NCBI GenBank assembly: GCA_018304165.1
Contig: JAGVWS010000034.1
Span: 1 to 56,801 of the forward strand
Direction of reading: 5' to 3'
Source of the DNA: Candidatus Pacearchaeota archaeon
Lineage (GTDB): Archaea > Nanobdellota > Nanobdellia > Pacearchaeales > GW2011-AR1
DNA length: 56,801 nt
Below, piece after piece: positions 1 to 56,801 of this stretch; the first letter of the stretch is position 1, and every line of letters begins with the position of its first letter. A program made the position numbers and the translations under genes. The notes below the pieces were generated by a model that did not search any database, had not been told where the DNA came from, and was given only the letters and a program-made list of their open reading frames with translations.

Positions 1-564
1 GAAGTGACTTTTGATGGCGTTTCCTTAGAAAATATAAAACAAAGTTCAATAAGTAAGAGGATAAGTATCGTCCTGCAGGATTCTGAGATGTTTAATATGT
101 CCTTGGAAGATAATGTCATGATTTCAGGAGAGGAAAACAGCAAGCACCTATCCTGGGCTGCCAAAGTTGCTAATCTCAAGCCAGTAATAAAAAACCTTCC
201 AAAAGGGCTTAAGACTATCATAGGTGAAAAGGGATACAAACTAAGCGGCGGTGAAAGGCAAAGAGTAGGGATTGCCAGAGCTGTTTATCGTAATTCAGAT
301 ATTTTAATACTTGATGAAGCTACTTCTCATCTTGATAGCAAGACTGAAAAGATAATTCAAGAGAACTTAGAGAGAGAATTGCATGGCAAGACAATGATTA
401 TCATTGCTCATCGCTTATCAACCCTTAAGAATGTTGATAGAATAATAGTTATGGACGAGGGAAAGATTGTTGAAGAAGGGAAGTTTGATGAATTAATAAA
501 AAAGAGAGGATTATTCAGCCAGATTTATAAGATTCAGCAGCATCAGAAGAAGGGATATTTATAA
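1..564 (+). CDS. ABC transporter ATP-binding domain, C-terminal part (5' end outside window)
   Basis: Frame open to window edge; ABC signature [14 protein letters not shown], Walker [14 protein letters not shown]-loop IIIAHRLST. Confidence 0.9.
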
Positions 565-697
565 TAGTATAAAATCATTTAGTTAATGTTAAACTTAATA
601 AGCTAATGGTAACGGCTTTTTTGATTGAACTTATAATAGTTTGTGTTTAGCAGGTTTAGTGGATTGCGGCTAATTATTTTTCTTTCTAAAATCATTT

Positions 698-1732
698 TCA
701 TTTATACCTCATCATCGTCTTTATTTGAATTGCCCACCTCATGAATGCGGGTATTAATCCACCAATTGAAAAATTCTTCCATTCAAAGATGCCATTCCAT
801 TTCCCCAAGCTTATAACCATTGGCTTTCTTGAGGGATTGTATTCCATTAGCTTTTGGCCTTTTTCAGTTCTTAAAATATTTTTAATTACTACTTTTGCCT
901 GTTTTTCAGCTGCCTGAGCAGTTTTTTCTTCCTTAATGTTGTTGACATCTCCAGCAGCGAAGACATTAGTTAAATTATCAAATCTAAGGTGCTTGTCAAC
1001 TTCAATATGTTCCTTTTCATCTAGATATTTTGAAAAGTTTTTCTTCAAGAATTCAGAATTAGGCTGTATTCCAGTGCACAATAGTATTATATCTGCTCTG
1101 AATCTTTTCTTCTTGTCAGTAACTGCCAGGTTATTTTTGTATCCTACAACTCTTTCATTATAGAATATTCTCACTCCATGATTTTTAAGGAATCTTTCTG
1201 CATAAGCTCTAGATTTATTGTTATTTCTTTTCATCAATCTATCAGCTTCTTGAATTATGGTTACTTCCCTGCTCCTGCAGAAAGTAGATATTTCTGCCGC
1301 TATTTCAACTCCTACCGGTCCTCCCCCAACAATCACTATCCTTTTGGCACGCTGAATCTTTTTATAAGCAAGCATTAAATCCTTGGCTCTGTCTGCCATG
1401 AATATGTTGTGCTGTTTGAATGGCTGGTTGTATCTTGAGCCTGAGCAAATAGCTAAGTAATCATATGGTAGTTTTTCATTATTAGTTAAATAAACAAATT
1501 CTTTGTCAACGTTATTTACTGCTCCATGGATAAACCTTGCCTTCTTCAAGTAGTCTTTGTGGCTTACTTCTATCTTTTTTCTAATCATGGGTTTTAGCAG
1601 GGTTCTTGGCACTCCTGGAGTGAACTCAAAATAATTCTTAGTATCGATTAAGGTTACTTCAAAATATTTTTCCAGCTTCATTGCAATTTTTGCTCCTGCA
1701 AATCCTCCGCCGACTACAACAACTTTTTTCAT
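698..1732 (-). CDS. Type II NADH dehydrogenase-like FAD/NAD(P)-dependent pyridine nucleotide-disulfide oxidoreductase
   Basis: Two Rossmann GxGxxG motifs (VVVGGGFAG at N-terminus, IVGGGPVGVE mid-protein), AAGD motif near C-terminus; 344 aa. Confidence 0.8.
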   Translation of the reverse strand: MKKVVVVGGGFAGAKIAMKLEKYFEVTLIDTKNYFEFTPGVPRTLLKPMIRKKIEVSHKDYLKKARFIHGAVNNVDKEFVYLTNNEKLPYDYLAICSGSRYNQPFKQHNIFMADRAKDLMLAYKKIQRAKRIVIVGGGPVGVEIAAEISTFCRSREVTIIQEADRLMKRNNNKSRAYAERFLKNHGVRIFYNERVVGYKNNLAVTDKKKRFRADIILLCTGIQPNSEFLKKNFSKYLDEKEHIEVDKHLRFDNLTNVFAAGDVNNIKEEKTAQAAEKQAKVVIKNILRTEKGQKLMEYNPSRKPMVISLGKWNGIFEWKNFSIGGLIPAFMRWAIQIKTMMRYK

Positions 1733-1897
1733 GAAATATCTATTGGAATATGCTTTAAAATTGTTGTTAAGTAAGAATTAACCAGTTTTAATACACTCAA
1801 GAGGCTGTGAGTAGCTTGACATTGATAATAATTACGTTGCATATGCGGATTAGCGATAATTATTATTCTGGTTGATTTGCCGTAATTTTGGCTTCTG

Positions 1898-1912
1898 GAA
1901 AGGTTTAAATAC
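1898..1912 (+). promoter_or_regulatory. BRE/TATA-like promoter element (GAAAGGTTTAAATAC)
   Basis: Matches the AAAGG+TTTAWAWA pattern seen upstream of many genes in this window; ~40 nt upstream of the ATG at 1948. Confidence 0.45.
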
Positions 1913-1947
1913 TATTCAGATAAGTAGAAACTATTTAATAAAACAGG

Positions 1948-2097
1948 ATGTCTAAAATGCCAAGAAAAGCAGAAGAAAAAGATGCAGAGAAAGAGAGCGA
2001 AGAAAAAGGTGAAGGGGAAGAGGAATTTGAGGAAGATTCTGAACTTGGAGACGACGATGATTCAGAGGAAGAAGACGAAGGAGACGGTGACTGGTAA
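1948..2097 (+). CDS. Small (49 aa) extremely acidic protein, hypothetical
   Basis: ATG..TAA ORF below the 60-aa ORF-track cutoff: MSKMPRKAEEKDAEKESEEKGEGEEEFEEDSELGDDDDSEEEDEGDGDW; promoter-like element upstream; no recognisable family. Confidence 0.3.
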   Translation: MSKMPRKAEEKDAEKESEEKGEGEEEFEEDSELGDDDDSEEEDEGDGDW

Positions 2098-2438
2098 ACC
2101 TTAAATTTCTATTTTTTATTTTATTTTTAAAAACCCATTAATTCTCTGGTTATTTTTAATAAATGTTGCAGACTTAGTACAGAATTAGTTGTTAACAATT
2201 ATTTATAACTTGCCACTACGTTCCGGCATATTATCTGCTCTAACCTGTGCACACTTTTAATCGTTAGAGGTATGGATAACTGCACAGGTTAGGTTACAAG
2301 AAGATGCAGTTAGACAGATAGAGAACTGCAAAAAGCAGGTCATATAAGTAACGCAGTTGTCTATATCTTATGAATGATGATAAGAAATATCAGTGTAATC
2401 TGGTTAAAGCTGGCTGTTAGTTACTGACCTCTAAAAAA

Positions 2439-3011
2439 TCACTTCCCTCTCGGTATATTCCTCTGCACCGGCGTCTGCCTCTTAACTGGCTTTTCCATTA
2501 TTTGATGCTTTTGTTTCTTTGCTTCCATTTCCTGGTGCTTGAAGCCTGCCTCAACTACCGCGGCTTTCTTTTCCTCTGCCTCTTTCTTTTCTTCCTCTTT
2601 GCCTTCTTCAGCTTTTTCTTCTTTGACTTCTTTCTTTTCCTCAGCTTTCTCTTCCTTAGAAGCAGCTTCAGATTTCTTTGCCTCTCTGTTTATTTTAAAC
2701 TGAAGTATCTTTGGTATTTCCGCTAGCTCCACGATTACATTTCCATCGCTCATTTTCTTTGCCTTAACTTTGATTTTCACTGGAGGCTTTCTTATTCCCC
2801 TGAACCATAATTCATGATTCAACAGCTTGTCAATCTTAACTTTGCTGACGTCCCTTTCTTCAACTTTCATGTGCCTCGCCATGAATTCTCTTACGAGTTT
2901 TACTGCCTTCTTAGCCCTCTTATACCTCGGGACAGGCCTGAGCTTGGCTGATAGTGGGACTATATAAATTCTTTCAAGAACAACTTTGTTTTCTGCTTTT
3001 TTATCAGCCAT
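2439..3011 (-). CDS. rpl31e: 50S ribosomal protein L31e with ~100-aa Lys/Glu-rich C-terminal extension
   Basis: N-terminal 90 aa (LERIYIVPLSAKLRPVPRYKRAKKAVKLVREFMARHMK...ELWFRGIRKPPVKIKVKA) align by eye to archaeal L31e; adjacent to L39e as in other archaea. Confidence 0.85.
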   Translation of the reverse strand: MADKKAENKVVLERIYIVPLSAKLRPVPRYKRAKKAVKLVREFMARHMKVEERDVSKVKIDKLLNHELWFRGIRKPPVKIKVKAKKMSDGNVIVELAEIPKILQFKINREAKKSEAASKEEKAEEKKEVKEEKAEEGKEEEKKEAEEKKAAVVEAGFKHQEMEAKKQKHQIMEKPVKRQTPVQRNIPRGK

Positions 3012-3164
3012 GTTTACTTGCTTCGCAATAATTTATTTCATTAGGTGATAAACCGCTTATTTTACTATGAAAATTAGAATTGAACTCTTTAAGCCCATAG
3101 GTTAAGCTGAACTTATTGTTGGGCATTTTTACATTAATTATATAGGTTATGTTTGATATCATTT

Positions 3165-3368
3165 TTATCCCAGATGGCTCTTTGCCGTCTTTCTCGGTTT
3201 AATCTTGAGTTTTGTCTGGCGCCAGCTTCTTCTAAGGCGAGTCATGCTTGAAGGATGAACGCGTTTTCCTCTTCCGTACTTCTTAAGCACGGCCCAAACT
3301 GGAGCCCACTTAGTTCTTCTGTTATGAACTTCTAATAGTATTTTTTTTCTTGTTCTTCTTAGTGCCAT
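3165..3368 (-). CDS. rpl39e: 50S ribosomal protein L39e
   Basis: Basic 67-aa protein with the L39e pattern ...NRRTKWAPVWAVLKK...HP..M.R.RRSWRQTKLKI. Confidence 0.85.
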   Translation of the reverse strand: MALRRTRKKILLEVHNRRTKWAPVWAVLKKYGRGKRVHPSSMTRLRRSWRQTKLKIKPRKTAKSHLG

Positions 3369-3373
3369 TTTCT

Positions 3374-3796
3374 TTAACCTTCTTTTCCGCCCTTCCCTGT
3401 TTTTTCCACCAATTCTTTTCCCTTGGTCGTTAAACTGCGGCCGCTTCTCTTTCCCTTGACTTTTTTTAATAATCCTGCCGCTTCCGCCTGTTGGAGTATT
3501 AATCTGATTATCTTTCCAGAGCCTCTTCTGAATTCGGGGGGCTTATGCCCTCTATCCTTCCTTCCGCCATACCTTGTCCTCAGCCTGCTCACTCCCAACA
3601 CCCCTCTAACATAAATCTGCCTCATGATGCTTGCCGCTCTCTTATGCCAGAAATCTTCCTCAAGTATTGGCCTATCGCGGGCAGGGCTTGACTTGACAAA
3701 ATGAATCCACTCCGGCGCTTTGAATTCCGGAATCTTCTTAAGCTCCTCGCTAAGAAGTTTGTTGTACTCGTTTGCATCAATATCATAAATTCCCAT
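3374..3796 (-). CDS. rps19e: 30S ribosomal protein S19e
   Basis: PEWIHFVKSSPARDRPILEEDFWHKRAASIMRQIYVRG...RTRYGGRKDRGHKPPEFRRGSGKIIRLILQQ is typical S19e. Confidence 0.9.
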   Translation of the reverse strand: MGIYDIDANEYNKLLSEELKKIPEFKAPEWIHFVKSSPARDRPILEEDFWHKRAASIMRQIYVRGVLGVSRLRTRYGGRKDRGHKPPEFRRGSGKIIRLILQQAEAAGLLKKVKGKRSGRSLTTKGKELVEKTGKGGKEG

Positions 3797-4138
3797 GATC
3801 AGTTGCCTTGCAATTCATAGTTTAAGTTATTAGTTGTAAAGACGCTCGACTTGTCCAGCTTACTATTATCAAAGCTCGTGCTGCTTAGCCTTAAATTACT
3901 ATTACTCCATCCTTCAGTATTTTCATTAATTATCATCTTCTCATTCTGACTAACTTTAGCCTAAATTATGGCTTGCTTTTCAGCAATAAACCGCCCGTGT
4001 TCGCGCTTAGCGAACAAGCGTCAACCATTAATGAGCTAGAAAAAGTGTCCTTTTAAATCTTTCTCACCCGGATTATATTTTTTGTTGACATCAATGAATG
4101 CCATATAAGCTTAAATATTAATTATACAATATCTTCCA

Positions 4139-4507
4139 ATGGGTGCAAGTACTGACCCTATGAGACAAAGAGAGTTTGATGCACAAAGAAGTAAGCTTGT
4201 GACTGTTACTAATGACGGCCTTCCAGTAGTTAATGAACTGACCTTCCTTAATTTTGTCAGGGAATATCCTATCGCTTCTGGGAATAATGATCCTGAAGTT
4301 ACCAAAAGAATAGAAACTGAAAATCCACAAATCCATAGAATACTATCTCTTGGAATGCAAGAAGCTCCTACTCATGAAGCTAAGTCTTATTATGAGATGG
4401 GAATTCAGATAGCTTATGAGCTTCTTAGAAGGCAGGCTTTAGTGAATAGCCAAAGAGAAAGGGTTGCTAAAATAATTGAAGATGAAAGAAAAACCACTTA
4501 TAGTTAA
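4139..4507 (+). CDS. Hypothetical protein (122 aa)
   Basis: Only long ORF in an otherwise empty interval; no recognisable motif. Confidence 0.4.
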   Translation: MGASTDPMRQREFDAQRSKLVTVTNDGLPVVNELTFLNFVREYPIASGNNDPEVTKRIETENPQIHRILSLGMQEAPTHEAKSYYEMGIQIAYELLRRQALVNSQRERVAKIIEDERKTTYS

Positions 4508-4510
4508 TTT

Positions 4511-4759
4511 CTACCTCATCTTCCTCTTCCACTTCTTCAGGAAGATGGAGTATCCAACAACTCTAGCAGTGTATTTTTCTCCAAGATCGTTCAATATTCG
4601 GTTAACCAATTCATCCATTTGCTCGCGGTCTCTAATATAGCTTCTTAGCACTACTACCTTTATGTTGTTATGGTGCTCTAGTGCCTTCTTTATATTTTCT
4701 CTGCTTCCTTCATTATATCCTGCCTTTCCTAGCTGTATTGTTACTAATCCAAGGCTCAT
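4511..4759 (-). CDS. YhbY/CRM-domain RNA-binding protein
   Basis: LGKAGYNEGSRENIKKALEHHNNIKVVVL resembles the YhbY core (GxxGlTegv...ALehHELIKVkv); 82 aa. Confidence 0.7.
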   Translation of the reverse strand: MSLGLVTIQLGKAGYNEGSRENIKKALEHHNNIKVVVLRSYIRDREQMDELVNRILNDLGEKYTARVVGYSIFLKKWKRKMR

Positions 4760-5115
4760 TTTGTGACTCTTTTAATTAAATCTTCTTTAATTTTCTTAAT
4801 TTGATTCTCAAGTATTAGCAGGTGTTTAGTTGCTATATCCCACACAATATCTAAGTTAACTTCAAAATATTGATGGATTATTTTATCTCTTGAGCCGATT
4901 ATCTTTTTCCATTCAATTTCTGAATATTCGGCCTTAAATGAATCTTCAAGGTTTTTTGCAGCTTCGCCAATTATTTCAACGCTTCTCACGACAGCGTTTA
5001 TTTTCTCTTTGTCTAAAACAAACTCTTCTTTTGAAACTCCTTTAACAAAATGTTTTACGTCAGAAATACATTGCAGGATATGCCCTAAGAATATTAACGG
5101 ATCTTTATCAGTCAT
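4756..5115 (-). CDS. hepT: HepT-like HEPN (DUF86) toxin of a HEPN/MNT pair
   Basis: R(x4)H HEPN motif in GSRDKIIHQYFEV; 119 aa; 4-nt overlap with the upstream MNT gene. Confidence 0.8.
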   Translation of the reverse strand: MTDKDPLIFLGHILQCISDVKHFVKGVSKEEFVLDKEKINAVVRSVEIIGEAAKNLEDSFKAEYSEIEWKKIIGSRDKIIHQYFEVNLDIVWDIATKHLLILENQIKKIKEDLIKRVTK

Positions 5116-5558
5116 ATTATTCGGATCTCGTCTTTTAGTATGCGCTCTTTTAGTAATGGGTGAATATATTTGTATGTTATCACCTCTACCTTTTTCTTTA
5201 AGGCTTCTTCCAAATCTACTTGCATTCCAAAGAAATCAAACCCCATCCCCTTTCTAGGCTCTATTATTATGTCAACATCACTATTCTTCTTCTGCTCTCC
5301 TCGAGCATAGCTTCCGAATATTCCCGCTTTCTTAATTCCCTCTTTCTTCAGAATTTTTATTATTAGAGGTTTGATTTTTTCAATAGCCAGATTAACTCTC
5401 TTCCTAACGAATCTCTCTTTTGCAGCATCTAATTCTTCTTTGGATAAATTAAGCCCAAGATATTTTCTCTTTTTCTTGACAGACTTATTCTTTCTTACAG
5501 ACTCTGTTAGATAATAATACTTTCTTCCATTTCTTTCTTTAATCTCTAGATATACCAT
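5112..5558 (-). CDS. mntA: MntA-like minimal nucleotidyltransferase antitoxin with extra ~45-aa N-terminal module
   Basis: GSYARGEQKKNSDVDIII = GSxxRG...D.D NTase motif; N-terminus MVYLEIKERNGRKYYYLTESVRKNKSVKKKRKYLG is shared with the Fic protein at 47471-48373. Confidence 0.85.
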   Translation of the reverse strand: MVYLEIKERNGRKYYYLTESVRKNKSVKKKRKYLGLNLSKEELDAAKERFVRKRVNLAIEKIKPLIIKILKKEGIKKAGIFGSYARGEQKKNSDVDIIIEPRKGMGFDFFGMQVDLEEALKKKVEVITYKYIHPLLKERILKDEIRII

Positions 5559-5567
5559 AAAATCTAT

Positions 5568-5604
5568 ACGTCTACATTATTTATAAATCTTATGATGTAG
5601 ACGT
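5568..5604 (-). promoter_or_regulatory. Palindromic operator bracketing the TATA box of the MNT/HepT operon
   Basis: ACGTCTAC (5568-5575) and GTAGACGT (5597-5604) flank a 21-nt AT-rich spacer containing TTTATAAAT, ~27 nt from the ATG at 5558. Confidence 0.55.
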
Positions 5605-5609
5605 ACAAA

Positions 5610-6203
5610 TCAAGCAATTATCTTTATTCCTCCTGCCGGCATTGCTCTTTCTATTTCCTCGACGGTAAAATCAAGATTTTTTTCTTTAAGAATTTTTTTT
5701 ATTTCTTTGGCTGCTTTATTGCGCGTTTCTTCGCCCGGCGTTATCCATAGCAGTGCCTCTCTTGGTCTTGGTACTGCCCGTAATTTTTCTTCTTGCACTT
5801 CCAATCCTAGTTTTAACTCAACTGCTCTTCTATTGGCCTTTCCAAGAACACCGAATGTTCCGGACTTCATGCCTTTATTCTTAGTTATTTGTTTGCTGTG
5901 GAAAATATCGATGCTTGTTGTTTTCTTTTGCTTCTTCCATTCTTGAGAGAAGCATCCAGTAAATACTGCCTGCTCCATTAAATCTTCTTCAGTCACATTT
6001 TCTCCTTCATCCACTAAGAAAGTGAATGGCGAGCCAGGATTAGTTGTATGCATGACTATGTAATCAATTCCGGATTTTGTTATTTCCTTTACTAAGAGTT
6101 CGTTCTGCTCAGCGTTCTTTCCGCCAATCACCAGTTTTCCAGATGATGTGAAGAACCAGCGGTATTTGAGATATGATTGTGACCTCATTTTTTCTTTACC
6201 CAT
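5610..6203 (-). CDS. NFACT-R (DUF814) domain protein, RQC/Fbp-related RNA-binding
   Basis: RWFFTSSGKLVIGGKNAEQNELLVKE...DYIVMHTTNPGSPFTFL matches the DUF814 core pattern. Confidence 0.7.
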   Translation of the reverse strand: MGKEKMRSQSYLKYRWFFTSSGKLVIGGKNAEQNELLVKEITKSGIDYIVMHTTNPGSPFTFLVDEGENVTEEDLMEQAVFTGCFSQEWKKQKKTTSIDIFHSKQITKNKGMKSGTFGVLGKANRRAVELKLGLEVQEEKLRAVPRPREALLWITPGEETRNKAAKEIKKILKEKNLDFTVEEIERAMPAGGIKIIA

Positions 6204-6505
6204 TCCTTAGTTATCCATTTTTTAATTATTGCTTCTTCTAAATCAATTTTTAGTATTTTTGATATTACTAATGCTAATCCAACAACATCCGCAAGCTCTT
6301 TGGCAACCCGTTTTTTTGACTCTTCTTCTGGTAAATATTTTTCAGGCCGGCACTTTTTCTTGTGGATAATATACGACTGCGCAAGTTCTCCAAGCTCTTC
6401 AGTTATTTTCAGCATCAAATAATCATCGCTAAGGTCTATCTTGTCTCTTTTTAGATTATCCGAGAATATTTTTGTCACCTTTTCTTGCAGTTCTTTTATT
6501 TCCAT
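6185..6505 (-). CDS. MazG-like nucleotide pyrophosphohydrolase
   Basis: EELGELAQ and KELADVVGLALVISKILKIDLEEAI helices typical of all-alpha NTP-PPase (MazG) fold. Confidence 0.65.
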   Translation of the reverse strand: MEIKELQEKVTKIFSDNLKRDKIDLSDDYLMLKITEELGELAQSYIIHKKKCRPEKYLPEEESKKRVAKELADVVGLALVISKILKIDLEEAIIKKWITKEWVKKK

Positions 6506-6541
6506 TTTAACATTAATAACCGCGGGTGTTATACAACCATT

Positions 6542-7948
6542 TCATTTTATTATCCTATACCCTTCTTCAGTATCTTCAATAATGTAACCTTCTCTCTTTA
6601 TTTTGTTTCTTAACTCGTCGGCTTTCTTCCAGTTCTTTTTTCTTCTTGCAGCTTCCCTTTCATCTGCAAGCTTCTTGATGCTTTCCGGGATTATTATCTT
6701 TTCAACTTCATCCAGCCCTAATCCCAAAACCCTGTCAAAATCAATAATTAGTTGGTATTTTTCAGCCTCGTTAAGTTTTTTGTCACTAATTACTCCATGC
6801 AAAATTGCTAAGGCCTGCGGAATATTGATATCGTCGTTAATCGCTTTTCTGAATGTATCCATATAAGGCTTAATCTTGCCATCGCGTACTTCAAATTCTC
6901 CTGATTTTTCCTTTATCTCCCTGACTTTTTCAATTATAGAATAATACACATTTTCTGCCGCTTCCAGAGTATCCTTGCTGAATATTAGCGGCTTCCTGTA
7001 ATGGGTTGATAAGTATAGGTATCTTACTGCCAGCGGTTCGTGTCCGGCTCTTTTAAGATCTTTAATAGTTGCTAACCCCCCCTTACTCTTTGATATTTTG
7101 TCACCTTCCGGCGTTGTTAAGAACCCATTATGGAGCCATATCTTAACAATGTCCTTACCAAAATAGCCCTCATTCTGCGCCATTTCATTAGGATGATGTA
7201 TCTGTCTATGGTCTTGCCCTCCGCTATGAATGTCAATAACCTTTCCTAATAGCGCGCTTCCCATAACACTACATTCAATATGCCAGCCAGGCCACCCTAC
7301 TCCGAAAGGGCTCTCCCATTCCTGTTGCCGCAAACCGGGCTTGTCAGAGAATTTCCATAATGCGAAATCAGTGGGATGTTTCTTCTCTCCTACTTCCACT
7401 CTCTTTCCAGCTTCAATAGTTTCTGCAGTTATCCCCCCAATTAGTATTCCGTAATCCTTTATCTTGGATGTATCAAAATATACTCCATCCTTTGTTTTGT
7501 AAGTGTAGCCCTTTCTTTCTAATTCTTTTATGAATTCAATCATCTGCCTTATATACTGCGTTGCTCTTGGCTTATGATTTGGCGGAATAATATTCAATAG
7601 CTTTGATTGCTCTTCAAAATCATCAATGTAGAATTGTGCTATTTCTTTAGCTGTTTTGCCTTCCTTCTTTGCGGCTTTTTCTATCTTATCTTCTCCTTCG
7701 TCGGCATCGCTCGTTAAATGTCCTACATCGGTGTAATTCATCACATGATTGACATCATAGCCATTATACGCAAGAACTCTCTTAACAACATCCCATACAG
7801 TGTAAGCCCTCATATTTCCAATATGCTGATACCAATAAACTGTCGGTCCGCAGCTGTAAAAAGAAACTCTATCTTTCTTTGATGGTTTTAACAATTCTTT
7901 CTTTCTAGTTAAGCTGTTGTACAAGTATACTTTGCCTTTTGCCGCCAT
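6542..7948 (-). CDS. cysS: Cysteinyl-tRNA synthetase
   Basis: Class I signatures HIGN and KISKSKG, WPGWHIECS zinc/cysteine pocket region; 468 aa. Confidence 0.95.
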   Translation of the reverse strand: MAAKGKVYLYNSLTRKKELLKPSKKDRVSFYSCGPTVYWYQHIGNMRAYTVWDVVKRVLAYNGYDVNHVMNYTDVGHLTSDADEGEDKIEKAAKKEGKTAKEIAQFYIDDFEEQSKLLNIIPPNHKPRATQYIRQMIEFIKELERKGYTYKTKDGVYFDTSKIKDYGILIGGITAETIEAGKRVEVGEKKHPTDFALWKFSDKPGLRQQEWESPFGVGWPGWHIECSVMGSALLGKVIDIHSGGQDHRQIHHPNEMAQNEGYFGKDIVKIWLHNGFLTTPEGDKISKSKGGLATIKDLKRAGHEPLAVRYLYLSTHYRKPLIFSKDTLEAAENVYYSIIEKVREIKEKSGEFEVRDGKIKPYMDTFRKAINDDINIPQALAILHGVISDKKLNEAEKYQLIIDFDRVLGLGLDEVEKIIIPESIKKLADEREAARRKKNWKKADELRNKIKREGYIIEDTEEGYRIIK

Positions 7949-7953
7949 TCTAT

Positions 7954-8505
7954 TTATATGGTGTCTAATGGGCTTTTTATATTTACCATTTTTCCTGAAG
8001 AATGCAGGTAAGCAAGGGTTGTTTCAGGTGATTTGTGTCCTAACAGTACCTGAACTTCCGAGATGCTGTTTTTATCTTCAATTATAGATAATTCCCTTGA
8101 TTATAGTACTTTCTTTGGAATTATCTATCACGGGAATTCTGTGCAAATATGTGCTACAATTATCAGAATTCACGATAAATGTGTGGCAAAGCTATGCCTT
8201 AGGGTATGGCAATGGACATCTCTATAATTCAGTTTTGCCGCTTTAGCGGCAGTTTTAACTATTTTTTGAATTGTCCTGATATTATACTTTTTATTTCTGT
8301 TTGTCAGGAGGAGATATTCTTCTTTGCTCCTGTTTACACAAATCTGCAATAAAACTCTTAGCAGTTTTTCCGGAATAATAAATATCCTGTCCTTTCCTCC
8401 CTTTCCATTCCTCACAAACCCGTATCTTTCTTTAAAGTTTATGTTCTCGATTTTCAGGTTCACCAGTTCAGAAACCCCTAATCCTGAGGAATTAAGTTTT
8501 AATCT
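7954..8505 (-). pseudogene. Tyrosine recombinase (Xer/integrase family) remnant: 5'-truncated and split by a MITE
   Basis: Upstream piece reads ...GLGVSELVNLKIENINF...GKGGKDRIFIIP...HTLRHSFATHL. After the 93-nt insert the same frame continues IEDKNSISEVQVLLGHKSPETTLAYLH (catalytic Tyr region), with a stop at 7954. An in-frame stop at 8506-8508 removes the N-terminal core-binding domain. Confidence 0.8.
8085..8175 (+). mobile_element. MITE copy A (short form, 91 bp) flanked by TA/TA
   Basis: Shares left module and right end with copies at 19957 and 37369; TA at 8083-8084 and 8176-8177; removing the element plus one TA restores the integrase codons CAT TTA ATT GAA. Confidence 0.8.
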
Positions 8506-8648
8506 TCACAGAATTAGATTAGATTATAGAAAAATTTTAGAGTTTATAACTTCCTCAGGTTGAAATTAACGAGAGTGCTCCCATCTTCTTTTTTTTAAAA
8601 AAAAGAAGCAAAAAAAAGCGCGCGCTTCCGTTCCCTCATCCTTAAAGA

Positions 8649-9566
8649 TTACTTCCGCCCAACCTTCCCGTTTATCTCCCTTCTTCTATCCTTATTAACA
8701 AATCTTATACTCTTAATTCTTCCTTTATCCTCATCTATTTCTAATAAAGTATTAACTCTTCCTCCAAAGCCTGCATTAATTGCTGTTGTTCTTCCGCTGG
8801 CCATTTTCTGCTTTCCAAAATGCTCATGCATATGTCCCCCGATGCAGGCGAGGGGTTTGTACTTCTTTATTGCTTCCTTAGCTATAACTGAACCGAAGTG
8901 CTGGCCGTGCCTTGGTGATAATTTATTGTTTATTAAGTCAAGCTTAGTATTGTAAGGAATATTATGCGTCAGGAAGACAATTATTTTGCCCTTTCTCTTG
9001 GCTTCGTTAAATAATTTTGAGAGTTTCTTAACATTCTTGATGTATGCTTTCTTCCTCTTGTTTAATTCTTTCTTATTGTAATTTTTAATATCTCTTCCTT
9101 GAGGATATTCCGGCCCGCTTGTTATTCCGTGGCCGATAAATCTAAAACTTTTCCAGTTTTTTGCTTTAAGATGAAGGTCGTGAATGTTTTTTAGCCCTTT
9201 GATTAAGTAATTTTTGTACCAGCTTCTTCTCAATACTCTCATATGTTCTCCGGAGTGAGATGTCCAGTCCCAGTTGCCGGGAGTTATGAATACCGGCTTA
9301 TTTAATGAATTGAGAAATTCAAGGACTCTTCTGCCGTCTCTTAATGATTTTTTGAGCATTTTTACAGCTTTTCTTCTTCCTGCAAGGTCATACCATTCAA
9401 TATCAATCTTTTCATTAAGCCATAACTTTAATGACTGAAACATATATTTTCTTGGAGCATCACTGCAGAAATCTCCCGGCGCTATTATTGCATCAAAGTC
9501 GCGGGGCTTGAAATAGAACTTTGGCATAGCTCCGTGAAGGTCGCCGATGATTAGGAACTTGGTCAT
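8649..9566 (-). CDS. Calcineurin-like metallophosphoesterase
   Basis: IIGDLHG, GDF, GNWD, THN.P, GGHMHE metallophosphoesterase motifs in order. Confidence 0.8.
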   Translation of the reverse strand: MTKFLIIGDLHGAMPKFYFKPRDFDAIIAPGDFCSDAPRKYMFQSLKLWLNEKIDIEWYDLAGRRKAVKMLKKSLRDGRRVLEFLNSLNKPVFITPGNWDWTSHSGEHMRVLRRSWYKNYLIKGLKNIHDLHLKAKNWKSFRFIGHGITSGPEYPQGRDIKNYNKKELNKRKKAYIKNVKKLSKLFNEAKRKGKIIVFLTHNIPYNTKLDLINNKLSPRHGQHFGSVIAKEAIKKYKPLACIGGHMHEHFGKQKMASGRTTAINAGFGGRVNTLLEIDEDKGRIKSIRFVNKDRRREINGKVGRK

Positions 9567-9611
9567 TGGGAATTAAGAATTATGGAATATAAAAAGATGA
9601 TGTTTGAGAAG

Positions 9612-10016
9612 TTATGCACTCATGTGCAAAAATTCTTCTGGTTTTAGAATTCTAATTCCGCGATATTCTTTTAAGTTTAAGAGGTGTTTGTCTTGGCTAA
9701 TGATAAATTCTGCCTTGCCTGCCACAGCTGCCTCTAAAAATTTATTGTCATCAGGATCCTCTTTAATTACTTCTAATTTTTCAGAAGAATAAGTAATTGT
9801 AGAGTTTTCAATAATGAGATTTTTCCATTCTTCTATTATCTCTTCAGGCATCTGGATTTTGAAGTTACTTAAAGTTTCAACTAATTCTTCTATTATTTCT
9901 AAAGAGCTAATCATCTCAAACCTGCCGTTTTTCCAGTTATCAATTATTATCGAACAAAAATTACCACTCCAAAATATTCCTGAGATAAATATATTTGTAT
10001 CCAAAACAACCTTCAT
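9612..10016 (-). CDS. PIN-domain toxin (PIN_3-type)
   Basis: VVLDTNIFISG N-terminal acidic motif, DPDDNKFLEAAVAGKAEFIISQDKHLL C-terminal motif; overlaps upstream antitoxin gene by 4 nt. Confidence 0.75.
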   Translation of the reverse strand: MKVVLDTNIFISGIFWSGNFCSIIIDNWKNGRFEMISSLEIIEELVETLSNFKIQMPEEIIEEWKNLIIENSTITYSSEKLEVIKEDPDDNKFLEAAVAGKAEFIISQDKHLLNLKEYRGIRILKPEEFLHMSA

Positions 10017-10273
10017 CTTCTTCTGACATCCTTTAAAGCTTCTTCTATGTCTGCTTCTTTTAGACCATTATTTTTTGCCAAAGCTCTAGTCTTACCAAGA
10101 AGTTTTTCAAATCCCCTAAACGAAGGCATCTCTATCTTTTTAAGAATTATAGTACTGCCTTCTCCAATTATAACAAACTTCTCTCCATCTTTAATCTTTA
10201 ATTTCTCTCTCAATCTTTGAGGTATAACTACCTGTCCTCTTGAGCTGAGGCTTGTGATTTCTATGCTTTCCAT
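10013..10273 (-). CDS. AbrB/SpoVT-type antitoxin
   Basis: LSSRGQVVIPQRLREKLKIKDGEKFVII is the swapped-hairpin AbrB/MazE motif; 86 aa. Confidence 0.8.
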   Translation of the reverse strand: MESIEITSLSSRGQVVIPQRLREKLKIKDGEKFVIIGEGSTIILKKIEMPSFRGFEKLLGKTRALAKNNGLKEADIEEALKDVRRR

Positions 10274-10371
10274 TATTTAATTTCTAATAAGTTTATCTTA
10301 TTAGTAAGATTAACTTACTTATAAACCTTTCTGTTATAAGTACAGAATATAAAAAGATAATGTATAAAAAC

Positions 10372-11295
10372 TCAAGTCGCCTTTAGATTAGATATTCTCA
10401 TTAATCTAACTTGGCCGATTCTTCGCCATTCTTCCTGGACAGTATACTGCAATAATTTTTCAGGAGCTCCATCATCTTCAACATCAACTCTCACGAATGT
10501 TCCGTAATCAAACTGCCTCGCTGTTTCCAACGTTTCTGGGTCTATTAATTCAAATCTTCCAAGATTTCCGGGATTTATTACTATGCAAGCCTCCCCATTT
10601 TTCTTCTCTATTCCGTTTACTCCCCCTACTCCGTTGAGATTATTGCCGTTTGGTCCTGCTTCATGGATGTGTCCACTTAATACTAGTCTTAAATTATTGT
10701 CTTCTTGTAGATATCTTCTGGATGTTGGAGTTCCTACATGTTTTCCATTGTGCATATCATCACATAAGCCATAAGGTGGATTATGAATAACGGCTATCTG
10801 GGGGTTTTCTTTTTCTAAAAGAGTCCTTAGTTCTTTTGGATCAAATAACTGTATTTCTCCCATCCTATAAAGCGGAACTAAGTTTCCTTGGCCAATCCAG
10901 TCGTCATCAAGGTTTCCCCCGCCGCCATAACCGGCCACTGTTATTCCTTCAAGATTTAATGCCTTATTATGTATATCTTTATCACCAAATACTTCTCCAA
11001 GTGGCCCGTCATAATTTCCGGGTATTGTAGTATAGGGCATTCCGGATGCGTCAAGAATTCTTTTATATTCTCTTAAAATTCCTTCATTATGGGTTCTTTT
11101 GGCTTTTCTAAATTCTTCTACATCTCCGCTCTTTAGTAGTTGCTGCCATGCTAATAGAGTGTAAGGTCTTAAAGACAAGTCTCCAACATGAATTATTCTG
11201 CTATTTTTTAATCCTTCGGCCTTCATGAAGTCCACAGCTCTTGCTACTGCTTCCAAATCGTCGTGTGTGTCGGATATTGCATATATGTGTTTCAT
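10372..11295 (-). CDS. Calcineurin-like metallophosphoesterase
   Basis: YAISDTHDD, HVGDL, GNYD, IHNPP, SGHIHE motifs. Confidence 0.8.
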   Translation of the reverse strand: MKHIYAISDTHDDLEAVARAVDFMKAEGLKNSRIIHVGDLSLRPYTLLAWQQLLKSGDVEEFRKAKRTHNEGILREYKRILDASGMPYTTIPGNYDGPLGEVFGDKDIHNKALNLEGITVAGYGGGGNLDDDWIGQGNLVPLYRMGEIQLFDPKELRTLLEKENPQIAVIHNPPYGLCDDMHNGKHVGTPTSRRYLQEDNNLRLVLSGHIHEAGPNGNNLNGVGGVNGIEKKNGEACIVINPGNLGRFELIDPETLETARQFDYGTFVRVDVEDDGAPEKLLQYTVQEEWRRIGQVRLMRISNLKAT

Positions 11296-11353
11296 TTGAG
11301 TGTTGTAGTTATCTGATATATAAAAAGGTAGTGATTATAAAAAATGAAGTTCC

Positions 11354-12904
11354 TTACTTTCTCCTCTTATATATCACTCCGATTATCACCAGAATTAATA
11401 AGAGTATCAGTATTAAAAATATTGTCAGCAAGCTTGTTGTTTTACTGGATTTAGTGCTTGCCGAGGTTTGAGCTTCCTGATTTAACGCAATAGTTTCAGT
11501 CCTTCTGGTTTCATCCTCATCATAATACAGCCTGTTGTTCAAAGCTAAGTCGTTATCCTGGAATTCTCCGCCCCTTATAATGCCGCTTCCTAAATTATTG
11601 CCGTCATTGGTTGTTGTTGAGCCATCCTTGACCTTGACGCTTATAGTGCCTGAAGTTGATGATCCTTTATTATCGCTTACAGTAACAGTTATTTCATATC
11701 GCCCCTTGTCGCCGTTTTCAGTCCTCCACTCGCAATCGCTTCCAAAAGGTGCACTGCATGAGGTTGTTATGAAATCTCCGTCCGGGTCATATGCATCAAC
11801 ATTAATTCTGAACAAGTCACCTTCTTCCCTCCCGTTATAGTTCAGGGAGTTAATTACCGGTGCTCTATTGGTAATGTTAGTCATGTTTGTTTGGTTAGTC
11901 TGATTTGTTATATTTGACGGCCTTGCCGTGATTGTGATATTGACGAAGTCCATTGTTAAGTTCTTTCCGTCGCTGGCTGTTACATTGATTCTATAGTTTC
12001 CTGCGTCTCCTGCTCCTGTCTGCCATGCCCCTGAATTATTGAATGGTGAAGTGAAAGCTACATTTATAACATCATTGTCCTGGTCGCTTGCTGTGTATCC
12101 TATCTGTATGAAGTCTCCTTCGTAAGCGCTTATTGAAGTATTGAATAGTGTGAGTATTGGAGCCCTGTTGGTAATGTTAGTCATATTTGTCTGGTTTGTC
12201 TGATTGCCTGTCTGATTGGTCTGATTAGTTGGAGGGATTGTCTGGTTTGCATCAGTTATTACCAACCTCTGTCCTCCGATGCTTGCCTTTGTTAAGCTTC
12301 CATGCGCTACTCTCCCGCCAATGTAAGTTGCAACATAGCCATCATCTAATTTTACTCTTCTGTCAGGTGTTATTGCAGATTGTGTTGAGAATATTGTTTC
12401 CGGCCCAAGGCTGCCATTGGAATACAGCTTTCTGGCAGTTATCTCAAAATAATTAATATGCGAGTTGCCTTTTGCTGCCGCATCCTTTACCTTTGCACCC
12501 CATCCAACGACAACATAATCATAGGAGTAGTCATTTGAATGAAAAGACCAACTGTTCAGGAATATGCTCTTGTCAATCTTGTTTTTGTCCCCGAGAACAA
12601 ATTCCCTCTCTAAGCCAAGGCTGCCGTCATTTCTTAATTCTCTGGCTTTGACAACAATAGGCTTCATGACATATGCCCCGACTTTGTTGACACTATCTCT
12701 GTCAGGATTATAACTCATGCCAATTCCCAGCCCCGTTATAACATAATTTCCCGGGAGTGTAACTTTAGCTTCATCATAAACAGTTAATCCTGATTCTTTC
12801 ACCTGGAATTCTCCAAGATAAGCTGCAGCACTTACAGCGCTGACTGATAGAATTAATGCCAATGAAACTGCTAAAAATAACAAACCCATTCTTAGTGGAA
12901 CCAT
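11354..12904 (-). CDS. Secreted, C-terminally membrane-anchored surface protein with two Ig/PKD-like repeats
   Basis: N-terminal signal peptide and C-terminal TM+KRRK. Two repeats each begin TNQTNQTNMTNITNRAP and contain D.D.D and G.Y.I.VT.SD motifs; the DNA repeat is also visible at ~11870 and ~12160. Confidence 0.7.
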   Translation of the reverse strand: MVPLRMGLLFLAVSLALILSVSAVSAAAYLGEFQVKESGLTVYDEAKVTLPGNYVITGLGIGMSYNPDRDSVNKVGAYVMKPIVVKARELRNDGSLGLEREFVLGDKNKIDKSIFLNSWSFHSNDYSYDYVVVGWGAKVKDAAAKGNSHINYFEITARKLYSNGSLGPETIFSTQSAITPDRRVKLDDGYVATYIGGRVAHGSLTKASIGGQRLVITDANQTIPPTNQTNQTGNQTNQTNMTNITNRAPILTLFNTSISAYEGDFIQIGYTASDQDNDVINVAFTSPFNNSGAWQTGAGDAGNYRINVTASDGKNLTMDFVNITITARPSNITNQTNQTNMTNITNRAPVINSLNYNGREEGDLFRINVDAYDPDGDFITTSCSAPFGSDCEWRTENGDKGRYEITVTVSDNKGSSTSGTISVKVKDGSTTTNDGNNLGSGIIRGGEFQDNDLALNNRLYYDEDETRRTETIALNQEAQTSASTKSSKTTSLLTIFLILILLLILVIIGVIYKRRK

Positions 12905-13178
12905 TACTACTTTAAAGTTTCAATGTATTTATAAACCTTTCTATAAAGTAGTAACTTAAAAGTTACATAAGATATAATTATCTAAATGGGCATTAGAAAG
13001 ATAGCTCTAACATATATAACCTATAACAGCCATAAAATAGCCCATTAGAAAACAATTAATGTATGACACTTACCTGCAACTTAAACTGCTTTATTAAGCC
13101 CTATTAGTTGGTTTGAACTGATTATAAGTTATCTACTTGGTCTGATTATTGCCTAATCACCTAAGATAATCAAGGCTC

Positions 13179-14537
13179 TTACTTCGCCTTAATTATAGAT
13201 CCTGCTCTTGAGAAAATAGATTCCTTATAGACCTTGACTTTCTTCTGGAGAGAGCTTTCCTTCTTTTTCTTTACTCCGAGGATTCCCAGGGAGATCAGTA
13301 CCATGATAACTATAATTATGACTACAATTATTACAATGGGCCATATTGCTGCCTTTGATATCCCTCCTGCGCCTCTTATTCCTCCGCCTTCCCCGGCGGC
13401 TCCTTCCTCACCAATAACCTCTCCGGTAATTCCTCCCGGGGAAAATAACGGGCTTTCTAAAGGAGTTATTGTTATTTCAACTGTCTTCTTTATTATGTTT
13501 ACTGACTTGAGCCTTACAGATATATCATTTTTTCCGTCAGAGTCAAGGTCAAATTCCCTTGTATCACTGACGCTCAATGTAACTATTTGTTCAGTACTCT
13601 GAACTCCCATAGTTGCTGTTGTGTCAGTAAGATTGATGAGTCTTACGCTGTGGTTTACTGAATTCATTGTAAATACAGCCTTCTCATTCTTTGCTAATTC
13701 AACTGTCTTTGCTGCAATGAGAGAGCCAAGATCATACTTAGTAACTCCGCCCCCGCCCCCTCCCCCTCCTCCGCTTGAGCTTGAGCTTGAAGTTGGGCAG
13801 TTAGTGCATGTTACTGTACTGCTCGTTGAGTCGCTCTTTGTAGCCACTCCCCCCGTGCCCGTCGCTGAAGCAGTTATTGTGTACTGGCAGTTTCCGGAGG
13901 TTCCCTGAGTTACAGTCCATGTTCTTGAATTTTTGCTTCCGTCAGTCATTCCGCTTATTGTTTTCTGTGAGCTCTGGCTTCCTATGCTGCATCCTCCTGA
14001 ACTTACAGAAAATGTAAGTGTTACGTCAATGCTTCCTCCTGCGGTGACTTCAGCAGTTGAATCAAAATTTGCACTCATTGCTGCACTTGAAGCAGAGTTG
14101 TTAACAGCAACAATTACATTTATTATATTGACATTTACATTCTCGTCAGCCACAAAGGTGTCCGTAACATCATCAAGGGTTATCTTCTGGAAGCCGTTGC
14201 TTCCTGACGTTGTTGCTCTAAGCCCTGTAAATGTCACTTCAGCTGACTGTCCTACTCCTATCTGTGAATTGGTTGCCTTTGGATAGTTTGAGCTCTCAAG
14301 CCAATTGCCTGAATCCGGATACAGAGTTGCAGTTCCAAGTGTTCCCGAAGCATCTCCATTATTCTGCACCTGAGCAGTGCATGAAAATGCTTCATTAGTT
14401 GCTGCTTCGCTTGGGGTGCATGAAAATGCAGTTACCTGAAAATTAGCCGCGGCGCTTGCCAGGCCGGATAAACCTATTAGTATTGCCACTAATGCTATGG
14501 ACTTCGCTAAATTATATTTCTGTGTTTTTTGCAACAT
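13179..14537 (-). CDS. Secreted, membrane-anchored Ser/Thr/Gly-rich surface protein
   Basis: Signal peptide (LVAILIGLSGLASAAA), SSSSSGGGGGGGGG linker, C-terminal TM (IWPIVIIVVIIIVIMVLISLGILGV) and basic tail. Confidence 0.65.
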   Translation of the reverse strand: MLQKTQKYNLAKSIALVAILIGLSGLASAAANFQVTAFSCTPSEAATNEAFSCTAQVQNNGDASGTLGTATLYPDSGNWLESSNYPKATNSQIGVGQSAEVTFTGLRATTSGSNGFQKITLDDVTDTFVADENVNVNIINVIVAVNNSASSAAMSANFDSTAEVTAGGSIDVTLTFSVSSGGCSIGSQSSQKTISGMTDGSKNSRTWTVTQGTSGNCQYTITASATGTGGVATKSDSTSSTVTCTNCPTSSSSSSGGGGGGGGGVTKYDLGSLIAAKTVELAKNEKAVFTMNSVNHSVRLINLTDTTATMGVQSTEQIVTLSVSDTREFDLDSDGKNDISVRLKSVNIIKKTVEITITPLESPLFSPGGITGEVIGEEGAAGEGGGIRGAGGISKAAIWPIVIIVVIIIVIMVLISLGILGVKKKKESSLQKKVKVYKESIFSRAGSIIKAK

Positions 14538-14625
14538 TTTATGTTATTGTGATAAACTTGTTTTATGTTTTTGTTAATCTTTTATGATGCGCCTTATGCA
14601 TATTTCTTTAACCTGCTCTGTTTAT

Positions 14626-14722
14626 CTATTATAGTCAAGGAATTTAATAGTTGAACAGTCAGTCATTGGCTATCAAAGGAAAGACATGGTATCTTAGTTA
14701 ATTATTTACGTCTTTCACTATA
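14626..14722 (-). repeat. ~97-bp copy of the promoter + first 13 codons of the membrane-protein gene at 43788-44465 (gene-start remnant)
   Basis: About 85% identical over the central 75 nt to 44447-44521; reads MTDCSTIKFLDYNR-stop versus MTDCSTTEVFDYNK... in the intact gene; contains GAAAGACGT/ATGTCTTTC inverted repeat around an AT-rich core. Confidence 0.75.
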
Positions 14723-14766
14723 TTTATTCATATTTAATCTTATTTATCTTTTATAATTACATCTCC

Positions 14767-17700
14767 TTATGATGTTACATTTATCTTGAATGCAGCATAT
14801 GCACTTCCTGTATTCCAGTCTCTGTCCCAGCATGACACCTGCAGCGCATAATGCTGTGCTGTTAACGGAGCATTATTTGTCGGGTCTGTTGTGTTGAATG
14901 TATAAGTGTGTGTGGTGCTGTCAGTACTAAATCCTGTAGTTCCATATTGATACCAGTAAGTATAATTGGGCCCGCTGCTCACAGAGCGATAGTCCCTGCT
15001 CACATAATCATACTTGTAATAAGAGCCATTAAAGTTATACTTAGTGTAATTGCATGATTCTATTAACCCATTAAGTGTAGTCCCATTAGCGGATTCTGTT
15101 GCATTAACACAGGAATTCCATGCACGGAACCTGTCATAGTCCGTTAAATAAAGATTGCAGGTAGCAGTCTTGCTTGTAGTTGCGCTAACGCTGAAGTTAT
15201 TTCCTGTAAATGTTGAATTAATTGTGGGGCTTGACAGGGTTACATTTGGAGGAGTGAAGTCCTTTACCTGCATATAGCCTCCCTTTATCGTAGCGCTTCC
15301 TTCGCTTCCCGAGACGCTTACTTTTATTCTGTACTCTCCTTTAGTCCAATTGCTTGCTCCTCTGGATATCTTTATAATGCCTCCGGTGTTGTTGCTTACC
15401 TGTGAGCCTCCCCCAACCAGGCTCCATGTTGCTGAAGTGTAAGTTCTGCACCACTCATCCCAGCAGTTTGATGAAGGAGCAGAATATTCTACATTAGTTA
15501 TATTAGCAGCTACATTCCCATATGATACATTTCTTACATACAATCTTATTGTCAGGTTATCGTTAGGCGCAAAGTAGTACTTCCAGTTTCCATTTTCATC
15601 AACATTTGAATAATAACCATTATATAATTCCCTGGCATCAATGTAAATTCCATACCAGTCCTGCAGAACTGCTGTATCATCAACTTCAGTCCATTCTGCA
15701 TATAGATAGTTAGATCCTACAGTCCAGCCGGTTGATGGAGCATAGATGCTTATTGTTGTGCTTCCATTTACTTTGCACGCCCCTGAAGTCCACGAATTAC
15801 AGGTTGATATTCCATTGGTGCTGTTTGCCTGAACAGTGAAATTATATTCTTCCTTTGAGCTGCTCCACCCTCCACCGCTGCCGCCGCTTCTCCACTGGTA
15901 GATTTTAGTTAAGTTGCCTTGTTCTACTCTGGAAGTGTTAGTGCCCCCGTATAAATTTACGCTTACATTGAAGTTTTCATTAGTCTTCTTGCTGTTTCCC
16001 CCGCTTACAGAGCCCCATGTTATAGAAAAAGGAACTGTCCTGAAAGAAATCCACCCATTCTGTGTCAGGTTGTTTTGCGTATCGTTAACAACTACATTAA
16101 GGTAGTGGTATCCACCCCAGCTCCCGCTGCTCCACTTCCCCGTGGCTGGGTTCGGGCATAACTGGAAATTTGTCTGGTTCCTGAAAGAAGAATTGCTGTA
16201 ATTAGTATAAGCAGTTCTTGAACTGGACATTCCTGTCCAGACATCTTCATATACTCTTTGTATTGTGTAATTGCTGTTCAAAAGAGTACTGGATGCCCAG
16301 GATGGCTCATATACATAAAGTGTTGTATTAATGCAGTCGCTTCTTCCTATCTGGTAACTGCTCGTGCTTATAGAAATTCTAAACGGCTTGACGCTGAAGT
16401 ACATCCACCCCGTTGAAGTATCTCCGTCAGAGCCGTTTAACACTATCTCTCCCCAGTACCATCCGCTTGGCCAATTTCCCCCGCCATAAGTTATATTTAC
16501 TTTGGCAGTTCCATTAATCTGACTTGGAGTTATATTAAAGTCTCTTAAGTAAACAAGCTCTTTATTTTGATATGTTGTATCATCCCAATATCTAAGGCTT
16601 GCATTGGTTATGGTTGTATTCAGATAATCTGAAGCGTTATAACTGGATCCCCACCCCTTATAGCTCTTTACAGTTGTTATGTTATAGTATCTTGGCTCGT
16701 TGTTCTTTATTTCATAGTGCCAGTAATTATTGTCTCCAGAAACATTTGTCGGCCTTGTATCAACATAGAATGCTATGGTATTAAACCAGGCATATCCTGT
16801 TTCTGTTCCATTCACATCCAGAACTACATTATAATATCCTGTTCCCCAAGTTCCGCTTGTCCTGTTTATGCGGAGAGTGTAATTGGTGCTTTGGTTGGCT
16901 GCGCTGGAGCCCCAATACCATTGGTTTGACTGATTTACTGCAATGGTGTTTGAAACGAACTGCGACGAATTAAGATCTTTGCAGGGCCAGCTCTTGCAGT
17001 CCTGTATTTTCTTGACCCCTATTGTTATATTTCCTCCAAGGCTTTCTCCGCCGCCATAAGAATAACTCCAGTCTCCTGCATTGGATATCTGCACATAGAG
17101 AGTTATATTCTCTTTGGAGTTAAAGTAAGACTTGTAATAACATCCCGAAGTACTGCACTGTATCGGGCTTCCGTAAGCATTCCACCTCTTTACTCCAAAC
17201 CATGCGTATCCATAATCGCTGTTTCCGTTGCTGTCAGTTCCCTTGAGAATTACTCTGTAATATCCTGTCTTCCAGTTTCCTTCCGGAGCATACTGGGCAG
17301 GAAGAGTTATTGTTCCCTGCCCTGTTGTTATGCTTGTTGAATTAACCATTGAATTATTGTAAGGATAGTTTATCGGTGGCCATACCCATTCTCCATCCCT
17401 TCCCTGATACTCAACTCTTTCAACAGACACTGTTCCGCTCAATCCTCCGCTCCCATAAGAGCCCCACCATCCCCTTCCGGCTTCATACATCTGCACTGTA
17501 AGAGTTATGTTTGAGGCGGGCCTGTTCTGCCATGTCTGGCTCCATCCATAAATATAGAATGACCTTGCTTCAAAGAACCCATAGAAATCATCCTGGGTTT
17601 GTCCATCGGGGCCAGTCGCCTTAATGAGCACGCTGTAGGTTCCCCCATCCCATTTATTAGCAGCCTGAACTGTGCAGGTATACCCTCCGGAACTATCGCT

Positions 17701-19839
17701 TGACACGCATACTGAAGATGTTTCATTCAGGGCGTATGTTGCCCCATTCTGCGTATTCTTGGCAGAGACTACGCTTAGAGTAGCATTATTGACTGCCTGC
17801 TGTGTTTGCGTATTTATTGAGCAGGCAGAGCCCATTCCATTGCTTGCGTTAGATGAGAAATTAGAAACGCTTGCCTTTCCAAGAGGGTTATTCGCCTGTA
17901 TTGCTTTTATTTCAAAGTATACTATATCTGTAGTTTTGAACTGGTATATATAATAATACCCGCTGCTGCCCGATACCTGCCCCGGCGTATTCTTTGCTGA
18001 GACGCAGATGTCATAAGGATTGACTATGAACCTTGCAAATCCTGCTACTGTCCTGTTCTCCGCAAATATATACAGGTCATAGACTCCCCCGAACTTCGGA
18101 ACATCCATTTTTATTCTCTGTGCAACCTGTGCTTGGGTGCCTGCAGTGTGATTGACTGCCCATTCTAAAACAGAATTTGTTGTGTTAACAAGGGAGAATG
18201 AGCTTTTATTAGTGTAGCTCATTGCAGTGCCGTTCATATAAGTTACACTGAATAATTCTATATCACTTAAATTAATTTGTGTTGCTGTCTGGTTGTAAGC
18301 GCTTATTGTTATGTAGACTGCATCACTTGCTCCAAATAATTCTTTTATGTTTCCCTCGCTGTCAGTTGATTGCGCCTGCATTACTTTGTCTATGACATTT
18401 ATCGTCCTGCTTGCTACTTGTGTGTCTCCGCCGTTGGAAAGGGTCAGCTTAAATGTATAGCTTCCGGAGGTTGTCGGGGCTCTGAAAGAAAACTGGTAGC
18501 ATCCTTCAGTTCCGCATGAGGAATTCCATGTGACATTTGCAGTGAGGATATTATTATTAAGATTGTCTGTAAGATTTGCCGAGAATGATGTGGCATTGAT
18601 TGCAGGCACTACGCTTGCATTGGACCTGTATCTTGGATATGCCTCAAAGTAGAGAGTTTTGTTCGAAAACGTGCTGTACTCATATTCAAATCCGGAGCCA
18701 ACAGACTTCTTGCTGAATGTCAGTTTCCAGTCCTTTACTTCAAATGAAGAAGTTTCTGTCCTGTTGCCGTCTCCCTCCTTAGTTATTGTGACAATTGCAT
18801 AATATGTTCCATAGCTGAAGCTCAGGCTGCTCACTGTAAATACAAATTTGTTTGTAAATGAGTTGTTGGAAGTGAGGGTTGTTGAATTAATTGTCTGCAC
18901 TACATTGCCTCTGCTGTCTGCAATGTAGCCTGAAAAATTATAAACAGCCGTAGTGCTGTTCTCTACAGCATTCACTTCCACGCTCGCCTGCTCTCCCAGG
19001 GCAAAGGTATTCTTGTATGACTTTCCCAGTTCATCCTTCATGTAAACATTGGCTGTGAAAGGAATTACTGAAAAAGAGCTGTATGACTTGAAGTTATTAG
19101 TCTCAAGAAAATAACTTCCGTAGCTTGAAGGCGCTGTTATTCCGAATGAACACTTCCCGTCGCTTCCTGTCGTGCAGTTAAAGCTCTGCACAATTCCTTT
19201 AGTGTTGTTCCTTAAAGACCCGTTGATGGTGACATTGCTGACATAATTTGCTTTGTCACTAAGAATGCTTGCTGCAGTTATGATGACTTTTACAGTCTCA
19301 GAGGGATTATAAGTGGATTTATCGGGGCTTATTTTTATGGAGTCAATTGTCTGGCTGACTACCCTTATCTCCACTTCAGAATATTTGATAGAACTATTGC
19401 CGTCGATATACTGAGCCCTTATCCTGTATTCTCCTTCAGAAGAAGGTGCGGGTATTCTGGTATAATTAAAATGGTACGTGCTGTTTGAATAGAATGCTCC
19501 TCCGGAGTCTGTGGTAAGAGTATAGTTGCCCACATAAGTTCCGTTGCTTCTGTACCTTATAGTTAAATTTACAGAATAGCCCGATTTAAGTGAAGAAGCA
19601 GTTACTATAGTCCCGTTGTCAGAATAATTCGCTTCATACACATATCCTTTGAATTCTATCTGCTCACCCGTAGTATAAACTGTATTTGGAACTACAAAGA
19701 ATATATCTGAAATATAATAATTTGCTGTGACAATGTAAGCAGAGATAACAACAGTTAAGAACACGCCAAGAACAAGCAATTTGTCAGCTTTTTTTCCGAA
19801 TTTCCAACACATAAAACCTCTTTTGCGGCTGTAAACCAA
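14767..19839 (-). CDS. Giant (about 1690 aa) secreted surface protein / putative adhesin or S-layer-like protein
   Basis: N-terminal signal anchor (LLVLGVFLTVVISAYIV), beta-rich Y/S/T/N/G composition, dozens of N-x-S/T sequons. The start may be the TTG at 19839 or the ATG at 19812. Confidence 0.75.
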   Translation of the reverse strand: MVYSRKRGFMCWKFGKKADKLLVLGVFLTVVISAYIVTANYYISDIFFVVPNTVYTTGEQIEFKGYVYEANYSDNGTIVTASSLKSGYSVNLTIRYRSNGTYVGNYTLTTDSGGAFYSNSTYHFNYTRIPAPSSEGEYRIRAQYIDGNSSIKYSEVEIRVVSQTIDSIKISPDKSTYNPSETVKVIITAASILSDKANYVSNVTINGSLRNNTKGIVQSFNCTTGSDGKCSFGITAPSSYGSYFLETNNFKSYSSFSVIPFTANVYMKDELGKSYKNTFALGEQASVEVNAVENSTTAVYNFSGYIADSRGNVVQTINSTTLTSNNSFTNKFVFTVSSLSFSYGTYYAIVTITKEGDGNRTETSSFEVKDWKLTFSKKSVGSGFEYEYSTFSNKTLYFEAYPRYRSNASVVPAINATSFSANLTDNLNNNILTANVTWNSSCGTEGCYQFSFRAPTTSGSYTFKLTLSNGGDTQVASRTINVIDKVMQAQSTDSEGNIKELFGASDAVYITISAYNQTATQINLSDIELFSVTYMNGTAMSYTNKSSFSLVNTTNSVLEWAVNHTAGTQAQVAQRIKMDVPKFGGVYDLYIFAENRTVAGFARFIVNPYDICVSAKNTPGQVSGSSGYYYIYQFKTTDIVYFEIKAIQANNPLGKASVSNFSSNASNGMGSACSINTQTQQAVNNATLSVVSAKNTQNGATYALNETSSVCVSSDSSGGYTCTVQAANKWDGGTYSVLIKATGPDGQTQDDFYGFFEARSFYIYGWSQTWQNRPASNITLTVQMYEAGRGWWGSYGSGGLSGTVSVERVEYQGRDGEWVWPPINYPYNNSMVNSTSITTGQGTITLPAQYAPEGNWKTGYYRVILKGTDSNGNSDYGYAWFGVKRWNAYGSPIQCSTSGCYYKSYFNSKENITLYVQISNAGDWSYSYGGGESLGGNITIGVKKIQDCKSWPCKDLNSSQFVSNTIAVNQSNQWYWGSSAANQSTNYTLRINRTSGTWGTGYYNVVLDVNGTETGYAWFNTIAFYVDTRPTNVSGDNNYWHYEIKNNEPRYYNITTVKSYKGWGSSYNASDYLNTTITNASLRYWDDTTYQNKELVYLRDFNITPSQINGTAKVNITYGGGNWPSGWYWGEIVLNGSDGDTSTGWMYFSVKPFRISISTSSYQIGRSDCINTTLYVYEPSWASSTLLNSNYTIQRVYEDVWTGMSSSRTAYTNYSNSSFRNQTNFQLCPNPATGKWSSGSWGGYHYLNVVVNDTQNNLTQNGWISFRTVPFSITWGSVSGGNSKKTNENFNVSVNLYGGTNTSRVEQGNLTKIYQWRSGGSGGGWSSSKEEYNFTVQANSTNGISTCNSWTSGACKVNGSTTISIYAPSTGWTVGSNYLYAEWTEVDDTAVLQDWYGIYIDARELYNGYYSNVDENGNWKYYFAPNDNLTIRLYVRNVSYGNVAANITNVEYSAPSSNCWDEWCRTYTSATWSLVGGGSQVSNNTGGIIKISRGASNWTKGEYRIKVSVSGSEGSATIKGGYMQVKDFTPPNVTLSSPTINSTFTGNNFSVSATTSKTATCNLYLTDYDRFRAWNSCVNATESANGTTLNGLIESCNYTKYNFNGSYYKYDYVSRDYRSVSSGPNYTYWYQYGTTGFSTDSTTHTYTFNTTDPTNNAPLTAQHYALQVSCWDRDWNTGSAYAAFKINVTS

Positions 19840-19956
19840 ACAGTTATATTGTAAATGACACTACTATAGTATATATAAACCTTTTTGTCGTTTTGAGTAT
19901 CTCCGATATAAATTAATTCACCTATAGATTAGAAATAAGATGTATAAGTTCTATTA

Positions 19957-20088
19957 TAGATAATTCCCTTGATTATAGCACTTTCTTTGGAATTATCTAT
20001 CACGGGACTGAGAAAACCTTCGGTTGTCAAGATGCTGAAGATGTTGCATCTTGAACACACTCAAGAACTCACGTTCTTGAATTCACGA
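19957..20088 (+). mobile_element. MITE copy B (132 bp) flanked by TA/TA; carries the double-hairpin module (20026-20080)
   Basis: Near-identical to copy C except for loss of GCTACAATTATCA near the right end; TA at 19955-19956 and 20089-20090. Confidence 0.8.
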
Positions 20089-20384
20089 TAATTAATTTTG
20101 AAACGCCGGCCGCATGGTTATTAACGAGGATAAATACTATCAACTATCAAGTCCTTATCAAAGTTAACCTGACCGGATTAACATTATTAGTTTATTCCTG
20201 AACTTATTGCTAAATTATATCTGTATCAGAGATACTGCGTTGCCTTGAATGAGTGGTACCTATGTTTTTATAGAATTTTAAGCAAAAATGAAGGATGTTA
20301 AGTTTGATATTGGACTTAACAGACTGCAAAGATTAATATAGTAACCTTTTACTTCATAGATAATAAACAAATACCAATAATAAA

Positions 20385-20762
20385 ATGACACAAAAACCAA
20401 GAAGTTTAGAAGCGCCCGGAGAAGTAGATTACGATTACAAGAACGATATTTTGTTCTTCAAAGTCAAGGACAGAGAATATGACCGTTCTATAGAGTTCCA
20501 AAACTTAGTAATTGACGTTGATTCAGAAAACTTCATAACGGGGCTTCAGATATTCAACGCTTCAGAATACTTAGGCTTGCCTAAAGAAAACTTAAGGAAT
20601 GTTCCTAACTGGAAATTCCAATCAACAACAAAGGAAGGAGCAATTGAGATAAGATTATTCTTCCAAACTATGTTAAGAAACAAGATTATAGAAAACAGGC
20701 CAATAATCCAATTACAAAGCGAAGAAAACCTACCAAATTCTGAAATAATAGTAGAAGTTTAA
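20385..20762 (+). CDS. DUF2283-like small protein
   Basis: DYDYKNDILFFKVKD...VIDVDSENFITGLQIFNASEYL resembles the DUF2283 pattern (YD.e.D.ly..l...d.d..g.i.Giei.nAs). Confidence 0.6.
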   Translation: MTQKPRSLEAPGEVDYDYKNDILFFKVKDREYDRSIEFQNLVIDVDSENFITGLQIFNASEYLGLPKENLRNVPNWKFQSTTKEGAIEIRLFFQTMLRNKIIENRPIIQLQSEENLPNSEIIVEV

Positions 20763-20868
20763 GAAGATTGTCGAGATGGGAATGGTGAGTTATTTGTGTC
20801 CAACTAATTTTCTATGTTTAAGGTGCTGCTCTGCTCAAATCACGACGGCGGAGCTTACATTTCCAAAA

Positions 20869-20941
20869 CGCTCCCACCGGGATTCGAACCCGGGTTTCGA
20901 GCTCGAGAAGCTCGAGTCATTGTCCCCTAGACCATGAGAGC
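20869..20941 (-). tRNA. tRNA-Glu (CUC)
   Basis: Cloverleaf read by eye: acceptor GCTCTCA/TGGGAGC, anticodon stem CGAGC/GCTCG with loop TTCTCGA, T arm CCGGG-TTCGAAT-CCCGG; no encoded CCA. Confidence 0.85.
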
Positions 20942-21249
20942 ATTGGCTTTTAGACGTTCTAAGCGTTTTAAATGTTTACTATTGCTAAAACCTATCTCTC
21001 TCAAATATTTCTCAATACTCGCTTTTTCTGAAATGTATATTTGCCTGTTTAAAATAATTTTAGAAGTCTTAATACCTAAACTTAAGAAAGCATTCCTAAC
21101 ATCATTTAGAAGTCAAATCGCTTAACAAAACTCGTTCTATCAACTATCATCATATATTTATTAGTAGTTTTAACGGTAATTATCTATGCATTACTGCTAG
21201 ATTACGCTAATTTTCTACTTGTTTAAGTCTGCTGCTATAACTTCAGAGA

Positions 21250-21498
21250 TCACAACTTATAAACTTTATATCCCTTTCTTGCCTTTTCTTTAAGAAGAAT
21301 TCCAACTTCATCGCCTTTCTTGGCGCTCTGCACGGGCTTTCTGTTTATCTGCATGCTTTCAACTGCCTGTGTAATGTCTGTCTCGCCGCCCTTTACTCTT
21401 ATGCTGTCTCCCACTTTGAGCGCTGCAGCAAGCTTTATAGCAGCTGCATTTACATGCGCGAAGAAGTCAGAAACTTCTCCTATGAGCTTTTCTGCCAT
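21250..21498 (-). CDS. Small beta-barrel protein resembling EF-Tu/IF2 domain 2
   Basis: 82 aa; VGDSIRVKGGETDITQAVESMQINRKPVQSAKKGDEVGILL resembles translation-factor domain-2 barrels. Confidence 0.5.
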   Translation of the reverse strand: MAEKLIGEVSDFFAHVNAAAIKLAAALKVGDSIRVKGGETDITQAVESMQINRKPVQSAKKGDEVGILLKEKARKGYKVYKL

Positions 21499-21573
21499 GA
21501 ATTATATAGTGTGAAAGGGTATATAAAATTAACTCCCTGACGTTTTTGATTATGCGTCTGAAAGGGAAAGGAA

Positions 21574-21646
21574 TAGCCCCACCAGGATTCGAACCTGGAT
21601 TAACGGCTCCAGAGGCCATCGTACTTACCAATTATACTATGGGGCT
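21574..21646 (-). tRNA. tRNA-Gln (CUG)
   Basis: Acceptor AGCCCCA/TGGGGCT (A1-U72 as in archaeal tRNA-Gln), anticodon stem ATGGC/GCCGT with loop CTCTGGA, T arm CCAGG-TTCGAAT-CCTGG. Confidence 0.85.
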
Positions 21647-21748
21647 ATCAATTAATGATTGGGCAGAGCCTTTTAAATATTTTCAAATGCTGGTTACAAA
21701 AATATTTAAACAGCCTCTAACTGAATAGATTATACCAAAGGGGTTAGA

Positions 21749-22105
21749 ATGGCAAATCCGATAATTATTGTCATCGTGGCTTTGTTAGTGTTATGGCTGT
21801 TTGTCAAATTCAAGGAAATAAGGCACAGGCTGTTTGGGACTGTCATACTTCTTTTGATCCTCTCTATGTTTCTGTCTGCTTCCTATGTCATAAAGAAGAA
21901 CAGCCTTGATTTGAGGGAGGAGGGGAGTTTTGGGAAATTTACAAAATATTATATGGTGTGGATAGGCGGAATCTTCTCCAGTGCAAAGCAGATAACGGGC
22001 AGCGTCGCCAGTTATGACTGGGGCTCCGTTAAAAGTCCGGACATAGATTATCTTCCCAATTCAGGGCAGAATAATTCTAACTCATCTGCGCAGAGTCCGG
22101 AGTGA
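21749..22105 (+). CDS. Small membrane protein, hypothetical
   Basis: Two predicted TM helices (IIIVIVALLVLWLFV, TVILLLILSMFLSASYVI). Confidence 0.5.
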   Translation: MANPIIIVIVALLVLWLFVKFKEIRHRLFGTVILLLILSMFLSASYVIKKNSLDLREEGSFGKFTKYYMVWIGGIFSSAKQITGSVASYDWGSVKSPDIDYLPNSGQNNSNSSAQSPE

Positions 22106-22115
22106 GGGCAGGAAA

Positions 22116-22379
22116 ATGAGGATAATAACTTTTTTGGCTGTATTTCTTCTTTTTGGGGCTTTTTATATTATATCTGAAAAAAACCTTTACGTCACCAATA
22201 ATGAAGATTTATCGACGCTGAAAGCAAGTTATTCAGGATGGCTTTTTTCTGCTGTCAAAGGAGCTGCTGGTTTTGTCGGACAGGTTGTAAAGATGGAATG
22301 GCTTCCGGATGTAAAGACTGAAGAAGTTGTTAATGAAACAGATAATATTAATTCTTCCAATGTGTCCGGTAAGAGTTGA
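22116..22379 (+). CDS. Small membrane/secreted protein, hypothetical
   Basis: N-terminal hydrophobic helix (IITFLAVFLLFGAFYII); 10-nt gap after previous gene. Confidence 0.45.
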   Translation: MRIITFLAVFLLFGAFYIISEKNLYVTNNEDLSTLKASYSGWLFSAVKGAAGFVGQVVKMEWLPDVKTEEVVNETDNINSSNVSGKS

Positions 22380-22467
22380 TGATTATTTTTCAGTAGATAA
22401 TTTTGATGGGAGCGCTTTGGATTGAATCTGGGACTGTATAAAATTCTATTCTGATTCAAAGAGAATA

Positions 22468-22541
22468 AGCCCTAGCTGGGGATCGAACCCAGGACCTCGG
22501 CCTTACCATGGCCGCGCTCTACCGGCTGTAGCTACTAGGGC
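22468..22541 (-). tRNA. tRNA-Thr (GGU)
   Basis: Acceptor GCCCTAG/CTAGGGC, anticodon stem CGGCC/GGCCG with loop ATGGTAA, T arm CTGGG-TTCGATC-CCCAG. Confidence 0.85.
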
Positions 22542-23534
22542 GATTTTATTAAGATGACGTTTATTTGAGAACCCTATTAGGTTCATCCATTTTCTTAATT
22601 GTTCAATACCATAAATTTCTATTTTATAAACTTGCCTGTTTCTAACAAAAAGAGTATATAATTGGAAATGTTTAGAGAGATAACTCTTGACGTCCTCAAA
22701 TAGGTTTTTACTGGCAGTTGTAAGGGATATTCTTGGATAAGGCGAACGGTATGATTTTCTTTTGTCAAACGTTATTCCTCCATCAGTATCAAAAATCCCT
22801 CGTAAGGTTGCTCTTATGTTTTCTTCTCCGGAATTTTTTATTTTCTCCGGAATTTTTACAGTATAAGTTTTCTTTCCTGGAGTAAATTCAAGAAACACTT
22901 TTAAAAAATAAAACAACTTGCGAGAATAAATTACAATTCTAACAGCGTTTTCTCTAGAAGAAGGTTTGTAAATATGGGGCTTTGCATCAGGAATAATACT
23001 CTTTATTATTGGTATGATCCTTTCTTTATAATAAGGCAGGTCATATCTTATATCTCCTGCAAATTCTATGTGATACAATTTATTCTTATAAACGTTAAAA
23101 CAACCGTCACCAATAAATGTGCCTGCTAATTCGCATATTTCTGGCGATAACTTTAAAGAAGAAAATGAAGATAGTAATTTTTCTATTTCTATTTTAGTAT
23201 GAATCTTTTTTAGTTTTCTACCTTCCTTAAATTTTTCAATATTTTTTAGATAAGCTGCCTTTCCGCCCTTCACTTTGCCGTGATTATCTGGCAGTTCCTC
23301 AATATTTGACAAAATTTTAGTTTTTTCAGTATCATTTAAGGAAATAATTAATTTATTAAAAAGCTCTTTTGGCATCGACCAGTAACCCTTTCTGTAATTA
23401 TCAAATGTAGATCGCGGTATGCTAAAATAAGTCCGAACACTTGCCCATGTCCCGTTCATTTTAGTTCTTACTGAATTGAAAAGAGTATTAAGAATAATGG
23501 GATTTTTAATTATGACTCTCATATTTATTATCAT
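22503..23534 (-). CDS. Double-motif LAGLIDADG homing-endonuclease-like protein with N-terminal HTH-like region
   Basis: Two LAGLIDADG motifs (LAGTFIGDGCF and LRGIFDTDGGI); the last 13 codons (ALVATAGRARPW-stop) are the 5' half of tRNA-Thr read in frame. Confidence 0.8.
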   Translation of the reverse strand: MIINMRVIIKNPIILNTLFNSVRTKMNGTWASVRTYFSIPRSTFDNYRKGYWSMPKELFNKLIISLNDTEKTKILSNIEELPDNHGKVKGGKAAYLKNIEKFKEGRKLKKIHTKIEIEKLLSSFSSLKLSPEICELAGTFIGDGCFNVYKNKLYHIEFAGDIRYDLPYYKERIIPIIKSIIPDAKPHIYKPSSRENAVRIVIYSRKLFYFLKVFLEFTPGKKTYTVKIPEKIKNSGEENIRATLRGIFDTDGGITFDKRKSYRSPYPRISLTTASKNLFEDVKSYLSKHFQLYTLFVRNRQVYKIEIYGIEQLRKWMNLIGFSNKRHLNKIALVATAGRARPW

Positions 23535-23627
23535 ATAGTGATCTTTATATATTTTGTGTGACTGTACTGCAGAAGCATTATTTTTGCGACTAATAATTTT
23601 ATAAACCCTTTAAATTATTAAACCTTC

Positions 23628-24122
23628 ATGGAAAAGTCTGAGAAGGACAGAAAGCTGGAAAAGTTGAAGAACGAATACTCAAAGCTCCAGGAAAAATATT
23701 CTCTGCCGAGCTTTGAGGAGCTGAATAATTATTTTGATATAGATCTCGTAGCGGGAAAGCATTTTGACAGGCTGTTGAGGGCTGTAAGGAGGAGGATGAC
23801 TGAGAAGACGAGTTCTTATCTTAGGTTCATGGAGGTGTTTTTGAATCCTGCCCAGGCGCCCCTCTTCTATATGATGCTGGCAAAGAATATGTCCGAAGAA
23901 GGAAGAAAGGCAATAAATGAAATATATTTTGAGCTTGGAAGGATTGAAATACTTCATTTAGAGGTGGAGAATACTGGTTCTGATGAAAGAGAGGCAGAAT
24001 TCATAAAGGAGATTTTTGGGTGCTGGCCAAAGATAAGGGAGCACATAGGTGTTTTAGTTGACATCTTCAAAAAGGGATGGAAAAAGAAATCTGAGCTGAA
24101 GGACAAGACTTATTTTGGGTAA
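23628..24122 (+). CDS. Hypothetical protein (164 aa)
   Basis: Clean ORF followed by a perfect 9-bp hairpin CCACTAGTC-tatt-GACTAGTGG at ~24160-24181; no family recognised. Confidence 0.5.
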   Translation: MEKSEKDRKLEKLKNEYSKLQEKYSLPSFEELNNYFDIDLVAGKHFDRLLRAVRRRMTEKTSSYLRFMEVFLNPAQAPLFYMMLAKNMSEEGRKAINEIYFELGRIEILHLEVENTGSDEREAEFIKEIFGCWPKIREHIGVLVDIFKKGWKKKSELKDKTYFG

Positions 24123-24550
24123 GAGATTCTATTTTGTGAATATATAATACTCCTTTCCACTAGTCTATTGACTAGTGGCATAACCTTTTTCTTTGTGAAT
24201 GATCATTAATCAGGGAGAGCTTGTTGCAGCTCTCTGAAAATTTGCGAATCAAACATAGCTGTAGCTTTCTCTCGCTAATAAACTTATCGGAGGATAACAT
24301 GAAAGAAAATCCAACATGCTATAGTTCAGTTGTAGGAGAAAGCTGGCATCACTTGATGATGAAAGTCAAGTATTGCTATAAAATCTTTGACATGGGAGAA
24401 GTATATAAATTCTCGCTTTTTATCCCAAATATCGCTATAAAACGAATATTTATCTCGCTTAATAGTTGTTAGTTTCAATCAGAAGTCGGCCTACAAGAAT
24501 CACACGCAAAGAGAAACTTTAATAAATTGCTATAATCTTAACTTAATATC

Positions 24551-25567
24551 ATGAAGCTTTATCAAGAAATAATCCAAAAATCTCAACCTGTTGATGTTAA
24601 ATTTGAGAAATTGAAAGCATCCCAACTTAATGAGGTTGAGATCGTTTTTCATGTTCCTACTATTCACCCAAGGGTAAAAGAAATTTCAAGTTATACATAC
24701 AAATCTTTGAAAATAGAAAATCTTCCTCAAACAGACGTATTTAACTTAACAAAAAATCATATCTTCATAATTGATGAATCAGTCAGCAAACAAAAATTTA
24801 TTCAAGAGTTCATTAAGAAACAAAAAGTAAGCCCGATTATCCTTAAATCAATTGAAGGAAAAGTAAAAACAAAACCTTTTCTTGATGATTTAATAAAATC
24901 TCACAATCTAGATAAGAAACAAAATTTAACTCTTGTCGTAATCGGAGGCGGTTTGCTTCTCAATGTTGGTGCTTATCTTGCAGAAAGAACATCAGCAAAC
25001 CTTATATATCTCCCGACAACCGCATTAGCTATGAGTGATAGTGCAGGCGGGAAAGTAAGAGTAAATTTTGTTTCAAATAATCGGGCTTACAAACATTTCT
25101 ACAAATCGTTTTATGAACCAAATGCAATGTTTCTTGATGAACGATTTTTAGAATCTCTTCCTGAAAAACAAAAAAAGATTGGTTTTGTTGAAATAATAAA
25201 GCATGGTTTGTTTCAAAGCCCAAAACTTTACAATTATCTATTAGATTCAGGAAGAGATTTGTTTGCTGACACTCAAAAAATGAAGAAAGCCATTCTCTGG
25301 GCTTCTGATTTGAAAAGAGTGTGTATTGAAATAGATGTAGAAGAAAATGAGAATGGTTCACGAAGAATTCTTCGAGGAGGACATGATTTTTCTGATAGAA
25401 TTGAGGAAGATTTAATGCTTGAAATTCCGCACGGAATTGCGGTAGCTATTGGAATCATAAAGCAATTAGAAATGGAACATGAAAAACAACTTCTTGATAA
25501 AGCTAAAAAAATGTTTGATTTGATGGATATTCCTTACACGATTGAAGAATATAGCAATTGGAAATAG
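24551..25567 (+). CDS. 3-dehydroquinate synthase-like sugar-phosphate cyclase superfamily protein
   Basis: VVIGGGLLLNVGAYLAE (GGG nucleotide loop), LPTTALAMSDSAGGKVRVN, IKHGL, GGHDFSDRIE follow the order of AroB/DHQS-like motifs. Confidence 0.7.
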   Translation: MKLYQEIIQKSQPVDVKFEKLKASQLNEVEIVFHVPTIHPRVKEISSYTYKSLKIENLPQTDVFNLTKNHIFIIDESVSKQKFIQEFIKKQKVSPIILKSIEGKVKTKPFLDDLIKSHNLDKKQNLTLVVIGGGLLLNVGAYLAERTSANLIYLPTTALAMSDSAGGKVRVNFVSNNRAYKHFYKSFYEPNAMFLDERFLESLPEKQKKIGFVEIIKHGLFQSPKLYNYLLDSGRDLFADTQKMKKAILWASDLKRVCIEIDVEENENGSRRILRGGHDFSDRIEEDLMLEIPHGIAVAIGIIKQLEMEHEKQLLDKAKKMFDLMDIPYTIEEYSNWK

Positions 25568-25862
25568 TTGCGCACTAAGAAAGAGGAACGGCCGACTTCT
25601 GACTCTGAAATTTTCCTTCGGAACGTTGTACTAAATTTTTGTCCTTCGGAGAATATAACAAGGGTTATGAGGTTACGAAGTCTTGCAGGTTTCTCCACCC
25701 AAATTTATTTTTCGAGGTCGGAATTTTGTGGGTTGCCTCAAAATTCCCTCGCTCTGAAAAATCAACTTCGTTAAATTCCGATGTTAGTTTCAATAAGCGG
25801 GCGAACTAAACAATAGTCCAAATCTGCGATTTGGGAAATTAATAGAAAACGGGCGGGCGCCT

Positions 25863-26300
25863 TTAACCCAATTCCCCGACTACAATATCATAAAGTCTTT
25901 TTGCTTGAAGATTTTCTTTCAGTCTATCAACATCTCCTCCCCTATCATAGTTGAATAATGTATCAACTGTTTCGTATGGATGTCCTGCAACTTTTGCTAT
26001 CAAATCCACGCTTCTTACTTGAATAGATAATTTAGAAATTCTACCTTTATTCATTCCGAATTGACTTGGTTCTGCAAAGAACTTAACAGAAGCTCGAATT
26101 TCTGGTTGACATGCATGTCCTCGCTCTGGTGTATAAACATCCATCCAACCATTTCCGTCTGGATACCATTCAACAGAATATCCCTCTTCTACAAATCTTA
26201 GTGCTTTTTGTTTTTTATATTGTTTCCACTGTTCTAATTCTTCTCTTGTTCCTTCACAAAAGATTCCTTCTTCACTAAACCTTTCGATTTTAGGCATCAT
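25863..26300 (-). CDS. Hypothetical protein (145 aa)
   Basis: ORF with its own GAAAGGTTTAAATAC promoter at ~26320-26335; no family recognised with confidence. Confidence 0.55.
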   Translation of the reverse strand: MMPKIERFSEEGIFCEGTREELEQWKQYKKQKALRFVEEGYSVEWYPDGNGWMDVYTPERGHACQPEIRASVKFFAEPSQFGMNKGRISKLSIQVRSVDLIAKVAGHPYETVDTLFNYDRGGDVDRLKENLQAKRLYDIVVGELG

Positions 26301-26372
26301 ACAATTAGTATATCCTACTAGTATTTAAACCTTTCGGTTATTCACTACTTATAAAAGACTACATAATAACGA

Positions 26373-26540
26373 CGCCCGCCCTAAAAAAGCTCGCCAACAA
26401 AAACTCCTTCGCAACTTCGTTGCTCGGTCACGTTGCACTCTCGTGCTTCGCACTCGGAGGATTTAACAGGCATTTTACGGCTCACTTCATTCGCACTTCG
26501 CATAAGCCGATACGTTAGGCGCAATCGGGCTACGGCGGGC
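26373..26540. other. GC-rich structured element closed by nested long-range helices (RNA or ssDNA recombination site)
   Basis: GCCCGCC 26374-26380 pairs GGCGGGC 26534-26540; GCTCG 26389-26393 pairs CGGGC 26526-26530; CCAAC 26394-26398 pairs GTT(A)GG 26514-26519; internal hairpins at 26411-26423 and 26443-26453. Confidence 0.45.
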
Positions 26541-26615
26541 TAATTTATTTAAACCTTCTTGTTTAGTAAGAGTTATGAGAATTTATTTTAATATTAATTG
26601 TTATGGGGTGATAAG

Positions 26616-27290
26616 ATGATTGACTTTAACGAGCTTATTGACAATTACCTGCAAAGGGAGGTTTTTCCGCGCAGTGTCGGAAGGTATTGGCCGAGCGAAG
26701 CTGGGGGATGCCTGAGGAAGACGTGGTTTACATTCAGGATTCCGAAAGAGGTTGAAAAGCCCCTGTCAAGAATATTTGAAATGGGGAATAGGGTTCATGA
26801 TTTAATAGCAGATGTTATACAATCAGAAAAGAACAAACATGTAAAGCTTATAGACAGGGAACTGCCTGTGAAGATCCAGAGGCCGGAATATATTGTCTCC
26901 GGAAAGATAGATGATTTAATTTTAGTGGTAGTTGATGGGACTAAGCACCTTGTTGAGGTGAAATCTGTGAAGTATCTTCCTGGAGAGCCGCGCAGTGAGC
27001 ATTTAATGCAGCTACAGTTATACATGCATTCCACTGAAGTCCATAACGGAATAATGCTCTATGTAAAGAAGGATGATTTTCAGATAAAGCAGTTTGAAGT
27101 CAATTACGACGAGAAAAGTGTCAGGGATATTCTTGCAAGGTTTGACAAACTCCATAAACATCTGGTTGAGGATAAAATTCCCGGACCCGAGGCAAAATTG
27201 ATTGAAGAAAAGAACTGGATGTGCTCCTTCTGCCCGTATGTCAAGGAGTGCGATGAAGCGGGCGGAGTTCTAAGAGATGATGATGCATAG
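26616..27290 (+). CDS. Cas4-like PD-(D/E)xK nuclease with 4-Cys cluster (stand-alone)
   Basis: N-terminal Cys (EAGGCLRKTW), IDDL...VEVKS nuclease core, QLQLY, C-terminal CSFCPYVKEC (Cx2Cx5C). ATG at 26616 preferred over the TTG at 26598. Confidence 0.8.
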   Translation: MIDFNELIDNYLQREVFPRSVGRYWPSEAGGCLRKTWFTFRIPKEVEKPLSRIFEMGNRVHDLIADVIQSEKNKHVKLIDRELPVKIQRPEYIVSGKIDDLILVVVDGTKHLVEVKSVKYLPGEPRSEHLMQLQLYMHSTEVHNGIMLYVKKDDFQIKQFEVNYDEKSVRDILARFDKLHKHLVEDKIPGPEAKLIEEKNWMCSFCPYVKECDEAGGVLRDDDA

Positions 27291-27572
27291 TCAGAAGTCA
27301 TTGAAAAAGAAAGTTAATCAGCCAGCCACACATTATTTTATTATATATACTTTCTAATATTGTAATAGCTTAGCTTTGTAAAGCTCTGACGATAAAAAAC
27401 TAATAATTTTCTGCTAATTTTTTTATTGACTACAATTACTTCATAAAGCTAGATACCTAATGTTAATTTTGGCTAATATGATAAATCTATTGTTGGTTGG
27501 ACAAATATAGTTAATTATTGATTGAAAGTTACTAAATGATATTTTGCTGTTGTTTACTCAAAATAGTATTTG

Positions 27573-27977
27573 TTAATTTTTTGCTAAAGCTCTCTTGGCT
27601 AAATCTGTTGATGCTCCGAGAGATATTAAAAAAGATAAGACATCATTATCATCAAGATTATTTGGCCTGATTATTTTAAGATGATTCTTAAACTTATTAA
27701 TTAGTCTTATATTCTGGATTATTCTGCCAAGTATTTCCGCTCTTGTTTTTAAGTCGGCTGCATTTAATTCATTAAGATCAATGATGAAAATAACATTCTT
27801 CTGCTTAGCCATCCTGCAAAGAACCTGATTTAAACCAGAGTCTCTCTCATAGAGAGAATCACGCTTATTATGAGCGTGGTCAAGAATAATTGCTTTGGTG
27901 CTTTTTCTTTCTATTAATTTTCTGTTAAAATCAGCGTTGCCGCCATGATAAATGCCTTTGCTAGGATCTTCTTTCAT
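27573..27977 (-). CDS. RNase P protein component 3 (Rpp30)-like, N-terminally short
   Basis: GGNADFNRKLIERKSTKAIILD...GLNQVLCRMAKQKNVIFIIDLNELN...RAEILGRIIQNIRLINKF...LISLG follows the C-terminal two-thirds of archaeal Rpp30 by eye. Confidence 0.5.
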   Translation of the reverse strand: MKEDPSKGIYHGGNADFNRKLIERKSTKAIILDHAHNKRDSLYERDSGLNQVLCRMAKQKNVIFIIDLNELNAADLKTRAEILGRIIQNIRLINKFKNHLKIIRPNNLDDNDVLSFLISLGASTDLAKRALAKN

Positions 27978-27978
27978 A

Positions 27979-28664
27979 TTAATTGAATACAACTTCCGTG
28001 CCTATAAATTTCTTTCCTGAAACGAGATTGATGAGGTTTTTAATGTTCCCGCCAACTATGTAAGTCTTGATTTTGTCTTTAAGAATTATTTCTGAAGCAG
28101 TCTGGTCAATTACGAAGTGCTGGCCGGGCTTGTATTTCACGCTGTTGGCGACTCTAACGCATTAACATTTGGAATAAGCTTTGCAGACTTGTCCTTCCTC
28201 GGGTCACTAGTGTATAAACCATTAACATTAGTCATGTTGATGAAAGTTCCTTTCAGGAAGTGGGCGAGCTTTGCGGCTGTTGAGTCGCTTGTCTGCCTGT
28301 CTGCATAGCGAAGAGCTCCACAGAAAACAATGTCATGCTTTTTCAGGAGATTCTTAACATGCTTCATATCGTGCGGAATTCCTTCGTTAGAATCATGGTC
28401 AAAGAAATAACTGACAAAACGGGCATTGGTTCTTGTAATGGAAATTCCGATAAGGCTCTGGAGGTAATTTGAGATGCCTGCTTTTCTTAAAGACTTTATA
28501 TACACCCTGGCTGTGCTTCCTCCCCCGCAAACTATTACAAATTTGTGCTTTTTGGAGAGATTCTTTATAGCAGACTTAAATTCTGAAAGGAAACTATTAT
28601 TAATGCCCCCCGCGGGAACTATTAAGCTTCCACCAAGGCTTATGACAAAAATTTCTTTAGACAT
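27979..28664 (-). pseudogene. pyrH: UMP kinase (archaeal PyrH type) with an apparent frameshift near 28140-28165
   Basis: N-terminal 175 aa (ISLGGSLIV...VIVCGGGSTAR...TSDSTAAKLA...NVNGLYTSDPRKD) ends at TGA 28137. The conserved C-terminus (KYKPGQHFVIDQTASEIILKDKIKTYIVGG...GTEVV) continues in another frame to the stop at 27979. Confidence 0.7.
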
Positions 28665-28748
28665 GCGAAATACCTCTTTAAACCGCTTAACTCCTCATAT
28701 ATCTCTTACTATATAAATGTTTAAAACGAACTCTTGAGTTTTTATAAT

Positions 28749-29333
28749 ATGGTTCTAAAGTCTGAAGAATCTAAGGAATTTCCGCCAGGGGCTGATATTG
28801 CGGTTTATCTTTCTAAAACTCTTCCCAAGTATCTTTGTGACAGGCTGACTGAAAAGCTTTCTCAGATGCATTCATACAGAGTGAGGGTGGGGGAAAAGTT
28901 AGGCAAGGATGAGAGGGGAGAAGATATCATAGCTGAGGATATTATAACTATTGATATAGAGAGAAGGGGAAGAAGGGTCCTTATGAGACCGAGAGTAACA
29001 TCTAAGGATGATAGTGGCTTCTACGGGCTGGAGCTGGATGTATGGATGGAGAAGTGGGGGGAAAGTGAAAAGATAATGAACGGCTCTCTTAGCTCCTTGG
29101 TTGCTTCTCAGGATATAATAAACAACAGACTCAGGGAGCTATTTGGAAATAAGTATTATAATATTATTGGAAGGCTCAATATAATGGGTTTTCAGATACT
29201 TGAATCAGCGGAGAGAGAAGGAGTGGTTACCCTTAGAGCAAGGTTCAATAAGCCATATGAAAAGCCATCTACAAACAGGAAGGCATTCTTTGACGGGCTT
29301 GTCAGACTGGCAATGAAGGGCACTCTTTATTGA
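28749..29333 (+). CDS. Hypothetical protein (ATG at 28749; alternative TTG at 28734)
   Basis: Long ORF, no recognisable motif. Confidence 0.45.
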   Translation: MVLKSEESKEFPPGADIAVYLSKTLPKYLCDRLTEKLSQMHSYRVRVGEKLGKDERGEDIIAEDIITIDIERRGRRVLMRPRVTSKDDSGFYGLELDVWMEKWGESEKIMNGSLSSLVASQDIINNRLRELFGNKYYNIIGRLNIMGFQILESAEREGVVTLRARFNKPYEKPSTNRKAFFDGLVRLAMKGTLY

Positions 29334-29434
29334 TAAATATCTATTGATAGAAAATCTCCACAGATTATTATGCCCTAACTTATTACAGTTGGCTATAATT
29401 TAAGAATATCCTGCAAATTCTTAGTCATCCATTA

Positions 29435-29615
29435 AATTTAAGATGATAATGCATGTTGAGTTTTGTTGATACTTTTTGTTATTGATAATTATTATCCTGA
29501 TAGTTGGCTGAATTTAAGATGATAATGCATGTTAGACATTATTGATAATTATTATCCTGATAGTTGGCTGAATTTAAAATGGTAGTGTATGTTGAGTTTC
29601 ATTAATAATTTTTGT
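29435..29615 (+). repeat. Tandem 60/76-bp repeat array (2 full + 1 degenerate unit)
   Basis: Units at 29435-29510 (76 bp), 29511-29570 (60 bp) and 29571-29615 (degenerate); core AAGATGATAATGCATGTT.GACATTATTGATAATTATTAT. Confidence 0.85.
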
Positions 29616-29672
29616 TTAAGATATTATTGAATTATTTTTATATAAAACTTTATAGCTATAAATAAGAAATCT

Positions 29673-29966
29673 TTACTTCACGACAAACAATTCTGAATCA
29701 TCAACATCAAAAATTCCCAGCTTTGAGCCGGTGTCAAGCCATCCGTGGGCGTAATTAAGGGCGGCGAAGGCATTGATGAAGTCGCCTTTCTTCCTGAAGA
29801 ATTCTGCATCACTAATATAACGCTCAGCCATGTCCAGAATCTTTGCAGATTCCTCCTTCCTTTCTTTATTTACAGTGCTCTTCGCTTTTTTCAGGGCGCG
29901 ATTTGAAATATCAAAGTACTTTGTTAGTTTTTCTGAAGTTATTTTGTCAGATGTATCGGGGGGCAT
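29673..29966 (-). CDS. DUF357-like archaeal protein
   Basis: RYISDAEFFRKKGDFINAFAALNYAHGWLDTGSKLGIF matches the DUF357 pattern; ATG at 29966 preferred over the TTG at 29981. Confidence 0.65.
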   Translation of the reverse strand: MPPDTSDKITSEKLTKYFDISNRALKKAKSTVNKERKEESAKILDMAERYISDAEFFRKKGDFINAFAALNYAHGWLDTGSKLGIFDVDDSELFVVK

Positions 29967-30006
29967 GAAGAAGGGGGACAAATATACTTTATAAATCCCT
30001 ATTCAT

Positions 30007-32331
30007 ATGACATTAGTAAGAAAAATGACTGCAAAAAGGGGTTCTGGAAGAAAAAAGATTATAGTAATTATCGGAATTATTTCTATAATAATTCTTGCCT
30101 TCATGCTGGCAAGACCAGGAACATCCGGGCTTGCAATATATAATCTTGGCTCTTTCGATTCATCAAACTCCTTAACAAGCTGGTCTGAAAATGAGGCTGA
30201 CGGGGACGGAGATTTTGTCGATTATTCTGTTGATACTACAGCATATTATTCTGGAGGCGGAAGTCTGAGAGGAGCGAGCGAGAGAGGAGCCGGAAGGAAC
30301 TGGAGCGGAGAGTATTTGTATAAAGCAGCGCCGATAACGACGCCCCAGCAGAACAATGTTTATATTAATTTTTACTGGAGAAAGTCATATGATAACAGCA
30401 CGCCAAATTATCATAGAATGTACATTGCAATAAAGAGGCCTGATAATTCAAAACCAATAATATGGGAAGATTCTTCACAAACATGGAATTCATGGAATCA
30501 GGTATCAATAGAAGCATCAAATTATTTTAACCAGAATGGAAATTATGAAATCCAGCTGCACTGCGATTTAGTTAATGGAAATGCTACCGGCGATTCTCGG
30601 TCTCTGTGCTGGTATGATGAGTTTACAGTAGATGTGCAGAATGATTCGCAGGGCGGGGGCGGAGGAGCAAGTCCTGTGTTCTATTCTTATATTGAAAGCC
30701 CCGCCAATAATTCAGAGTACAGCCCTTCAATAACTTATGAATTTAAAGTTTCTGTGACAAACAGCGACGGAAGCGTATGGGCTGACTTTGATAATTTAAA
30801 CAGGACAATGGCTTCATATTCGGGGAATTCTTACAGGTTTCTCATTCCAAATCTGAGCGCAGGAATTCATTCATTTTATTACTGGGGATGGAGCGCCGGA
30901 ATTCCAAAGGCAAGGAATGCGAGCGAGAAAAGATATTATGAAGTGAAAAGAGCGGGCTCTGATGCCAAGATGATAATCAATGGCGTGAGGGGAAGTGCAG
31001 AAGCCATTAATGGAAGTTTGGTTTGCCTGTCTGCAGAAGCTCCTTATTACGCTGATGGCTTAAGGACATTATATGTTAATGGAGAGATATACGGAAACAT
31101 GAGCGGGAACTTTCAGAACTGCACAATTTTTAATAATTTTGGAAACTATAATGCCTCTGCTCATTGGGATGGCGGAACTAATTACGTCGGAGATTGGGAG
31201 GGATGGCAGCTGAAAATTGTCAGGGAGCAGGAGGCTTATTTAAGGCAGAATCCAATAATAAAGATTATTTCTCCTGAAAATAAAACATATCAAAGCGGAA
31301 CTAAGGAGATTAATTTTTCTCTAAAGTCAAGCATTGAACTCAAGGAATGCAGGTATTCTCTTGACGGAAGAGAATCTGCTGTAATGAACAAGACAAACTC
31401 AACAGATTTTGCAATTGAGAAGGTTGATGTTTCAGGTAAATTAAGCCATCAGGTTTTGTTTGTGTGCAAGGACAATTTCGGCAATGTTTACAATGTGCAG
31501 CCGCTGGTAATATTTAGCATTGACAAGGAAAGTGCAGTTGCTTCTGATGAGCCAGAAGAAGAGGAGCAGGAGAAGATTATTAATGAGGGCAGGAGCTGCT
31601 TTGCTGTGTGGAAGTGCACTCAATGGTCTGATTGTTCCGGCATATCTTATGATATAGGAGATGTGATTAAAGGAAGGATCAATGTTTCCGGGGAAAGAAG
31701 GAGGGTTTGTTACGACACTCAATTGTGCGAGAGCGCTAAAATAGAAAGAGAGAGGTGCGATATATCAATACCTGTGGAAACTAAAGCCGGGGAATGGTGC
31801 GGGGAGAATTATGTGGAAGTGTATGAGAAAGACGGAGGAAAGATTGTAAGCAGGGTAAGAGAGGAGAAGAGCGGGCTGGGAGACAGCAAGAGAAGGAGAG
31901 TTGATGTGGGGTTTGTAATCAGCGAGATTGGAGATTACTGCGATTATTGCTACAATGATATTAAGGATTTTGATGAAACAGGAATTGACTGCGGAGGGCA
32001 AAATTGCCCGAGCTGCTCTAAGATAACTTCAAATGCCATACTTTCCGGAAATCATGTTAAAGCAGCTCTGACTGCGCTTGAGATTGTTTTTGCAAGCGCG
32101 ATTTTGTCTTTCCTGTTTTATTGGTTCTTTGTAAGAAGATTGATGCATGATGAAGAAGAGGATATGTCTGAAGCTGACAAAGCAGCAGAATTGGTAAAAG
32201 GCGCTTTGGCCAAGGGATATTCAAAACAGCAGGTAATTGAGCTGTTCAGGAAGAAGAACTGGTCTGATTATGAAATAGATGAGATATTCAGGAGAATAGG
32301 AGAATCAAAAAATTCTGGCTCGGAGAGTTAG
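30007..32331 (+). CDS. Large (774 aa) surface protein with N-terminal signal anchor, Cys-rich module and C-terminal TM + cytoplasmic tail
   Basis: IIVIIGIISIIILAFML N-terminal helix; Cys-rich region (CFAVWKCTQWSDCS, CDYCYNDIKDFDETGIDCGGQNCPSC); TM ALTALEIVFASAILSFLFYWFFV. Confidence 0.7.
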   Translation: MTLVRKMTAKRGSGRKKIIVIIGIISIIILAFMLARPGTSGLAIYNLGSFDSSNSLTSWSENEADGDGDFVDYSVDTTAYYSGGGSLRGASERGAGRNWSGEYLYKAAPITTPQQNNVYINFYWRKSYDNSTPNYHRMYIAIKRPDNSKPIIWEDSSQTWNSWNQVSIEASNYFNQNGNYEIQLHCDLVNGNATGDSRSLCWYDEFTVDVQNDSQGGGGGASPVFYSYIESPANNSEYSPSITYEFKVSVTNSDGSVWADFDNLNRTMASYSGNSYRFLIPNLSAGIHSFYYWGWSAGIPKARNASEKRYYEVKRAGSDAKMIINGVRGSAEAINGSLVCLSAEAPYYADGLRTLYVNGEIYGNMSGNFQNCTIFNNFGNYNASAHWDGGTNYVGDWEGWQLKIVREQEAYLRQNPIIKIISPENKTYQSGTKEINFSLKSSIELKECRYSLDGRESAVMNKTNSTDFAIEKVDVSGKLSHQVLFVCKDNFGNVYNVQPLVIFSIDKESAVASDEPEEEEQEKIINEGRSCFAVWKCTQWSDCSGISYDIGDVIKGRINVSGERRRVCYDTQLCESAKIERERCDISIPVETKAGEWCGENYVEVYEKDGGKIVSRVREEKSGLGDSKRRRVDVGFVISEIGDYCDYCYNDIKDFDETGIDCGGQNCPSCSKITSNAILSGNHVKAALTALEIVFASAILSFLFYWFFVRRLMHDEEEDMSEADKAAELVKGALAKGYSKQQVIELFRKKNWSDYEIDEIFRRIGESKNSGSES

Positions 32332-32368
32332 TAATTAGTTGATAATCTCTTGTGAATGTTCAGCTAAA

Positions 32369-32514
32369 GTTAAGTTGATAATATATCGTGAATGCTTAGA
32401 AGCCATTAAAATTAAAATAACAATGCATGTTGAACATTATTGATAATTATTATTCAAACTTATTTCTAAACTTAAGTTGATGATGCATGTTGAACATTAT
32501 TGATAATTATTATT
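32369..32514 (+). repeat. Second array of the same 60-bp-period repeat family
   Basis: Perfect 32-nt duplicates ATGCATGTTGAACATTATTGATAATTATTATT at 32423-32454 and 32483-32514, plus degenerate copies at 32341-32400; same orientation as the array at 29435. Confidence 0.85.
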
Positions 32515-32593
32515 AAAGATATTAGCTGAATTATTTTCTAGATACCTCATAGCTTGCTATATATAGAATGTTCATCTGATTTTAATTCTACTA

Positions 32594-33127
32594 TCAATTT
32601 AAATCAAGCTTTGATTCTTCTATCAGCTCTTCGGGGTTCAGATAGCGCGTTATTGCGAAACGGCTTCCTGCAAAGTCAGAGATGACTGCAGTAATCTCAA
32701 GGTTTTTATAAGAAGAATTAAAAACTCCTTCTGAAGGTCTGGTTTTTGAAGCGCTGGCAAATTCTTCTATTATCCTCTTTATTTCCTCTTCGTTCAGAGG
32801 CACGGGAATAATATCTGTTTTATTTGGTTTTTTTGTGAGCAGGAATTTATTAGGGCCGGGGCATTCTATTGCATATATTTCCCTGTCTTTGAGAAGCTCG
32901 TTTAGTTCTCCCAAATTTAATTCACCATTATAGATGCTTTGGTGTATGTTTATCTGAGCATCAATATTTTTTTTAGCAGGTGTTTCTTCTGTTGCTTCTA
33001 AGTGTTTTGCTAAATACCTTAATCTGTTGGTTCTTCTGCTAATGCTCTTATTATTGTCTACGCTAACCAGTATCTCTCTTGTAAATTCCCTTAGAAAGAG
33101 CCATGCCTGTTCTTTTTCAGTGAGCAT
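32594..33127 (-). CDS. Stand-alone N-terminal domain of a FlaI/GspE/VirB11-type secretion ATPase (no ATPase domain)
   Basis: IYAIECPGPNKFLLTKK...IPVPLNEEEIKRIIEEFASASKTRPSEGVFNSSYKNLEITAVISDFAGSRFAITRY parallels the N-domain up to the conserved ..ftIRKf; ORF ends ~20 aa later, before any Walker A. Confidence 0.5.
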   Translation of the reverse strand: MLTEKEQAWLFLREFTREILVSVDNNKSISRRTNRLRYLAKHLEATEETPAKKNIDAQINIHQSIYNGELNLGELNELLKDREIYAIECPGPNKFLLTKKPNKTDIIPVPLNEEEIKRIIEEFASASKTRPSEGVFNSSYKNLEITAVISDFAGSRFAITRYLNPEELIEESKLDLN

Positions 33128-33267
33128 AATTATACCTGTAGATTGATATACTTAAAGTTTTGCAATTTATGATTTGTCAAGAATACATAACTAATTTAAA
33201 TAGCACTTATAGCAGAGGCAAATAATACTCTTAATAACTAGTTAGCCTTAGCACCTATCCTTATATG

Positions 33268-33319
33268 TCAGAATCGTTAGATTCTGAGCATGCTCAAAAA
33301 CTAACTCCAAAGTTTTTGA
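33268..33319. other. Divergent double hairpin (TCAGAATC-gtta-GATTCTGA, 6-nt linker, TCAAAAACT-aactcca-AGTTTTTGA)
   Basis: Two perfect 8-9-bp stems, each starting TCA and ending TGA like the canonical double-hairpin family; preceded by G as in the other copies. Confidence 0.5.
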
Positions 33320-33501
33320 CAGGCAAGGGTTAGATTGTTTTGTAGTTGATAAATTACCTATAGCTAACCCTATGCGGATAGACTCTTAGCACATGCATGC
33401 AACTTATAACTGCCCTTTAATATTTATTAGTAAATTAAAATTTATTTTTACAGCTAAATCTGGTACCAAGTTATCACAATCATCAATGTTAATTAATAGT
33501 A

Positions 33502-34077
33502 TTAAACCTTCGGGAGTTTTCTGTCAAATCCAGATCCTGAAATTTCAGAGTTTTCCCGGGATTCTTCCATCTCTTTGCCTTCCCTGCCTCTTGTTTCAAG
33601 GCTGGCTGAGAATTCCTGCCTCTGTCTAAGCATGGGATTGCTGAATCTCGGCTGGCTTTGCATGCTTTGGGGCTGGACTGAAGGCAATTGCTGGGAGACG
33701 CCTCCATATAACTTTTCTTTTAAGTCATCTCCCAGAAGAGACAAGCCTTTGGCAATTGTTTTATTTTGGTCGAGAAGAGTGTTTAATTTGTTGAGGAATT
33801 CTGCCTCTTTCTGGAGGTCGCCGCCAGCACCCATGCCTCCTGAAGAACTGAAGTTTCTTTCTGCGAAGCTTTTGGCGGATAATTCAAATATCTGGAGAAG
33901 CTTTGATATCTGGCCTGAAAGGAGCTCTAGTTTTTCAGCATTCCTTGCCATTACTCTCTGAAGGCTTACAAAGTTTTCCACAAGAGCCCTGTTAAGATGC
34001 TCTGCACCGGAGCTTGAGAAATGCGCGCTGCGATGTCTTGCAGAACTGCTGCCGGATTTCCTCTTTTTTGCAGGCAT
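33502..34077 (-). CDS. Hypothetical low-complexity/coiled-coil protein
   Basis: Longest of several overlapping ORFs; duplicated BRE/TATA-like box (TATAAACTTTTCAGATGAGGG x2 at ~34160-34222) upstream. Confidence 0.4.
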   Translation of the reverse strand: MPAKKRKSGSSSARHRSAHFSSSGAEHLNRALVENFVSLQRVMARNAEKLELLSGQISKLLQIFELSAKSFAERNFSSSGGMGAGGDLQKEAEFLNKLNTLLDQNKTIAKGLSLLGDDLKEKLYGGVSQQLPSVQPQSMQSQPRFSNPMLRQRQEFSASLETRGREGKEMEESRENSEISGSGFDRKLPKV

Positions 34078-34227
34078 ATTTTAGACAGGAAGGAGATGTT
34101 TAAAAATCTTTGGAATTCAGATTTTTAAGCCACGAGATTTCTTCGAGAAATCTCGATGTTTATAAACTTTTCAGATGAGGGGATTTGTTGAATAATTGTA
34201 TAAACTTTTCAGATGAGGGTGTTTAAA

Positions 34228-34785
34228 TTATTTATAATAAACGCCGAAGCACCTTTGTGAAATTAATGGATTATTTCTGTTGTTAGTCCGCGTCCTTTTT
34301 AATGCCTCCAGCAAACCGCTGTCTCTGCTGACAACAACCACCTTCTCATCTCTTCTTCTCATGTCGCGGGCAAAGTACATTCCAGTAGCTATTAAATCCT
34401 TGTTAACATCTGATAATTCCATGTCAGAAGAATTGTCATCAATTATTCTTAATAATTCTGACCTCTCTGCGTCCGGAATTACTATTACTCTGTTCTGATA
34501 ATCACTTTCAAAAGCGGAAACTATCCTGTCATAGAAGTTGTAGAGTTTGCACATCTCGGAGGCAACTTCTCTATGTTTATCGCCCCTCATTTTAAGGCGC
34601 CTTCTGGTGCCTAGTAGATATTTGATAAGACGCCTCGTTTCATTTAAAACTCCCTGAGTTGTGTAGACAATATCCCTGTTAGCGGCTGCTTCAAGCAGGG
34701 CAGAGAATTCTCTAAATTCATTTAAAGCAATCTTTCTGAATGCTTTAGCTCTGTCTTCGTTAACCATTAAATAAGTTGCAATCAA
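34228..34785 (-). CDS. Hypothetical protein, possibly PIN-like C-terminal domain
   Basis: C-terminal SDVNKDLIATGMYFA...KVVVVSRDSGLLEAL resembles the distal PIN acidic motifs; weak. Confidence 0.35.
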   Translation of the reverse strand: MIATYLMVNEDRAKAFRKIALNEFREFSALLEAAANRDIVYTTQGVLNETRRLIKYLLGTRRRLKMRGDKHREVASEMCKLYNFYDRIVSAFESDYQNRVIVIPDAERSELLRIIDDNSSDMELSDVNKDLIATGMYFARDMRRRDEKVVVVSRDSGLLEALKRTRTNNRNNPLISQRCFGVYYK

Positions 34786-34797
34786 AAACCACTTTAT

Positions 34798-35088
34798 TCA
34801 GATATCGGGAAGTTTGTTAAGATGACTTGTAAATATGGGGCTAATAGCGCTGCTGTCAAAAAAATACGATGCTCCTTTATTTTGAATTATCCTTCGGAAC
34901 CTATTGGGCTGGTATCTCTCGTCAGGGACTTGCTCCATGCCTCTTCTGTAATTCATAGGAATATAGGAAGGAAGAGCTGAATTTGGTCTAAACTTGATTA
35001 TCTCTGGTACATCTCCAAACATTCTTGAGAACTCGTTCTCTAAAATATCTATTCTGTGGTTTCTATTTAAAACTTCCGGCGCTTCCAT
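34798..35088 (-). CDS. Hypothetical protein (96 aa)
   Basis: ORF co-oriented and 12 nt upstream of the next gene. Confidence 0.4.
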   Translation of the reverse strand: MEAPEVLNRNHRIDILENEFSRMFGDVPEIIKFRPNSALPSYIPMNYRRGMEQVPDERYQPNRFRRIIQNKGASYFFDSSAISPIFTSHLNKLPDI

Positions 35089-35150
35089 CAGTTTTTCAGA
35101 AAAGAATCCTTTATAATTATTTATCTGTTATTATACACTATTATAAACTA

Positions 35151-35241
35151 TGGGCCTAGGAGGAATCGAACCCCCATCTGACGGTCACTCCGTTTTTTTG
35201 AAACGCTGGAGCCGTCTATTCTGCCGTTGAAATATAGACCC
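35151..35241 (-). tRNA. tRNA-Trp (CCA) with 20-nt canonical BHB intron (35186-35205)
   Basis: Acceptor GGGTCTA/TAGGCCC, T arm GGGGG-TTCGATT-CCTCC, anticodon stem GACGG/CCGTC. The loop CUCCAG|intron|A folds as a 4-bp CUCC/GGAG helix flanked by 3-nt bulges AGC and UGA, plus a GUUU/AAAC helix. Confidence 0.85.
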
Positions 35242-35295
35242 CGACAAGTAATCATTGCTGATAGAACTTAAAAACCTTGCTAACATATTATTTTT

Positions 35296-35694
35296 ATGAA
35301 TATCATTATCTTAGACACAAACTTTATAATAACGTGCGCGAAGCAGAAAATTTATTTTGAGGAGGAGATAAAAGAGCTGATACCGACGGCAGAGATAGTA
35401 GTGCCTCTGCAGGTTAAGAATGAGCTGAGAAGAATAACTGAAGGAAGAACAGGAGCAAATTATAATGACAGAAGAAATGCCGAGCTGGCTCTGCGGTTAA
35501 TCTCTAAATTCAGGGAAATAAAACTAAAAGGAAAGTATGTTGATAATGGAATAGTTGAGCATTGCGGGAGAAATACAGATAGTAAAAGCGATAAAATCTT
35601 CGTGGCGACCATTGATGCCAGGCTTGCAAGGAAGGTTAAAAGCATTGCTAATGTAATAAAGATTAGGAAGATGAAGAAATTAATGATAGAGTAA
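35296..35694 (+). CDS. PIN-domain protein, Fcf1/Utp24-like (rRNA processing type)
   Basis: IIILDTNFII, VPLQVKNEL, VATIDARLARKVK motifs; conserved position upstream of rpoE'/spt4/S24e/S27ae. Confidence 0.7.
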   Translation: MNIIILDTNFIITCAKQKIYFEEEIKELIPTAEIVVPLQVKNELRRITEGRTGANYNDRRNAELALRLISKFREIKLKGKYVDNGIVEHCGRNTDSKSDKIFVATIDARLARKVKSIANVIKIRKMKKLMIE

Positions 35695-35725
35695 TCTTTA
35701 AAAAGGTGTTTTTGTCTTATTCTTT

Positions 35726-36337
35726 ATGTTCTATCTGGCTGAAGTTGAGGATTATATAAGAGTTGAGCCGAGGCTCTTCGGGCTTGATACTCAGGAGGCC
35801 GTAAGACAGCAGCTTAGGATTACTTATTCAGGATTTGTGAATAAAGAGCTTGGGTATGTTGTCTCGGTTGTGGGCGTTCTTAATGTGCAGGAGGGGGTTG
35901 TAATACCCGGAGATGGGGCTGTTTATTATAACTCAAAGTTTAAGATGCTTGTGTGGAAGCCCGAGCTTCAGGAGCTTGTTTATTGCATTGTCAAAGAAGT
36001 TGCTAATTTTGGGGCATTTATGAATATGAGTGTTATTGATGGATTGATGCATGTAACACAGGTAACTGATGATTATGTAAGCTTTTCAAAATCGGGCTCT
36101 TTAACTTCAAGGTCTGGAAAAAAAAGTCTTAAGAAAGGGGACTTGTGCCTGGCGAGGATTGTCGCTATAAGCTACAAAGCCGGCGAGCCAAAGATGAGCC
36201 TTACTATGAGGCAGCCAGGGCTTGGAAAACTGGAATGGATTAAGGAAGAAAAGAGAAAGGCGAAGACAAAGCCTTCAAAGAATGAAGGGGAAGAAAGAGA
36301 AGGAAAAACAAGCAAGTCTAAGAAAAAGAAAGAATAA
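35726..36337 (+). CDS. rpo7: DNA-directed RNA polymerase subunit E' (Rpo7) with Lys-rich C-terminal tail
   Basis: MFYLAEVEDYIRVEPRLFG N-terminus and S1 domain (FGAFMNMSVIDGLMHVTQV). Confidence 0.9.
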   Translation: MFYLAEVEDYIRVEPRLFGLDTQEAVRQQLRITYSGFVNKELGYVVSVVGVLNVQEGVVIPGDGAVYYNSKFKMLVWKPELQELVYCIVKEVANFGAFMNMSVIDGLMHVTQVTDDYVSFSKSGSLTSRSGKKSLKKGDLCLARIVAISYKAGEPKMSLTMRQPGLGKLEWIKEEKRKAKTKPSKNEGEEREGKTSKSKKKKE

Positions 36338-36378
36338 ATTGAAGAGAGAACAGGAAAGAATAATAAAGGATATATAAA

Positions 36379-36567
36379 ATGTCACAGAAGAAAGCCTGCA
36401 AAAATTGCAGGAGAATTTATGAAGAGCAGGCATGTCCTAATTGCAGCAGCAATGATTCAACAAAAGAATACAAGGGAGTGGTTGTGATTTTTGATCCGCA
36501 GAATTCTGAAATAGCCAAGAATATGAAGATAGACAAGGCGGGCGAGTATGCTATAAAGGCAAGGTAA
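36379..36567 (+). CDS. spt4: Transcription elongation factor Spt4 (RpoE'')
   Basis: CKNCRRIY..QACPNCSS zinc ribbon, 62 aa, follows rpo7. Confidence 0.85.
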   Translation: MSQKKACKNCRRIYEEQACPNCSSNDSTKEYKGVVVIFDPQNSEIAKNMKIDKAGEYAIKAR

Positions 36568-36645
36568 GAATAATATGAAAAAAGCAATTATAGTTACAAA
36601 TAAGACTACTAACAAAAAAGCCAAAAGTCAATTGTAATAGATAAT

Positions 36646-36945
36646 ATGGAAAACTTTAAAGTTGTCAGAGAATTTGAGAATAAATTATTAAATTTCAGGG
36701 AAGTAGAAGCTACTTCCAGCTTCTCCAGGACTCCCTCCAAGCAGGAAGTTGTGGCGATGTTTTGTAAAAAATACAATTCTAATGAAGAGTGCTGTGTTGT
36801 CAAGAAGATTTACGGCAATTTTGGGACATCCACTTTTACGATTGTTGTCAGAATTTATCCTGATAAAGAGTCAAGGGATAAAATTGAAAAGAAGAAAGTA
36901 AATGGCAAGAGTTCGCCGGCTCCGGCGAAGGAAGCAGGAAAATAA
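36646..36945 (+). CDS. rps24e: 30S ribosomal protein S24e
   Basis: FENKLLNFREVEA...TPSKQEVVAMFCKKYN...VVKKIYGNFGTSTFTIVVRIY. Confidence 0.85.
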   Translation: MENFKVVREFENKLLNFREVEATSSFSRTPSKQEVVAMFCKKYNSNEECCVVKKIYGNFGTSTFTIVVRIYPDKESRDKIEKKKVNGKSSPAPAKEAGK

Positions 36946-36961
36946 AAATTTAACAAGCAAA

Positions 36962-37237
36962 ATGGCAGGAAGAGAAGAAAAGAAAGAAGAGAAGAAGGAA
37001 AAAAAGGTGCATGTTTCAAAAGGCAAGCGCAAGAAGAAAAAACATGCTTTAAGCAGGAAGTACAAGATGTATACTATTCAGGGAGACAAGGTAGTTGCAC
37101 GAAAAAGACACTGCCCGAGGTGCGGGCCTGGAATCTTTCTGGCAGCTGCGCAGAACAGGGCTTTTTGCGGGAAGTGCGCTTATACAGAGTTTGCAAGTTC
37201 AACGGCTGCAGCAACAACTGCGGCGGGGAAGAAGTGA
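36962..37237 (+). CDS. rps27ae: 30S ribosomal protein S27ae with Lys/Glu-rich N-terminal extension
   Basis: CPRCGPGIFLA...CGKC zinc ribbon; ATG at 36962 chosen so as not to overlap S24e (the ORF track starts at 36902). Confidence 0.8.
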   Translation: MAGREEKKEEKKEKKVHVSKGKRKKKKHALSRKYKMYTIQGDKVVARKRHCPRCGPGIFLAAAQNRAFCGKCAYTEFASSTAAATTAAGKK

Positions 37238-37368
37238 CTATTTACAGATAATAATTAGAATGATTGGTCGTTTTCCGGATCAACTTTTAGAAATTCACTT
37301 CAATAACACCATCAACTTAAAATGGCTTATTATGCATTATTGGCTGTAGGGAATTATTTATTTTCTTA

Positions 37369-37513
37369 TAGATAATTCCCTTGATTATAGTACTTTCTTT
37401 GGAATTATCTATCACGGGACTGAGAAAACCTTCGGTTGTCAAGATGCTGAAGATGTTGCATCTTGAACACACTCAAGAACTCACGTTCTTGCTACAATTA
37501 TCAGAATTCACGA
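37369..37513 (+). mobile_element. MITE copy C (full form, 145 bp) flanked by TA/TA; carries the double-hairpin module (37438-37491)
   Basis: Left hairpin ATAGATAATTCC/GGAATTATCTAT, central 70-nt block, right end GCTACAATTATCAGAATTCACGA; TA at 37367-37368 and 37514-37515. Confidence 0.8.
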
Positions 37514-37542
37514 TAACTATAATCAAAATTATTTTAGTCGCG

Positions 37543-38562
37543 CTAGCTTGCTGTTCCTAGAAAATAATTTTTGTCTTTGTCCTTGCTGTCAAATAAGACG
37601 CTTAAACTTTGGCCTGTAATGTCCCTGTAAATAGCTTCGCCAAACAGCGAAACAAGGCTTATAATTTCTATATTTAAATCGCCATTTTTTTCAACATTGA
37701 GGGTATCAGAGACAAATATTTTATCAAAACCACTTAAAGCCTTTGTACCTTTGCTGAATATTCCATGAGTGCCATAAGCACTGACATTTTTAGCGCCCCT
37801 CCTCTTAAGTTCTTCAAGAGTCATGAGCAAAGTTCCTCCGCTGTCAATTATATCATCAACAATGAGGCAGTTTTTGTCTTCAACTTCTCCTATTATTCTT
37901 ACTTCTTCTACTTTTCCAGCTTCTTTTCTTGTTTTGTAGCCGATGGCTACTTCCGGCTTGAAACCATACCTCTCAAATCTTTCAGAAAAATCAACGGCTC
38001 TCTTGGCGCCTCCAGCATCAGGGGAAACTATAATTAAATTGTTTAAAATCTCCTTATGATTTTTTACTATATAATCAACAACACTTGGAGCGCTGGATAA
38101 TTCATCACAGGGGATTTCAAAGAAGCTGCTGGTTGTTGAATTGTGCAAATCAACAGTCATAATTCTATCAGCATATTGGGAAATCATCTTAGCCAGGGCT
38201 TTCATATTAACGCTGACTCTGCTTTCATCTTTTCTGTCCTGGCGGGCGAAGCGGGTGTAAGGGATAATAACATTGACCTCATTTTTTGAGGAGAAACGCA
38301 TTGCCTGAATCGCAAATTCCAGCTGAACATACCAATCAGCGGGGTTATTGTTAGAATCATGTATAAAGCAGCACCTTCTTCCCCTTATATTATCCTTAAT
38401 TCTTACCTTAAATTCCCCATCTTTAAACTTCTTAACTTCCATATCAATAAGTTTGATGTCAAAATCTCTTCCAGGCCTCTCTGAAATATTATTATAAATG
38501 CCCTTTGCAAAACTATACCCCCTGCCATTTGGATCTGCTATTATTGCAACACCCTTTTCCAT
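37543..38562 (-). CDS. prs: Ribose-phosphate pyrophosphokinase
   Basis: DLHNSTT, VSPDAGGAKRA and PRPP-binding loop LIVDDIIDSGGT. Confidence 0.9.
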   Translation of the reverse strand: MEKGVAIIADPNGRGYSFAKGIYNNISERPGRDFDIKLIDMEVKKFKDGEFKVRIKDNIRGRRCCFIHDSNNNPADWYVQLEFAIQAMRFSSKNEVNVIIPYTRFARQDRKDESRVSVNMKALAKMISQYADRIMTVDLHNSTTSSFFEIPCDELSSAPSVVDYIVKNHKEILNNLIIVSPDAGGAKRAVDFSERFERYGFKPEVAIGYKTRKEAGKVEEVRIIGEVEDKNCLIVDDIIDSGGTLLMTLEELKRRGAKNVSAYGTHGIFSKGTKALSGFDKIFVSDTLNVEKNGDLNIEIISLVSLFGEAIYRDITGQSLSVLFDSKDKDKNYFLGTAS

Positions 38563-38739
38563 GAAATAAAAAATAATACCATCTATTTAAGGATTATTGG
38601 GGTAGGAAAATAAATGAAAATGAAAACACGGGGCAACTTACATAATAAATGCCGATTTTCCGTGAAAGATTAAATCTTTTTTTTGTTTTAAATATAAAAT
38701 TCTTAAAAAGTTAAGCGGTCGTTTCAAACAGTGCCAGAT

Positions 38740-38791
38740 GTCAAGATGCTGGATTTGCATCTTGAACACTATCAAGATTTAACAATCTTGA
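38740..38791 (+). other. Free-standing double-hairpin element (candidate small RNA)
   Basis: G-TCAAGATGC-tggattt-GCATCTTGA-ACACTA-TCAAGATT-taac-AATCTTGA; TATA-like TTTAAATATAAAA at ~38688-38700. Confidence 0.45.
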
Positions 38792-38861
38792 AGTTTTAGA
38801 CAGGGTTGTTTTATAGCTCAACTCTTTTTGAATTATCAAATCGATTGACTATGACTCTTTT

Positions 38862-39065
38862 TATCACCTCGCCTCTAGTTAGCCCAGAATTATTGCGAGA
38901 TAATAACTGTTCATCCTCTTGCGTTTTAAAACCCTGGAAGTGTAAGGCACCTAAGGTTCCTTGCTAACAACCTCCTAGATTTCAACTAATTTTAAAACCC
39001 TGGAAGAGGCTCTTTGGCGATAAATTAGTATGCCTGAAGCCTCTTCTGGGTAAAAAGAGGTGATA
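38862..39065 (-). ncRNA. Candidate structured ncRNA (~200 nt), family unknown
   Basis: Minus-strand BRE/TATA (AAAAGGTTTAAATA, 39083-39096) puts a start at ~39063. Nested helices: 39057-39065/38862-38870 (9 bp), 39044-39050/38883-38889 (7 bp), hairpin 39003-39011/39038-39046 (9 bp). Internal 17-nt direct repeat at 38924 and 38990. Confidence 0.4.
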
Positions 39066-39170
39066 GTAATTGTAAGGATTCAGGGTATTTAAACCTTTTG
39101 GTTGAACGTCACTATATAATGATAACAAAATTATCTTGCTGAATTTCTTTTAACCTGCTAACAATGCTGA

Positions 39171-39372
39171 TAATGGTTAACTCAAGGTTTAAAAATCTTT
39201 TACTAAAGCGTGAGATTTTTAGACCTCTTGTCAACAATACTTAATGGTTAACTCAAAGTTTAAAAATCTTTTACTAAAGCGTGAGATTTTTAGACCTCTC
39301 GTCAACAATACTTAATGGTTAACTCAAGGTTTAGAAATTTTTTAAATTTCAAGACCTTCAATTTTTACAAAT
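39171..39372 (+). repeat. 71-bp tandem repeat (2 full units + degenerate third), each carrying a BRE/TATA-like box
   Basis: 39171-39241 and 39242-39312 differ at 2 positions; third unit degenerates into the scpA promoter; box CAAGGTTTAAAAATC in each. Confidence 0.85.
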
Positions 39373-40356
39373 ATGAAAGTTTATAAGTTTTGTTATGCTG
39401 TGGATTGCATGGAAATTATTGGAGGAGGTGTAAAAGAGGCTGGTGAATCTGCTAGAGATGCTGATAATATGAAGCCTGCTAAACTTGATATGATGGACCA
39501 CGAGCATGTTTATAATATCCTCATAGACAATGAGATAGGGTGGCAGGCAATACTTTATGAGCTGATTAATACAGAGCAGCTGGACCCCTGGAATCTGGAC
39601 CTTGCAGCCTTAGCTCAGAAATACCTTGAAAAAATAAGGGAGCTTGAGGAGGCAAATTTCTTCGTGTCCAGCAGCGTGATACTGGCAGCGTCACTTCTCT
39701 TGAGGATTAAATCAGAAATACTTCGGGAGAAGTATATAAGAAGCCTTGATGAGATTCTCTTTGGAAAGAAGGAAAAAGAGAAGGCAAGCATTGAAAGGCT
39801 TGAGATTGATGAAAGCGAGCTGCCTCTTATTTACCCGAGGAGTCCTCTGCCGAGGATGAAGAAAGTTACTTTGCAGGAATTAGTAAATGCTTTAAGCAAA
39901 GCAATAGGAACTGAAAACAGGAGGATAAAGAAAGAGATTGTGCTGAGAAGCGCCCGGAGAGAGGCAGAGATAGTCTTTCCGAGGTTCAGGATAAAGATAC
40001 AGGACAGGATAAGGCATATTTATGCTAAAATTATCTCTAAATTCAAGCAGAGAAAGGAGAGGATTCCTTACTCTGACATAGCTGTGAGCAAGGAGGAAAA
40101 GATTGCCGGATTTCTTCCAGTGCTTCACCTAGACAACCAGCAGAAGATATTTCTGGAGCAGGAGAGACACTTTGATGAGATTTATGTATGGCTCTATACG
40201 CACTATAGGAAGGAATTTCTTGAGAAGGAAAAGGAAGCGCTTAAAGAGCTGGTTGAAGAGGAAAAGAAAGAGCTGAAGGAGATGAATGATGCGGAAAAAA
40301 TCTCCAGGAAAACGGGATTTGACAATCCTTTGGCGGAATTGTTTGGGGAGATTTGA
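39373..40356 (+). CDS. scpA: Segregation and condensation protein A (kleisin)
   Basis: LDPWNLDLAALAQKYLEKIRELEEANFFVSSSVILAASLLLRIKSE is the ScpA N-terminal signature. Confidence 0.8.
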   Translation: MKVYKFCYAVDCMEIIGGGVKEAGESARDADNMKPAKLDMMDHEHVYNILIDNEIGWQAILYELINTEQLDPWNLDLAALAQKYLEKIRELEEANFFVSSSVILAASLLLRIKSEILREKYIRSLDEILFGKKEKEKASIERLEIDESELPLIYPRSPLPRMKKVTLQELVNALSKAIGTENRRIKKEIVLRSARREAEIVFPRFRIKIQDRIRHIYAKIISKFKQRKERIPYSDIAVSKEEKIAGFLPVLHLDNQQKIFLEQERHFDEIYVWLYTHYRKEFLEKEKEALKELVEEEKKELKEMNDAEKISRKTGFDNPLAELFGEI

Positions 40357-40625
40357 TTGAAGATAGATTCTTCCAGCTCTGATGCATCGGTAAAAATAAA
40401 AATATAACAAACAACAATATTATTAATCATTAGATGAACATCAAATAAAATTAGATAGTCTGTCAATTAATAGTGCTATTATTCTTTGGCAATTATAGCA
40501 ATAACATACAAAATAATTTGTAAAAGTCAGCTTAAAAAATTGATAATGCTAAGTATTAATTTTACGCGTAGTCCTTAAACTATAGCATAAGACTTTAATA
40601 TTTCCCCATAATGTCTTATGATACA

Positions 40626-40678
40626 TCAAGGATGTTAATCCTTGAGTGCGTTCAAGATGCATCTCCAAGCATCTTGAC
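40626..40678 (-). other. Free-standing double-hairpin element (minus orientation)
   Basis: Reverse complement reads G-TCAAGATGC-ttggagat-GCATCTTGA-ACGCAC-TCAAGGAT-taac-ATCCTTGA; a third 8-bp hairpin (CATAAGAC/GTCTTATG) follows at ~40581-40620. Confidence 0.45.
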
Positions 40679-40849
40679 ACATGGTGAAATATTTTGGTTT
40701 CTCGTTATAACTAATAACACTTAATAAATCAGCTTAAGATGCGTGCATTTGTCTAATAATAATTTATTTTAAATAAGCTATTTTATAATGTTTATATCAG
40801 ATGTTATTAATGCTCTGCTCAAGATTTAGCTAGGATTGACTCTAATCGT

Positions 40850-41749
40850 TTAACTTTTATAATTCTTCTCCTTTAGGCCACTTAACAAAAAGTTTTCAAA
40901 TGCAGTTCGATTGACTTTCTGAATAGGATATTCAACGGCTACCTTGCTTTCTGGATTTATTCTGCCTAACAACTCTTGCGCTCTTTTAATATATTCTTTT
41001 CCGGTTACTGTAAAAGTCTGGTATCCATTAAGTGCAGAAAGTACTGGAAAGAAACCCTCTTCCGGGATAAATCTTCCACTCCTGATAATCTCGTCGCCAG
41101 AAACGTTGCAGCAGGTTAGATCCCGGCCGAGAACAGTATCCTGGAAAGTATTGCATTTTGGGCAGATAGCTCTTGCTGGAACTTCTCCAAATCTTTCTAT
41201 TAAACTGTATGTGATGTCTGGTCTTTTTGAAAAGATATCCTCCAAAAGTATTGTCTTAACTGGCTTGAGAAAAAATATAGACAAAGAATTCATAAATTCT
41301 CTCAGGTTTCTGGAGGATCGCGCCATTTCTGGAATGGCTTGAGATAGTTCATCATATCTCCTTTCTAACTTGACTTTGTTTTTTAATCTCCATGCATATT
41401 CCCGTATTATTCTGCCTACAATTTTTGGTTTTGCCTCCAAGAAGCTAGATCTTATGCTGTCTGGGCTCGGGGCAGGCACAGCATCAGAACTTATGTCTGT
41501 GTTGCCGTTTGGAACATTAACAGAGAATTTTATCTGTTTAACTTTATAACTTTCTCCTAAAGGAAGAATTCTCTCAAGTCTTGCGAGATTAAACGGATCT
41601 AGGATAGCAACCATTTGATTATCAGAATAGCCTAAAGCGTAAGCTATCTCTTTTTTAGTCTTTCCCAATATATTTGACGGAGTACCGCCGATATCTAACA
41701 TCATTGTCCTGCTTTCTAGAATGTCTTGCATTATTATAGCTGAGGACAC
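40850..41749 (-). CDS. Hypothetical protein (299 aa) with a possible Cys-rich knuckle (CPKC...CC)
   Basis: Long clean ORF; no family recognised. Confidence 0.5.
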   Translation of the reverse strand: MSSAIIMQDILESRTMMLDIGGTPSNILGKTKKEIAYALGYSDNQMVAILDPFNLARLERILPLGESYKVKQIKFSVNVPNGNTDISSDAVPAPSPDSIRSSFLEAKPKIVGRIIREYAWRLKNKVKLERRYDELSQAIPEMARSSRNLREFMNSLSIFFLKPVKTILLEDIFSKRPDITYSLIERFGEVPARAICPKCNTFQDTVLGRDLTCCNVSGDEIIRSGRFIPEEGFFPVLSALNGYQTFTVTGKEYIKRAQELLGRINPESKVAVEYPIQKVNRTAFENFLLSGLKEKNYKS

Positions 41750-41862
41750 AAATAATCATCCGCGTTGTCCTCTGCTATTTAGGAAAAGATTAATGTTTTT
41801 TACTATAGATAAACATTAACTCCAATTGCTTAGTTCAGTAGCTTGCTACATCAACTATCAAC

Positions 41863-43032
41863 TTATTTAATAATCCTTTCAAGCAGTTCTCTCTCGCTCA
41901 GCATCTCTTCTTTTCCAGTCTTCATATCTCTTAGCTTTAATTTTCGCTTCTTTACTTCTTCAGCTCCTATGAAGATGACTTTTGAGATGTTATAAGAGTT
42001 TGCATATTCCAGAGCTCTGCTTATCCCTTTGTCTGTCCATAAAGAAACTATGACTTTGTTCTTTCTTAGCTTCTCGGCGAGCTTAATTGATTTTTCGTCC
42101 TGCCCTATGTTTATTATCAGGACTTTTTTTTCGCTGACGCTGACTTTAGCAAGTTGCGTTAGTCTTTCTAAACCTGTACTATACCCAAATGATTGCATGC
42201 CATTAACGGAAAAACTTCCTCCTCCCGCTATGGTTTCTTTCATCCCCCTTCCCTTAACCTCAAAAATATTTCCGTTGTAGTATGAAAGTCCGCGGGCGAG
42301 GGTTGGCTTGAAGACCGGCTTGATGCCGTATAGAGCAGAAGTTTCAATAAGTTCTTTTATTTCAGAGTATCCTGAATACTTCTTAAAGAAACTTAAGGGC
42401 TTTTGGAGAATCCTGAAGAGTTTTATAATCTTATCCTTGTCTATGAATTTGGTCATTTCCAGCTTGACAGCGTCCTCGCCCTGCCTGTCTATTTTATCTA
42501 TCTGCCTTAAGACATATTCAGCGTTTTCTATTCCTGCAGATTTTATAACTGAATTCATCAATTTTCTTGAATTGACCTGTATTTCTGCTTCTATTTTGAA
42601 TTCCTGGCAGATTTTATTTATTGTGGCAAGGACTTCTGCTTCATCCTTAATGGTAGAGCCTATGATATCAACATCACATTGAGTTATCTGGCGGAACCTG
42701 TTTGAAGCAACAGGCTCATCACGAAAAACAGGGCCGATCTGGTACCTTTTGTACGGGAGTTTTTTGTTTTTGGCTATCCTCTTTAGCTGAAATGTAAATT
42801 CATATCTTAGAGCAAGGCTTCTTTCGCCCTTGTCTCTAAGCTTAAAAATGTTTGACACTGCTTCATCGTATTCGTTGTCTCCCTTTACGAATTCTTCAAA
42901 TTCTATTATTGGAGTTTCAGCCGGCTCAAAGCCGTAGAGCTTGAAAATGTCCTCAATTTTTCTTCTTACTATCTCGCGCTTTTCGGCTTCCTCTCCGATG
43001 TAATCCACGAATCCCCTGACTGTTTCTGTCAT
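41863..43032 (-). CDS. hisS: Histidyl-tRNA synthetase
   Basis: Class II motif 2 region YQIGPVFRDEPVASNRFRQITQCDVDIIG, motif 3 region AGGGSF, C-terminal anticodon-binding domain (VLIINIG...VIFIGAEE). Confidence 0.8.
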   Translation of the reverse strand: MTETVRGFVDYIGEEAEKREIVRRKIEDIFKLYGFEPAETPIIEFEEFVKGDNEYDEAVSNIFKLRDKGERSLALRYEFTFQLKRIAKNKKLPYKRYQIGPVFRDEPVASNRFRQITQCDVDIIGSTIKDEAEVLATINKICQEFKIEAEIQVNSRKLMNSVIKSAGIENAEYVLRQIDKIDRQGEDAVKLEMTKFIDKDKIIKLFRILQKPLSFFKKYSGYSEIKELIETSALYGIKPVFKPTLARGLSYYNGNIFEVKGRGMKETIAGGGSFSVNGMQSFGYSTGLERLTQLAKVSVSEKKVLIINIGQDEKSIKLAEKLRKNKVIVSLWTDKGISRALEYANSYNISKVIFIGAEEVKKRKLKLRDMKTGKEEMLSERELLERIIK

Positions 43033-43487
43033 TTTAATACCCTGTTTTTCTGATTTAATTCTTTGCTGAACACTTCAACTTCATCACTCTTGGAAAAACC
43101 CAATTTATTATACAATTTATAAGCACCGGATTTATTATTAGAAAAGAACATTACCCTCTTAAAACCTCTGCTTTTAGCATAATCAACCATCCAATTCATC
43201 ATGAAAGTGCCAATGCCCCTGCCCCTGAAATTTTTATCAACAGCCATCTCCTCACCAAACATGACCTCTCCGGGCTTCCAAAGATTAGGATTGAGAACTA
43301 GGAAGCCAGCAAGCTCTTTATCATAGAGTATTGAAAAAACTTCACAATACTTGGAAAAAAGCTTCAGCTTATCAAGAGTCTGCCCGGAAGTCCAGCCCTC
43401 ATTATAGGGAGGCTCATTAAATCCATCGCGATAGATGATTGCAAGCCTGGGAAAATCTGAAGCAGCAGTCTTTTTAACAGTTATCAT
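43029..43487 (-). CDS. GNAT family N-acetyltransferase
   Basis: Motif A VDKNFRGRGIGTFMMNW; 4-nt overlap with hisS. Confidence 0.8.
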   Translation of the reverse strand: MITVKKTAASDFPRLAIIYRDGFNEPPYNEGWTSGQTLDKLKLFSKYCEVFSILYDKELAGFLVLNPNLWKPGEVMFGEEMAVDKNFRGRGIGTFMMNWMVDYAKSRGFKRVMFFSNNKSGAYKLYNKLGFSKSDEVEVFSKELNQKNRVLK

Positions 43488-43534
43488 TTTCTCACCTCTT
43501 CAGTAAATGTCCGACTCCCGGCTAAAGTATTAAG

Positions 43535-43606
43535 GGCGGTAGGAGGGAATCGAACCCTCGTCTCGCGAGCCACAGTCGCACGCACTACCATTGTGCTACA
43601 ACCGCC
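43535..43606 (-). tRNA. tRNA-His (GUG) with genomically encoded G-1
   Basis: G-1 + acceptor GCGGTTG/CTACCGC + discriminator C, anticodon stem TGCGA/TCGCG with loop CTGTGGC, T arm GAGGG-TTCGATT-CCCTC. Confidence 0.85.
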
Positions 43607-43611
43607 ATACA

Positions 43612-43631
43612 TCAAGATTGATAAATCTTGA
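43612..43631. other. Single TCAAGATT-gata-AATCTTGA hairpin abutting the tRNA-His 5' end
   Basis: 8-bp stem identical to hairpin 2 of the 38740 element, 5 nt from the tRNA-His G-1. Confidence 0.5.
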
Positions 43632-43787
43632 GGCCTAAAAATTTTACAATTTTTAAGTTTATTATACTTACGAATAGAGGATAGTTGTTTAAAAGTTTTA
43701 TTAATCAATCTCGGAGAGCTGCAACTAGAGAAATTATTACTTCGGACAATGAACACAGTTCCAAGTTTTAGTATTCATACTACCTGT

Positions 43788-44465
43788 TTAACTATTATCC
43801 TTTATAAGCTTTTCCAGGAGCTTGTTAACAACTGCTCTTGTCATGAAGACCATTATAAGAGCGGCAGAATACCATATTAACGGATAGAAGGGATTTGTCC
43901 ATGGAGATTCACTGCAGAATCTGTAAACACAGTTGACATTGCTGGACGGAGAAGTGAAAATTAGAGTAGTCAGGTAGATAAAAGTTATCTCGATAACGCT
44001 TATGAGAACGCCCTTGTTGTTAGTCCTGATTGGTTTGCCAATAAGGAATACCGCGGCAATAACGAGGGGCAGGAGATAGACATGCTGGAGGCTGACAATT
44101 TTAACAAGGACATTGGTTTCCCTAAAAAAGTAATCAACTATTCCTAAGAATGATCTGCCTGACAATAACCTTACAAGAAAATCAATAACCCATATTACAT
44201 CAGGAATCAGGAGAATATACATCTGGCTTTTAATTAAGGGTATATTTCTGATGATTATTCCCAATCCAAGAAGAATCATGCCAATATAGCAAAACCAAAA
44301 AATATCATAAATCCTGTTGAAATAAAAAGCATTGAATATTCCGATAACTCCTACTAATAAGATAATGACTCCTGTAATATTCAGGATAATATTCTTTGAC
44401 ATTACTTTTATTTCTGCATTCTTTTTATTATAGTCAAAGACTTCAGTAGTTGAACAGTCAGTCAT
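43788..44465 (-). CDS. Polytopic membrane protein, hypothetical
   Basis: Six or so hydrophobic helices across 225 aa. Confidence 0.6.
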   Translation of the reverse strand: MTDCSTTEVFDYNKKNAEIKVMSKNIILNITGVIILLVGVIGIFNAFYFNRIYDIFWFCYIGMILLGLGIIIRNIPLIKSQMYILLIPDVIWVIDFLVRLLSGRSFLGIVDYFFRETNVLVKIVSLQHVYLLPLVIAAVFLIGKPIRTNNKGVLISVIEITFIYLTTLIFTSPSSNVNCVYRFCSESPWTNPFYPLIWYSAALIMVFMTRAVVNKLLEKLIKDNS

Positions 44466-44521
44466 TGACTATCAGGGGAAAGACATGTAATTTTGAGGAA
44501 TTATTTACATCTTTCACTATA
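44425..44521 (-). repeat. Promoter/5'-end module of the membrane-protein gene; master copy of the repeat at 14626-14722
   Basis: See 14626-14722; TAGTGAAAGATGTAAT is locally duplicated (44506-44540). Confidence 0.75.
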
Positions 44522-44752
44522 ATTACATCTTTCACTATAATTATTAATATCCTGTGCCTGCTATAACTTAAGTTTATCTGTTAATTCCTGCCAATTGCTA
44601 TTCTGCCTATTAGTTTTATGCTCTTGGTTTTATTAATTGTTAATTTATAGCAGATGACTTAATAAATTGAGCATTTTTGTCATTTGCTATATTCGGAAAA
44701 CATAAATGAGAGTGCTCAATTATTTATGTTTTATGTTATATAGCTTGGTTTA

Positions 44753-45595
44753 TCAAGCAAATGAAACTAATGTAAAATTAGCTATCCTGTTAATAGCAGG
44801 AATGGCATAGCCTGAGGGAAGGGCGAAGCCGATGTTTTCCGCCCCGCTTATCTTGAAGTTGTTGATGCCGATGACTTTTCCATCGGTGTTGATTAAAGGC
44901 CCGCCGGAGTTGCCTGGATTGAGAGCAACGTCTGTCTGGATGTAGCGGGCATTGGAGAAACCTTCAACTTCCCTGTTTTCGGAGCTTATTATTCCTTCTG
45001 TGACTGAAAAGGAAAGCCCGAGAGGGTTACCGATGGCTATAACTTTCTCTCCGACGCTGACATCTTCAGAAAATTCCAGTGGCTCAAAGGAGCCGTCTAT
45101 TTTGAGGAGGGCTATATCTAAATCAACATCATAATCAACAAGTTCTGCATACTGCGCTTTCTTGCTATAATCTATTACCTGTGCATAGCGGGCATATTCA
45201 AGGACATGCGCATTTGTAACAACGTAACCATCACTGCTGATAATGAAGCCCGTTCCCTGAGCGGCATTAGTCCTTATGCTGACAACACTCCGGACAGCGT
45301 CTTCAATAATGCCTGAAAAATCAGCGCTGGTGCGTGCCTTTAAGGAGCTAATCTCAGATTTAAGATTAGTGATGTTTGATGTGGTTTCAAGAAGGGAATC
45401 TGACAGCTCATTAATTTTTGAGCTGGTGTCAATGTTGTACTTGTCAATTTTGTCGTCTATCAGGGAAAGATTGCTGCTGAAGCCTGCACTTAGAGAGCTA
45501 ATACTTGAACTGAAGTAAAAAATCGTGAAGATTTGGGAGGCAATTAGAATAATTATTATGGAATAAAATATATAATATTCTTTTTTAGCAATCAT
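44753..45595 (-). CDS. Membrane-anchored trypsin-like (S1C/HtrA-type) serine protease without PDZ domain
   Basis: N-terminal TM; catalytic triad contexts VVTNAHV, DLDIALLKI, NPGNSGGPLIN. Confidence 0.85.
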   Translation of the reverse strand: MIAKKEYYIFYSIIIILIASQIFTIFYFSSSISSLSAGFSSNLSLIDDKIDKYNIDTSSKINELSDSLLETTSNITNLKSEISSLKARTSADFSGIIEDAVRSVVSIRTNAAQGTGFIISSDGYVVTNAHVLEYARYAQVIDYSKKAQYAELVDYDVDLDIALLKIDGSFEPLEFSEDVSVGEKVIAIGNPLGLSFSVTEGIISSENREVEGFSNARYIQTDVALNPGNSGGPLINTDGKVIGINNFKISGAENIGFALPSGYAIPAINRIANFTLVSFA

Positions 45596-45736
45596 GATTC
45601 ATGAAACGAAAATTTGTTTAAATATGTTATGAAAGAGGAATCAGGAAAACTGGCAAAATGGTAAGACGCCACAACCATCATCGAGACCTTTTTGGCATAA
45701 TTAAGGGGCATGGCAAATTAAAGTTAAGGAATCCTA

Positions 45737-47200
45737 TTAAACAAAAGAGAATGTAGTTATAGGGATGTAGATAATATTGTCTTCTTTTTTTATTGTCTGG
45801 CATTTGCATATCACAATACCATATTTTGAGTTGAACTTTTTAATAGCCTTTTTAACCTGACTTCCATCCTTTGAGCCATAACCAACTTCAACAGGAATAA
45901 TATTTTCTTTTGAATCCTGAATTAGAAAATCAACTCCCCCATCATCTGAGTCATAAAAGATTCCTGTTGGTTTATTAAAAGTTTCCTTCATTCTAATAAA
46001 GTAGGAAGCAACTAAGTTTTCTACAAGAACACCAAACATTTCATGATTATTCCTATCAAAGGACCCAAGTTTAAACCTTATAGCAGAGTTTATAGAAGGT
46101 GATAAGAAATAATATTTCCATGGTTTTCTAACTAATTTTCCGGCACCTGCATAGGGTTTTATGCTGAATATTAGCTGGGTTTTTTCCAGAATGTTTAAAA
46201 TGCCTCTAATCTGCTTGGAAGATGTTTCTAAATGCTTCGCTAACTTTGCATCTGATGTGCCTCCGGGACTTTGCGAGGCTAGAAAGTAGATTATTCTCTT
46301 TATCACCTCCTGGGATTCTGACTTAAATGAATATACAGAAAATATATCTTTTTCTATTACCCTGTCAATCATACTTATTATTCTTTCATAAACTTCTTTT
46401 TCTTCAAAATCCAGACTAAAGGGCATGTCATTAAAAGAGATGAACGATAAAAATTCGTGATGGATGTCTTTTTTTATTTTTGATGATAGTTTTATTATTT
46501 CCATCTCTTTTCTGGAAATTTCTTTAATAATGGCATCGCTTGGACTGAATATTAAAGATTTAATTAATTCGCTTATTTCACTAATTTCAAGCCCGTATTT
46601 TAACAATAAATATTCTGGGAAGTTAAGTGGAAACACTTTTTCTTTCAAAGACCTTCTTGCAAGATCTGGGCTTATTTCCATACTTAAGGCTGATGAGCCT
46701 GTAATAGCCAGGAATATGTTTTTTGACTGGTCAGATATTACTTTTGCCGTTCTATCCCAGTTTTCATCAAAATGAGCTTCATCTATTAATATGAATAATT
46801 TCTCTTTAAGAAAAACCGGGGAAGTTTTTATCACTTCGTCAAAAAATACATTAAGCATTTCAGATATGGATGAGCCCATAAAGTCTTTTAGTTCATCTGT
46901 TGAGAAATATATAACTTTTTCTTCTTTCAAGCCTTTATTTTTTGTCAGAAAGTTATAAAGCTGAAGCAAAATAGTAGTTTTTCCAACCCCTCGCAATCCC
47001 GGCAGGATAATAATTCTCCTTTCAGCAGAGCCTTTCTCTTCATTAATAAAAGATTCTGCATATTTCTGAAGTTTAAAAAAAGCATTTCTATGAGGCAATT
47101 GCTTATTGTTGGCATAAATCCTGCTTTCTGAAAAGGCCGGAGCCTGAGCTATCTTTGCATTTATATATCTCACCAGTTCACGTTTTTTATCTTCATCCAT
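45737..47200 (-). CDS. AAA ATPase with C-terminal restriction-endonuclease-like (DUF4143-type) domain
   Basis: Walker A LPGLRGVGKTT, Walker B LFILIDEAH; C-terminal GVDFLI...IIPVEVGYG PD-(D/E)xK-like motif. Confidence 0.75.
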   Translation of the reverse strand: MDEDKKRELVRYINAKIAQAPAFSESRIYANNKQLPHRNAFFKLQKYAESFINEEKGSAERRIIILPGLRGVGKTTILLQLYNFLTKNKGLKEEKVIYFSTDELKDFMGSSISEMLNVFFDEVIKTSPVFLKEKLFILIDEAHFDENWDRTAKVISDQSKNIFLAITGSSALSMEISPDLARRSLKEKVFPLNFPEYLLLKYGLEISEISELIKSLIFSPSDAIIKEISRKEMEIIKLSSKIKKDIHHEFLSFISFNDMPFSLDFEEKEVYERIISMIDRVIEKDIFSVYSFKSESQEVIKRIIYFLASQSPGGTSDAKLAKHLETSSKQIRGILNILEKTQLIFSIKPYAGAGKLVRKPWKYYFLSPSINSAIRFKLGSFDRNNHEMFGVLVENLVASYFIRMKETFNKPTGIFYDSDDGGVDFLIQDSKENIIPVEVGYGSKDGSQVKKAIKKFNSKYGIVICKCQTIKKEDNIIYIPITTFSFV

Positions 47201-47470
47201 TGTTTCTTATAGGAAACATATCTTTATAAACATATGCTTCTTCAAAGAAATAAGACTATTTAAGCCTTTCTGTTAAAGAATGGAGAGGATACTAATGATG
47301 TTGGTGTTGTATAAAAAATAATTAATGTTTTGATAACTTCCAGGTTAAATCAAAAATATTCCTTTGAAATCTTGCGTTTTTCCTCTTTAATATAAAAAAT
47401 CCCTGCGAAATCACAAAATAATATTACGCCCCCACCGCCGAAGGAGTCATCAGTGCATCTGGCAGTGATA

Positions 47471-48373
47471 TCAAAATCTTATATCTGCTACTTGCATTAT
47501 CCTTATTAGGAATTCTATGAATAGTCTTAGGTTTCCCTTTATTTGTGCTTCTTCAAGTGCTTTGAAGTAGTTATCTCTTTCTTTGTTTGGTATGTTAATC
47601 ATTGGATAATTGTTTTTTCTTAGTATTAGGTTCATTAGCATTCTTCCTGTTCTTCCGTTTCCATCAACAAAAGGGTGCACTGTCTCAAAGGCTGTGTGAA
47701 AATATGCGGCTAGTATTAAAGGATGTAGCTTCTTCTTGTTTTTTGAGTACCATGATAGTAAAGAACCTATCTCTTTAGCTACTTCTTCTGGTTTTGGTGG
47801 TAACCACTCTGTCCCTCTAATGTATACTTGAACTTCCCTAAACTTTCCTAGTTGAGACTTAACATCTTCTCTTAGGGTGTTCTTAGCTATCAACTTATGA
47901 ATTCCCAACATTAACTGCTTGTTTATATCTCCTTTATATTTTAGTATATAATCAAAGGCTTCTCTATGATTCAAAACTTCATTTATCTCCCTAACTGACT
48001 TGCCTTGAGGTGCCCTACCTTCAAATAATAAACTTGCAGTCTCTTGAAGAGTTAAAGTATTCCCCTCTATTGCAGTAGAGTTATGAGTAAATAATGAACA
48101 AAAAGCTTCATATCTATTATGAGAAGTTTCCTTAGGCTCTTTTAAATAATCAACTTTTATTTTTTCTAATAATTCTATCTCTTTTTTTGATAAAAGGTTC
48201 TCTAAAAGCATTAATTCCTTATCAGCTTCCTTCTCGGCTTCACCCAACTTTTTCTTTTGTAAATCAACCCCCAAATACTTTCTCTCTTTTGCAACCTTTC
48301 CATCCTTTCTCACAGACTTAACTCGATAATAATACTTTTTTCCACCAACTTCTTTAATTTCTGTATATACCAT
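47471..48373 (-). CDS. Fic family protein with N-terminal module shared with MntA (5112-5558)
   Basis: Fic motif HPFVDGNGRTGR; N-terminus MVYTEIKEVGGKKYYYRVKSVRKDGKVAKERKYLG. Confidence 0.85.
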   Translation of the reverse strand: MVYTEIKEVGGKKYYYRVKSVRKDGKVAKERKYLGVDLQKKKLGEAEKEADKELMLLENLLSKKEIELLEKIKVDYLKEPKETSHNRYEAFCSLFTHNSTAIEGNTLTLQETASLLFEGRAPQGKSVREINEVLNHREAFDYILKYKGDINKQLMLGIHKLIAKNTLREDVKSQLGKFREVQVYIRGTEWLPPKPEEVAKEIGSLLSWYSKNKKKLHPLILAAYFHTAFETVHPFVDGNGRTGRMLMNLILRKNNYPMINIPNKERDNYFKALEEAQIKGNLRLFIEFLIRIMQVADIRF

Positions 48374-48386
48374 AATAACCTTATGT

Positions 48387-48422
48387 GTCTACAAGTATTT
48401 AAATATTACTATAGTAGTAGAC
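48387..48422 (-). promoter_or_regulatory. Palindromic operator bracketing the TATA box of the Fic gene
   Basis: GTCTAC (48387-48392) and GTAGAC (48417-48422) flank a 24-nt spacer containing ATTTAAATA, ~27 nt from the ATG at 48373. Confidence 0.55.
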
Positions 48423-48604
48423 GTAATGAAATACTCTTTAGTGCAGATTAAAGGGGTAACAAATTGATTGTTGTTATTTTTTTGCTAGTTTCCATAAAAG
48501 TTCAAATTGTTGTATGAATGAGCTAGCAACTTCTTTTGACTCAATCGTTATCGTGATTAATAGCTCTTTAGCTTTATAAAGACCTCTATAAATGAGAATA
48601 GAGA

Positions 48605-49291
48605 TTAATTCTTTGAACAAATGTAAATTAATTTGTAGTTTAAGTCAGCTTTCCCCTTGATTATCTTATTTATTTTAAAGTTAGATTTCCTTAAAGATTC
48701 TTCAATTTCATTTTTGGAATAATCATGATGAATTCCTTTAGAGCACAAAAAATCATAAATTCTATCTCCATAAATAAAATTGGAATTAGATAAATTAGAA
48801 ACATATTGTTTTAAATGTTGTAAAAAGAATCTTAGGTTAGTATTACGATTACCTACTGTACAAATCAAAATCCCCCTTCTTTTCAAAATACGATAACATT
48901 CCATTAACGTTTTTTGTCTATTCTCTTTTCCAGGTATCGATCCCAGACTGTCTCCTAAGAGAAGGATGGTGTCATAAGTTGCATTCTTTTTCTTTATTGA
49001 GGTTGCATCCCCATCATTTATTTTAATTTTTATATTTTCCTTCTTAGCAAACGCCTTTGCTTCCCTAATCATCCCTTTGGAGAAATCAATTCCTTCAATG
49101 TTATATCCTTGTTTAGTAAGCGGAATCAAATATCTGCCCGTACCACAACAAAGATCCAAGGTCTTCCCTTTCTTTTTTGCATATTTTATTATAAGATTAA
49201 ACTCCATTCCTTTTGTTTTGTTCTTTAGGAACTTAGCATAATCATTTGAGATAGTATCACAGAATTCTCTCATATTAACTTGTGAAGTCAT
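48605..49291 (-). CDS. Class I SAM-dependent methyltransferase
   Basis: Motif I TLDLCCGTGRY, motif II/post-I EGIDFS. Confidence 0.8.
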   Translation of the reverse strand: MTSQVNMREFCDTISNDYAKFLKNKTKGMEFNLIIKYAKKKGKTLDLCCGTGRYLIPLTKQGYNIEGIDFSKGMIREAKAFAKKENIKIKINDGDATSIKKKNATYDTILLLGDSLGSIPGKENRQKTLMECYRILKRRGILICTVGNRNTNLRFFLQHLKQYVSNLSNSNFIYGDRIYDFLCSKGIHHDYSKNEIEESLRKSNFKINKIIKGKADLNYKLIYICSKN

Positions 49292-49575
49292 GATTTTATG
49301 ACAATGAATATCTTTATAACAATTTCCTTTAAATTAACTCCTACTTTTCCTACACAAAAAATTTATATATCTACTTTTATGAGTGATGTTACAATGAATA
49401 GAAAAACAGACAGAATAAGCTCTGAGACTAATGCATCTCAAATGGTCGGGAGGTTTCTTTTTCTATTCGCAAGTATGAACTCCAAACTTGCTTAGTTAAT
49501 CTTTCTAAAGAAAGGCTTACTTCTAAACAAAAACAAATATTATCTTGCTTAAAGAATAATAGTGAGCAGATTAAT

Positions 49576-49752
49576 GTGACTAACTTTGTCTCTTCTATTT
49601 CTACAGTTATAAATTGTTCAAAATCTACAATTTGGCTCAATATAAAACAACTAAAAAGAGCAGAACTTTTGGAATACAGTAATTCAAAAAATAAAGGTTC
49701 TCCAATTTCTTTAACAAAAATAGGAAAAGCTATTTTGGGGGGACTAGAATGA
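49576..49752 (+). CDS. Winged-HTH regulator (5' end uncertain; frame is open from 49432 but has no ATG/GTG/TTG before 49576)
   Basis: Frame reads LSKERLTSKQKQILSCLKNN...NFVSSISTVINCSKSTIWLNIKQLKRAELLEYSNSKNKGSPISLTKIGKAILGG, a typical MarR/TrmB-like wHTH; the stop overlaps the next ATG (ATGA). Confidence 0.55.
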   Translation: MTNFVSSISTVINCSKSTIWLNIKQLKRAELLEYSNSKNKGSPISLTKIGKAILGGLE

Positions 49753-50438
49753 CTTCCAATGCAGAGTCTGAAGTAAGAAAAGACATAGAAACTAGAGGTT
49801 TAGAATTGGAGGTTATCAAACCCGCTGAAAAAGGTAGAAGGTCTCTCTGGATGGATGCTCTAATAAAAGAATTTCATGAGATTGCAGTAGACTCCTTTGG
49901 GAGGTGGTTACCTTTTGAAGCAATTGATGGACGTACTAGAGATGCTGATCTCTTATTAGTCTTAAGAGATAAAGGCAGCAGAGCGGTCGGATATACAGTT
50001 AACGAACTTCTAACACTCAATGGTACAAAAACTAACTATTTCGCAACTGGACTTTTAAGAAGAGACATTCAAGGAAATGGCCTCTATGGCCCCCTAAATC
50101 ATTTAAGGTCTGTTGCAATCCCAAGCGAAGCTCTGATGACAAGAACTCAAAGCCCTGTTGTTTACAGAGGGTTTACTAAGATTTGCAGTCATCAAGGACT
50201 TCAGGTAAATCCTAACGGAGTTAGCCCATCCCCCAAAGCATTGGATATCGCTAAAGCCTTCTGCGGTAAAACAGGAGAAGATTTCATTGTTAAGGGAGTT
50301 TATAATTTCGGTGAGGGTGGAAGAGCGTTAATGTATGACACCCCAGAACCAAAAACAGACATCGAAAAGAAAATTTGGAGTAGATTAAAAATAAATAATG
50401 GTGATGCAGTTATCATTGTTGGAGTTAAAGATGAGTAA
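49749..50438 (+). CDS. GNAT-like acyltransferase-fold protein, divergent
   Basis: LLRRDIQGNGLYGPL resembles GNAT motif A (R/Q-x-x-G-x-G/A) after a beta-strand run (LLLVLRDKGSRAVGYTV); otherwise unrecognised. Confidence 0.45.
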   Translation: MTSNAESEVRKDIETRGLELEVIKPAEKGRRSLWMDALIKEFHEIAVDSFGRWLPFEAIDGRTRDADLLLVLRDKGSRAVGYTVNELLTLNGTKTNYFATGLLRRDIQGNGLYGPLNHLRSVAIPSEALMTRTQSPVVYRGFTKICSHQGLQVNPNGVSPSPKALDIAKAFCGKTGEDFIVKGVYNFGEGGRALMYDTPEPKTDIEKKIWSRLKINNGDAVIIVGVKDE

Positions 50439-51252
50439 TATTAGAGTTGTTGTCAAAGAAGGAATAATATCTGGAAAAACAGCAGTTGTTCTAGCGGGAG
50501 TTCACGGAAATGAGAGATTAAACGTCCAATTATTTGATAGAATAATCCCAAAAATAAAGATAGATAAAGGAAAAGTCATTTTTATTTATGCTAATCTTAA
50601 AGCAATACAAGAAAATAAGAGATTTATAGAATTCAATCTTAACCGAGCTTTCAGAAATAATTTAGGAGATAAAGATAAAGAAAAATTAGAAGCAAGAACT
50701 GCTAGGGAAATAATTCCATATCTAAATGAAGCTGACTGCCTTCTTGATTTACATGCAAGCAATAGTAAAGACTCTAAATCTTTCGTTATATGTCAATTGC
50801 ATAGTTTTGAATTTGCTAAAGCAATCCCATGCGAACTTATAACATCTAACTTGGAGGAGTTTGAGCCAGGATCAACAGTACACTGGATGAACCTACAGGG
50901 TAAGACAGCTATGGGCTTTGAAGCGGGATACTTAGAAGACCCAGAATCAGAAAAAAGGTCGGAAGGAGCCTTAATGAATTTTCTAATAAAAGCAGAGAGT
51001 ATTAAAGGAAAAATCGGTTATACTCCTGATAAGAAATTCCTTAAAATAATCTTCTTATATAAGAATAAAGAAGCCCCATTTATAAAATCGCGAGAATTTG
51101 CAGATTTTGAAAAACTAAAAGAAAAAACATTAATAGGAAAAGAGGGAAATAAAGAGGTATATGCAGAAGCAGGAGACATAATGCTTTTTGTTAGAGACAG
51201 AGATGAACTAAATGAAGAATGCTTCTTAATTGCAAAAGAAATTACGCCTTAA
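50431..51252 (+). CDS. AstE/AspA (succinylglutamate desuccinylase/aspartoacylase) family zinc deacylase-like protein
   Basis: VLAGVHGNE zinc motif and LLDLHAS motif in the expected order; 8-nt overlap with the previous gene. Confidence 0.65.
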   Translation: MSNIRVVVKEGIISGKTAVVLAGVHGNERLNVQLFDRIIPKIKIDKGKVIFIYANLKAIQENKRFIEFNLNRAFRNNLGDKDKEKLEARTAREIIPYLNEADCLLDLHASNSKDSKSFVICQLHSFEFAKAIPCELITSNLEEFEPGSTVHWMNLQGKTAMGFEAGYLEDPESEKRSEGALMNFLIKAESIKGKIGYTPDKKFLKIIFLYKNKEAPFIKSREFADFEKLKEKTLIGKEGNKEVYAEAGDIMLFVRDRDELNEECFLIAKEITP

Positions 51253-51324
51253 TCTTCCTCAACACCTCAGCCGTCGGACTTGCTTAAGCAAACATTTATT
51301 AACAAATTTTCAAATTAATCATTT

Positions 51325-51447
51325 ATGATACCCAAACTAAAGTTTGAAGTTGTAGATAATCCCGAAGGATTTATTATAAAAGATAAAGAGTTTAACCAAG
51401 TCCAAAATATGCTGTTTGATAATTTATGGACAATCGCCAAAAAATAA
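51325..51447 (+). CDS. Small hypothetical protein (40 aa)
   Basis: ATG..TAA ORF MIPKLKFEVVDNPEGFIIKDKEFNQVQNMLFDNLWTIAKK, below track cutoff; weak. Confidence 0.25.
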   Translation: MIPKLKFEVVDNPEGFIIKDKEFNQVQNMLFDNLWTIAKK

Positions 51448-51667
51448 AAATGCCCACTTTTTCGGACAAAAATTCTTACGTCCCCACCGCTGGTCAGGCG
51501 TTTATGTCAGATCAAAGGGATGATTTAGATTGATTATAATAAATACATTAACTTAATACGACAAAAGCATAAACTATTTATAAAGACCTCTATAATCTTG
51601 TATAGAGATATTCATTTATAGAAACTAATATAAAAGATGTGCATGTAGACATAGCAGGTGAAAAAGG

Positions 51668-52360
51668 ATGGTAGATGAAGAATACACTCAACAAAAGCCA
51701 GATTTTTATCTAAATGCAGCTAAACTAGTAAATGAAGGTTTCGATGCAATAAAAAAGAAAGATGATCGAGCAGTTTCTAAAAATCTTGCAAAGATAGTTA
51801 GTTTAGGAGATCAATTGTCAACTAAAAAACCTCACCCGGAAGATGCAGTATTTCATTATGACGCTGCTGCTTTCCTTTTCTCTACGGCAGGTAGAGAAGC
51901 AGAATATTTAGGAGACTTTAGAAACTCGGCAAAGCATCATGCTATGGCTGCTAAACTATACTCTAAAGCATCAAAAGTCAAAGATTCTCAAGATACCTGG
52001 GATTACGAGGATAATGATGATAAAGTTCAGAGAGTTTTAGGACGTATGTTAGGAAAAGTTTATGATCCAAACTTCGCTGCATTTGCACACTCTGAAAAGC
52101 GACAAGCTAAAGAAGCAAGAGAAAAGGCAGCAATTTACAAAGCTACTGAGAAAATGAATCCAATAAGAAGAAATTTAGTTAGATCAATAAAACTTGAGCA
52201 ATTAGCAACGTCATTACTGCTAGCAATCCTGTTTATTTCGCCAACTTTAACAGGTAATGTTATAGATAGTAACCTTAAAGTTTCAAGTTTTGTAGGGGGC
52301 TTATTTTTTATTAACATTAATATTAGGGTATTTCTATACAGAGAAAAAAAGGTTAACTAA
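51668..52360 (+). CDS. Hypothetical protein with C-terminal membrane anchor
   Basis: Helical N-terminal region; TM LATSLLLAILFISPTL near C-terminus. Confidence 0.5.
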   Translation: MVDEEYTQQKPDFYLNAAKLVNEGFDAIKKKDDRAVSKNLAKIVSLGDQLSTKKPHPEDAVFHYDAAAFLFSTAGREAEYLGDFRNSAKHHAMAAKLYSKASKVKDSQDTWDYEDNDDKVQRVLGRMLGKVYDPNFAAFAHSEKRQAKEAREKAAIYKATEKMNPIRRNLVRSIKLEQLATSLLLAILFISPTLTGNVIDSNLKVSSFVGGLFFININIRVFLYREKKVN

Positions 52361-52366
52361 AAGAAA

Positions 52367-52747
52367 ATGAATTTTTCTGATTTTCTAAAGGATTTACGTT
52401 TGAATAAGGCTAGAAACATCGTTATTTATGCATCATTCATAATTTTAATAATATCCTTACTTTTTCCTTTACAAAAAATAGATAACTTGTTGGTGCAAAA
52501 AGCATCTTTTTCTTTTTTAATCTATGGAGTTTATTTATGGTTTATTGAAAGAATTATTCAGGTGCTTATTGAACAGTCAAGGGAAGACTGGGAAGCGATT
52601 ATTGCTGGAGTATTTTGGATATTTTTAATAATCGCAGGATTCATTGTTACTTGGAAATTGGTATTTGGATATAACCTAGCTCATGTTATCTTTGAGAGTA
52701 ATTCGACAGATATAACGGCCATGGCTAATAATCTATCTAAATCTTAA
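52367..52747 (+). CDS. Small polytopic membrane protein, hypothetical
   Basis: Three hydrophobic helices; 6-nt gap after previous gene. Confidence 0.5.
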   Translation: MNFSDFLKDLRLNKARNIVIYASFIILIISLLFPLQKIDNLLVQKASFSFLIYGVYLWFIERIIQVLIEQSREDWEAIIAGVFWIFLIIAGFIVTWKLVFGYNLAHVIFESNSTDITAMANNLSKS

Positions 52748-52886
52748 AATATGCATTGAATAATTAGTGAACAGAGTATCTTATCTCGTTTGTGAACAAA
52801 AACCTATCAAAAACTTAGAAAACTGTATCCAGAAAGCTTAATGGGCTAGAAAAAGAAGAAAAAGTGATGAACAGAATATAATAACT

Positions 52887-53129
52887 CTAAAAGATTATTC
52901 CTTTTTCGGTAGCTATGATATCAATTATGTGCCCTCTTTCTAGTCCTGGGAACTTATTCATTTTTTCTAGAATTAATTTTTCTGTTTCTTTTATCATCAT
53001 AGGAGATCCATACCTCTCAACAAAAAACTGAACGCTCCTTATCCATCGATCGTAATCATCAAAAGTTAAAAATTCTAGAATCTTTTTCCCTTCATCAATT
53101 AGCCTTATTATTCCTTCAGTTTTTTCCAT
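52887..53129 (-). CDS. Hypothetical 80-aa protein coupled to the Fic gene
   Basis: Starts 2 nt after the Fic stop; no motif. Confidence 0.45.
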   Translation of the reverse strand: MEKTEGIIRLIDEGKKILEFLTFDDYDRWIRSVQFFVERYGSPMMIKETEKLILEKMNKFPGLERGHIIDIIATEKGIIF

Positions 53130-53131
53130 TG

Positions 53132-54283
53132 TTAAACAGTGATTATGTTTAGTATTTCGTGTCCTACGAATAGTTTTTCTCTTTCTTTTTGTTTTGTTTC
53201 TTTAAGGATGCCTAGTTTTATGAATTGGTCTACTATTTTTTTTGCTGTAGGATAAGTAACTTTTAGTTGAGCTGATATTTGGTTTATTGTTGTGTATGGG
53301 TTAAAGAATAAGTTGTCCATTACTTTAATCAGGTTGTTTGCTTGTTTTTCTTTTATTATCTTTTTTCTGTATTCTTCTCTTAGATTTTGTATTTTTATTG
53401 TTCTGTCTAGAGCGTCTTCTGATTGTACTTTTATTGCTTCTAAGAAGAATTTTATCCATTCTTCAAATTTACCGCTCTTGTTCGTGTTTAGTAACAGGTC
53501 ATAGTATTCTCTTCTGTGCTTTTCGAAATAATCACTAGCGTATAACAGTGGTTTTGAAATCTTATTCTTTTTGCATAAATAAAGCGTTATTAATGTTCTT
53601 CCGATTCTTCCATTACCATCGCAGAAAGGGTGTATTGTTTCGAATTGGTAATGCATCAGGGCACATCTTATTAATAGGGGCATTTCATCGTAAAAGTTTA
53701 GGTATTCTATGAGTTCTTTGACAAGGTTCTCTACTTCTTCCTTTGGTGGAGGAACAAAAGTTGCTTCTTGAATTTTAGTATTAGGTGGACCTATCCAGTT
53801 TTGTACTGGTCTGAAATTACCTGGAAGAAGCTCATTACCCCTAACGTTACTTAGTAGTATCTTATGCATTTCTTTAATCAGCTCAACCGTTATTTGTTCT
53901 TCCTTAATTTTTTCTAGTCCATAATTTATTGCTTCAACATAATTTAGAACTTCTGTAGCTTCAGCATCATTTTTCTTTATTCCTTTAGCTTCTGATAAAA
54001 AATAGTCTGATAATGAAATTCTTGTACCTTCAATTCTAGAGCTAGACAGGGCTTCTTTTTTTAAGTAGGGGATAATGAGCAAATCAGGGTTTGGAAGTAG
54101 TAATCCTGCTCCTGATAGTTTACTTAATGTGCTATCCGCTTTTGAAAGGGCAAGAACTACTTGAGATGTGTATTCAACTTTAGGTGGGAGCTTGTTAGGA
54201 ATGAACGCTTTATACTTTCCATGCTCTGAATCTTGTGTTTCAACAATCTTTCCGAAAGCTCCTTTGAATTCAGCCTCTTCCAT
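53132..54283 (-). CDS. Fic family protein (Fic_N + Fic + C-terminal wHTH architecture)
   Basis: Fic motif HPFCDGNGRIGR; N-terminal FIPNKLPP... Fic_N-like region; C-terminal HTH-like TYPTAKKIVDQFIKLGIL. Confidence 0.85.
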   Translation of the reverse strand: MEEAEFKGAFGKIVETQDSEHGKYKAFIPNKLPPKVEYTSQVVLALSKADSTLSKLSGAGLLLPNPDLLIIPYLKKEALSSSRIEGTRISLSDYFLSEAKGIKKNDAEATEVLNYVEAINYGLEKIKEEQITVELIKEMHKILLSNVRGNELLPGNFRPVQNWIGPPNTKIQEATFVPPPKEEVENLVKELIEYLNFYDEMPLLIRCALMHYQFETIHPFCDGNGRIGRTLITLYLCKKNKISKPLLYASDYFEKHRREYYDLLLNTNKSGKFEEWIKFFLEAIKVQSEDALDRTIKIQNLREEYRKKIIKEKQANNLIKVMDNLFFNPYTTINQISAQLKVTYPTAKKIVDQFIKLGILKETKQKEREKLFVGHEILNIITV

Positions 54284-54735
54284 AAAATATAGCTATTTTT
54301 AGAGTATTTAAGCTTTACTATAGTAAAGAGCATATTTCTTTAATGAACTAGTAGTCAGATATAGTAAATGATACTTTCTTTTAATAGATTTTGTGTGTGT
54401 TAAAATATATTTTAATGGAAAATTTTCTATCAAAGGAAATTATCTTTTCTTTTAATAGGATCATTCTCTTACAAAGAACAGCATAATTGGTGCTACTTCT
54501 AGCTCATTAAGTATCTTCTTTTCTAGAAAAGTCTTTATAGATTAACATAAGGTGATTAGCGGAAATCCGCACTAACTTTTAATATAACTATTATCAATAG
54601 CCTTTATGCTCACTATAAACAACCATCTTGACACCAATTAATATGTCGTTTTACAGGTTATCAGTTAATTATTCTTGGTTCTGAGGTAACTTTTTGGTGC
54701 GAGAATGCCATAATCACCAACATAATAGTTCTAAC

Positions 54736-55503
54736 ATGGTAGAACAAGATTTCAAGAAGTTTTTTGAATCATTGAATGATGAATTAGAAGCTGTAAAAGA
54801 TAGAGTAAGAAGTTTGATAGGAGAAGCTAATTGGGGCGAGGATGGAAGATATAGAGAAGCAGTGTTAAGAAATATAATCTCCAGATTCTTACCTAAGGAT
54901 TGCTCTATAGGAACTGGTTTTGTGATTAATGAGAGGAGAGAAATTACTAAACAAATAGATATTATAATTTATGATAGCTCTTCACCAGTTTTATTTTCTG
55001 AGGGAGATTTTGTTGTAGTTTTAGCCAACACAGTTAAAGCGATAATAGAAGTAAAATCATCTATAAACAGTTCTAAAAAGCTTTTGGAAATCATTAAGAT
55101 TTGTGAAGATAATGCTAAGATAATAGAGGTTTCTATTGTAGCACAAAGCCAAAGAATGTTTAACGGAATCTTTTGTTATGAATGTGACTTATCTTTTGAA
55201 ACATTAGAAAAATCCTTAAAAGAATGTTTTAACATTAGTGAATGTTCTCTTTTTAGAAAGATAAATAATATTTCATTAGGCAACGAAAAGTTTCTACATT
55301 TCTGGGATTCTAAGCCTTTCTCATTTAGGGGTTATAAACTAGAAAATTTAAGTTTTGCTTATCTCATCTCTAATATTTTAGACTCATTAAACTCAAATAG
55401 GCTTAGTATGAGTAAATCTCCATTTTCTCCATTAGAATCTAAGAATCCATTCGAACAATTTCGAATAAACTATCCTGAAGAAAAATTTGATAGATACTTT
55501 TAA
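54736..55503 (+). CDS. DUF6602-like PD-(D/E)xK nuclease-fold protein
   Basis: GEDGRYREAVLRNIISRFLPKDCSIGTGFVIN...KQIDIIIYD...VKAIIEVKSS gives a D...E.K nuclease core; ATG at 54736 preferred over the TTG at 54694. Confidence 0.55.
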   Translation: MVEQDFKKFFESLNDELEAVKDRVRSLIGEANWGEDGRYREAVLRNIISRFLPKDCSIGTGFVINERREITKQIDIIIYDSSSPVLFSEGDFVVVLANTVKAIIEVKSSINSSKKLLEIIKICEDNAKIIEVSIVAQSQRMFNGIFCYECDLSFETLEKSLKECFNISECSLFRKINNISLGNEKFLHFWDSKPFSFRGYKLENLSFAYLISNILDSLNSNRLSMSKSPFSPLESKNPFEQFRINYPEEKFDRYF

Positions 55504-55601
55504 ACTATAAATTCATACCACTCCAAGATGCACTGATTGGTTTGCACTCCATCGGGCTAAGACCACTTTAGTACATTAATTATGGGAGAATAAATCTGAT
55601 A

Positions 55602-55895
55602 TTATAATTCGTCTAGAATTTGCATCATCTTACTATAATCACCATTAGCTTCTTTCTTTAACTCTGCCCATGATTCTTCTCTTAACTTTCTGCATTCTTT
55701 AGTTAGCCTTTCTCTTTCTTTCTCATCCATATTCATACCTAAAAGTATTTCAAAATCCATTAAAGCATTCTCAATTTCCACTACTTCTCTAGCTATTCTT
55801 TGAGATTCCTTCTGGGCTAGTTCTAATGTTTGATCCTGCCTTTGTTGTATAAATTTGCCTAAATCTGCAGGGTTTCTTATTTGTAATGTTTCCAT
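55602..55895 (-). CDS. Hypothetical coiled-coil protein (97 aa)
   Basis: Helical, charged; downstream of the PIN gene on the same strand. Confidence 0.4.
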   Translation of the reverse strand: METLQIRNPADLGKFIQQRQDQTLELAQKESQRIAREVVEIENALMDFEILLGMNMDEKERERLTKECRKLREESWAELKKEANGDYSKMMQILDEL

Positions 55896-56002
55896 AGTTT
55901 ATGACTGATTTTTTAGTTTTTAAGCATGGGCAGTAAAAAATTATGCCTCAAAAGCTTCCATGTTACATTTATATTACATGAATGTAATATCAATATATAA
56001 AC

Positions 56003-56572
56003 TTATCTTCTTTGCTTGTAAAACTTCTTATCTTTTCTCAACTCCCTCATTATTTTATTATCAAATGAAGGCAGATTTGAGCTATCCATGCCTAAGAATG
56101 ATGCACAAATTCTAGCTGCTTCATCAGTTGAATATATCTTATTAACTCCACATTTCTTAAATACAAGAATTATAACAGAGTCTGGCTCATGACAATGTAG
56201 GTATTCCTTACCCATATTGGCTAACTTCTCGTTAGACTGCTTCTCAAAAGTTTTTAGTTCTTCCTCTGGAATAAAACACTCTGTAGGATAAATTATCCTT
56301 ACATTTCTGCTCTTAATGAAGTCTTTAGCCTCCTCTTTAGCACTATGGAAATCACAATTTTTCTTTAACATTATGTGCTTGGTAAATTCTCTAAGGCAAG
56401 CTGCATGAGTAAAAATGATATCATGACGATTGAATATTCTTGATGCTTCAACTCTAAGAAGGAAAGGTTGATCATAAATTCTTACGAATATATTTGTGTC
56501 GATTCCTATCTTTCTTCTACCATTGAAAGCAGTAGTTCTTCTTATGCCTATAAATTTCGGTTTCTTAGCCAT
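56003..56572 (-). CDS. PIN-domain protein with basic N-terminal extension
   Basis: IGIDTNIFV and IYSTDEAARI acidic motifs. Confidence 0.65.
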   Translation of the reverse strand: MAKKPKFIGIRRTTAFNGRRKIGIDTNIFVRIYDQPFLLRVEASRIFNRHDIIFTHAACLREFTKHIMLKKNCDFHSAKEEAKDFIKSRNVRIIYPTECFIPEEELKTFEKQSNEKLANMGKEYLHCHEPDSVIILVFKKCGVNKIYSTDEAARICASFLGMDSSNLPSFDNKIMRELRKDKKFYKQRR

Positions 56573-56801
56573 AATTCTACCTTATTTGTAAAACTAAACT
56601 GCTATTTCTCTTTAAATATATTTATGACAAAATAACTTTTAAACTCCTGCGGGGGGCTTCTGTATTCAAATCTTGCTCCCCCAAAGATGTATTCTTTAGT
56701 TCCACGCCCCCACCTGCTCGCATCCTCATTCTTAATAAATTTATTTTACCTAAATGAGAACGCTCGGATTCAAAGTTCAAAGGTGGACGCTTCTCTGTCC
56801 G

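Follow-up and report, generated by a model that had tools for sequence, protein, structure and literature searches.

The region described here lies in a stretch of DNA of 56,801 nucleotides, the whole of which we refer to as the window, and is best explained, with somewhat more confidence than doubt, as the terminal part of a small integron-like array of gene cassettes, of the CALIN type and without an integrase, in a DPANN-type archaeal chromosome, where one of the cassettes would collapse as single-stranded DNA into a rod. Nested inverted repeats fold the whole 1.1-kb cassette of a gene for a DHQS-like protein, coding sequence included, and most of the helices have both arms inside the ORF itself. 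The nucleotide sequence of the cargo gene appears to be strongly constrained towards self-pairing, and this only where the gene is a cassette. The features of the locus are listed in Table 1.

Table 1. Features of the cassette array and its right flank, with positions counted from the first nucleotide of the window
Feature	Position	Strand	Description
Box 1, GTTAGTTTCAAT	24468-24479	+	R'-type core, left edge of DHQS cassette
Self-complementary body of cassette 1	24479-25602		Eight nested perfect inverted repeats, 13-14 nt
Repeats 1-4	24479-91/25590-602, 24555-68/25491-504, 24644-57/25474-87, 24718-30/25401-13		
Repeats 5-8	24782-94/25258-70, 24827-40/25077-90, 24916-28/25062-74, 25152-65/25246-59		
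Two further 15-nt pairs	24525-39/25545-59, 24808-22/25128-42		One mismatch each
Putative archaeal TATA-like element, CTTTAATAAAT	24515-24527	+	~30 nt before DHQS ATG; inside outer helix
DHQS-like ORF	24551-25567	+	338 aa, intact; Pfam DHQS_C 7e-17, DHQ_synthase 8e-11
5' extension of inter-cassette repeat	25603-25647	+	Two small hairpins: TTCCTTCGGAA 25613-25623, TCCTTCGGA 25642-25650
attC-like site 1, hybrid	25648-25794	+	Model R1 52 bits, E 1.5e-7; mismatches in L helix
Site 1, 5' part	25651-59; 25661-71; 25698-704		R'' GAATATAAC; L'' AGGGTTATGAG; CCCAAAT
Site 1, 3' part	25769-79; 25783-89		L' CGTTAAATTCC, spacer GAT; R' GTTAGTT, then TCAAT
Cassette 2	25795-26455		Holds DUF7678 ORF, 25863-26300, minus strand; Pfam DUF7678 1e-12
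attC-like site 2, short form without CCCAAAT loop	26456-26525	+	Model R1 28 bits, E 0.005
Site 2, stem elements	26460-67; 26469-80; 26499-509		R'' GATTTAAC; L'' GGCATTTTACGG; L' CGCATAAGCCG
Site 2, 3' end	26514-20		Spacer ATAC; R' GTTAGGC, then GCAAT
Cas4-like PD-(D/E)XK nuclease gene	26616-27290	+	Pfam PDDEXK_1/Cas4; constant right flank, no cassette
AGTCAGAAGTC	27289-27299	+	11-nt inverted copy of 25594-25604; holds third TCAGAAGTC

Two cassettes are bounded by the sites of the window, one with the DHQS-like ORF, which belongs to the sugar-phosphate cyclase/3-dehydroquinate synthase fold and has 93% identity to P0001, and the other with a DUF7678 ORF in reverse orientation. An earlier sequence-only reading of this DNA had proposed three unrelated genes as three cassette units. 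All three ORFs are real, as judged by their Pfam matches, and the positions and sequences given for the boxes and for a recurrent 9-mer were accurate; the DHQS and DUF7678 units stand, but the Cas4-like gene belongs to the constant flank, and a scan with the covariance model R1 (described below) found no attC-like site 3' of it. Synteny downstream of the array, including this flank, is identical in 8/8 contigs of the same population. The sequence CTTTAATAAAT is conserved among relatives (alignment A2) and is a putative TATA-like promoter element of the DHQS gene. The GC content of the spacers is 0.40-0.50, compared with a window average of 0.37.

The same reading had delimited its units by GTTAG..CAAT boxes, and these are shown, by comparison with relatives, to be the R' (3') cores of predicted attC-like recombination sites of ~100 nt. 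The sites in relatives have the architecture R''-L''-loop-L'-R', with strong covariation. In an alignment of 13 related sites (A4), AAC and GTT are invariant in all 13, usually as TAAC/GTTA, and the L''/L' stem is 93.5% paired, with compensatory changes on both sides at 10 of 11 pairs; none of 500 shuffles reached the observed values, and slid controls were 21-37% paired. When the cores were compared with the consensus RYYYAAC/GTTRRRY, the sequences GTTAGGC, GTTAAAC and GTTAAGT fitted GTTRRRY, while GTTAGTT, GTTATAT and GTTATGT did not. The spacer between R and L measures 1 nt in the 5' half of the site but 3-4 nt in the 3' half. The L stem, of 11 bp, is free of bulges in 11 of the 13 sites and extrahelical bases are not evident; the asymmetry of the spacers may take their place. 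The loop contains conserved CCCAAAT and ACTTC.

The covariance model built from the relatives' sites (R1) is specific to this family and gives no score on class-1 attC sites, which speaks neither for nor against the array. Among relatives it yielded 27 matches, all at loci with nested-repeat cassettes and none in the loci of non-cassette homologues, and it detected arrays of 3-6 sites. A scan of IMG/VR with a degenerate pattern returned mostly chance matches, with true sites in L240 only. A further regularity, which we call the own-R'' rule, is that a cassette begins, over GTT and the next 6 nt, with the reverse complement of the R'' flank belonging to its own downstream site. It was seen, with at least nine consecutive complementary nucleotides, in 11 of 12 relatives' cassettes, a count that includes one case corrected by eye after a regex mis-call. 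As read from these sequences, the pattern is the signature of crossover in the GTT and of a circular cassette.

The GTTAG..CAAT box is not significant by itself, because its counts in the window are at the level of chance: exact copies of GTTAGTTTCAAT occur at 24468 and 25783, matches with up to two mismatches number 10 versus 10.7 expected, a degenerate regular expression finds 4 versus 2.6 expected, and the third copy, GTTAGGCGCAAT, has 3 changes in its 12 positions. That the box is real is established through the relatives, by the edge of homology at the box and by the matches of the covariance model in the window. DNA homology to a 90%-identical cassette starts exactly at the box. As a delimiter of units, then, the box holds as the R' core of attC-like sites, but at box 1, where homology to the relatives' cassettes begins, no full attC-like site was found upstream with model R1, even with filters off.

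The window's own attC-like sites are shown to be partly degenerate. Both lie on the + strand, separated by a single ORF. As a hybrid, site 1 has an L'' and an L' that are not complementary, and it cannot fold properly. Two site types are combined in it: 25603-25705 is 90% identical to the DHQS site of L085/L084, and 25765-25794 is 97% identical to another site of L084. The 5' extension taken separately (25603-25647) has 90% identity to the corresponding stretch that follows the DHQS cassette of L084 and L085, and both of its small hairpins show compensatory T>C/A>G changes in L001. Site 2, whose E-value is 0.00065 when a 7-kb stretch is searched with R1, has a partially pairing L''/L' stem and a 3' half similar to a site of L089. 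The own-R'' rule fails for both window cassettes, where the match is GTTA only. A GC-rich noncoding RNA, intron or processing stem around the DUF7678 gene (the GGGCGGGCG/CGCCCGCCC pair) was considered and set aside; it had no support from Rfam, and the motif is partly a shared site region.

The same DHQS cassette, at 90% DNA identity, adjoins at least four different neighbours in other contigs; depending on the contig, it is followed by DUF7678, a CDPS-like gene, CutA1, an unknown gene of 277 aa or no site. In contigs of the same population, which are 99-100% identical, different neighbours are found at all three boxes, and the content of the cassettes therefore varies. Thus in L287, which obeys the own-R'' rule, the sequence left of 24458 differs and box 1 reads GTTATATTCAAT, in L293 another cassette lies left of 26375, and L288, L290 and L292 have a different 3' half at site 2. 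Since cassette content differs among near-identical genomes, the array has turned over recently. A search for circular cassette contigs by terminal overlaps found none, nor was a single-stranded intermediate seen. The proposal of a cassette array is thereby borne out by covarying sites, by the own-R'' rule in relatives and by variable content, though only for two of the three units and with degenerate sites in the window.

The nested repeats are confined to the DHQS cassette. No other part of the 56.8-kb window has such pairs of at least 13 nt at a spacing of up to 1.5 kb, and shuffled sequences gave 0-6 per whole window. The minimum free energy of folding, compared with that of mononucleotide shuffles, has a z-score of -13.4 under RNA parameters and, whichever strand is taken, of about -12 under DNA parameters; 12 control genes ranged from -3.5 to +1.3. 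The 9-mer TCAGAAGTC is present in three copies (0.55 expected) at 24479, inverted at 25594-25602 and at 27291, as had been reported, and had been taken for a second delimiting box. Its first two copies instead belong to a 13-nt perfect inverted repeat, TCAGAAGTCGGCC (24479-24491/25590-25602), the outermost of the stack, so that the 9-mer is part of a closing stem internal to the cassette. The third lies within AGTCAGAAGTC; by an estimate from base composition, a given 11-mer is expected ~0.08 times in the window. The pairs are discrete, because the halves of the DHQS gene, when locally aligned with each other, score no higher than shuffles, and the notion of one long degenerate palindrome was rejected. 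A planted sequence or an assembly artefact was likewise rejected, the same helices being present in independent JGI, ENA and NCBI assemblies. Cassette 2 (DUF7678) has no nested repeats and no inverted repeat of 11 nt or more, and its self-pairing is limited to GCGGGCG (25797-803) and CGCCCGC (26373-79), which form a weak, GC-rich pair.

Helices recur at homologous positions, with different sequences, in L001, L083-86, L089, L090, L005, L014 and L104, and their positions are conserved across 69-93% protein identity. In alignment A5, 80% of the cells are paired versus 37-49% in slid controls, and 26 pairs have double changes versus 9-16 in the controls. Third codon positions are variable in 16% of the columns in arms versus 46% outside them (p = 6e-8). 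Self-complementarity exceeds that of every shuffle in 14 of 18 cassettes of related arrays, and L089 has a perfect helix of 33 bp in which R' and 26 nt are paired with 26 nt and R''. The nested repeats are absent from the non-cassette homologues L163-165 and L006-13, and two class-1 integron cassettes showed no self-complementarity. Non-cassette homologues were also examined for decayed complementarity, as a hint that the family descends from a cassette; their raised pairing, 0.37-0.59, is about the level that comes from shared ancestry alone and gives no guidance on this. These comparisons show that selection at the nucleotide level, or homogenisation, maintains the arms, and that it does so only where the gene is borne on a cassette.

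Cassettes with a reverse ORF form a group of their own: those of the window (c2), L084 (c3) and L240 are without repeats, as, weakly, is c0 of L005. This lack of repeats in reverse-ORF cassettes is not predicted by a purely DNA-level role.

Integron recombination uses folded single strands. We suggest that the complementarity acts on single-stranded DNA, and that a single-stranded cassette, as attC recombination requires, would collapse into a rod that sets the upstream R' end beside the cassette's own R'' end, whereby the flanking sites would be brought together. In an excised circle the rod would be stacked on the attC hairpin, which would give an almost fully paired molecule. Such a rod would favour excision and integration, or the survival of the intermediate, and the cassette would benefit as a mobile unit; it is in this sense that we infer a functional benefit of a DNA-level rod for cassette mobility. 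A distance effect has published support, in that excision between two attC sites on the template of the lagging strand declines as the cassette becomes longer (PMC5371416). A broader proposal, which we hold tentatively, is that in this lineage of integron-like arrays (seen in DPANN archaea and in at least one contig binned with the CPR bacteria) cassettes might have been shaped as mobile units to fold on themselves as single-stranded DNA, with constraint on their coding sequences at synonymous positions and probably at some non-synonymous ones, and with the excised cassette an almost fully paired rod continuous with the attC hairpin.

The repeats might instead act in RNA, where a rod in the transcript of the cassette or in a read-through transcript would control translation, stability or processing. 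This we consider unlikely. It would agree with the presence of repeats in cassettes with a forward ORF and their absence from 3-4 cassettes with a reverse ORF, with the strongly negative z-score under RNA parameters and with a sense-strand G·U in one outer helix of L005. Against it, there is no wobble bias, because G·T mismatches are no commoner than A·C (56 vs 78 overall and 14 vs 14 when isolated); the helices are almost purely Watson-Crick, the near-perfect ones having only 10 mismatches in 751 bp, and neither strand folds better than the other. The two outer helices precede the DHQS gene's own putative TATA element and start, and would be outside a leaderless mRNA made from that conserved TATA-like box. 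No Rfam family matched beyond noise in 24100-27600, and tRNA and Rfam scans of the spacers gave nothing.

The repeats could also be a by-product without function, if mismatch correction or template switching in folded single-stranded hairpins perfected and extended chance complementarity. The arms are indeed perfect, of fairly uniform length and with very few mismatches, homogenisation would also lower variation at synonymous sites, and the repeats occur in cassette-borne copies only. We nevertheless regard this origin as improbable, given that at least 10 helices, up to 33 bp long, within the gene for a conserved enzyme need many directed changes, and that the helices keep their positions across the range of protein identity given above. 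Even so, a by-product of this kind still needs a physical single-stranded DNA hairpin, and it therefore competes with the benefit that we propose and not with the structure.

The search for a mobilising enzyme bears on another view of the locus, as a tandem of non-autonomous single-strand transposons with cargo (IS200/IS605-like or other HUH elements) at a GTTA/TCAA-type target. No integron integrase (IntI) or attI was found in the window, in which about 42 ORFs were scanned, and no integrase was found in the flanks of the relatives, whose contigs are short; the sequence-only reading was right that no recombinase is adjacent to the array. A truncated and interrupted XerA-type pseudogene 16 kb away (7957-8496, minus strand) is the window's sole tyrosine recombinase; it scores 122 bits on NF040815 versus a cut-off of 220 and does not have the IntI insertion. 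The missing integrase, the poor folding of the window's own sites, the failure of the own-R'' rule there and the differences from canonical attC weigh against the array explanation; CALINs, for their part, are without IntI by definition. The lack of IntI would suit single-strand transposons, as would a dependence of mobility on hairpins and single-stranded DNA, and the box has TTA and TCAA motifs that we take to be reminiscent of IS608 cleavage sites. A length effect is known for IS608 too (cited in PMC5371416). However, no TnpA or Y1 HUH domain was encoded by the same ~42 ORFs or by the scanned ORFs of the relatives, and one R''-L''...L'-R' site per unit together with the own-R'' rule is the pattern of integrons, and we judge such transposons to be very unlikely here. 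It is hardly credible that the boxes resemble each other by accident, or serve as ordinary promoters or terminators, among three genes that are plain neighbours, for although the box is no more frequent in the window than expected and no recombinase is adjacent, R1 matches the window sites, homology breaks at the boxes, the 13 related sites covary and cassettes are replaced in near-identical contigs.

If the broader proposal is correct, cassette genes would be subject to a further, new layer of selection, and there would be a marker, readable in sequence, of a single-stranded stage in the life cycle. If the constraint on the cargo gene holds, it would show selection on the mobile unit itself, in conflict with codon choice. 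It would also offer a computable signature for cassettes and ex-cassettes and a direct experimental handle on how site distance and folding limit cassette excision, and would bear on the origin and persistence of cassettes in small-genome symbionts (DPANN archaea and CPR bacteria) that exchange genes across domains. To our knowledge, structural information has been thought to be confined to the attC site, and the cargo has been treated as passive.

An archaeal array is not new in itself, because archaeal integrons and CALINs, including those of Nanoarchaeota, were described in 2022 (Ghaly et al., PMC9668308), and CALINs are common in MAGs, again including Nanoarchaeota (PMC9668308). The unusual feature is the self-complementary cassette, which the sequence-only reading had not seen; our literature search found no report of self-complementary gene cassettes. 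The array resembles CALINs in its promoter-independent single-gene units, in its unrelated and mostly unknown cargo with an imperfect-palindrome site after each gene, in AAC...GTT cores, in an inner stem conserved in pairing and not in sequence, in content that varies between close genomes and in cassette 5' ends that match the R'' of their own site. It departs from canonical attC sites in its R-L spacers of 1 nt versus 3-4 nt, where roughly symmetric spacers of 5-8 nt are the rule, in the lack of evident extrahelical bases and in the conserved motifs of its loop, and from CALINs in a conserved 5' extension of ~45 nt with mini-hairpins before the site and in the self-complementarity of its cassettes.

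The Vibrio cholerae repeats (VCRs) are likewise long attC sites, of more than 100 nt, with branched loops and with sites of one array highly similar in sequence, and VCR arrays are also chromosomal, with many unknown genes, some of them in reverse orientation (PMC5371416). The host domain and the site sequence differ. We know of no VCR cassettes that are internally self-complementary. The "peel and paste" elements of the IS200/IS605 family share mobility through single-stranded DNA hairpins and an effect of end distance on excision (PMC5371416), but they have two different subterminal hairpins and a TnpA, whereas the present units have one symmetric site each and no HUH gene. Viroid-like RNAs and Obelisks have a unit of ~1.1-1.2 kb that is predicted to be paired over nearly its full length while encoding a protein; they are RNA replicons known from transcriptomes, whereas the cassette described here is chromosomal DNA, without wobble bias, and encodes a homologue of an ordinary enzyme, and the resemblance is best read as one of analogy and not of membership.

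An exact listing over the whole 56.8-kb window of inverted-repeat pairs of at least 13 nt, lying within 1.5 kb, placed all of them in 24479-25602, the interval of the DHQS-like gene and its borders. This cassette contains eight exact pairs of 13-14 nt, nested and non-crossing, and two additional 15-nt pairs with one mismatch each; shuffled windows contain 0-6 exact pairs of this kind, scattered along their whole length. The fold of 24467-25672 has an energy of -324 kcal/mol, as compared with -231 ± 7 for shuffles (z = -13.4) and with z values of -3.5 to +1.3 for control folds of twelve other genes of the window, and folding with DNA parameters gave z of about -12 on both strands. The ORF within this self-complementary stretch encodes an intact DHQS-family protein. 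The idea that the two halves of the gene form one global palindrome was rejected, since the halves are not globally palindromic and the helices are discrete.

The nested helices are natural and conserved. The protein in the databases that is most similar to the DHQS of the window, at 93% identity, has its gene on JGI and ENA contigs whose DNA match to the window is limited to 24467-25672 (90%), between unrelated flanks; these contigs share the helices of the window, in some cases in longer form. Genome and metagenome scans yielded about 45 loci of the DHQS family, which at 44-94% protein identity are split into two classes, one with many perfect repeats and one with none. The perfect repeats number 8-9 per locus in the clade of the window, 7 in L089 (among them a flanking pair of 33 bp and internal ones of 17-22 bp), 5 in L090, 4 in L005 and L087, 3 in L104 and 2 in L014; none occur in L006-13, L092-96, L101-105 (L104 being listed separately) or L163-165, the last of which are homologues located in housekeeping neighbourhoods. 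Across clades the helices keep equal offsets from the start codon and have changed in sequence, as for example in AGCTTTATCAAGAA / AGATTTATCAAGAAATT / GGCTTTATCAAGAA. When seven cassette-borne genes were aligned, 80% of the cells were paired, against 37-49% with the partner slid, and 26 pairs had changed on both sides, against 9-16; no shuffle reached the observed values. In the 90-94% clade, variation is lower in paired columns than in unpaired ones (7.0% vs 23.5%), also at third codon positions (16% vs 46% variable, p = 6e-8), and the constraint therefore acts on the nucleotides and not on the protein.

We infer that the helices act at the level of DNA rather than RNA. A structure selected as RNA is expected to tolerate G·U on one strand, and such tolerance was seen on neither strand of these helices: among 47 distinct near-perfect helices (751 bp), the ten isolated mismatches are four G·T, three A·C and three other, and in a deeper alignment G·T and A·C stand at 56 to 78, or 14 to 14 for isolated mismatches only. 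A conserved TATA-like element, some 30 nt ahead of the DHQS ATG and inside the two outer helices, might serve as the gene's own promoter; a leaderless transcript starting from it would lack both of these helices.

The stretches between units in the relatives follow integron attC logic. Their order is fixed: a short, conserved extension that carries two mini-hairpins, ..TAAC (R''), an A, an L'' of ~11 nt, a variable loop with small hairpins, CCCAAAT and ACTTC, then L', GAT or ATAC, and GTTAnnn (R') with nCAAT, directly after which the outer helix of the next unit begins. AAC/GTT is invariant in 13 of 13 sites, in which 93.5% of the L stem is paired and 10 of its 11 pairs are altered on both sides. 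A covariance model built from these sites found 27 matches in the relatives, every one in loci with nested-repeat cassettes, and two in the window (site 1, 52 bits; site 2, 28 bits), with no match at the leftmost box, box 1. Of 12 cassettes of the relatives, 11 open with nine bases (GTT and 6 variable nt) that are reverse-complementary to the R'' flank of the cassette's own downstream site rather than to that of the adjoining upstream site, a pattern that crossover within the GTT and a circular cassette predict. The cargo is varied and mostly unknown, and includes MBL-fold, Fic, PGA_cap, CutA1 and CDPS-like proteins. On the contig of L014, which was assigned to a CPR bacterial bin (Candidatus Microgenomatus), at least six sites of the same type accompany a frameshifted DHQS-like pseudogene with its flanking 14-bp helix still present, which points either to cross-domain sharing of the cassette system or to mis-binning. 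In L104, two oppositely oriented sites abut head to head with a common R' box, GTTATACGCAAT, where arrays converge.

Positions of features in the window and in related loci
Feature	Locus	Position	Strand	Remark
XerA-type tyrosine recombinase pseudogene	window	7957-8640	-	only C-terminal catalytic half
~100-150-nt repeat, three copies	window	8082-8178, 19953-20079, 37366-37516		one inside recombinase pseudogene
343-aa ORF	window	22468-23534	-	overlaps tRNA-Thr (22468-22541)
57-aa ORF	window	24300-24472	+	no family match
Site 1	window	25648-25794
Reverse-ORF cassette without nested repeats	window	25863-26300	-	DUF7678
Site 2	window	26456-26525
Short tandem repeats	window	29435-29577, 32423-32514
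774-aa gene	window	30007-32331
tRNA-Gly	window	35151-35241	-	91 nt
Tandem copies (~3), unit ~71 nt	window	39171-39333
ScpA gene	window	39373-40356
Reverse-ORF cassette without nested repeats	L084	1906-2592		228-aa ORF
Reverse-ORF cassette without nested repeats	L240	962-1207		81-aa ORF
Reverse-ORF cassette without nested repeats	L005	1592-1948
attC-like array	L014 (SBBC01000004.1)	1026-7424
Head-to-head sites	L104	4320-4529

The sequence-only reading, which had proposed a cassette array of three genes delimited by two kinds of box, was correct as to the type of locus and mistaken in several details. Boxes and ORFs lie where it placed them. Its GTTAG..CAAT box is not enriched within the window (10 matches with up to 2 mismatches vs 10.7 expected; 4 vs 2.6 for a degenerate regex) and owes its standing to the relatives, in which it is the R' of the attC-like sites. 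The second box, TCAGAAGTC, is enriched (3 copies vs 0.55 expected) and does not delimit units, its copies 1 and 2 being the outermost inverted-repeat pair, TCAGAAGTCGGCC/GGCCGACTTCTGA. The Cas4-like gene, counted as a third unit, is flank, since in eight contigs from other samples (matching the window at 99.3-100% identity over as much as 7.9 kb) the right flank of Cas4-like gene, 134-aa ORF, AA_kinase, DUF357 and 774-aa protein is constant while the left contents vary at the boxes. The presence, absence or shuffling of units that the same reading would look for in relatives is found here as neighbours that differ at the boxes, with contigs ending at 24458, 25671 and 26495/26514, the positions of the three boxes. 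In L287 the left neighbour is a different one and the box, GTTATATTCAAT, obeys the complementarity rule; in L293 the DUF7678 gene is replaced by a different cassette; and in L288, L290 and L292 the 3' half of site 2 differs. The locus is dynamic despite degenerate sites: site 1 is a hybrid, 25603-25705 matching the site that L084 and L085 have after their DHQS cassette and its 3' part (25765-25794) matching a different site type, with L'' and L' unable to pair, site 2 is a short form, and both window cassettes fail the rule. Scans for tRNAs and Rfam families found nothing to account for the inter-gene spacers. The 57-aa ORF has its TAG stop inside box 1 (GT-TAG-TT).

No recombinase lies near the array, as had been noted earlier. 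A scan of ~42 window ORFs found no tyrosine recombinase, and tblastn with IntI1 from a class-1 control integron matched, at 7957-8496 (-) and 16 kb from the array, a XerA-type enzyme reduced to its C-terminal half (NF040815, 122 bits vs a cut-off of 220). This fragment has neither an N-terminal half nor the integron-specific insertion, has Gly at the first catalytic Arg position, is broken by a ~100-nt insertion with stop codons, and looks dead. The insertion is a repeat found at two other places in the window, holds a 12-bp hairpin (ATAGATAATTCC ... GGAATTATCTAT) and looks like a small MITE-like element.

The window itself, a fragment of an archaeal chromosome with an AT-rich composition (37% GC), encodes ribosomal proteins L31e, S19e and S24e, an Rpb7-type subunit, CysRS, HisRS, PRPP synthetase and ScpA, along with several toxin-like genes and Fic genes, and homologues of its genes occur in bins labelled Nanoarchaeota, Woesearchaeota and Pacearchaeota. 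Short tandem repeats with a common motif, TTATTGATAATTATTAT, flank the 774-aa gene on both sides and vary in copy number among same-population contigs (split alignments), and other tandem copies lie directly upstream of the ScpA gene. The 343-aa ORF, with a LAGLIDADG_3 domain at its C-terminal end, may be a homing-endonuclease-type gene adjoining a tRNA cluster (Glu, Gln, Thr), and the length of the tRNA-Gly suggests an intron.

Recombination at attC sites acts on folded single strands. The outer helix of a nested-repeat cassette has one end in or at the R' box and the other next to the 5' part of the site, and in L089 the 33-bp helix directly links R' + 26 nt to 26 nt + R''. A cassette zipping up from its ends would bring both flanking sites together, and if the cassette were a single-stranded circle, the helices of its attC hairpin (R''/R' and L''/L') would run on directly from the cargo rod, forming an almost fully paired molecule. 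The benefit might lie in greater mobility, in protecting the intermediate, or in insulating the folding of attC within AT-rich DNA; excision between two attC sites declines with the distance between them (lagging-strand template; PMC5371416). A live rival to such benefits is that the repeats arose non-adaptively by hairpin-templated correction, although this process also requires a folded single strand. Perfect-repeat content exceeds all 100 shuffles in 14 of 18 site-delimited cassettes of the relatives, and the exceptions include every clearly reverse-oriented ORF (those of the window, L084 and L240), a lack of repeats that is unexplained by a model of action on DNA only and that is seen in a small sample.

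Archaeal integrons and CALINs (attC clusters without an integrase), Nanoarchaeota included, have already been published (PMC9668308), and the array of the window, at best a CALIN-type cluster, is a further case of this known type. The class-1 cassettes dfrA1 and aadA1 have no nested repeats, our literature searches turned up no description of gene cassettes that are self-complementary, and the self-complementarity of the DHQS cassette would be a variant new to cassettes of the integron type.

Follow-up and report, generated by a model that had tools for sequence, protein, structure and literature searches.

The element of two adjacent hairpins at 38740–38791 recurs in the 56,801-nt stretch of DNA analysed here (the window) with stem changes that are compensated on both arms. 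Does such a pattern identify an RNA that is selected for its fold, or a palindromic element that is kept and moved as DNA? Our tentative answer, to which we give a probability of roughly 45%, is that the double hairpin is a palindromic mobile module resembling the REP and PATE elements, recognised as a single-stranded hairpin and nested in miniature inverted-repeat elements (MITEs).

Hairpin copies in the window

The four copies listed by the first-pass annotation were all recovered, at 20026–20080 (+), 37438–37491 (+), 38740–38791 (+) and 40626–40678 (-). The hairpin-1 pattern TCAAGATGC-N7–10-GCATCTTGA occurs four times in the window, compared to 0.00 expected from 100 shuffles. The hairpin-2 stems of these copies are TCAAGAAC/GTTCTTGA, TCAAGATT/AATCTTGA and TCAAGGAT/ATCCTTGA, and their three inner pairs are compensated exactly as had been described. 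The statement that hairpin 2 always has 8 bp needs correction for copy 2 (37438–37491), where it has 7 bp, the last A having become C at a deletion junction. The TATA-like box TTTAAATATAAAA reported upstream of the 38740 copy is present at 38689–38701, as is the tract following its hairpin 2 (GTTTTAG).

A fifth copy, at 33265–33322 on the reverse strand, is absent from the earlier list. It reads G-TCAAAAACT-ttggagtt-AGTTTTTGA-GCATGC-TCAGAATC-taac-GATTCTGA. Hairpin 1 had been called invariant, but four of its pairs are altered on both sides in copy 5, and several hairpin-2 pairs also differ from the other copies by two-sided changes, both stems being compensated. The hairpins of the window are given below, with bit scores from the covariance model R1.

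20024–20083 (+): double-hairpin copy 1; 70.7 bits
33265–33322 (-): double-hairpin copy 5, both stems different and compensated; 63.5 bits
34100–34155 (-): diverged hairpin pair, CGAGATTTCT cga AGAAATCTCG TGGC TTAAAAATCT gaattccaa AGATTTTTAA; 16.6 bits
37436–37495 (+): double-hairpin copy 2, hairpin 2 reduced to 7 bp; 61.8 bits
38738–38794 (+): double-hairpin copy 3, the focal copy; 74.1 bits
38741–38765 (+): hairpin 1 of copy 3, TCAAGATGC tggattt GCATCTTGA
between hairpins 1 and 2 (+): linker of copy 3, ACACTA
38772–38791 (+): hairpin 2 of copy 3, TCAAGATT taac AATCTTGA
40623–40680 (-): double-hairpin copy 4; 74.7 bits
43612–43655 (-): diverged hairpin pair beside tRNA-His, TAAAAATT gtaa AATTTTTA GGCC TCAAGATT tatc AATCTTGA

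This amounts to 5–7 hairpin arrays in 56.8 kb. The copy 3 locus is identical in five sister-strain contigs. The pair at 43612–43655 scores about 30 bits on either strand. It lies upstream of tRNA-His, 6 nt from the 5' end of that gene (five bases between, TGTAT), in an intergenic region of equal length in eight sister contigs. The pair at 34100–34155 has a promoter-like box on one side and the start of ORF 33502–34077 on the other; the loop of its first hairpin is reverse-complemented in sister contigs (cga vs tcg), and has thus been flipped between strains.

Carriers and a unit shared with a virus

Two of the copies had been taken to be free-standing. Comparison with sister contigs and other loci placed every copy of the window within a dispersed or mobile unit:

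8082–8178 (+): type-1 carrier without hairpin block; junction between CACGGGA and ATTCTGTGC
19954–20091 (+): type-1 carrier with copy 1 inside; imperfect terminal inverted repeats (TIRs) TTATAGATAATTC...GAATTCACGATAA; 115-nt internal deletion in the window
33247–33254 (-): right 8-bp direct duplication GTGCTAAG, from comparison of empty and filled alleles
33255–33384 (-): type-5 carrier of 130 nt with copy 5 inside; TIR-like ends CTATCCGCATA / TATAAGGATAG
33385–33392 (-): left 8-bp direct duplication GTGCTAAG, single in the empty allele
37366–37516 (+): second type-1 carrier, holding copy 2, from sister-contig comparison
38676–38791 (+): 116-nt unit of AT-rich TATA-like box, 40-nt leader and double hairpin (copy 3)
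40581–40709 (-): type-4 carrier with copy 4 inside; TATAACGAGAGAC...GTCTTATGCTATA, imperfect TIRs

The type-5 locus, whose carrier ends in CTATCC...GGATAG, is polymorphic: it is empty in three contigs from three samples, and filled in seven contigs and the window. The carrier combines TIR-like ends, a target-site duplication (TSD), a non-coding interior, multiple copies and insertion polymorphism; at least this one is a MITE, active now or until recently, with a target duplication of 8 bp. In types 1 and 4 the TIRs, 11–13 bp long, are imperfect, and both types have many copies and no clear TSD. The type-4 element (~148 nt, with TIRs) was found in at least eight contigs with unrelated flanks, two copies being located on one 35-kb contig. 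The resemblance to classical MITEs thus covers the TIR-like ends, exact 8-bp duplication and empty allele of type 5, and the TIRs and copy number of types 1 and 4. It does not extend to the double hairpin, which is an internal separable block and not the TIR; “MITE” fits the vehicles only.

Hairpin content varies within the carriers. A sister contig with the same flanks as at 19954–20091 retains all five hairpins, another has three different hairpins (TCAAAATC, TCAAGAAG, TCAAGAAT) at the 37366–37516 locus, and the hairpin-less form of 8082–8178 recurs in a further contig (L204), giving type-1 carriers with 0, 2, 3 or 5 hairpins. Type 1 also encodes a C(UUCG)G tetraloop on its sense strand. The type-4 carrier of the window has four hairpins, H0 (with a C·U mismatch), H1, H2 and H3, and lacks 19 nt (TTTTTGTTCTCTCGAATAC) that are present in sister contigs; its H3 stem covaries (CATAAGAC/GTCTTATG vs CAACAGAC/GTCTGTTG). 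A type-5 paralogue (L178) consists of the backbone without the 58-nt hairpin module. Elsewhere, contig L141 differs from L140 by a 41-nt insertion of one hairpin, and in L134 two hairpins are inserted into the loop of another hairpin, directly after CAAGA. Many assemblies break at carriers.

The varying hairpin number of type 1, the L178 backbone and the L141 and L134 insertions argue that the module is separable from its carriers. The first-pass annotation had named copies found only as passive MITE cargo as an outcome that would speak against its proposal. The copies do lie inside carriers, so this largely came true, yet the module occurs in several unrelated carriers and is therefore not simply passive. 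Against mobility of the module itself, the differences in hairpin blocks could be deletions instead of insertions, and movement of a carrier that has TIRs and a TSD does not depend on internal hairpins, which leaves the sharing of the module among several carriers without an explanation. The window's own block variants are deletions with 2-nt microhomology, and no clean pair of empty and filled sites was obtained for a bare double hairpin among the contigs compared.

The 116-nt unit at 38676–38791 is 100% identical to positions 122–237, on the opposite strand, of an IMG/VR head-tail virus contig (L119, 12.9 kb) encoding a major head protein and an SU10 adaptor. The identity stops exactly at the 3' foot of hairpin 2, the flanks on both sides are unrelated, and the sharp ends show neither TIR nor TSD or duplicated flank. 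The 40-nt leader was found nowhere else. This raises the alternative that the unit is an attachment site, attB in the chromosome and attP in the virus, with the double hairpin as substrate of a viral integrase. The perfect identity between unrelated flanks, its boundary at the hairpin foot and the fixation of the locus in the population would fit such a site. We nevertheless regard it as very improbable: no integrase is encoded on the viral contig, a search for a lysogen junction found none, and this contig is the sole carrier of a unit in IMG/VR (a second viral scan gave only L207, a chance match). An attachment site would also leave the other copies and some 90 related loci in non-viral contexts unexplained.

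The family beyond the window

Model R1 gave 128 matches in related groundwater contigs, corresponding to 90 non-overlapping loci (370 kb), compared to a single match, in a Woesearchaeota MAG, in 745 kb of control loci that each contain the exact hairpin-1 stem. Adjacent pairs of perfect hairpins numbered 94 in 205 kb of related loci vs 17 in 863 kb of controls. Hairpin 1 by itself proved too unspecific a pattern for a contig scan: of at least 117 matches, all except two were chance matches in bacteria; among the matches listed, those not due to chance were one Nanoarchaeota (L075) and one Woesearchaeota (L095) MAG contig. The sequence of hairpin 1 is identical across sites on two continents. 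This would speak for a trans-acting partner that is conserved, and against a selfish pair that evolves fast, and so against the mobile-module reading; the scan pattern, however, itself forced the identity. The double hairpins belong to a family of short hairpin repeats, dispersed and partly mobile, in groundwater DPANN archaea (Woesearchaeota/Nanoarchaeota-type) and one of their viruses.

The family has no match in Rfam 15, neither in the whole window at gathering threshold (five tRNAs and nothing else), nor on the hairpins in a permissive scan of 37300–40800, nor in ten related loci (one tRNA and nothing else), consistent with the earlier remark that it was not recognised as a known RNA family. 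GenBank phages and PLSDB plasmids gave no match, and no description of the family was found in the literature on DPANN hairpin repeats, archaeal REP/RAYT systems and Woesearchaeota non-coding RNA.

Units occur singly, in pairs or as arrays of up to five hairpins, with the consensus (A)TG-[TCAAGAnnn-loop-nnnTCTTGA]-RCRYnn-[TCARRnnn-UAAC-like loop-nnnYYTGA]. Pairing is nearly perfect. In 74 unique sense matches 1161 of 1175 pairs are Watson-Crick, the remainder being 1 G·U, 5 A·C and 8 others; the seed alignment is 98.6% paired, with two-sided changes in 11 of 17 pairs and one-sided changes in none. That the family is genuine and structured, with massive compensatory variation, is supported. The first-pass annotation went further and read the compensation as a sign of selection on a folded RNA; this step is weaker, because G·U pairs are almost absent and because the palindromes change at the DNA level, as in the loop flipped between strains and the hairpin blocks gained or lost inside carriers. 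Templated correction of one arm by the other can yield perfect compensation without any selection on RNA. G·T and A·C mismatches were also counted where hairpins close to the units are imperfect (9 vs 5 on the tagged strand); the counts come mostly from background AT-rich hairpins and are uninformative.

The conserved entity is the hairpin of one particular strand. R1 scores are 62–75 bits in sense and 22–40 bits in antisense orientation. In 65 oriented units the 5' flank has G at -1 in all, T at -2 in 52 and A at -3 in 50, giving a conserved ATG, in a subset CAAGA(T/C)G; the 3' tag reads GCAC, or GCACAC over +1 to +6. Hairpin-2 loops are TAAC-like in one orientation only, and a C·U mismatch is retained within a helix with covarying outer pairs. 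Relatives with four hairpins keep the fixed order ATG-H1-GCACA-H2-GUGCA-H3-UGCAUCC-H4-UGAU, with a U-run after H4. The palindromic stems fold with z-scores of -2.3 to -5.0 on both strands.

The units are intergenic at about 34 of 39 loci, and their orientation seems random with respect to the genes on either side: each of the four arrangements occurs, and about a quarter lie in divergent, promoter-to-promoter regions, which is the random share. In the window, copy 2 is located between the convergent genes for S27a and prs, and copy 4 between convergent scpA and ORF 40850–41749; copies 3 and 4, like the tRNA-His pair, are fixed throughout the sister contigs. When 483 ORFs were clustered all against all, no recurrent neighbour protein family emerged, and the window contains no transposase or integrase. 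No cognate enzyme for the module was found; a search by Y1-motif regular expression in ~590 kb gave only one IS200-type TnpA (L149), flanked by unrelated hairpins, CCCCAAGG-tcttg-CCTTGGGG, that were seen nowhere else.

Other candidates were rejected. The diverged tRNA-His pair is the sole case of a tRNA neighbour, with none of 51 related loci adjacent to a tRNA gene. The motif ATG-TCA-AGA-TGC opens a stop-free frame in some relatives; a coding role was dismissed because the hairpin-1 loop lengths fall in all three frames, one in three giving a TGA stop. Some loops resemble UGAUGA, as in C/D-box RNAs, and neither a D box, K-turn geometry nor an Rfam signal for C/D-box or H/ACA sRNAs was found.

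Mobile DNA, RNA gene or cis-acting element

The family behaves like bacterial REP/BIME or haloarchaeal PATE elements rather than like a typical RNA gene. In Haloquadratum walsbyi, the PATE and SMR-A repeats either have their origin in IS200/IS605-type elements or use them as targets; PATEs lack inverted terminal repeats and target duplications, commonly lie within other mobile elements, and exist in 52-bp “terminal-only” versions with two palindromes (PMC3119063). The window family resembles PATE and SMR-A in being archaeal, non-coding, very short and multicopy, with two near-terminal palindromes. Nesting in other mobile elements and proneness to repeat-mediated core deletions are shared with PATEs, and the 116-nt unit likewise combines palindromes with the lack of a TIR or target duplication of its own. 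The window family differs in lacking a sequence link to any IS200/IS605 end: no ends homologous to a full-length tnpA/tnpB element were found, no recurrent ORF adjoins the units, the nearby TnpA has unrelated hairpins, and there is no TnpB or ωRNA context. Insertion 3' of a fixed 4–6-nt target is a further trait of IS200/IS605 ends, with the conserved 5' flank and the L134 insertion after CAAGA as the relevant observations here. The family also differs in its DPANN host phylum, its AT-rich stem family TCAAGA...TCTTGA, and its arrays of up to five hairpins with hypervariable inner stems.

Bacterial REP/BIME elements (REPINs) are mobilised by RAYT Y1 transposases (PMC3733652, PMC2817692). They carry a GTAG or CGTC tag at the foot of the palindrome (PMC3733652). 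The palindromes of the window family are likewise short and extragenic and have a conserved, asymmetric tag at one foot, and they form high-copy, intergenic, mosaic arrays with short linkers; also alike are the pairing maintained by compensated changes and, as proposed for the window family, the single-stranded hairpin of one strand as the recognised form. Unlike in REPs, the tag is ATG/GCAC (65 oriented units), neighbouring units are direct instead of alternating, the stems within one genome are far more diverse, and no repeat-flanked RAYT gene was seen in the window or, by the Y1-motif search, in the ~590 kb. REPs are described only in bacteria in the literature surveyed.

The pneumococcal BOX elements have a fixed module at the 5' end, another at the 3' end and, between these, internal hairpin modules that vary in number. 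The type-1 carrier, with its 0, 2, 3 or 5 hairpins between fixed ends, is comparable; neither element is coding, and both are dispersed and fold strongly. The two are unrelated in sequence and belong to different domains of life, and the module of the window is also found in other carriers and outside them.

If the double hairpin is such a mobile module, it would be recognised as the folded single strand of one particular strand, in a manner possibly akin to the sub-terminal palindromes of IS200/IS605-derived PATEs or REPs that are substrates of HUH/Y1-type enzymes; other structure-specific enzymes are conceivable. Such recognition would preserve the stem geometry, the TCAAGA/TCTTGA base, the loop motifs and the asymmetric flanks (ATG..., ...GCAC), and let the inner pairs drift. 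The strict Watson-Crick compensation may be kept partly by the recognition itself and partly by templated arm-to-arm correction during replication. A unit inside a transcript would fold into stable stem-loops as a side effect, which was perhaps co-opted.

A number of features, among them UUCG and UMAC-type tetraloops on the sense strand, TATA-like boxes and an H4 followed by a U-run, fit an RNA and count against a purely DNA-level explanation. They suggest that the units may be independently transcribed, structured small RNAs, each with its own AT-rich promoter and two to four hairpins, which could serve for example as a protein-binding scaffold or decoy; the genes would ride on or be copied by mobile elements, one of them having been taken up by the virus. 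The covariation, strong in all stems, loops and linkers kept on one strand only, the C(UUCG)G of the type-1 carrier, sense-strand UAAC/UCAC loops in hairpin 2, and the C·U mismatch kept within a covarying helix are all consistent with this, as are the fixed hairpin order and terminal U-run of the four-hairpin relatives, a conserved part that begins with a TATA-like box in three carrier types, and an orientation independent of neighbouring genes. We still consider it unlikely. So few G·U pairs (one in 1175, and on neither strand commoner than A·C) would be unusual in an RNA family, and the distance from TATA-like box to hairpin varies from ~10 to 45 nt among relatives. Units of the window type have no U-tract inside the conserved part, the identity with the virus ends at the hairpin foot, strains freely lose or exchange hairpin blocks at a single locus, and no Rfam family matches. 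More doubtful again is the proposal of a new, modular class of multi-hairpin small RNAs in groundwater DPANN archaea, in which the first hairpin (UCAAGAUGC...GCAUCUUGA) is the handle for a conserved protein and the later hairpins are hypervariable, with many dispersed copies per tiny genome and one viral capture.

Just as doubtful, in our judgement, is a role as cis-acting elements, that is, bidirectional stabilisers of RNA 3' ends, terminators, insulators or structural sites in DNA within compact intergenic regions, with REP/BIME-like secondary roles that make hairpin-bearing carriers better tolerated, so that they accumulate. The largely intergenic location, the position of several units between convergent genes (copies 2 and 4), stems that fold on either transcript strand, the same module in unrelated carriers and the fixation of copies 3 and 4 and the tRNA-His pair would all be expected of such elements. 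However, the share of units in divergent regions is that expected at random, the strand-specific flanks and loops are left unexplained, and near-identical strains differ in the presence of units and in their hairpin number, with no changes that would compensate. Termination in archaea depends on U-tracts, not hairpins. Most units have no T-run after them, that after H4 of the four-hairpin relatives being the only one, and units occur in all four gene-orientation classes.

Least credible of all are a palindromic operator bound by a dimeric protein, a CRISPR-like or attC-like site, and a chance palindrome. The outer half-sites TCAAG/CTTGA are conserved as in an operator, but the distance between them, anything from ~9 to 30 nt, and an inner sequence that is self-complementary in every case do not fit one. 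More than one unit was never found at CRISPR-like spacing; each of 72 metagenome loci has one hairpin-1 match, and the hairpins within an array are mutually different and 4–8 nt apart. Neither a GTTRRRY/RYYYAAC core, a cassette array nor intI, as in integrons, accompanies the units, whose bases are TCAAG/CTTGA and whose neighbours are housekeeping genes in mixed orientation. A chance origin is excluded by the shuffles (four copies vs none expected) and by the contrast between related loci and R1 controls.

The perfectly compensated stems of this family illustrate that such stems can arise and persist at the DNA level, something that the covariation-based discovery of non-coding RNAs in metagenomes should allow for. 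In practice the family may serve as a marker for strain typing, assembly breaks and virus-host linkage in uncultured DPANN lineages. The genomes of DPANN archaea are very small and dense in genes, with non-coding DNA that has hardly been studied. Here one family fills about one in eight intergenic regions (seven arrays and some 55 genes in the window), is common to aquifers on two continents, moves between strains and is present in a virus. If the modular RNA class were real, a role in virus-host or symbiont-host conflict could be envisaged, for example as decoys or as a hairpin-based recognition repertoire, and any RNA gene of this kind would represent a new, abundant class of archaeal RNA. 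As a mobile DNA module, the double hairpin would be, to our knowledge and in the literature searched, the first archaeal REP/BIME-like system besides the haloarchaeal PATEs.

The double hairpin and its relatives

The double hairpin, a ~52-nt element made of hairpin 1 (H1) and hairpin 2 (H2) and oriented by asymmetric flanks, is real and abundant. The four copies reported in the first-pass annotation were recovered with the same coordinates and sequences, and the H1 pattern TCAAGATGC-N5-14-GCATCTTGA matched four times in the window and never in 100 dinucleotide-preserving shuffles. A fifth copy was revealed by a scan for perfect hairpins and a covariance model.

Double hairpins and diverged hairpin pairs in the window
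20026-20080, plus strand: copy 1, H2 arms TCAAGAAC/GTTCTTGA
37438-37491, plus strand: copy 2, H2 arms as in copy 1
38740-38791, plus strand: copy 3, H2 arms TCAAGATT/AATCTTGA
40626-40678, minus strand: copy 4, H2 arms TCAAGGAT/ATCCTTGA
33265-33322, minus strand: copy 5, G-TCAAAAACT-ttggagtt-AGTTTTTGA-GCATGC-TCAGAATC-taac-GATTCTGA
43612-43655: diverged hairpin pair, 6 nt upstream of the tRNA-His 5' end
34100-34155: diverged hairpin pair, with a promoter-like box on one side and the ORF 33502-34077 start on the other

The H2 arms differ among copies in the way first described. Their supposedly constant 8 bp do not extend to copy 2, where the final pair is gone at a deletion junction, and H1 had been called invariant, which copy 5 contradicts: both of its stems are unlike those of the other copies, every change being fully compensated.

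A metagenome scan anchored on H1 plus RCRC, with H2 left unconstrained, returned 72 loci. About 40 of these show a clear relationship; almost all of them come from groundwater data, among them sets from the Hainich aquifer and from the project that yielded the window. H2 in these loci is almost always a perfect stem with a sequence that differs from locus to locus (for example TCAAAAAT, TCAGGAAT, AGAAAATC, AGAGAATTGT, CAAGATTTGC and CCAAAAGTCTC). When 65 non-redundant H1-type stems were oriented by the 3' flank alone, which reads GCACAC at +1 to +6, the 5' flank carried G at -1 in 65/65, T at -2 in 52/65 and A at -3 in 50/65. A seed of 22 units was 98.6% paired, with two-sided change in 11 of 17 pairs and one-sided change in none, a result that no shuffle or slid register approached. 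The covariance model built from this seed scored the five window copies at 62-75 bits in sense versus 22-40 bits in antisense. Related contigs totalling 370 kb gave 128 hits (90 non-overlapping loci), and 745 kb of control loci, all with an exact H1 stem, gave one, a Woesearchaeota MAG. The Hainich contigs often show a related four-hairpin architecture, ATG-H1-GCACA-H2-GUGCA-H3-UGCAUCC-H4-UGAU, with 14 of 38 pairs compensated and a conserved C·U mismatch in H4.

No Rfam family matched the hairpins in the window or in ten related loci, and GenBank phages and PLSDB gave no match to the double-hairpin family. As far as the available databases and literature show, the family is undescribed.

Carriers, strain variation and genomic setting

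The window sequence, from JGI metagenome 3300002502, is archaeal chromosome (G+C ~36%) encoding ribosomal proteins L31e, S19e and S27a, RpoE, CysRS, HisRS, Prs and ScpA, together with several toxin-antitoxin and Fic genes; no transposase or integrase genes were found in it. The Ga0209541/Ga0209542 sets, like ENA and Logan assemblies, contain near-identical contigs (sister contigs). Only two records with the element have a taxonomic name, the 'Nanoarchaeota archaeon' MAG L075 and the 'Candidatus Woesearchaeota archaeon' MAG L095; the host is therefore presumably a DPANN archaeon.

Two copies had been regarded as free-standing; in fact every window copy lies in a larger unit. The carrier of copies 1 and 2 has imperfect terminal inverted repeats, TTATAGATAATTC...GAATTCACGATAA, and occurs a third time at 8082-8178, there without any hairpin. 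At the copy-1 locus, sister contig L197 has identical flanks and five hairpins, relative to which the window shows a 115-nt internal deletion, and L204 represents the hairpin-less form; at the copy-2 locus sister contig L124 has three other hairpins. Copy 4 lies inside a ~148-nt element, TATAACGAGAGAC...GTCTTATGCTATA, which is dispersed over at least eight contigs with unrelated flanks, has a third stem that also covaries, and lacks 19 nt in the window compared with sister strains. The two deletions, at 20080 (GA microhomology; against L197) and at 40679 (GT; against L208-L210), reflect genuine strain variation or else collapse of repeats in the assembly; carriers are also the exact end points of many sister contigs.

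Copy 5 is inside a 130-nt element bordered by an exact 8-bp duplication, GTGCTAAG. This carrier is polymorphic for insertion, the empty site with a single GTGCTAAG being found in three contigs from three samples and the filled site in seven contigs and the window. Module and carrier are separable: a paralogue of the copy-5 backbone in L178 is without exactly the 58-nt module TG-H1-GCATGC-H2-CA.

Copy 3 is the 3'-terminal part of a 116-nt unit (38676-38791) that has also been transferred to a virus. The unit's sequence recurs with 100% identity at positions 122-237 of L119, an IMG/VR contig with genes for a major head protein and for an SU10-type adaptor. The identity terminates at the final base of H2, no other sequence is shared, and the copy-3 locus does not vary among five sister contigs. 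In L119, an incoming ORF (1-172) traverses both hairpins antisense (...SRLLNLDSVQDANPAS*) and ends at the TGA of the H1 stem, so a viral gene may have received the unit in its 3' end.

Other repeats and variable segments were also seen. A ~945-bp segment (~34181-35125; ORFs 34228-34785 and 34798-35088, minus strand) adjoining tRNA-Gly is present in the window and L227 and absent from L226 and L228, where a 31-nt perfect hairpin, TGCTGTGTTGCAC-gatta-GTGCAACACAGCA, replaces it. It ends in a duplicated promoter-like 20-mer, CCTCATCTGAAAAGTTTATA, and looks like a small element integrated at a tRNA gene. The tRNA-Gly(UCC) itself (35151-35241, 91 nt, end-to-end Rfam match at 46.5 bits) probably contains an intron; a tRNA match in L155 extends over 140 nt. 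Two clusters of ~60-nt repeats (29429-29616 and 32377-32514; five copies in total, common core ATGCATGTTGAACATTATTGATAATTATTAT) bracket a 774-aa ORF without Pfam match (30007-32331) and are possibly origin-type or regulatory repeats; the turning point of the cumulative GC skew lies elsewhere, near 20 kb. Immediately upstream of scpA, a 71-nt tandem repeat in three copies (39171-39344) has a 9-bp hairpin, TAAAAATCT...AGATTTTTA, in each of its first two copies, is the same in sister contigs and has a related 40-mer at 35929-35968. A dispersed ~200-nt repeat (54528-54727) matches L153 (82%) and L185 (76%) with otherwise unrelated flanks, and a 125-nt repeat occurs at 14602-14726 and 44401-44525 (78% identity). 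A 343-aa LAGLIDADG-domain ORF (22503-23534) overlaps the end of tRNA-Thr (22468-22541), and some sister contigs (L198, L201 and L202 compared) have an extra 304-aa LAGLIDADG gene directly after a DUF2283 gene; these presence differences are homing-endonuclease polymorphism.

Structured RNA or mobile DNA

The evidence best supports a palindromic module of REP/PATE type that would serve as a recognition target in its hairpin form and would disperse or be swapped as DNA; it is often nested in MITEs. A structured RNA family could account for the strand-specific conservation, the UUCG and UAAC/UCAC loops on the tagged strand, the AT-rich boxes at the 5' edge of three carrier types and the U-run after H4 in the four-hairpin relatives. 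The pairing is, however, atypical of RNA: 74 unique sense hits comprise 1161 Watson-Crick pairs, one G·U, five A·C and eight others, and H2 follows the same pattern although the search placed no constraint on it. Furthermore, the spacing from AT-rich box to hairpin ranges from ~10 to 45 nt, all four gene-orientation contexts are occupied at roughly random frequencies, and hairpin blocks vary among near-identical strains. The loop of the 34133-34155 hairpin is even reverse-complemented between strains (CGAGATTTCT-cga-AGAAATCTCG in the window, loop tcg with identical stems in L226 and L228), which is a signature of palindrome inversion or template switching at the DNA level. We consider an RNA family unlikely.

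Quasi-palindromes are known to undergo templated correction, a mutational process by which perfectly compensated stems can arise without selection on RNA. The compensation noted in the first-pass annotation stands, and the case it makes for selection on a folded RNA is weakened. Even so, the stem base, loops, mismatch and asymmetric tags are conserved, which speaks for something recognising one particular strand in folded, single-stranded form. For the palindromic module, both recognition as ssDNA and the kind of enzyme involved are inferred.

The search for a partner enzyme found none. No protein family recurs beside the units. The only IS200-type TnpA in ~590 kb is in L149, with hairpins unrelated to the double hairpin. 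That complete element (1-560; tnpA 88-525, 145 aa, motifs YHxVxxxKYR and HVHFLL) has flanking hairpins CCCCAAGG-tcttg-CCTTGGGG and CCCTATGG-tcttg-CCATAGGG, and a TCAAG double hairpin 80 nt away bears no sequence relation to it.

Relation to known palindromic repeats

The closest published counterpart is the PATE/SMR system of Haloquadratum (PMC3119063). Some of its elements are 'terminal-only', with two palindromes in 52 bp and neither ITRs nor target duplications, and these frequently lie within other mobile elements. The logic of tagged palindromes and mosaic arrays is common to the module and the bacterial REP/BIME, in which GTAG or CGTC tags are found and a RAYT gene is flanked (PMC3733652). 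Tests for these tags in the DPANN module were negative, and no RAYT gene flanked by the module was found within the ~590 kb searched. The family is best filed as a DPANN member of the small palindromic mobile repeats. Its presence is surprising given such streamlined genomes, and it offers a useful caveat for covariation-based RNA discovery.
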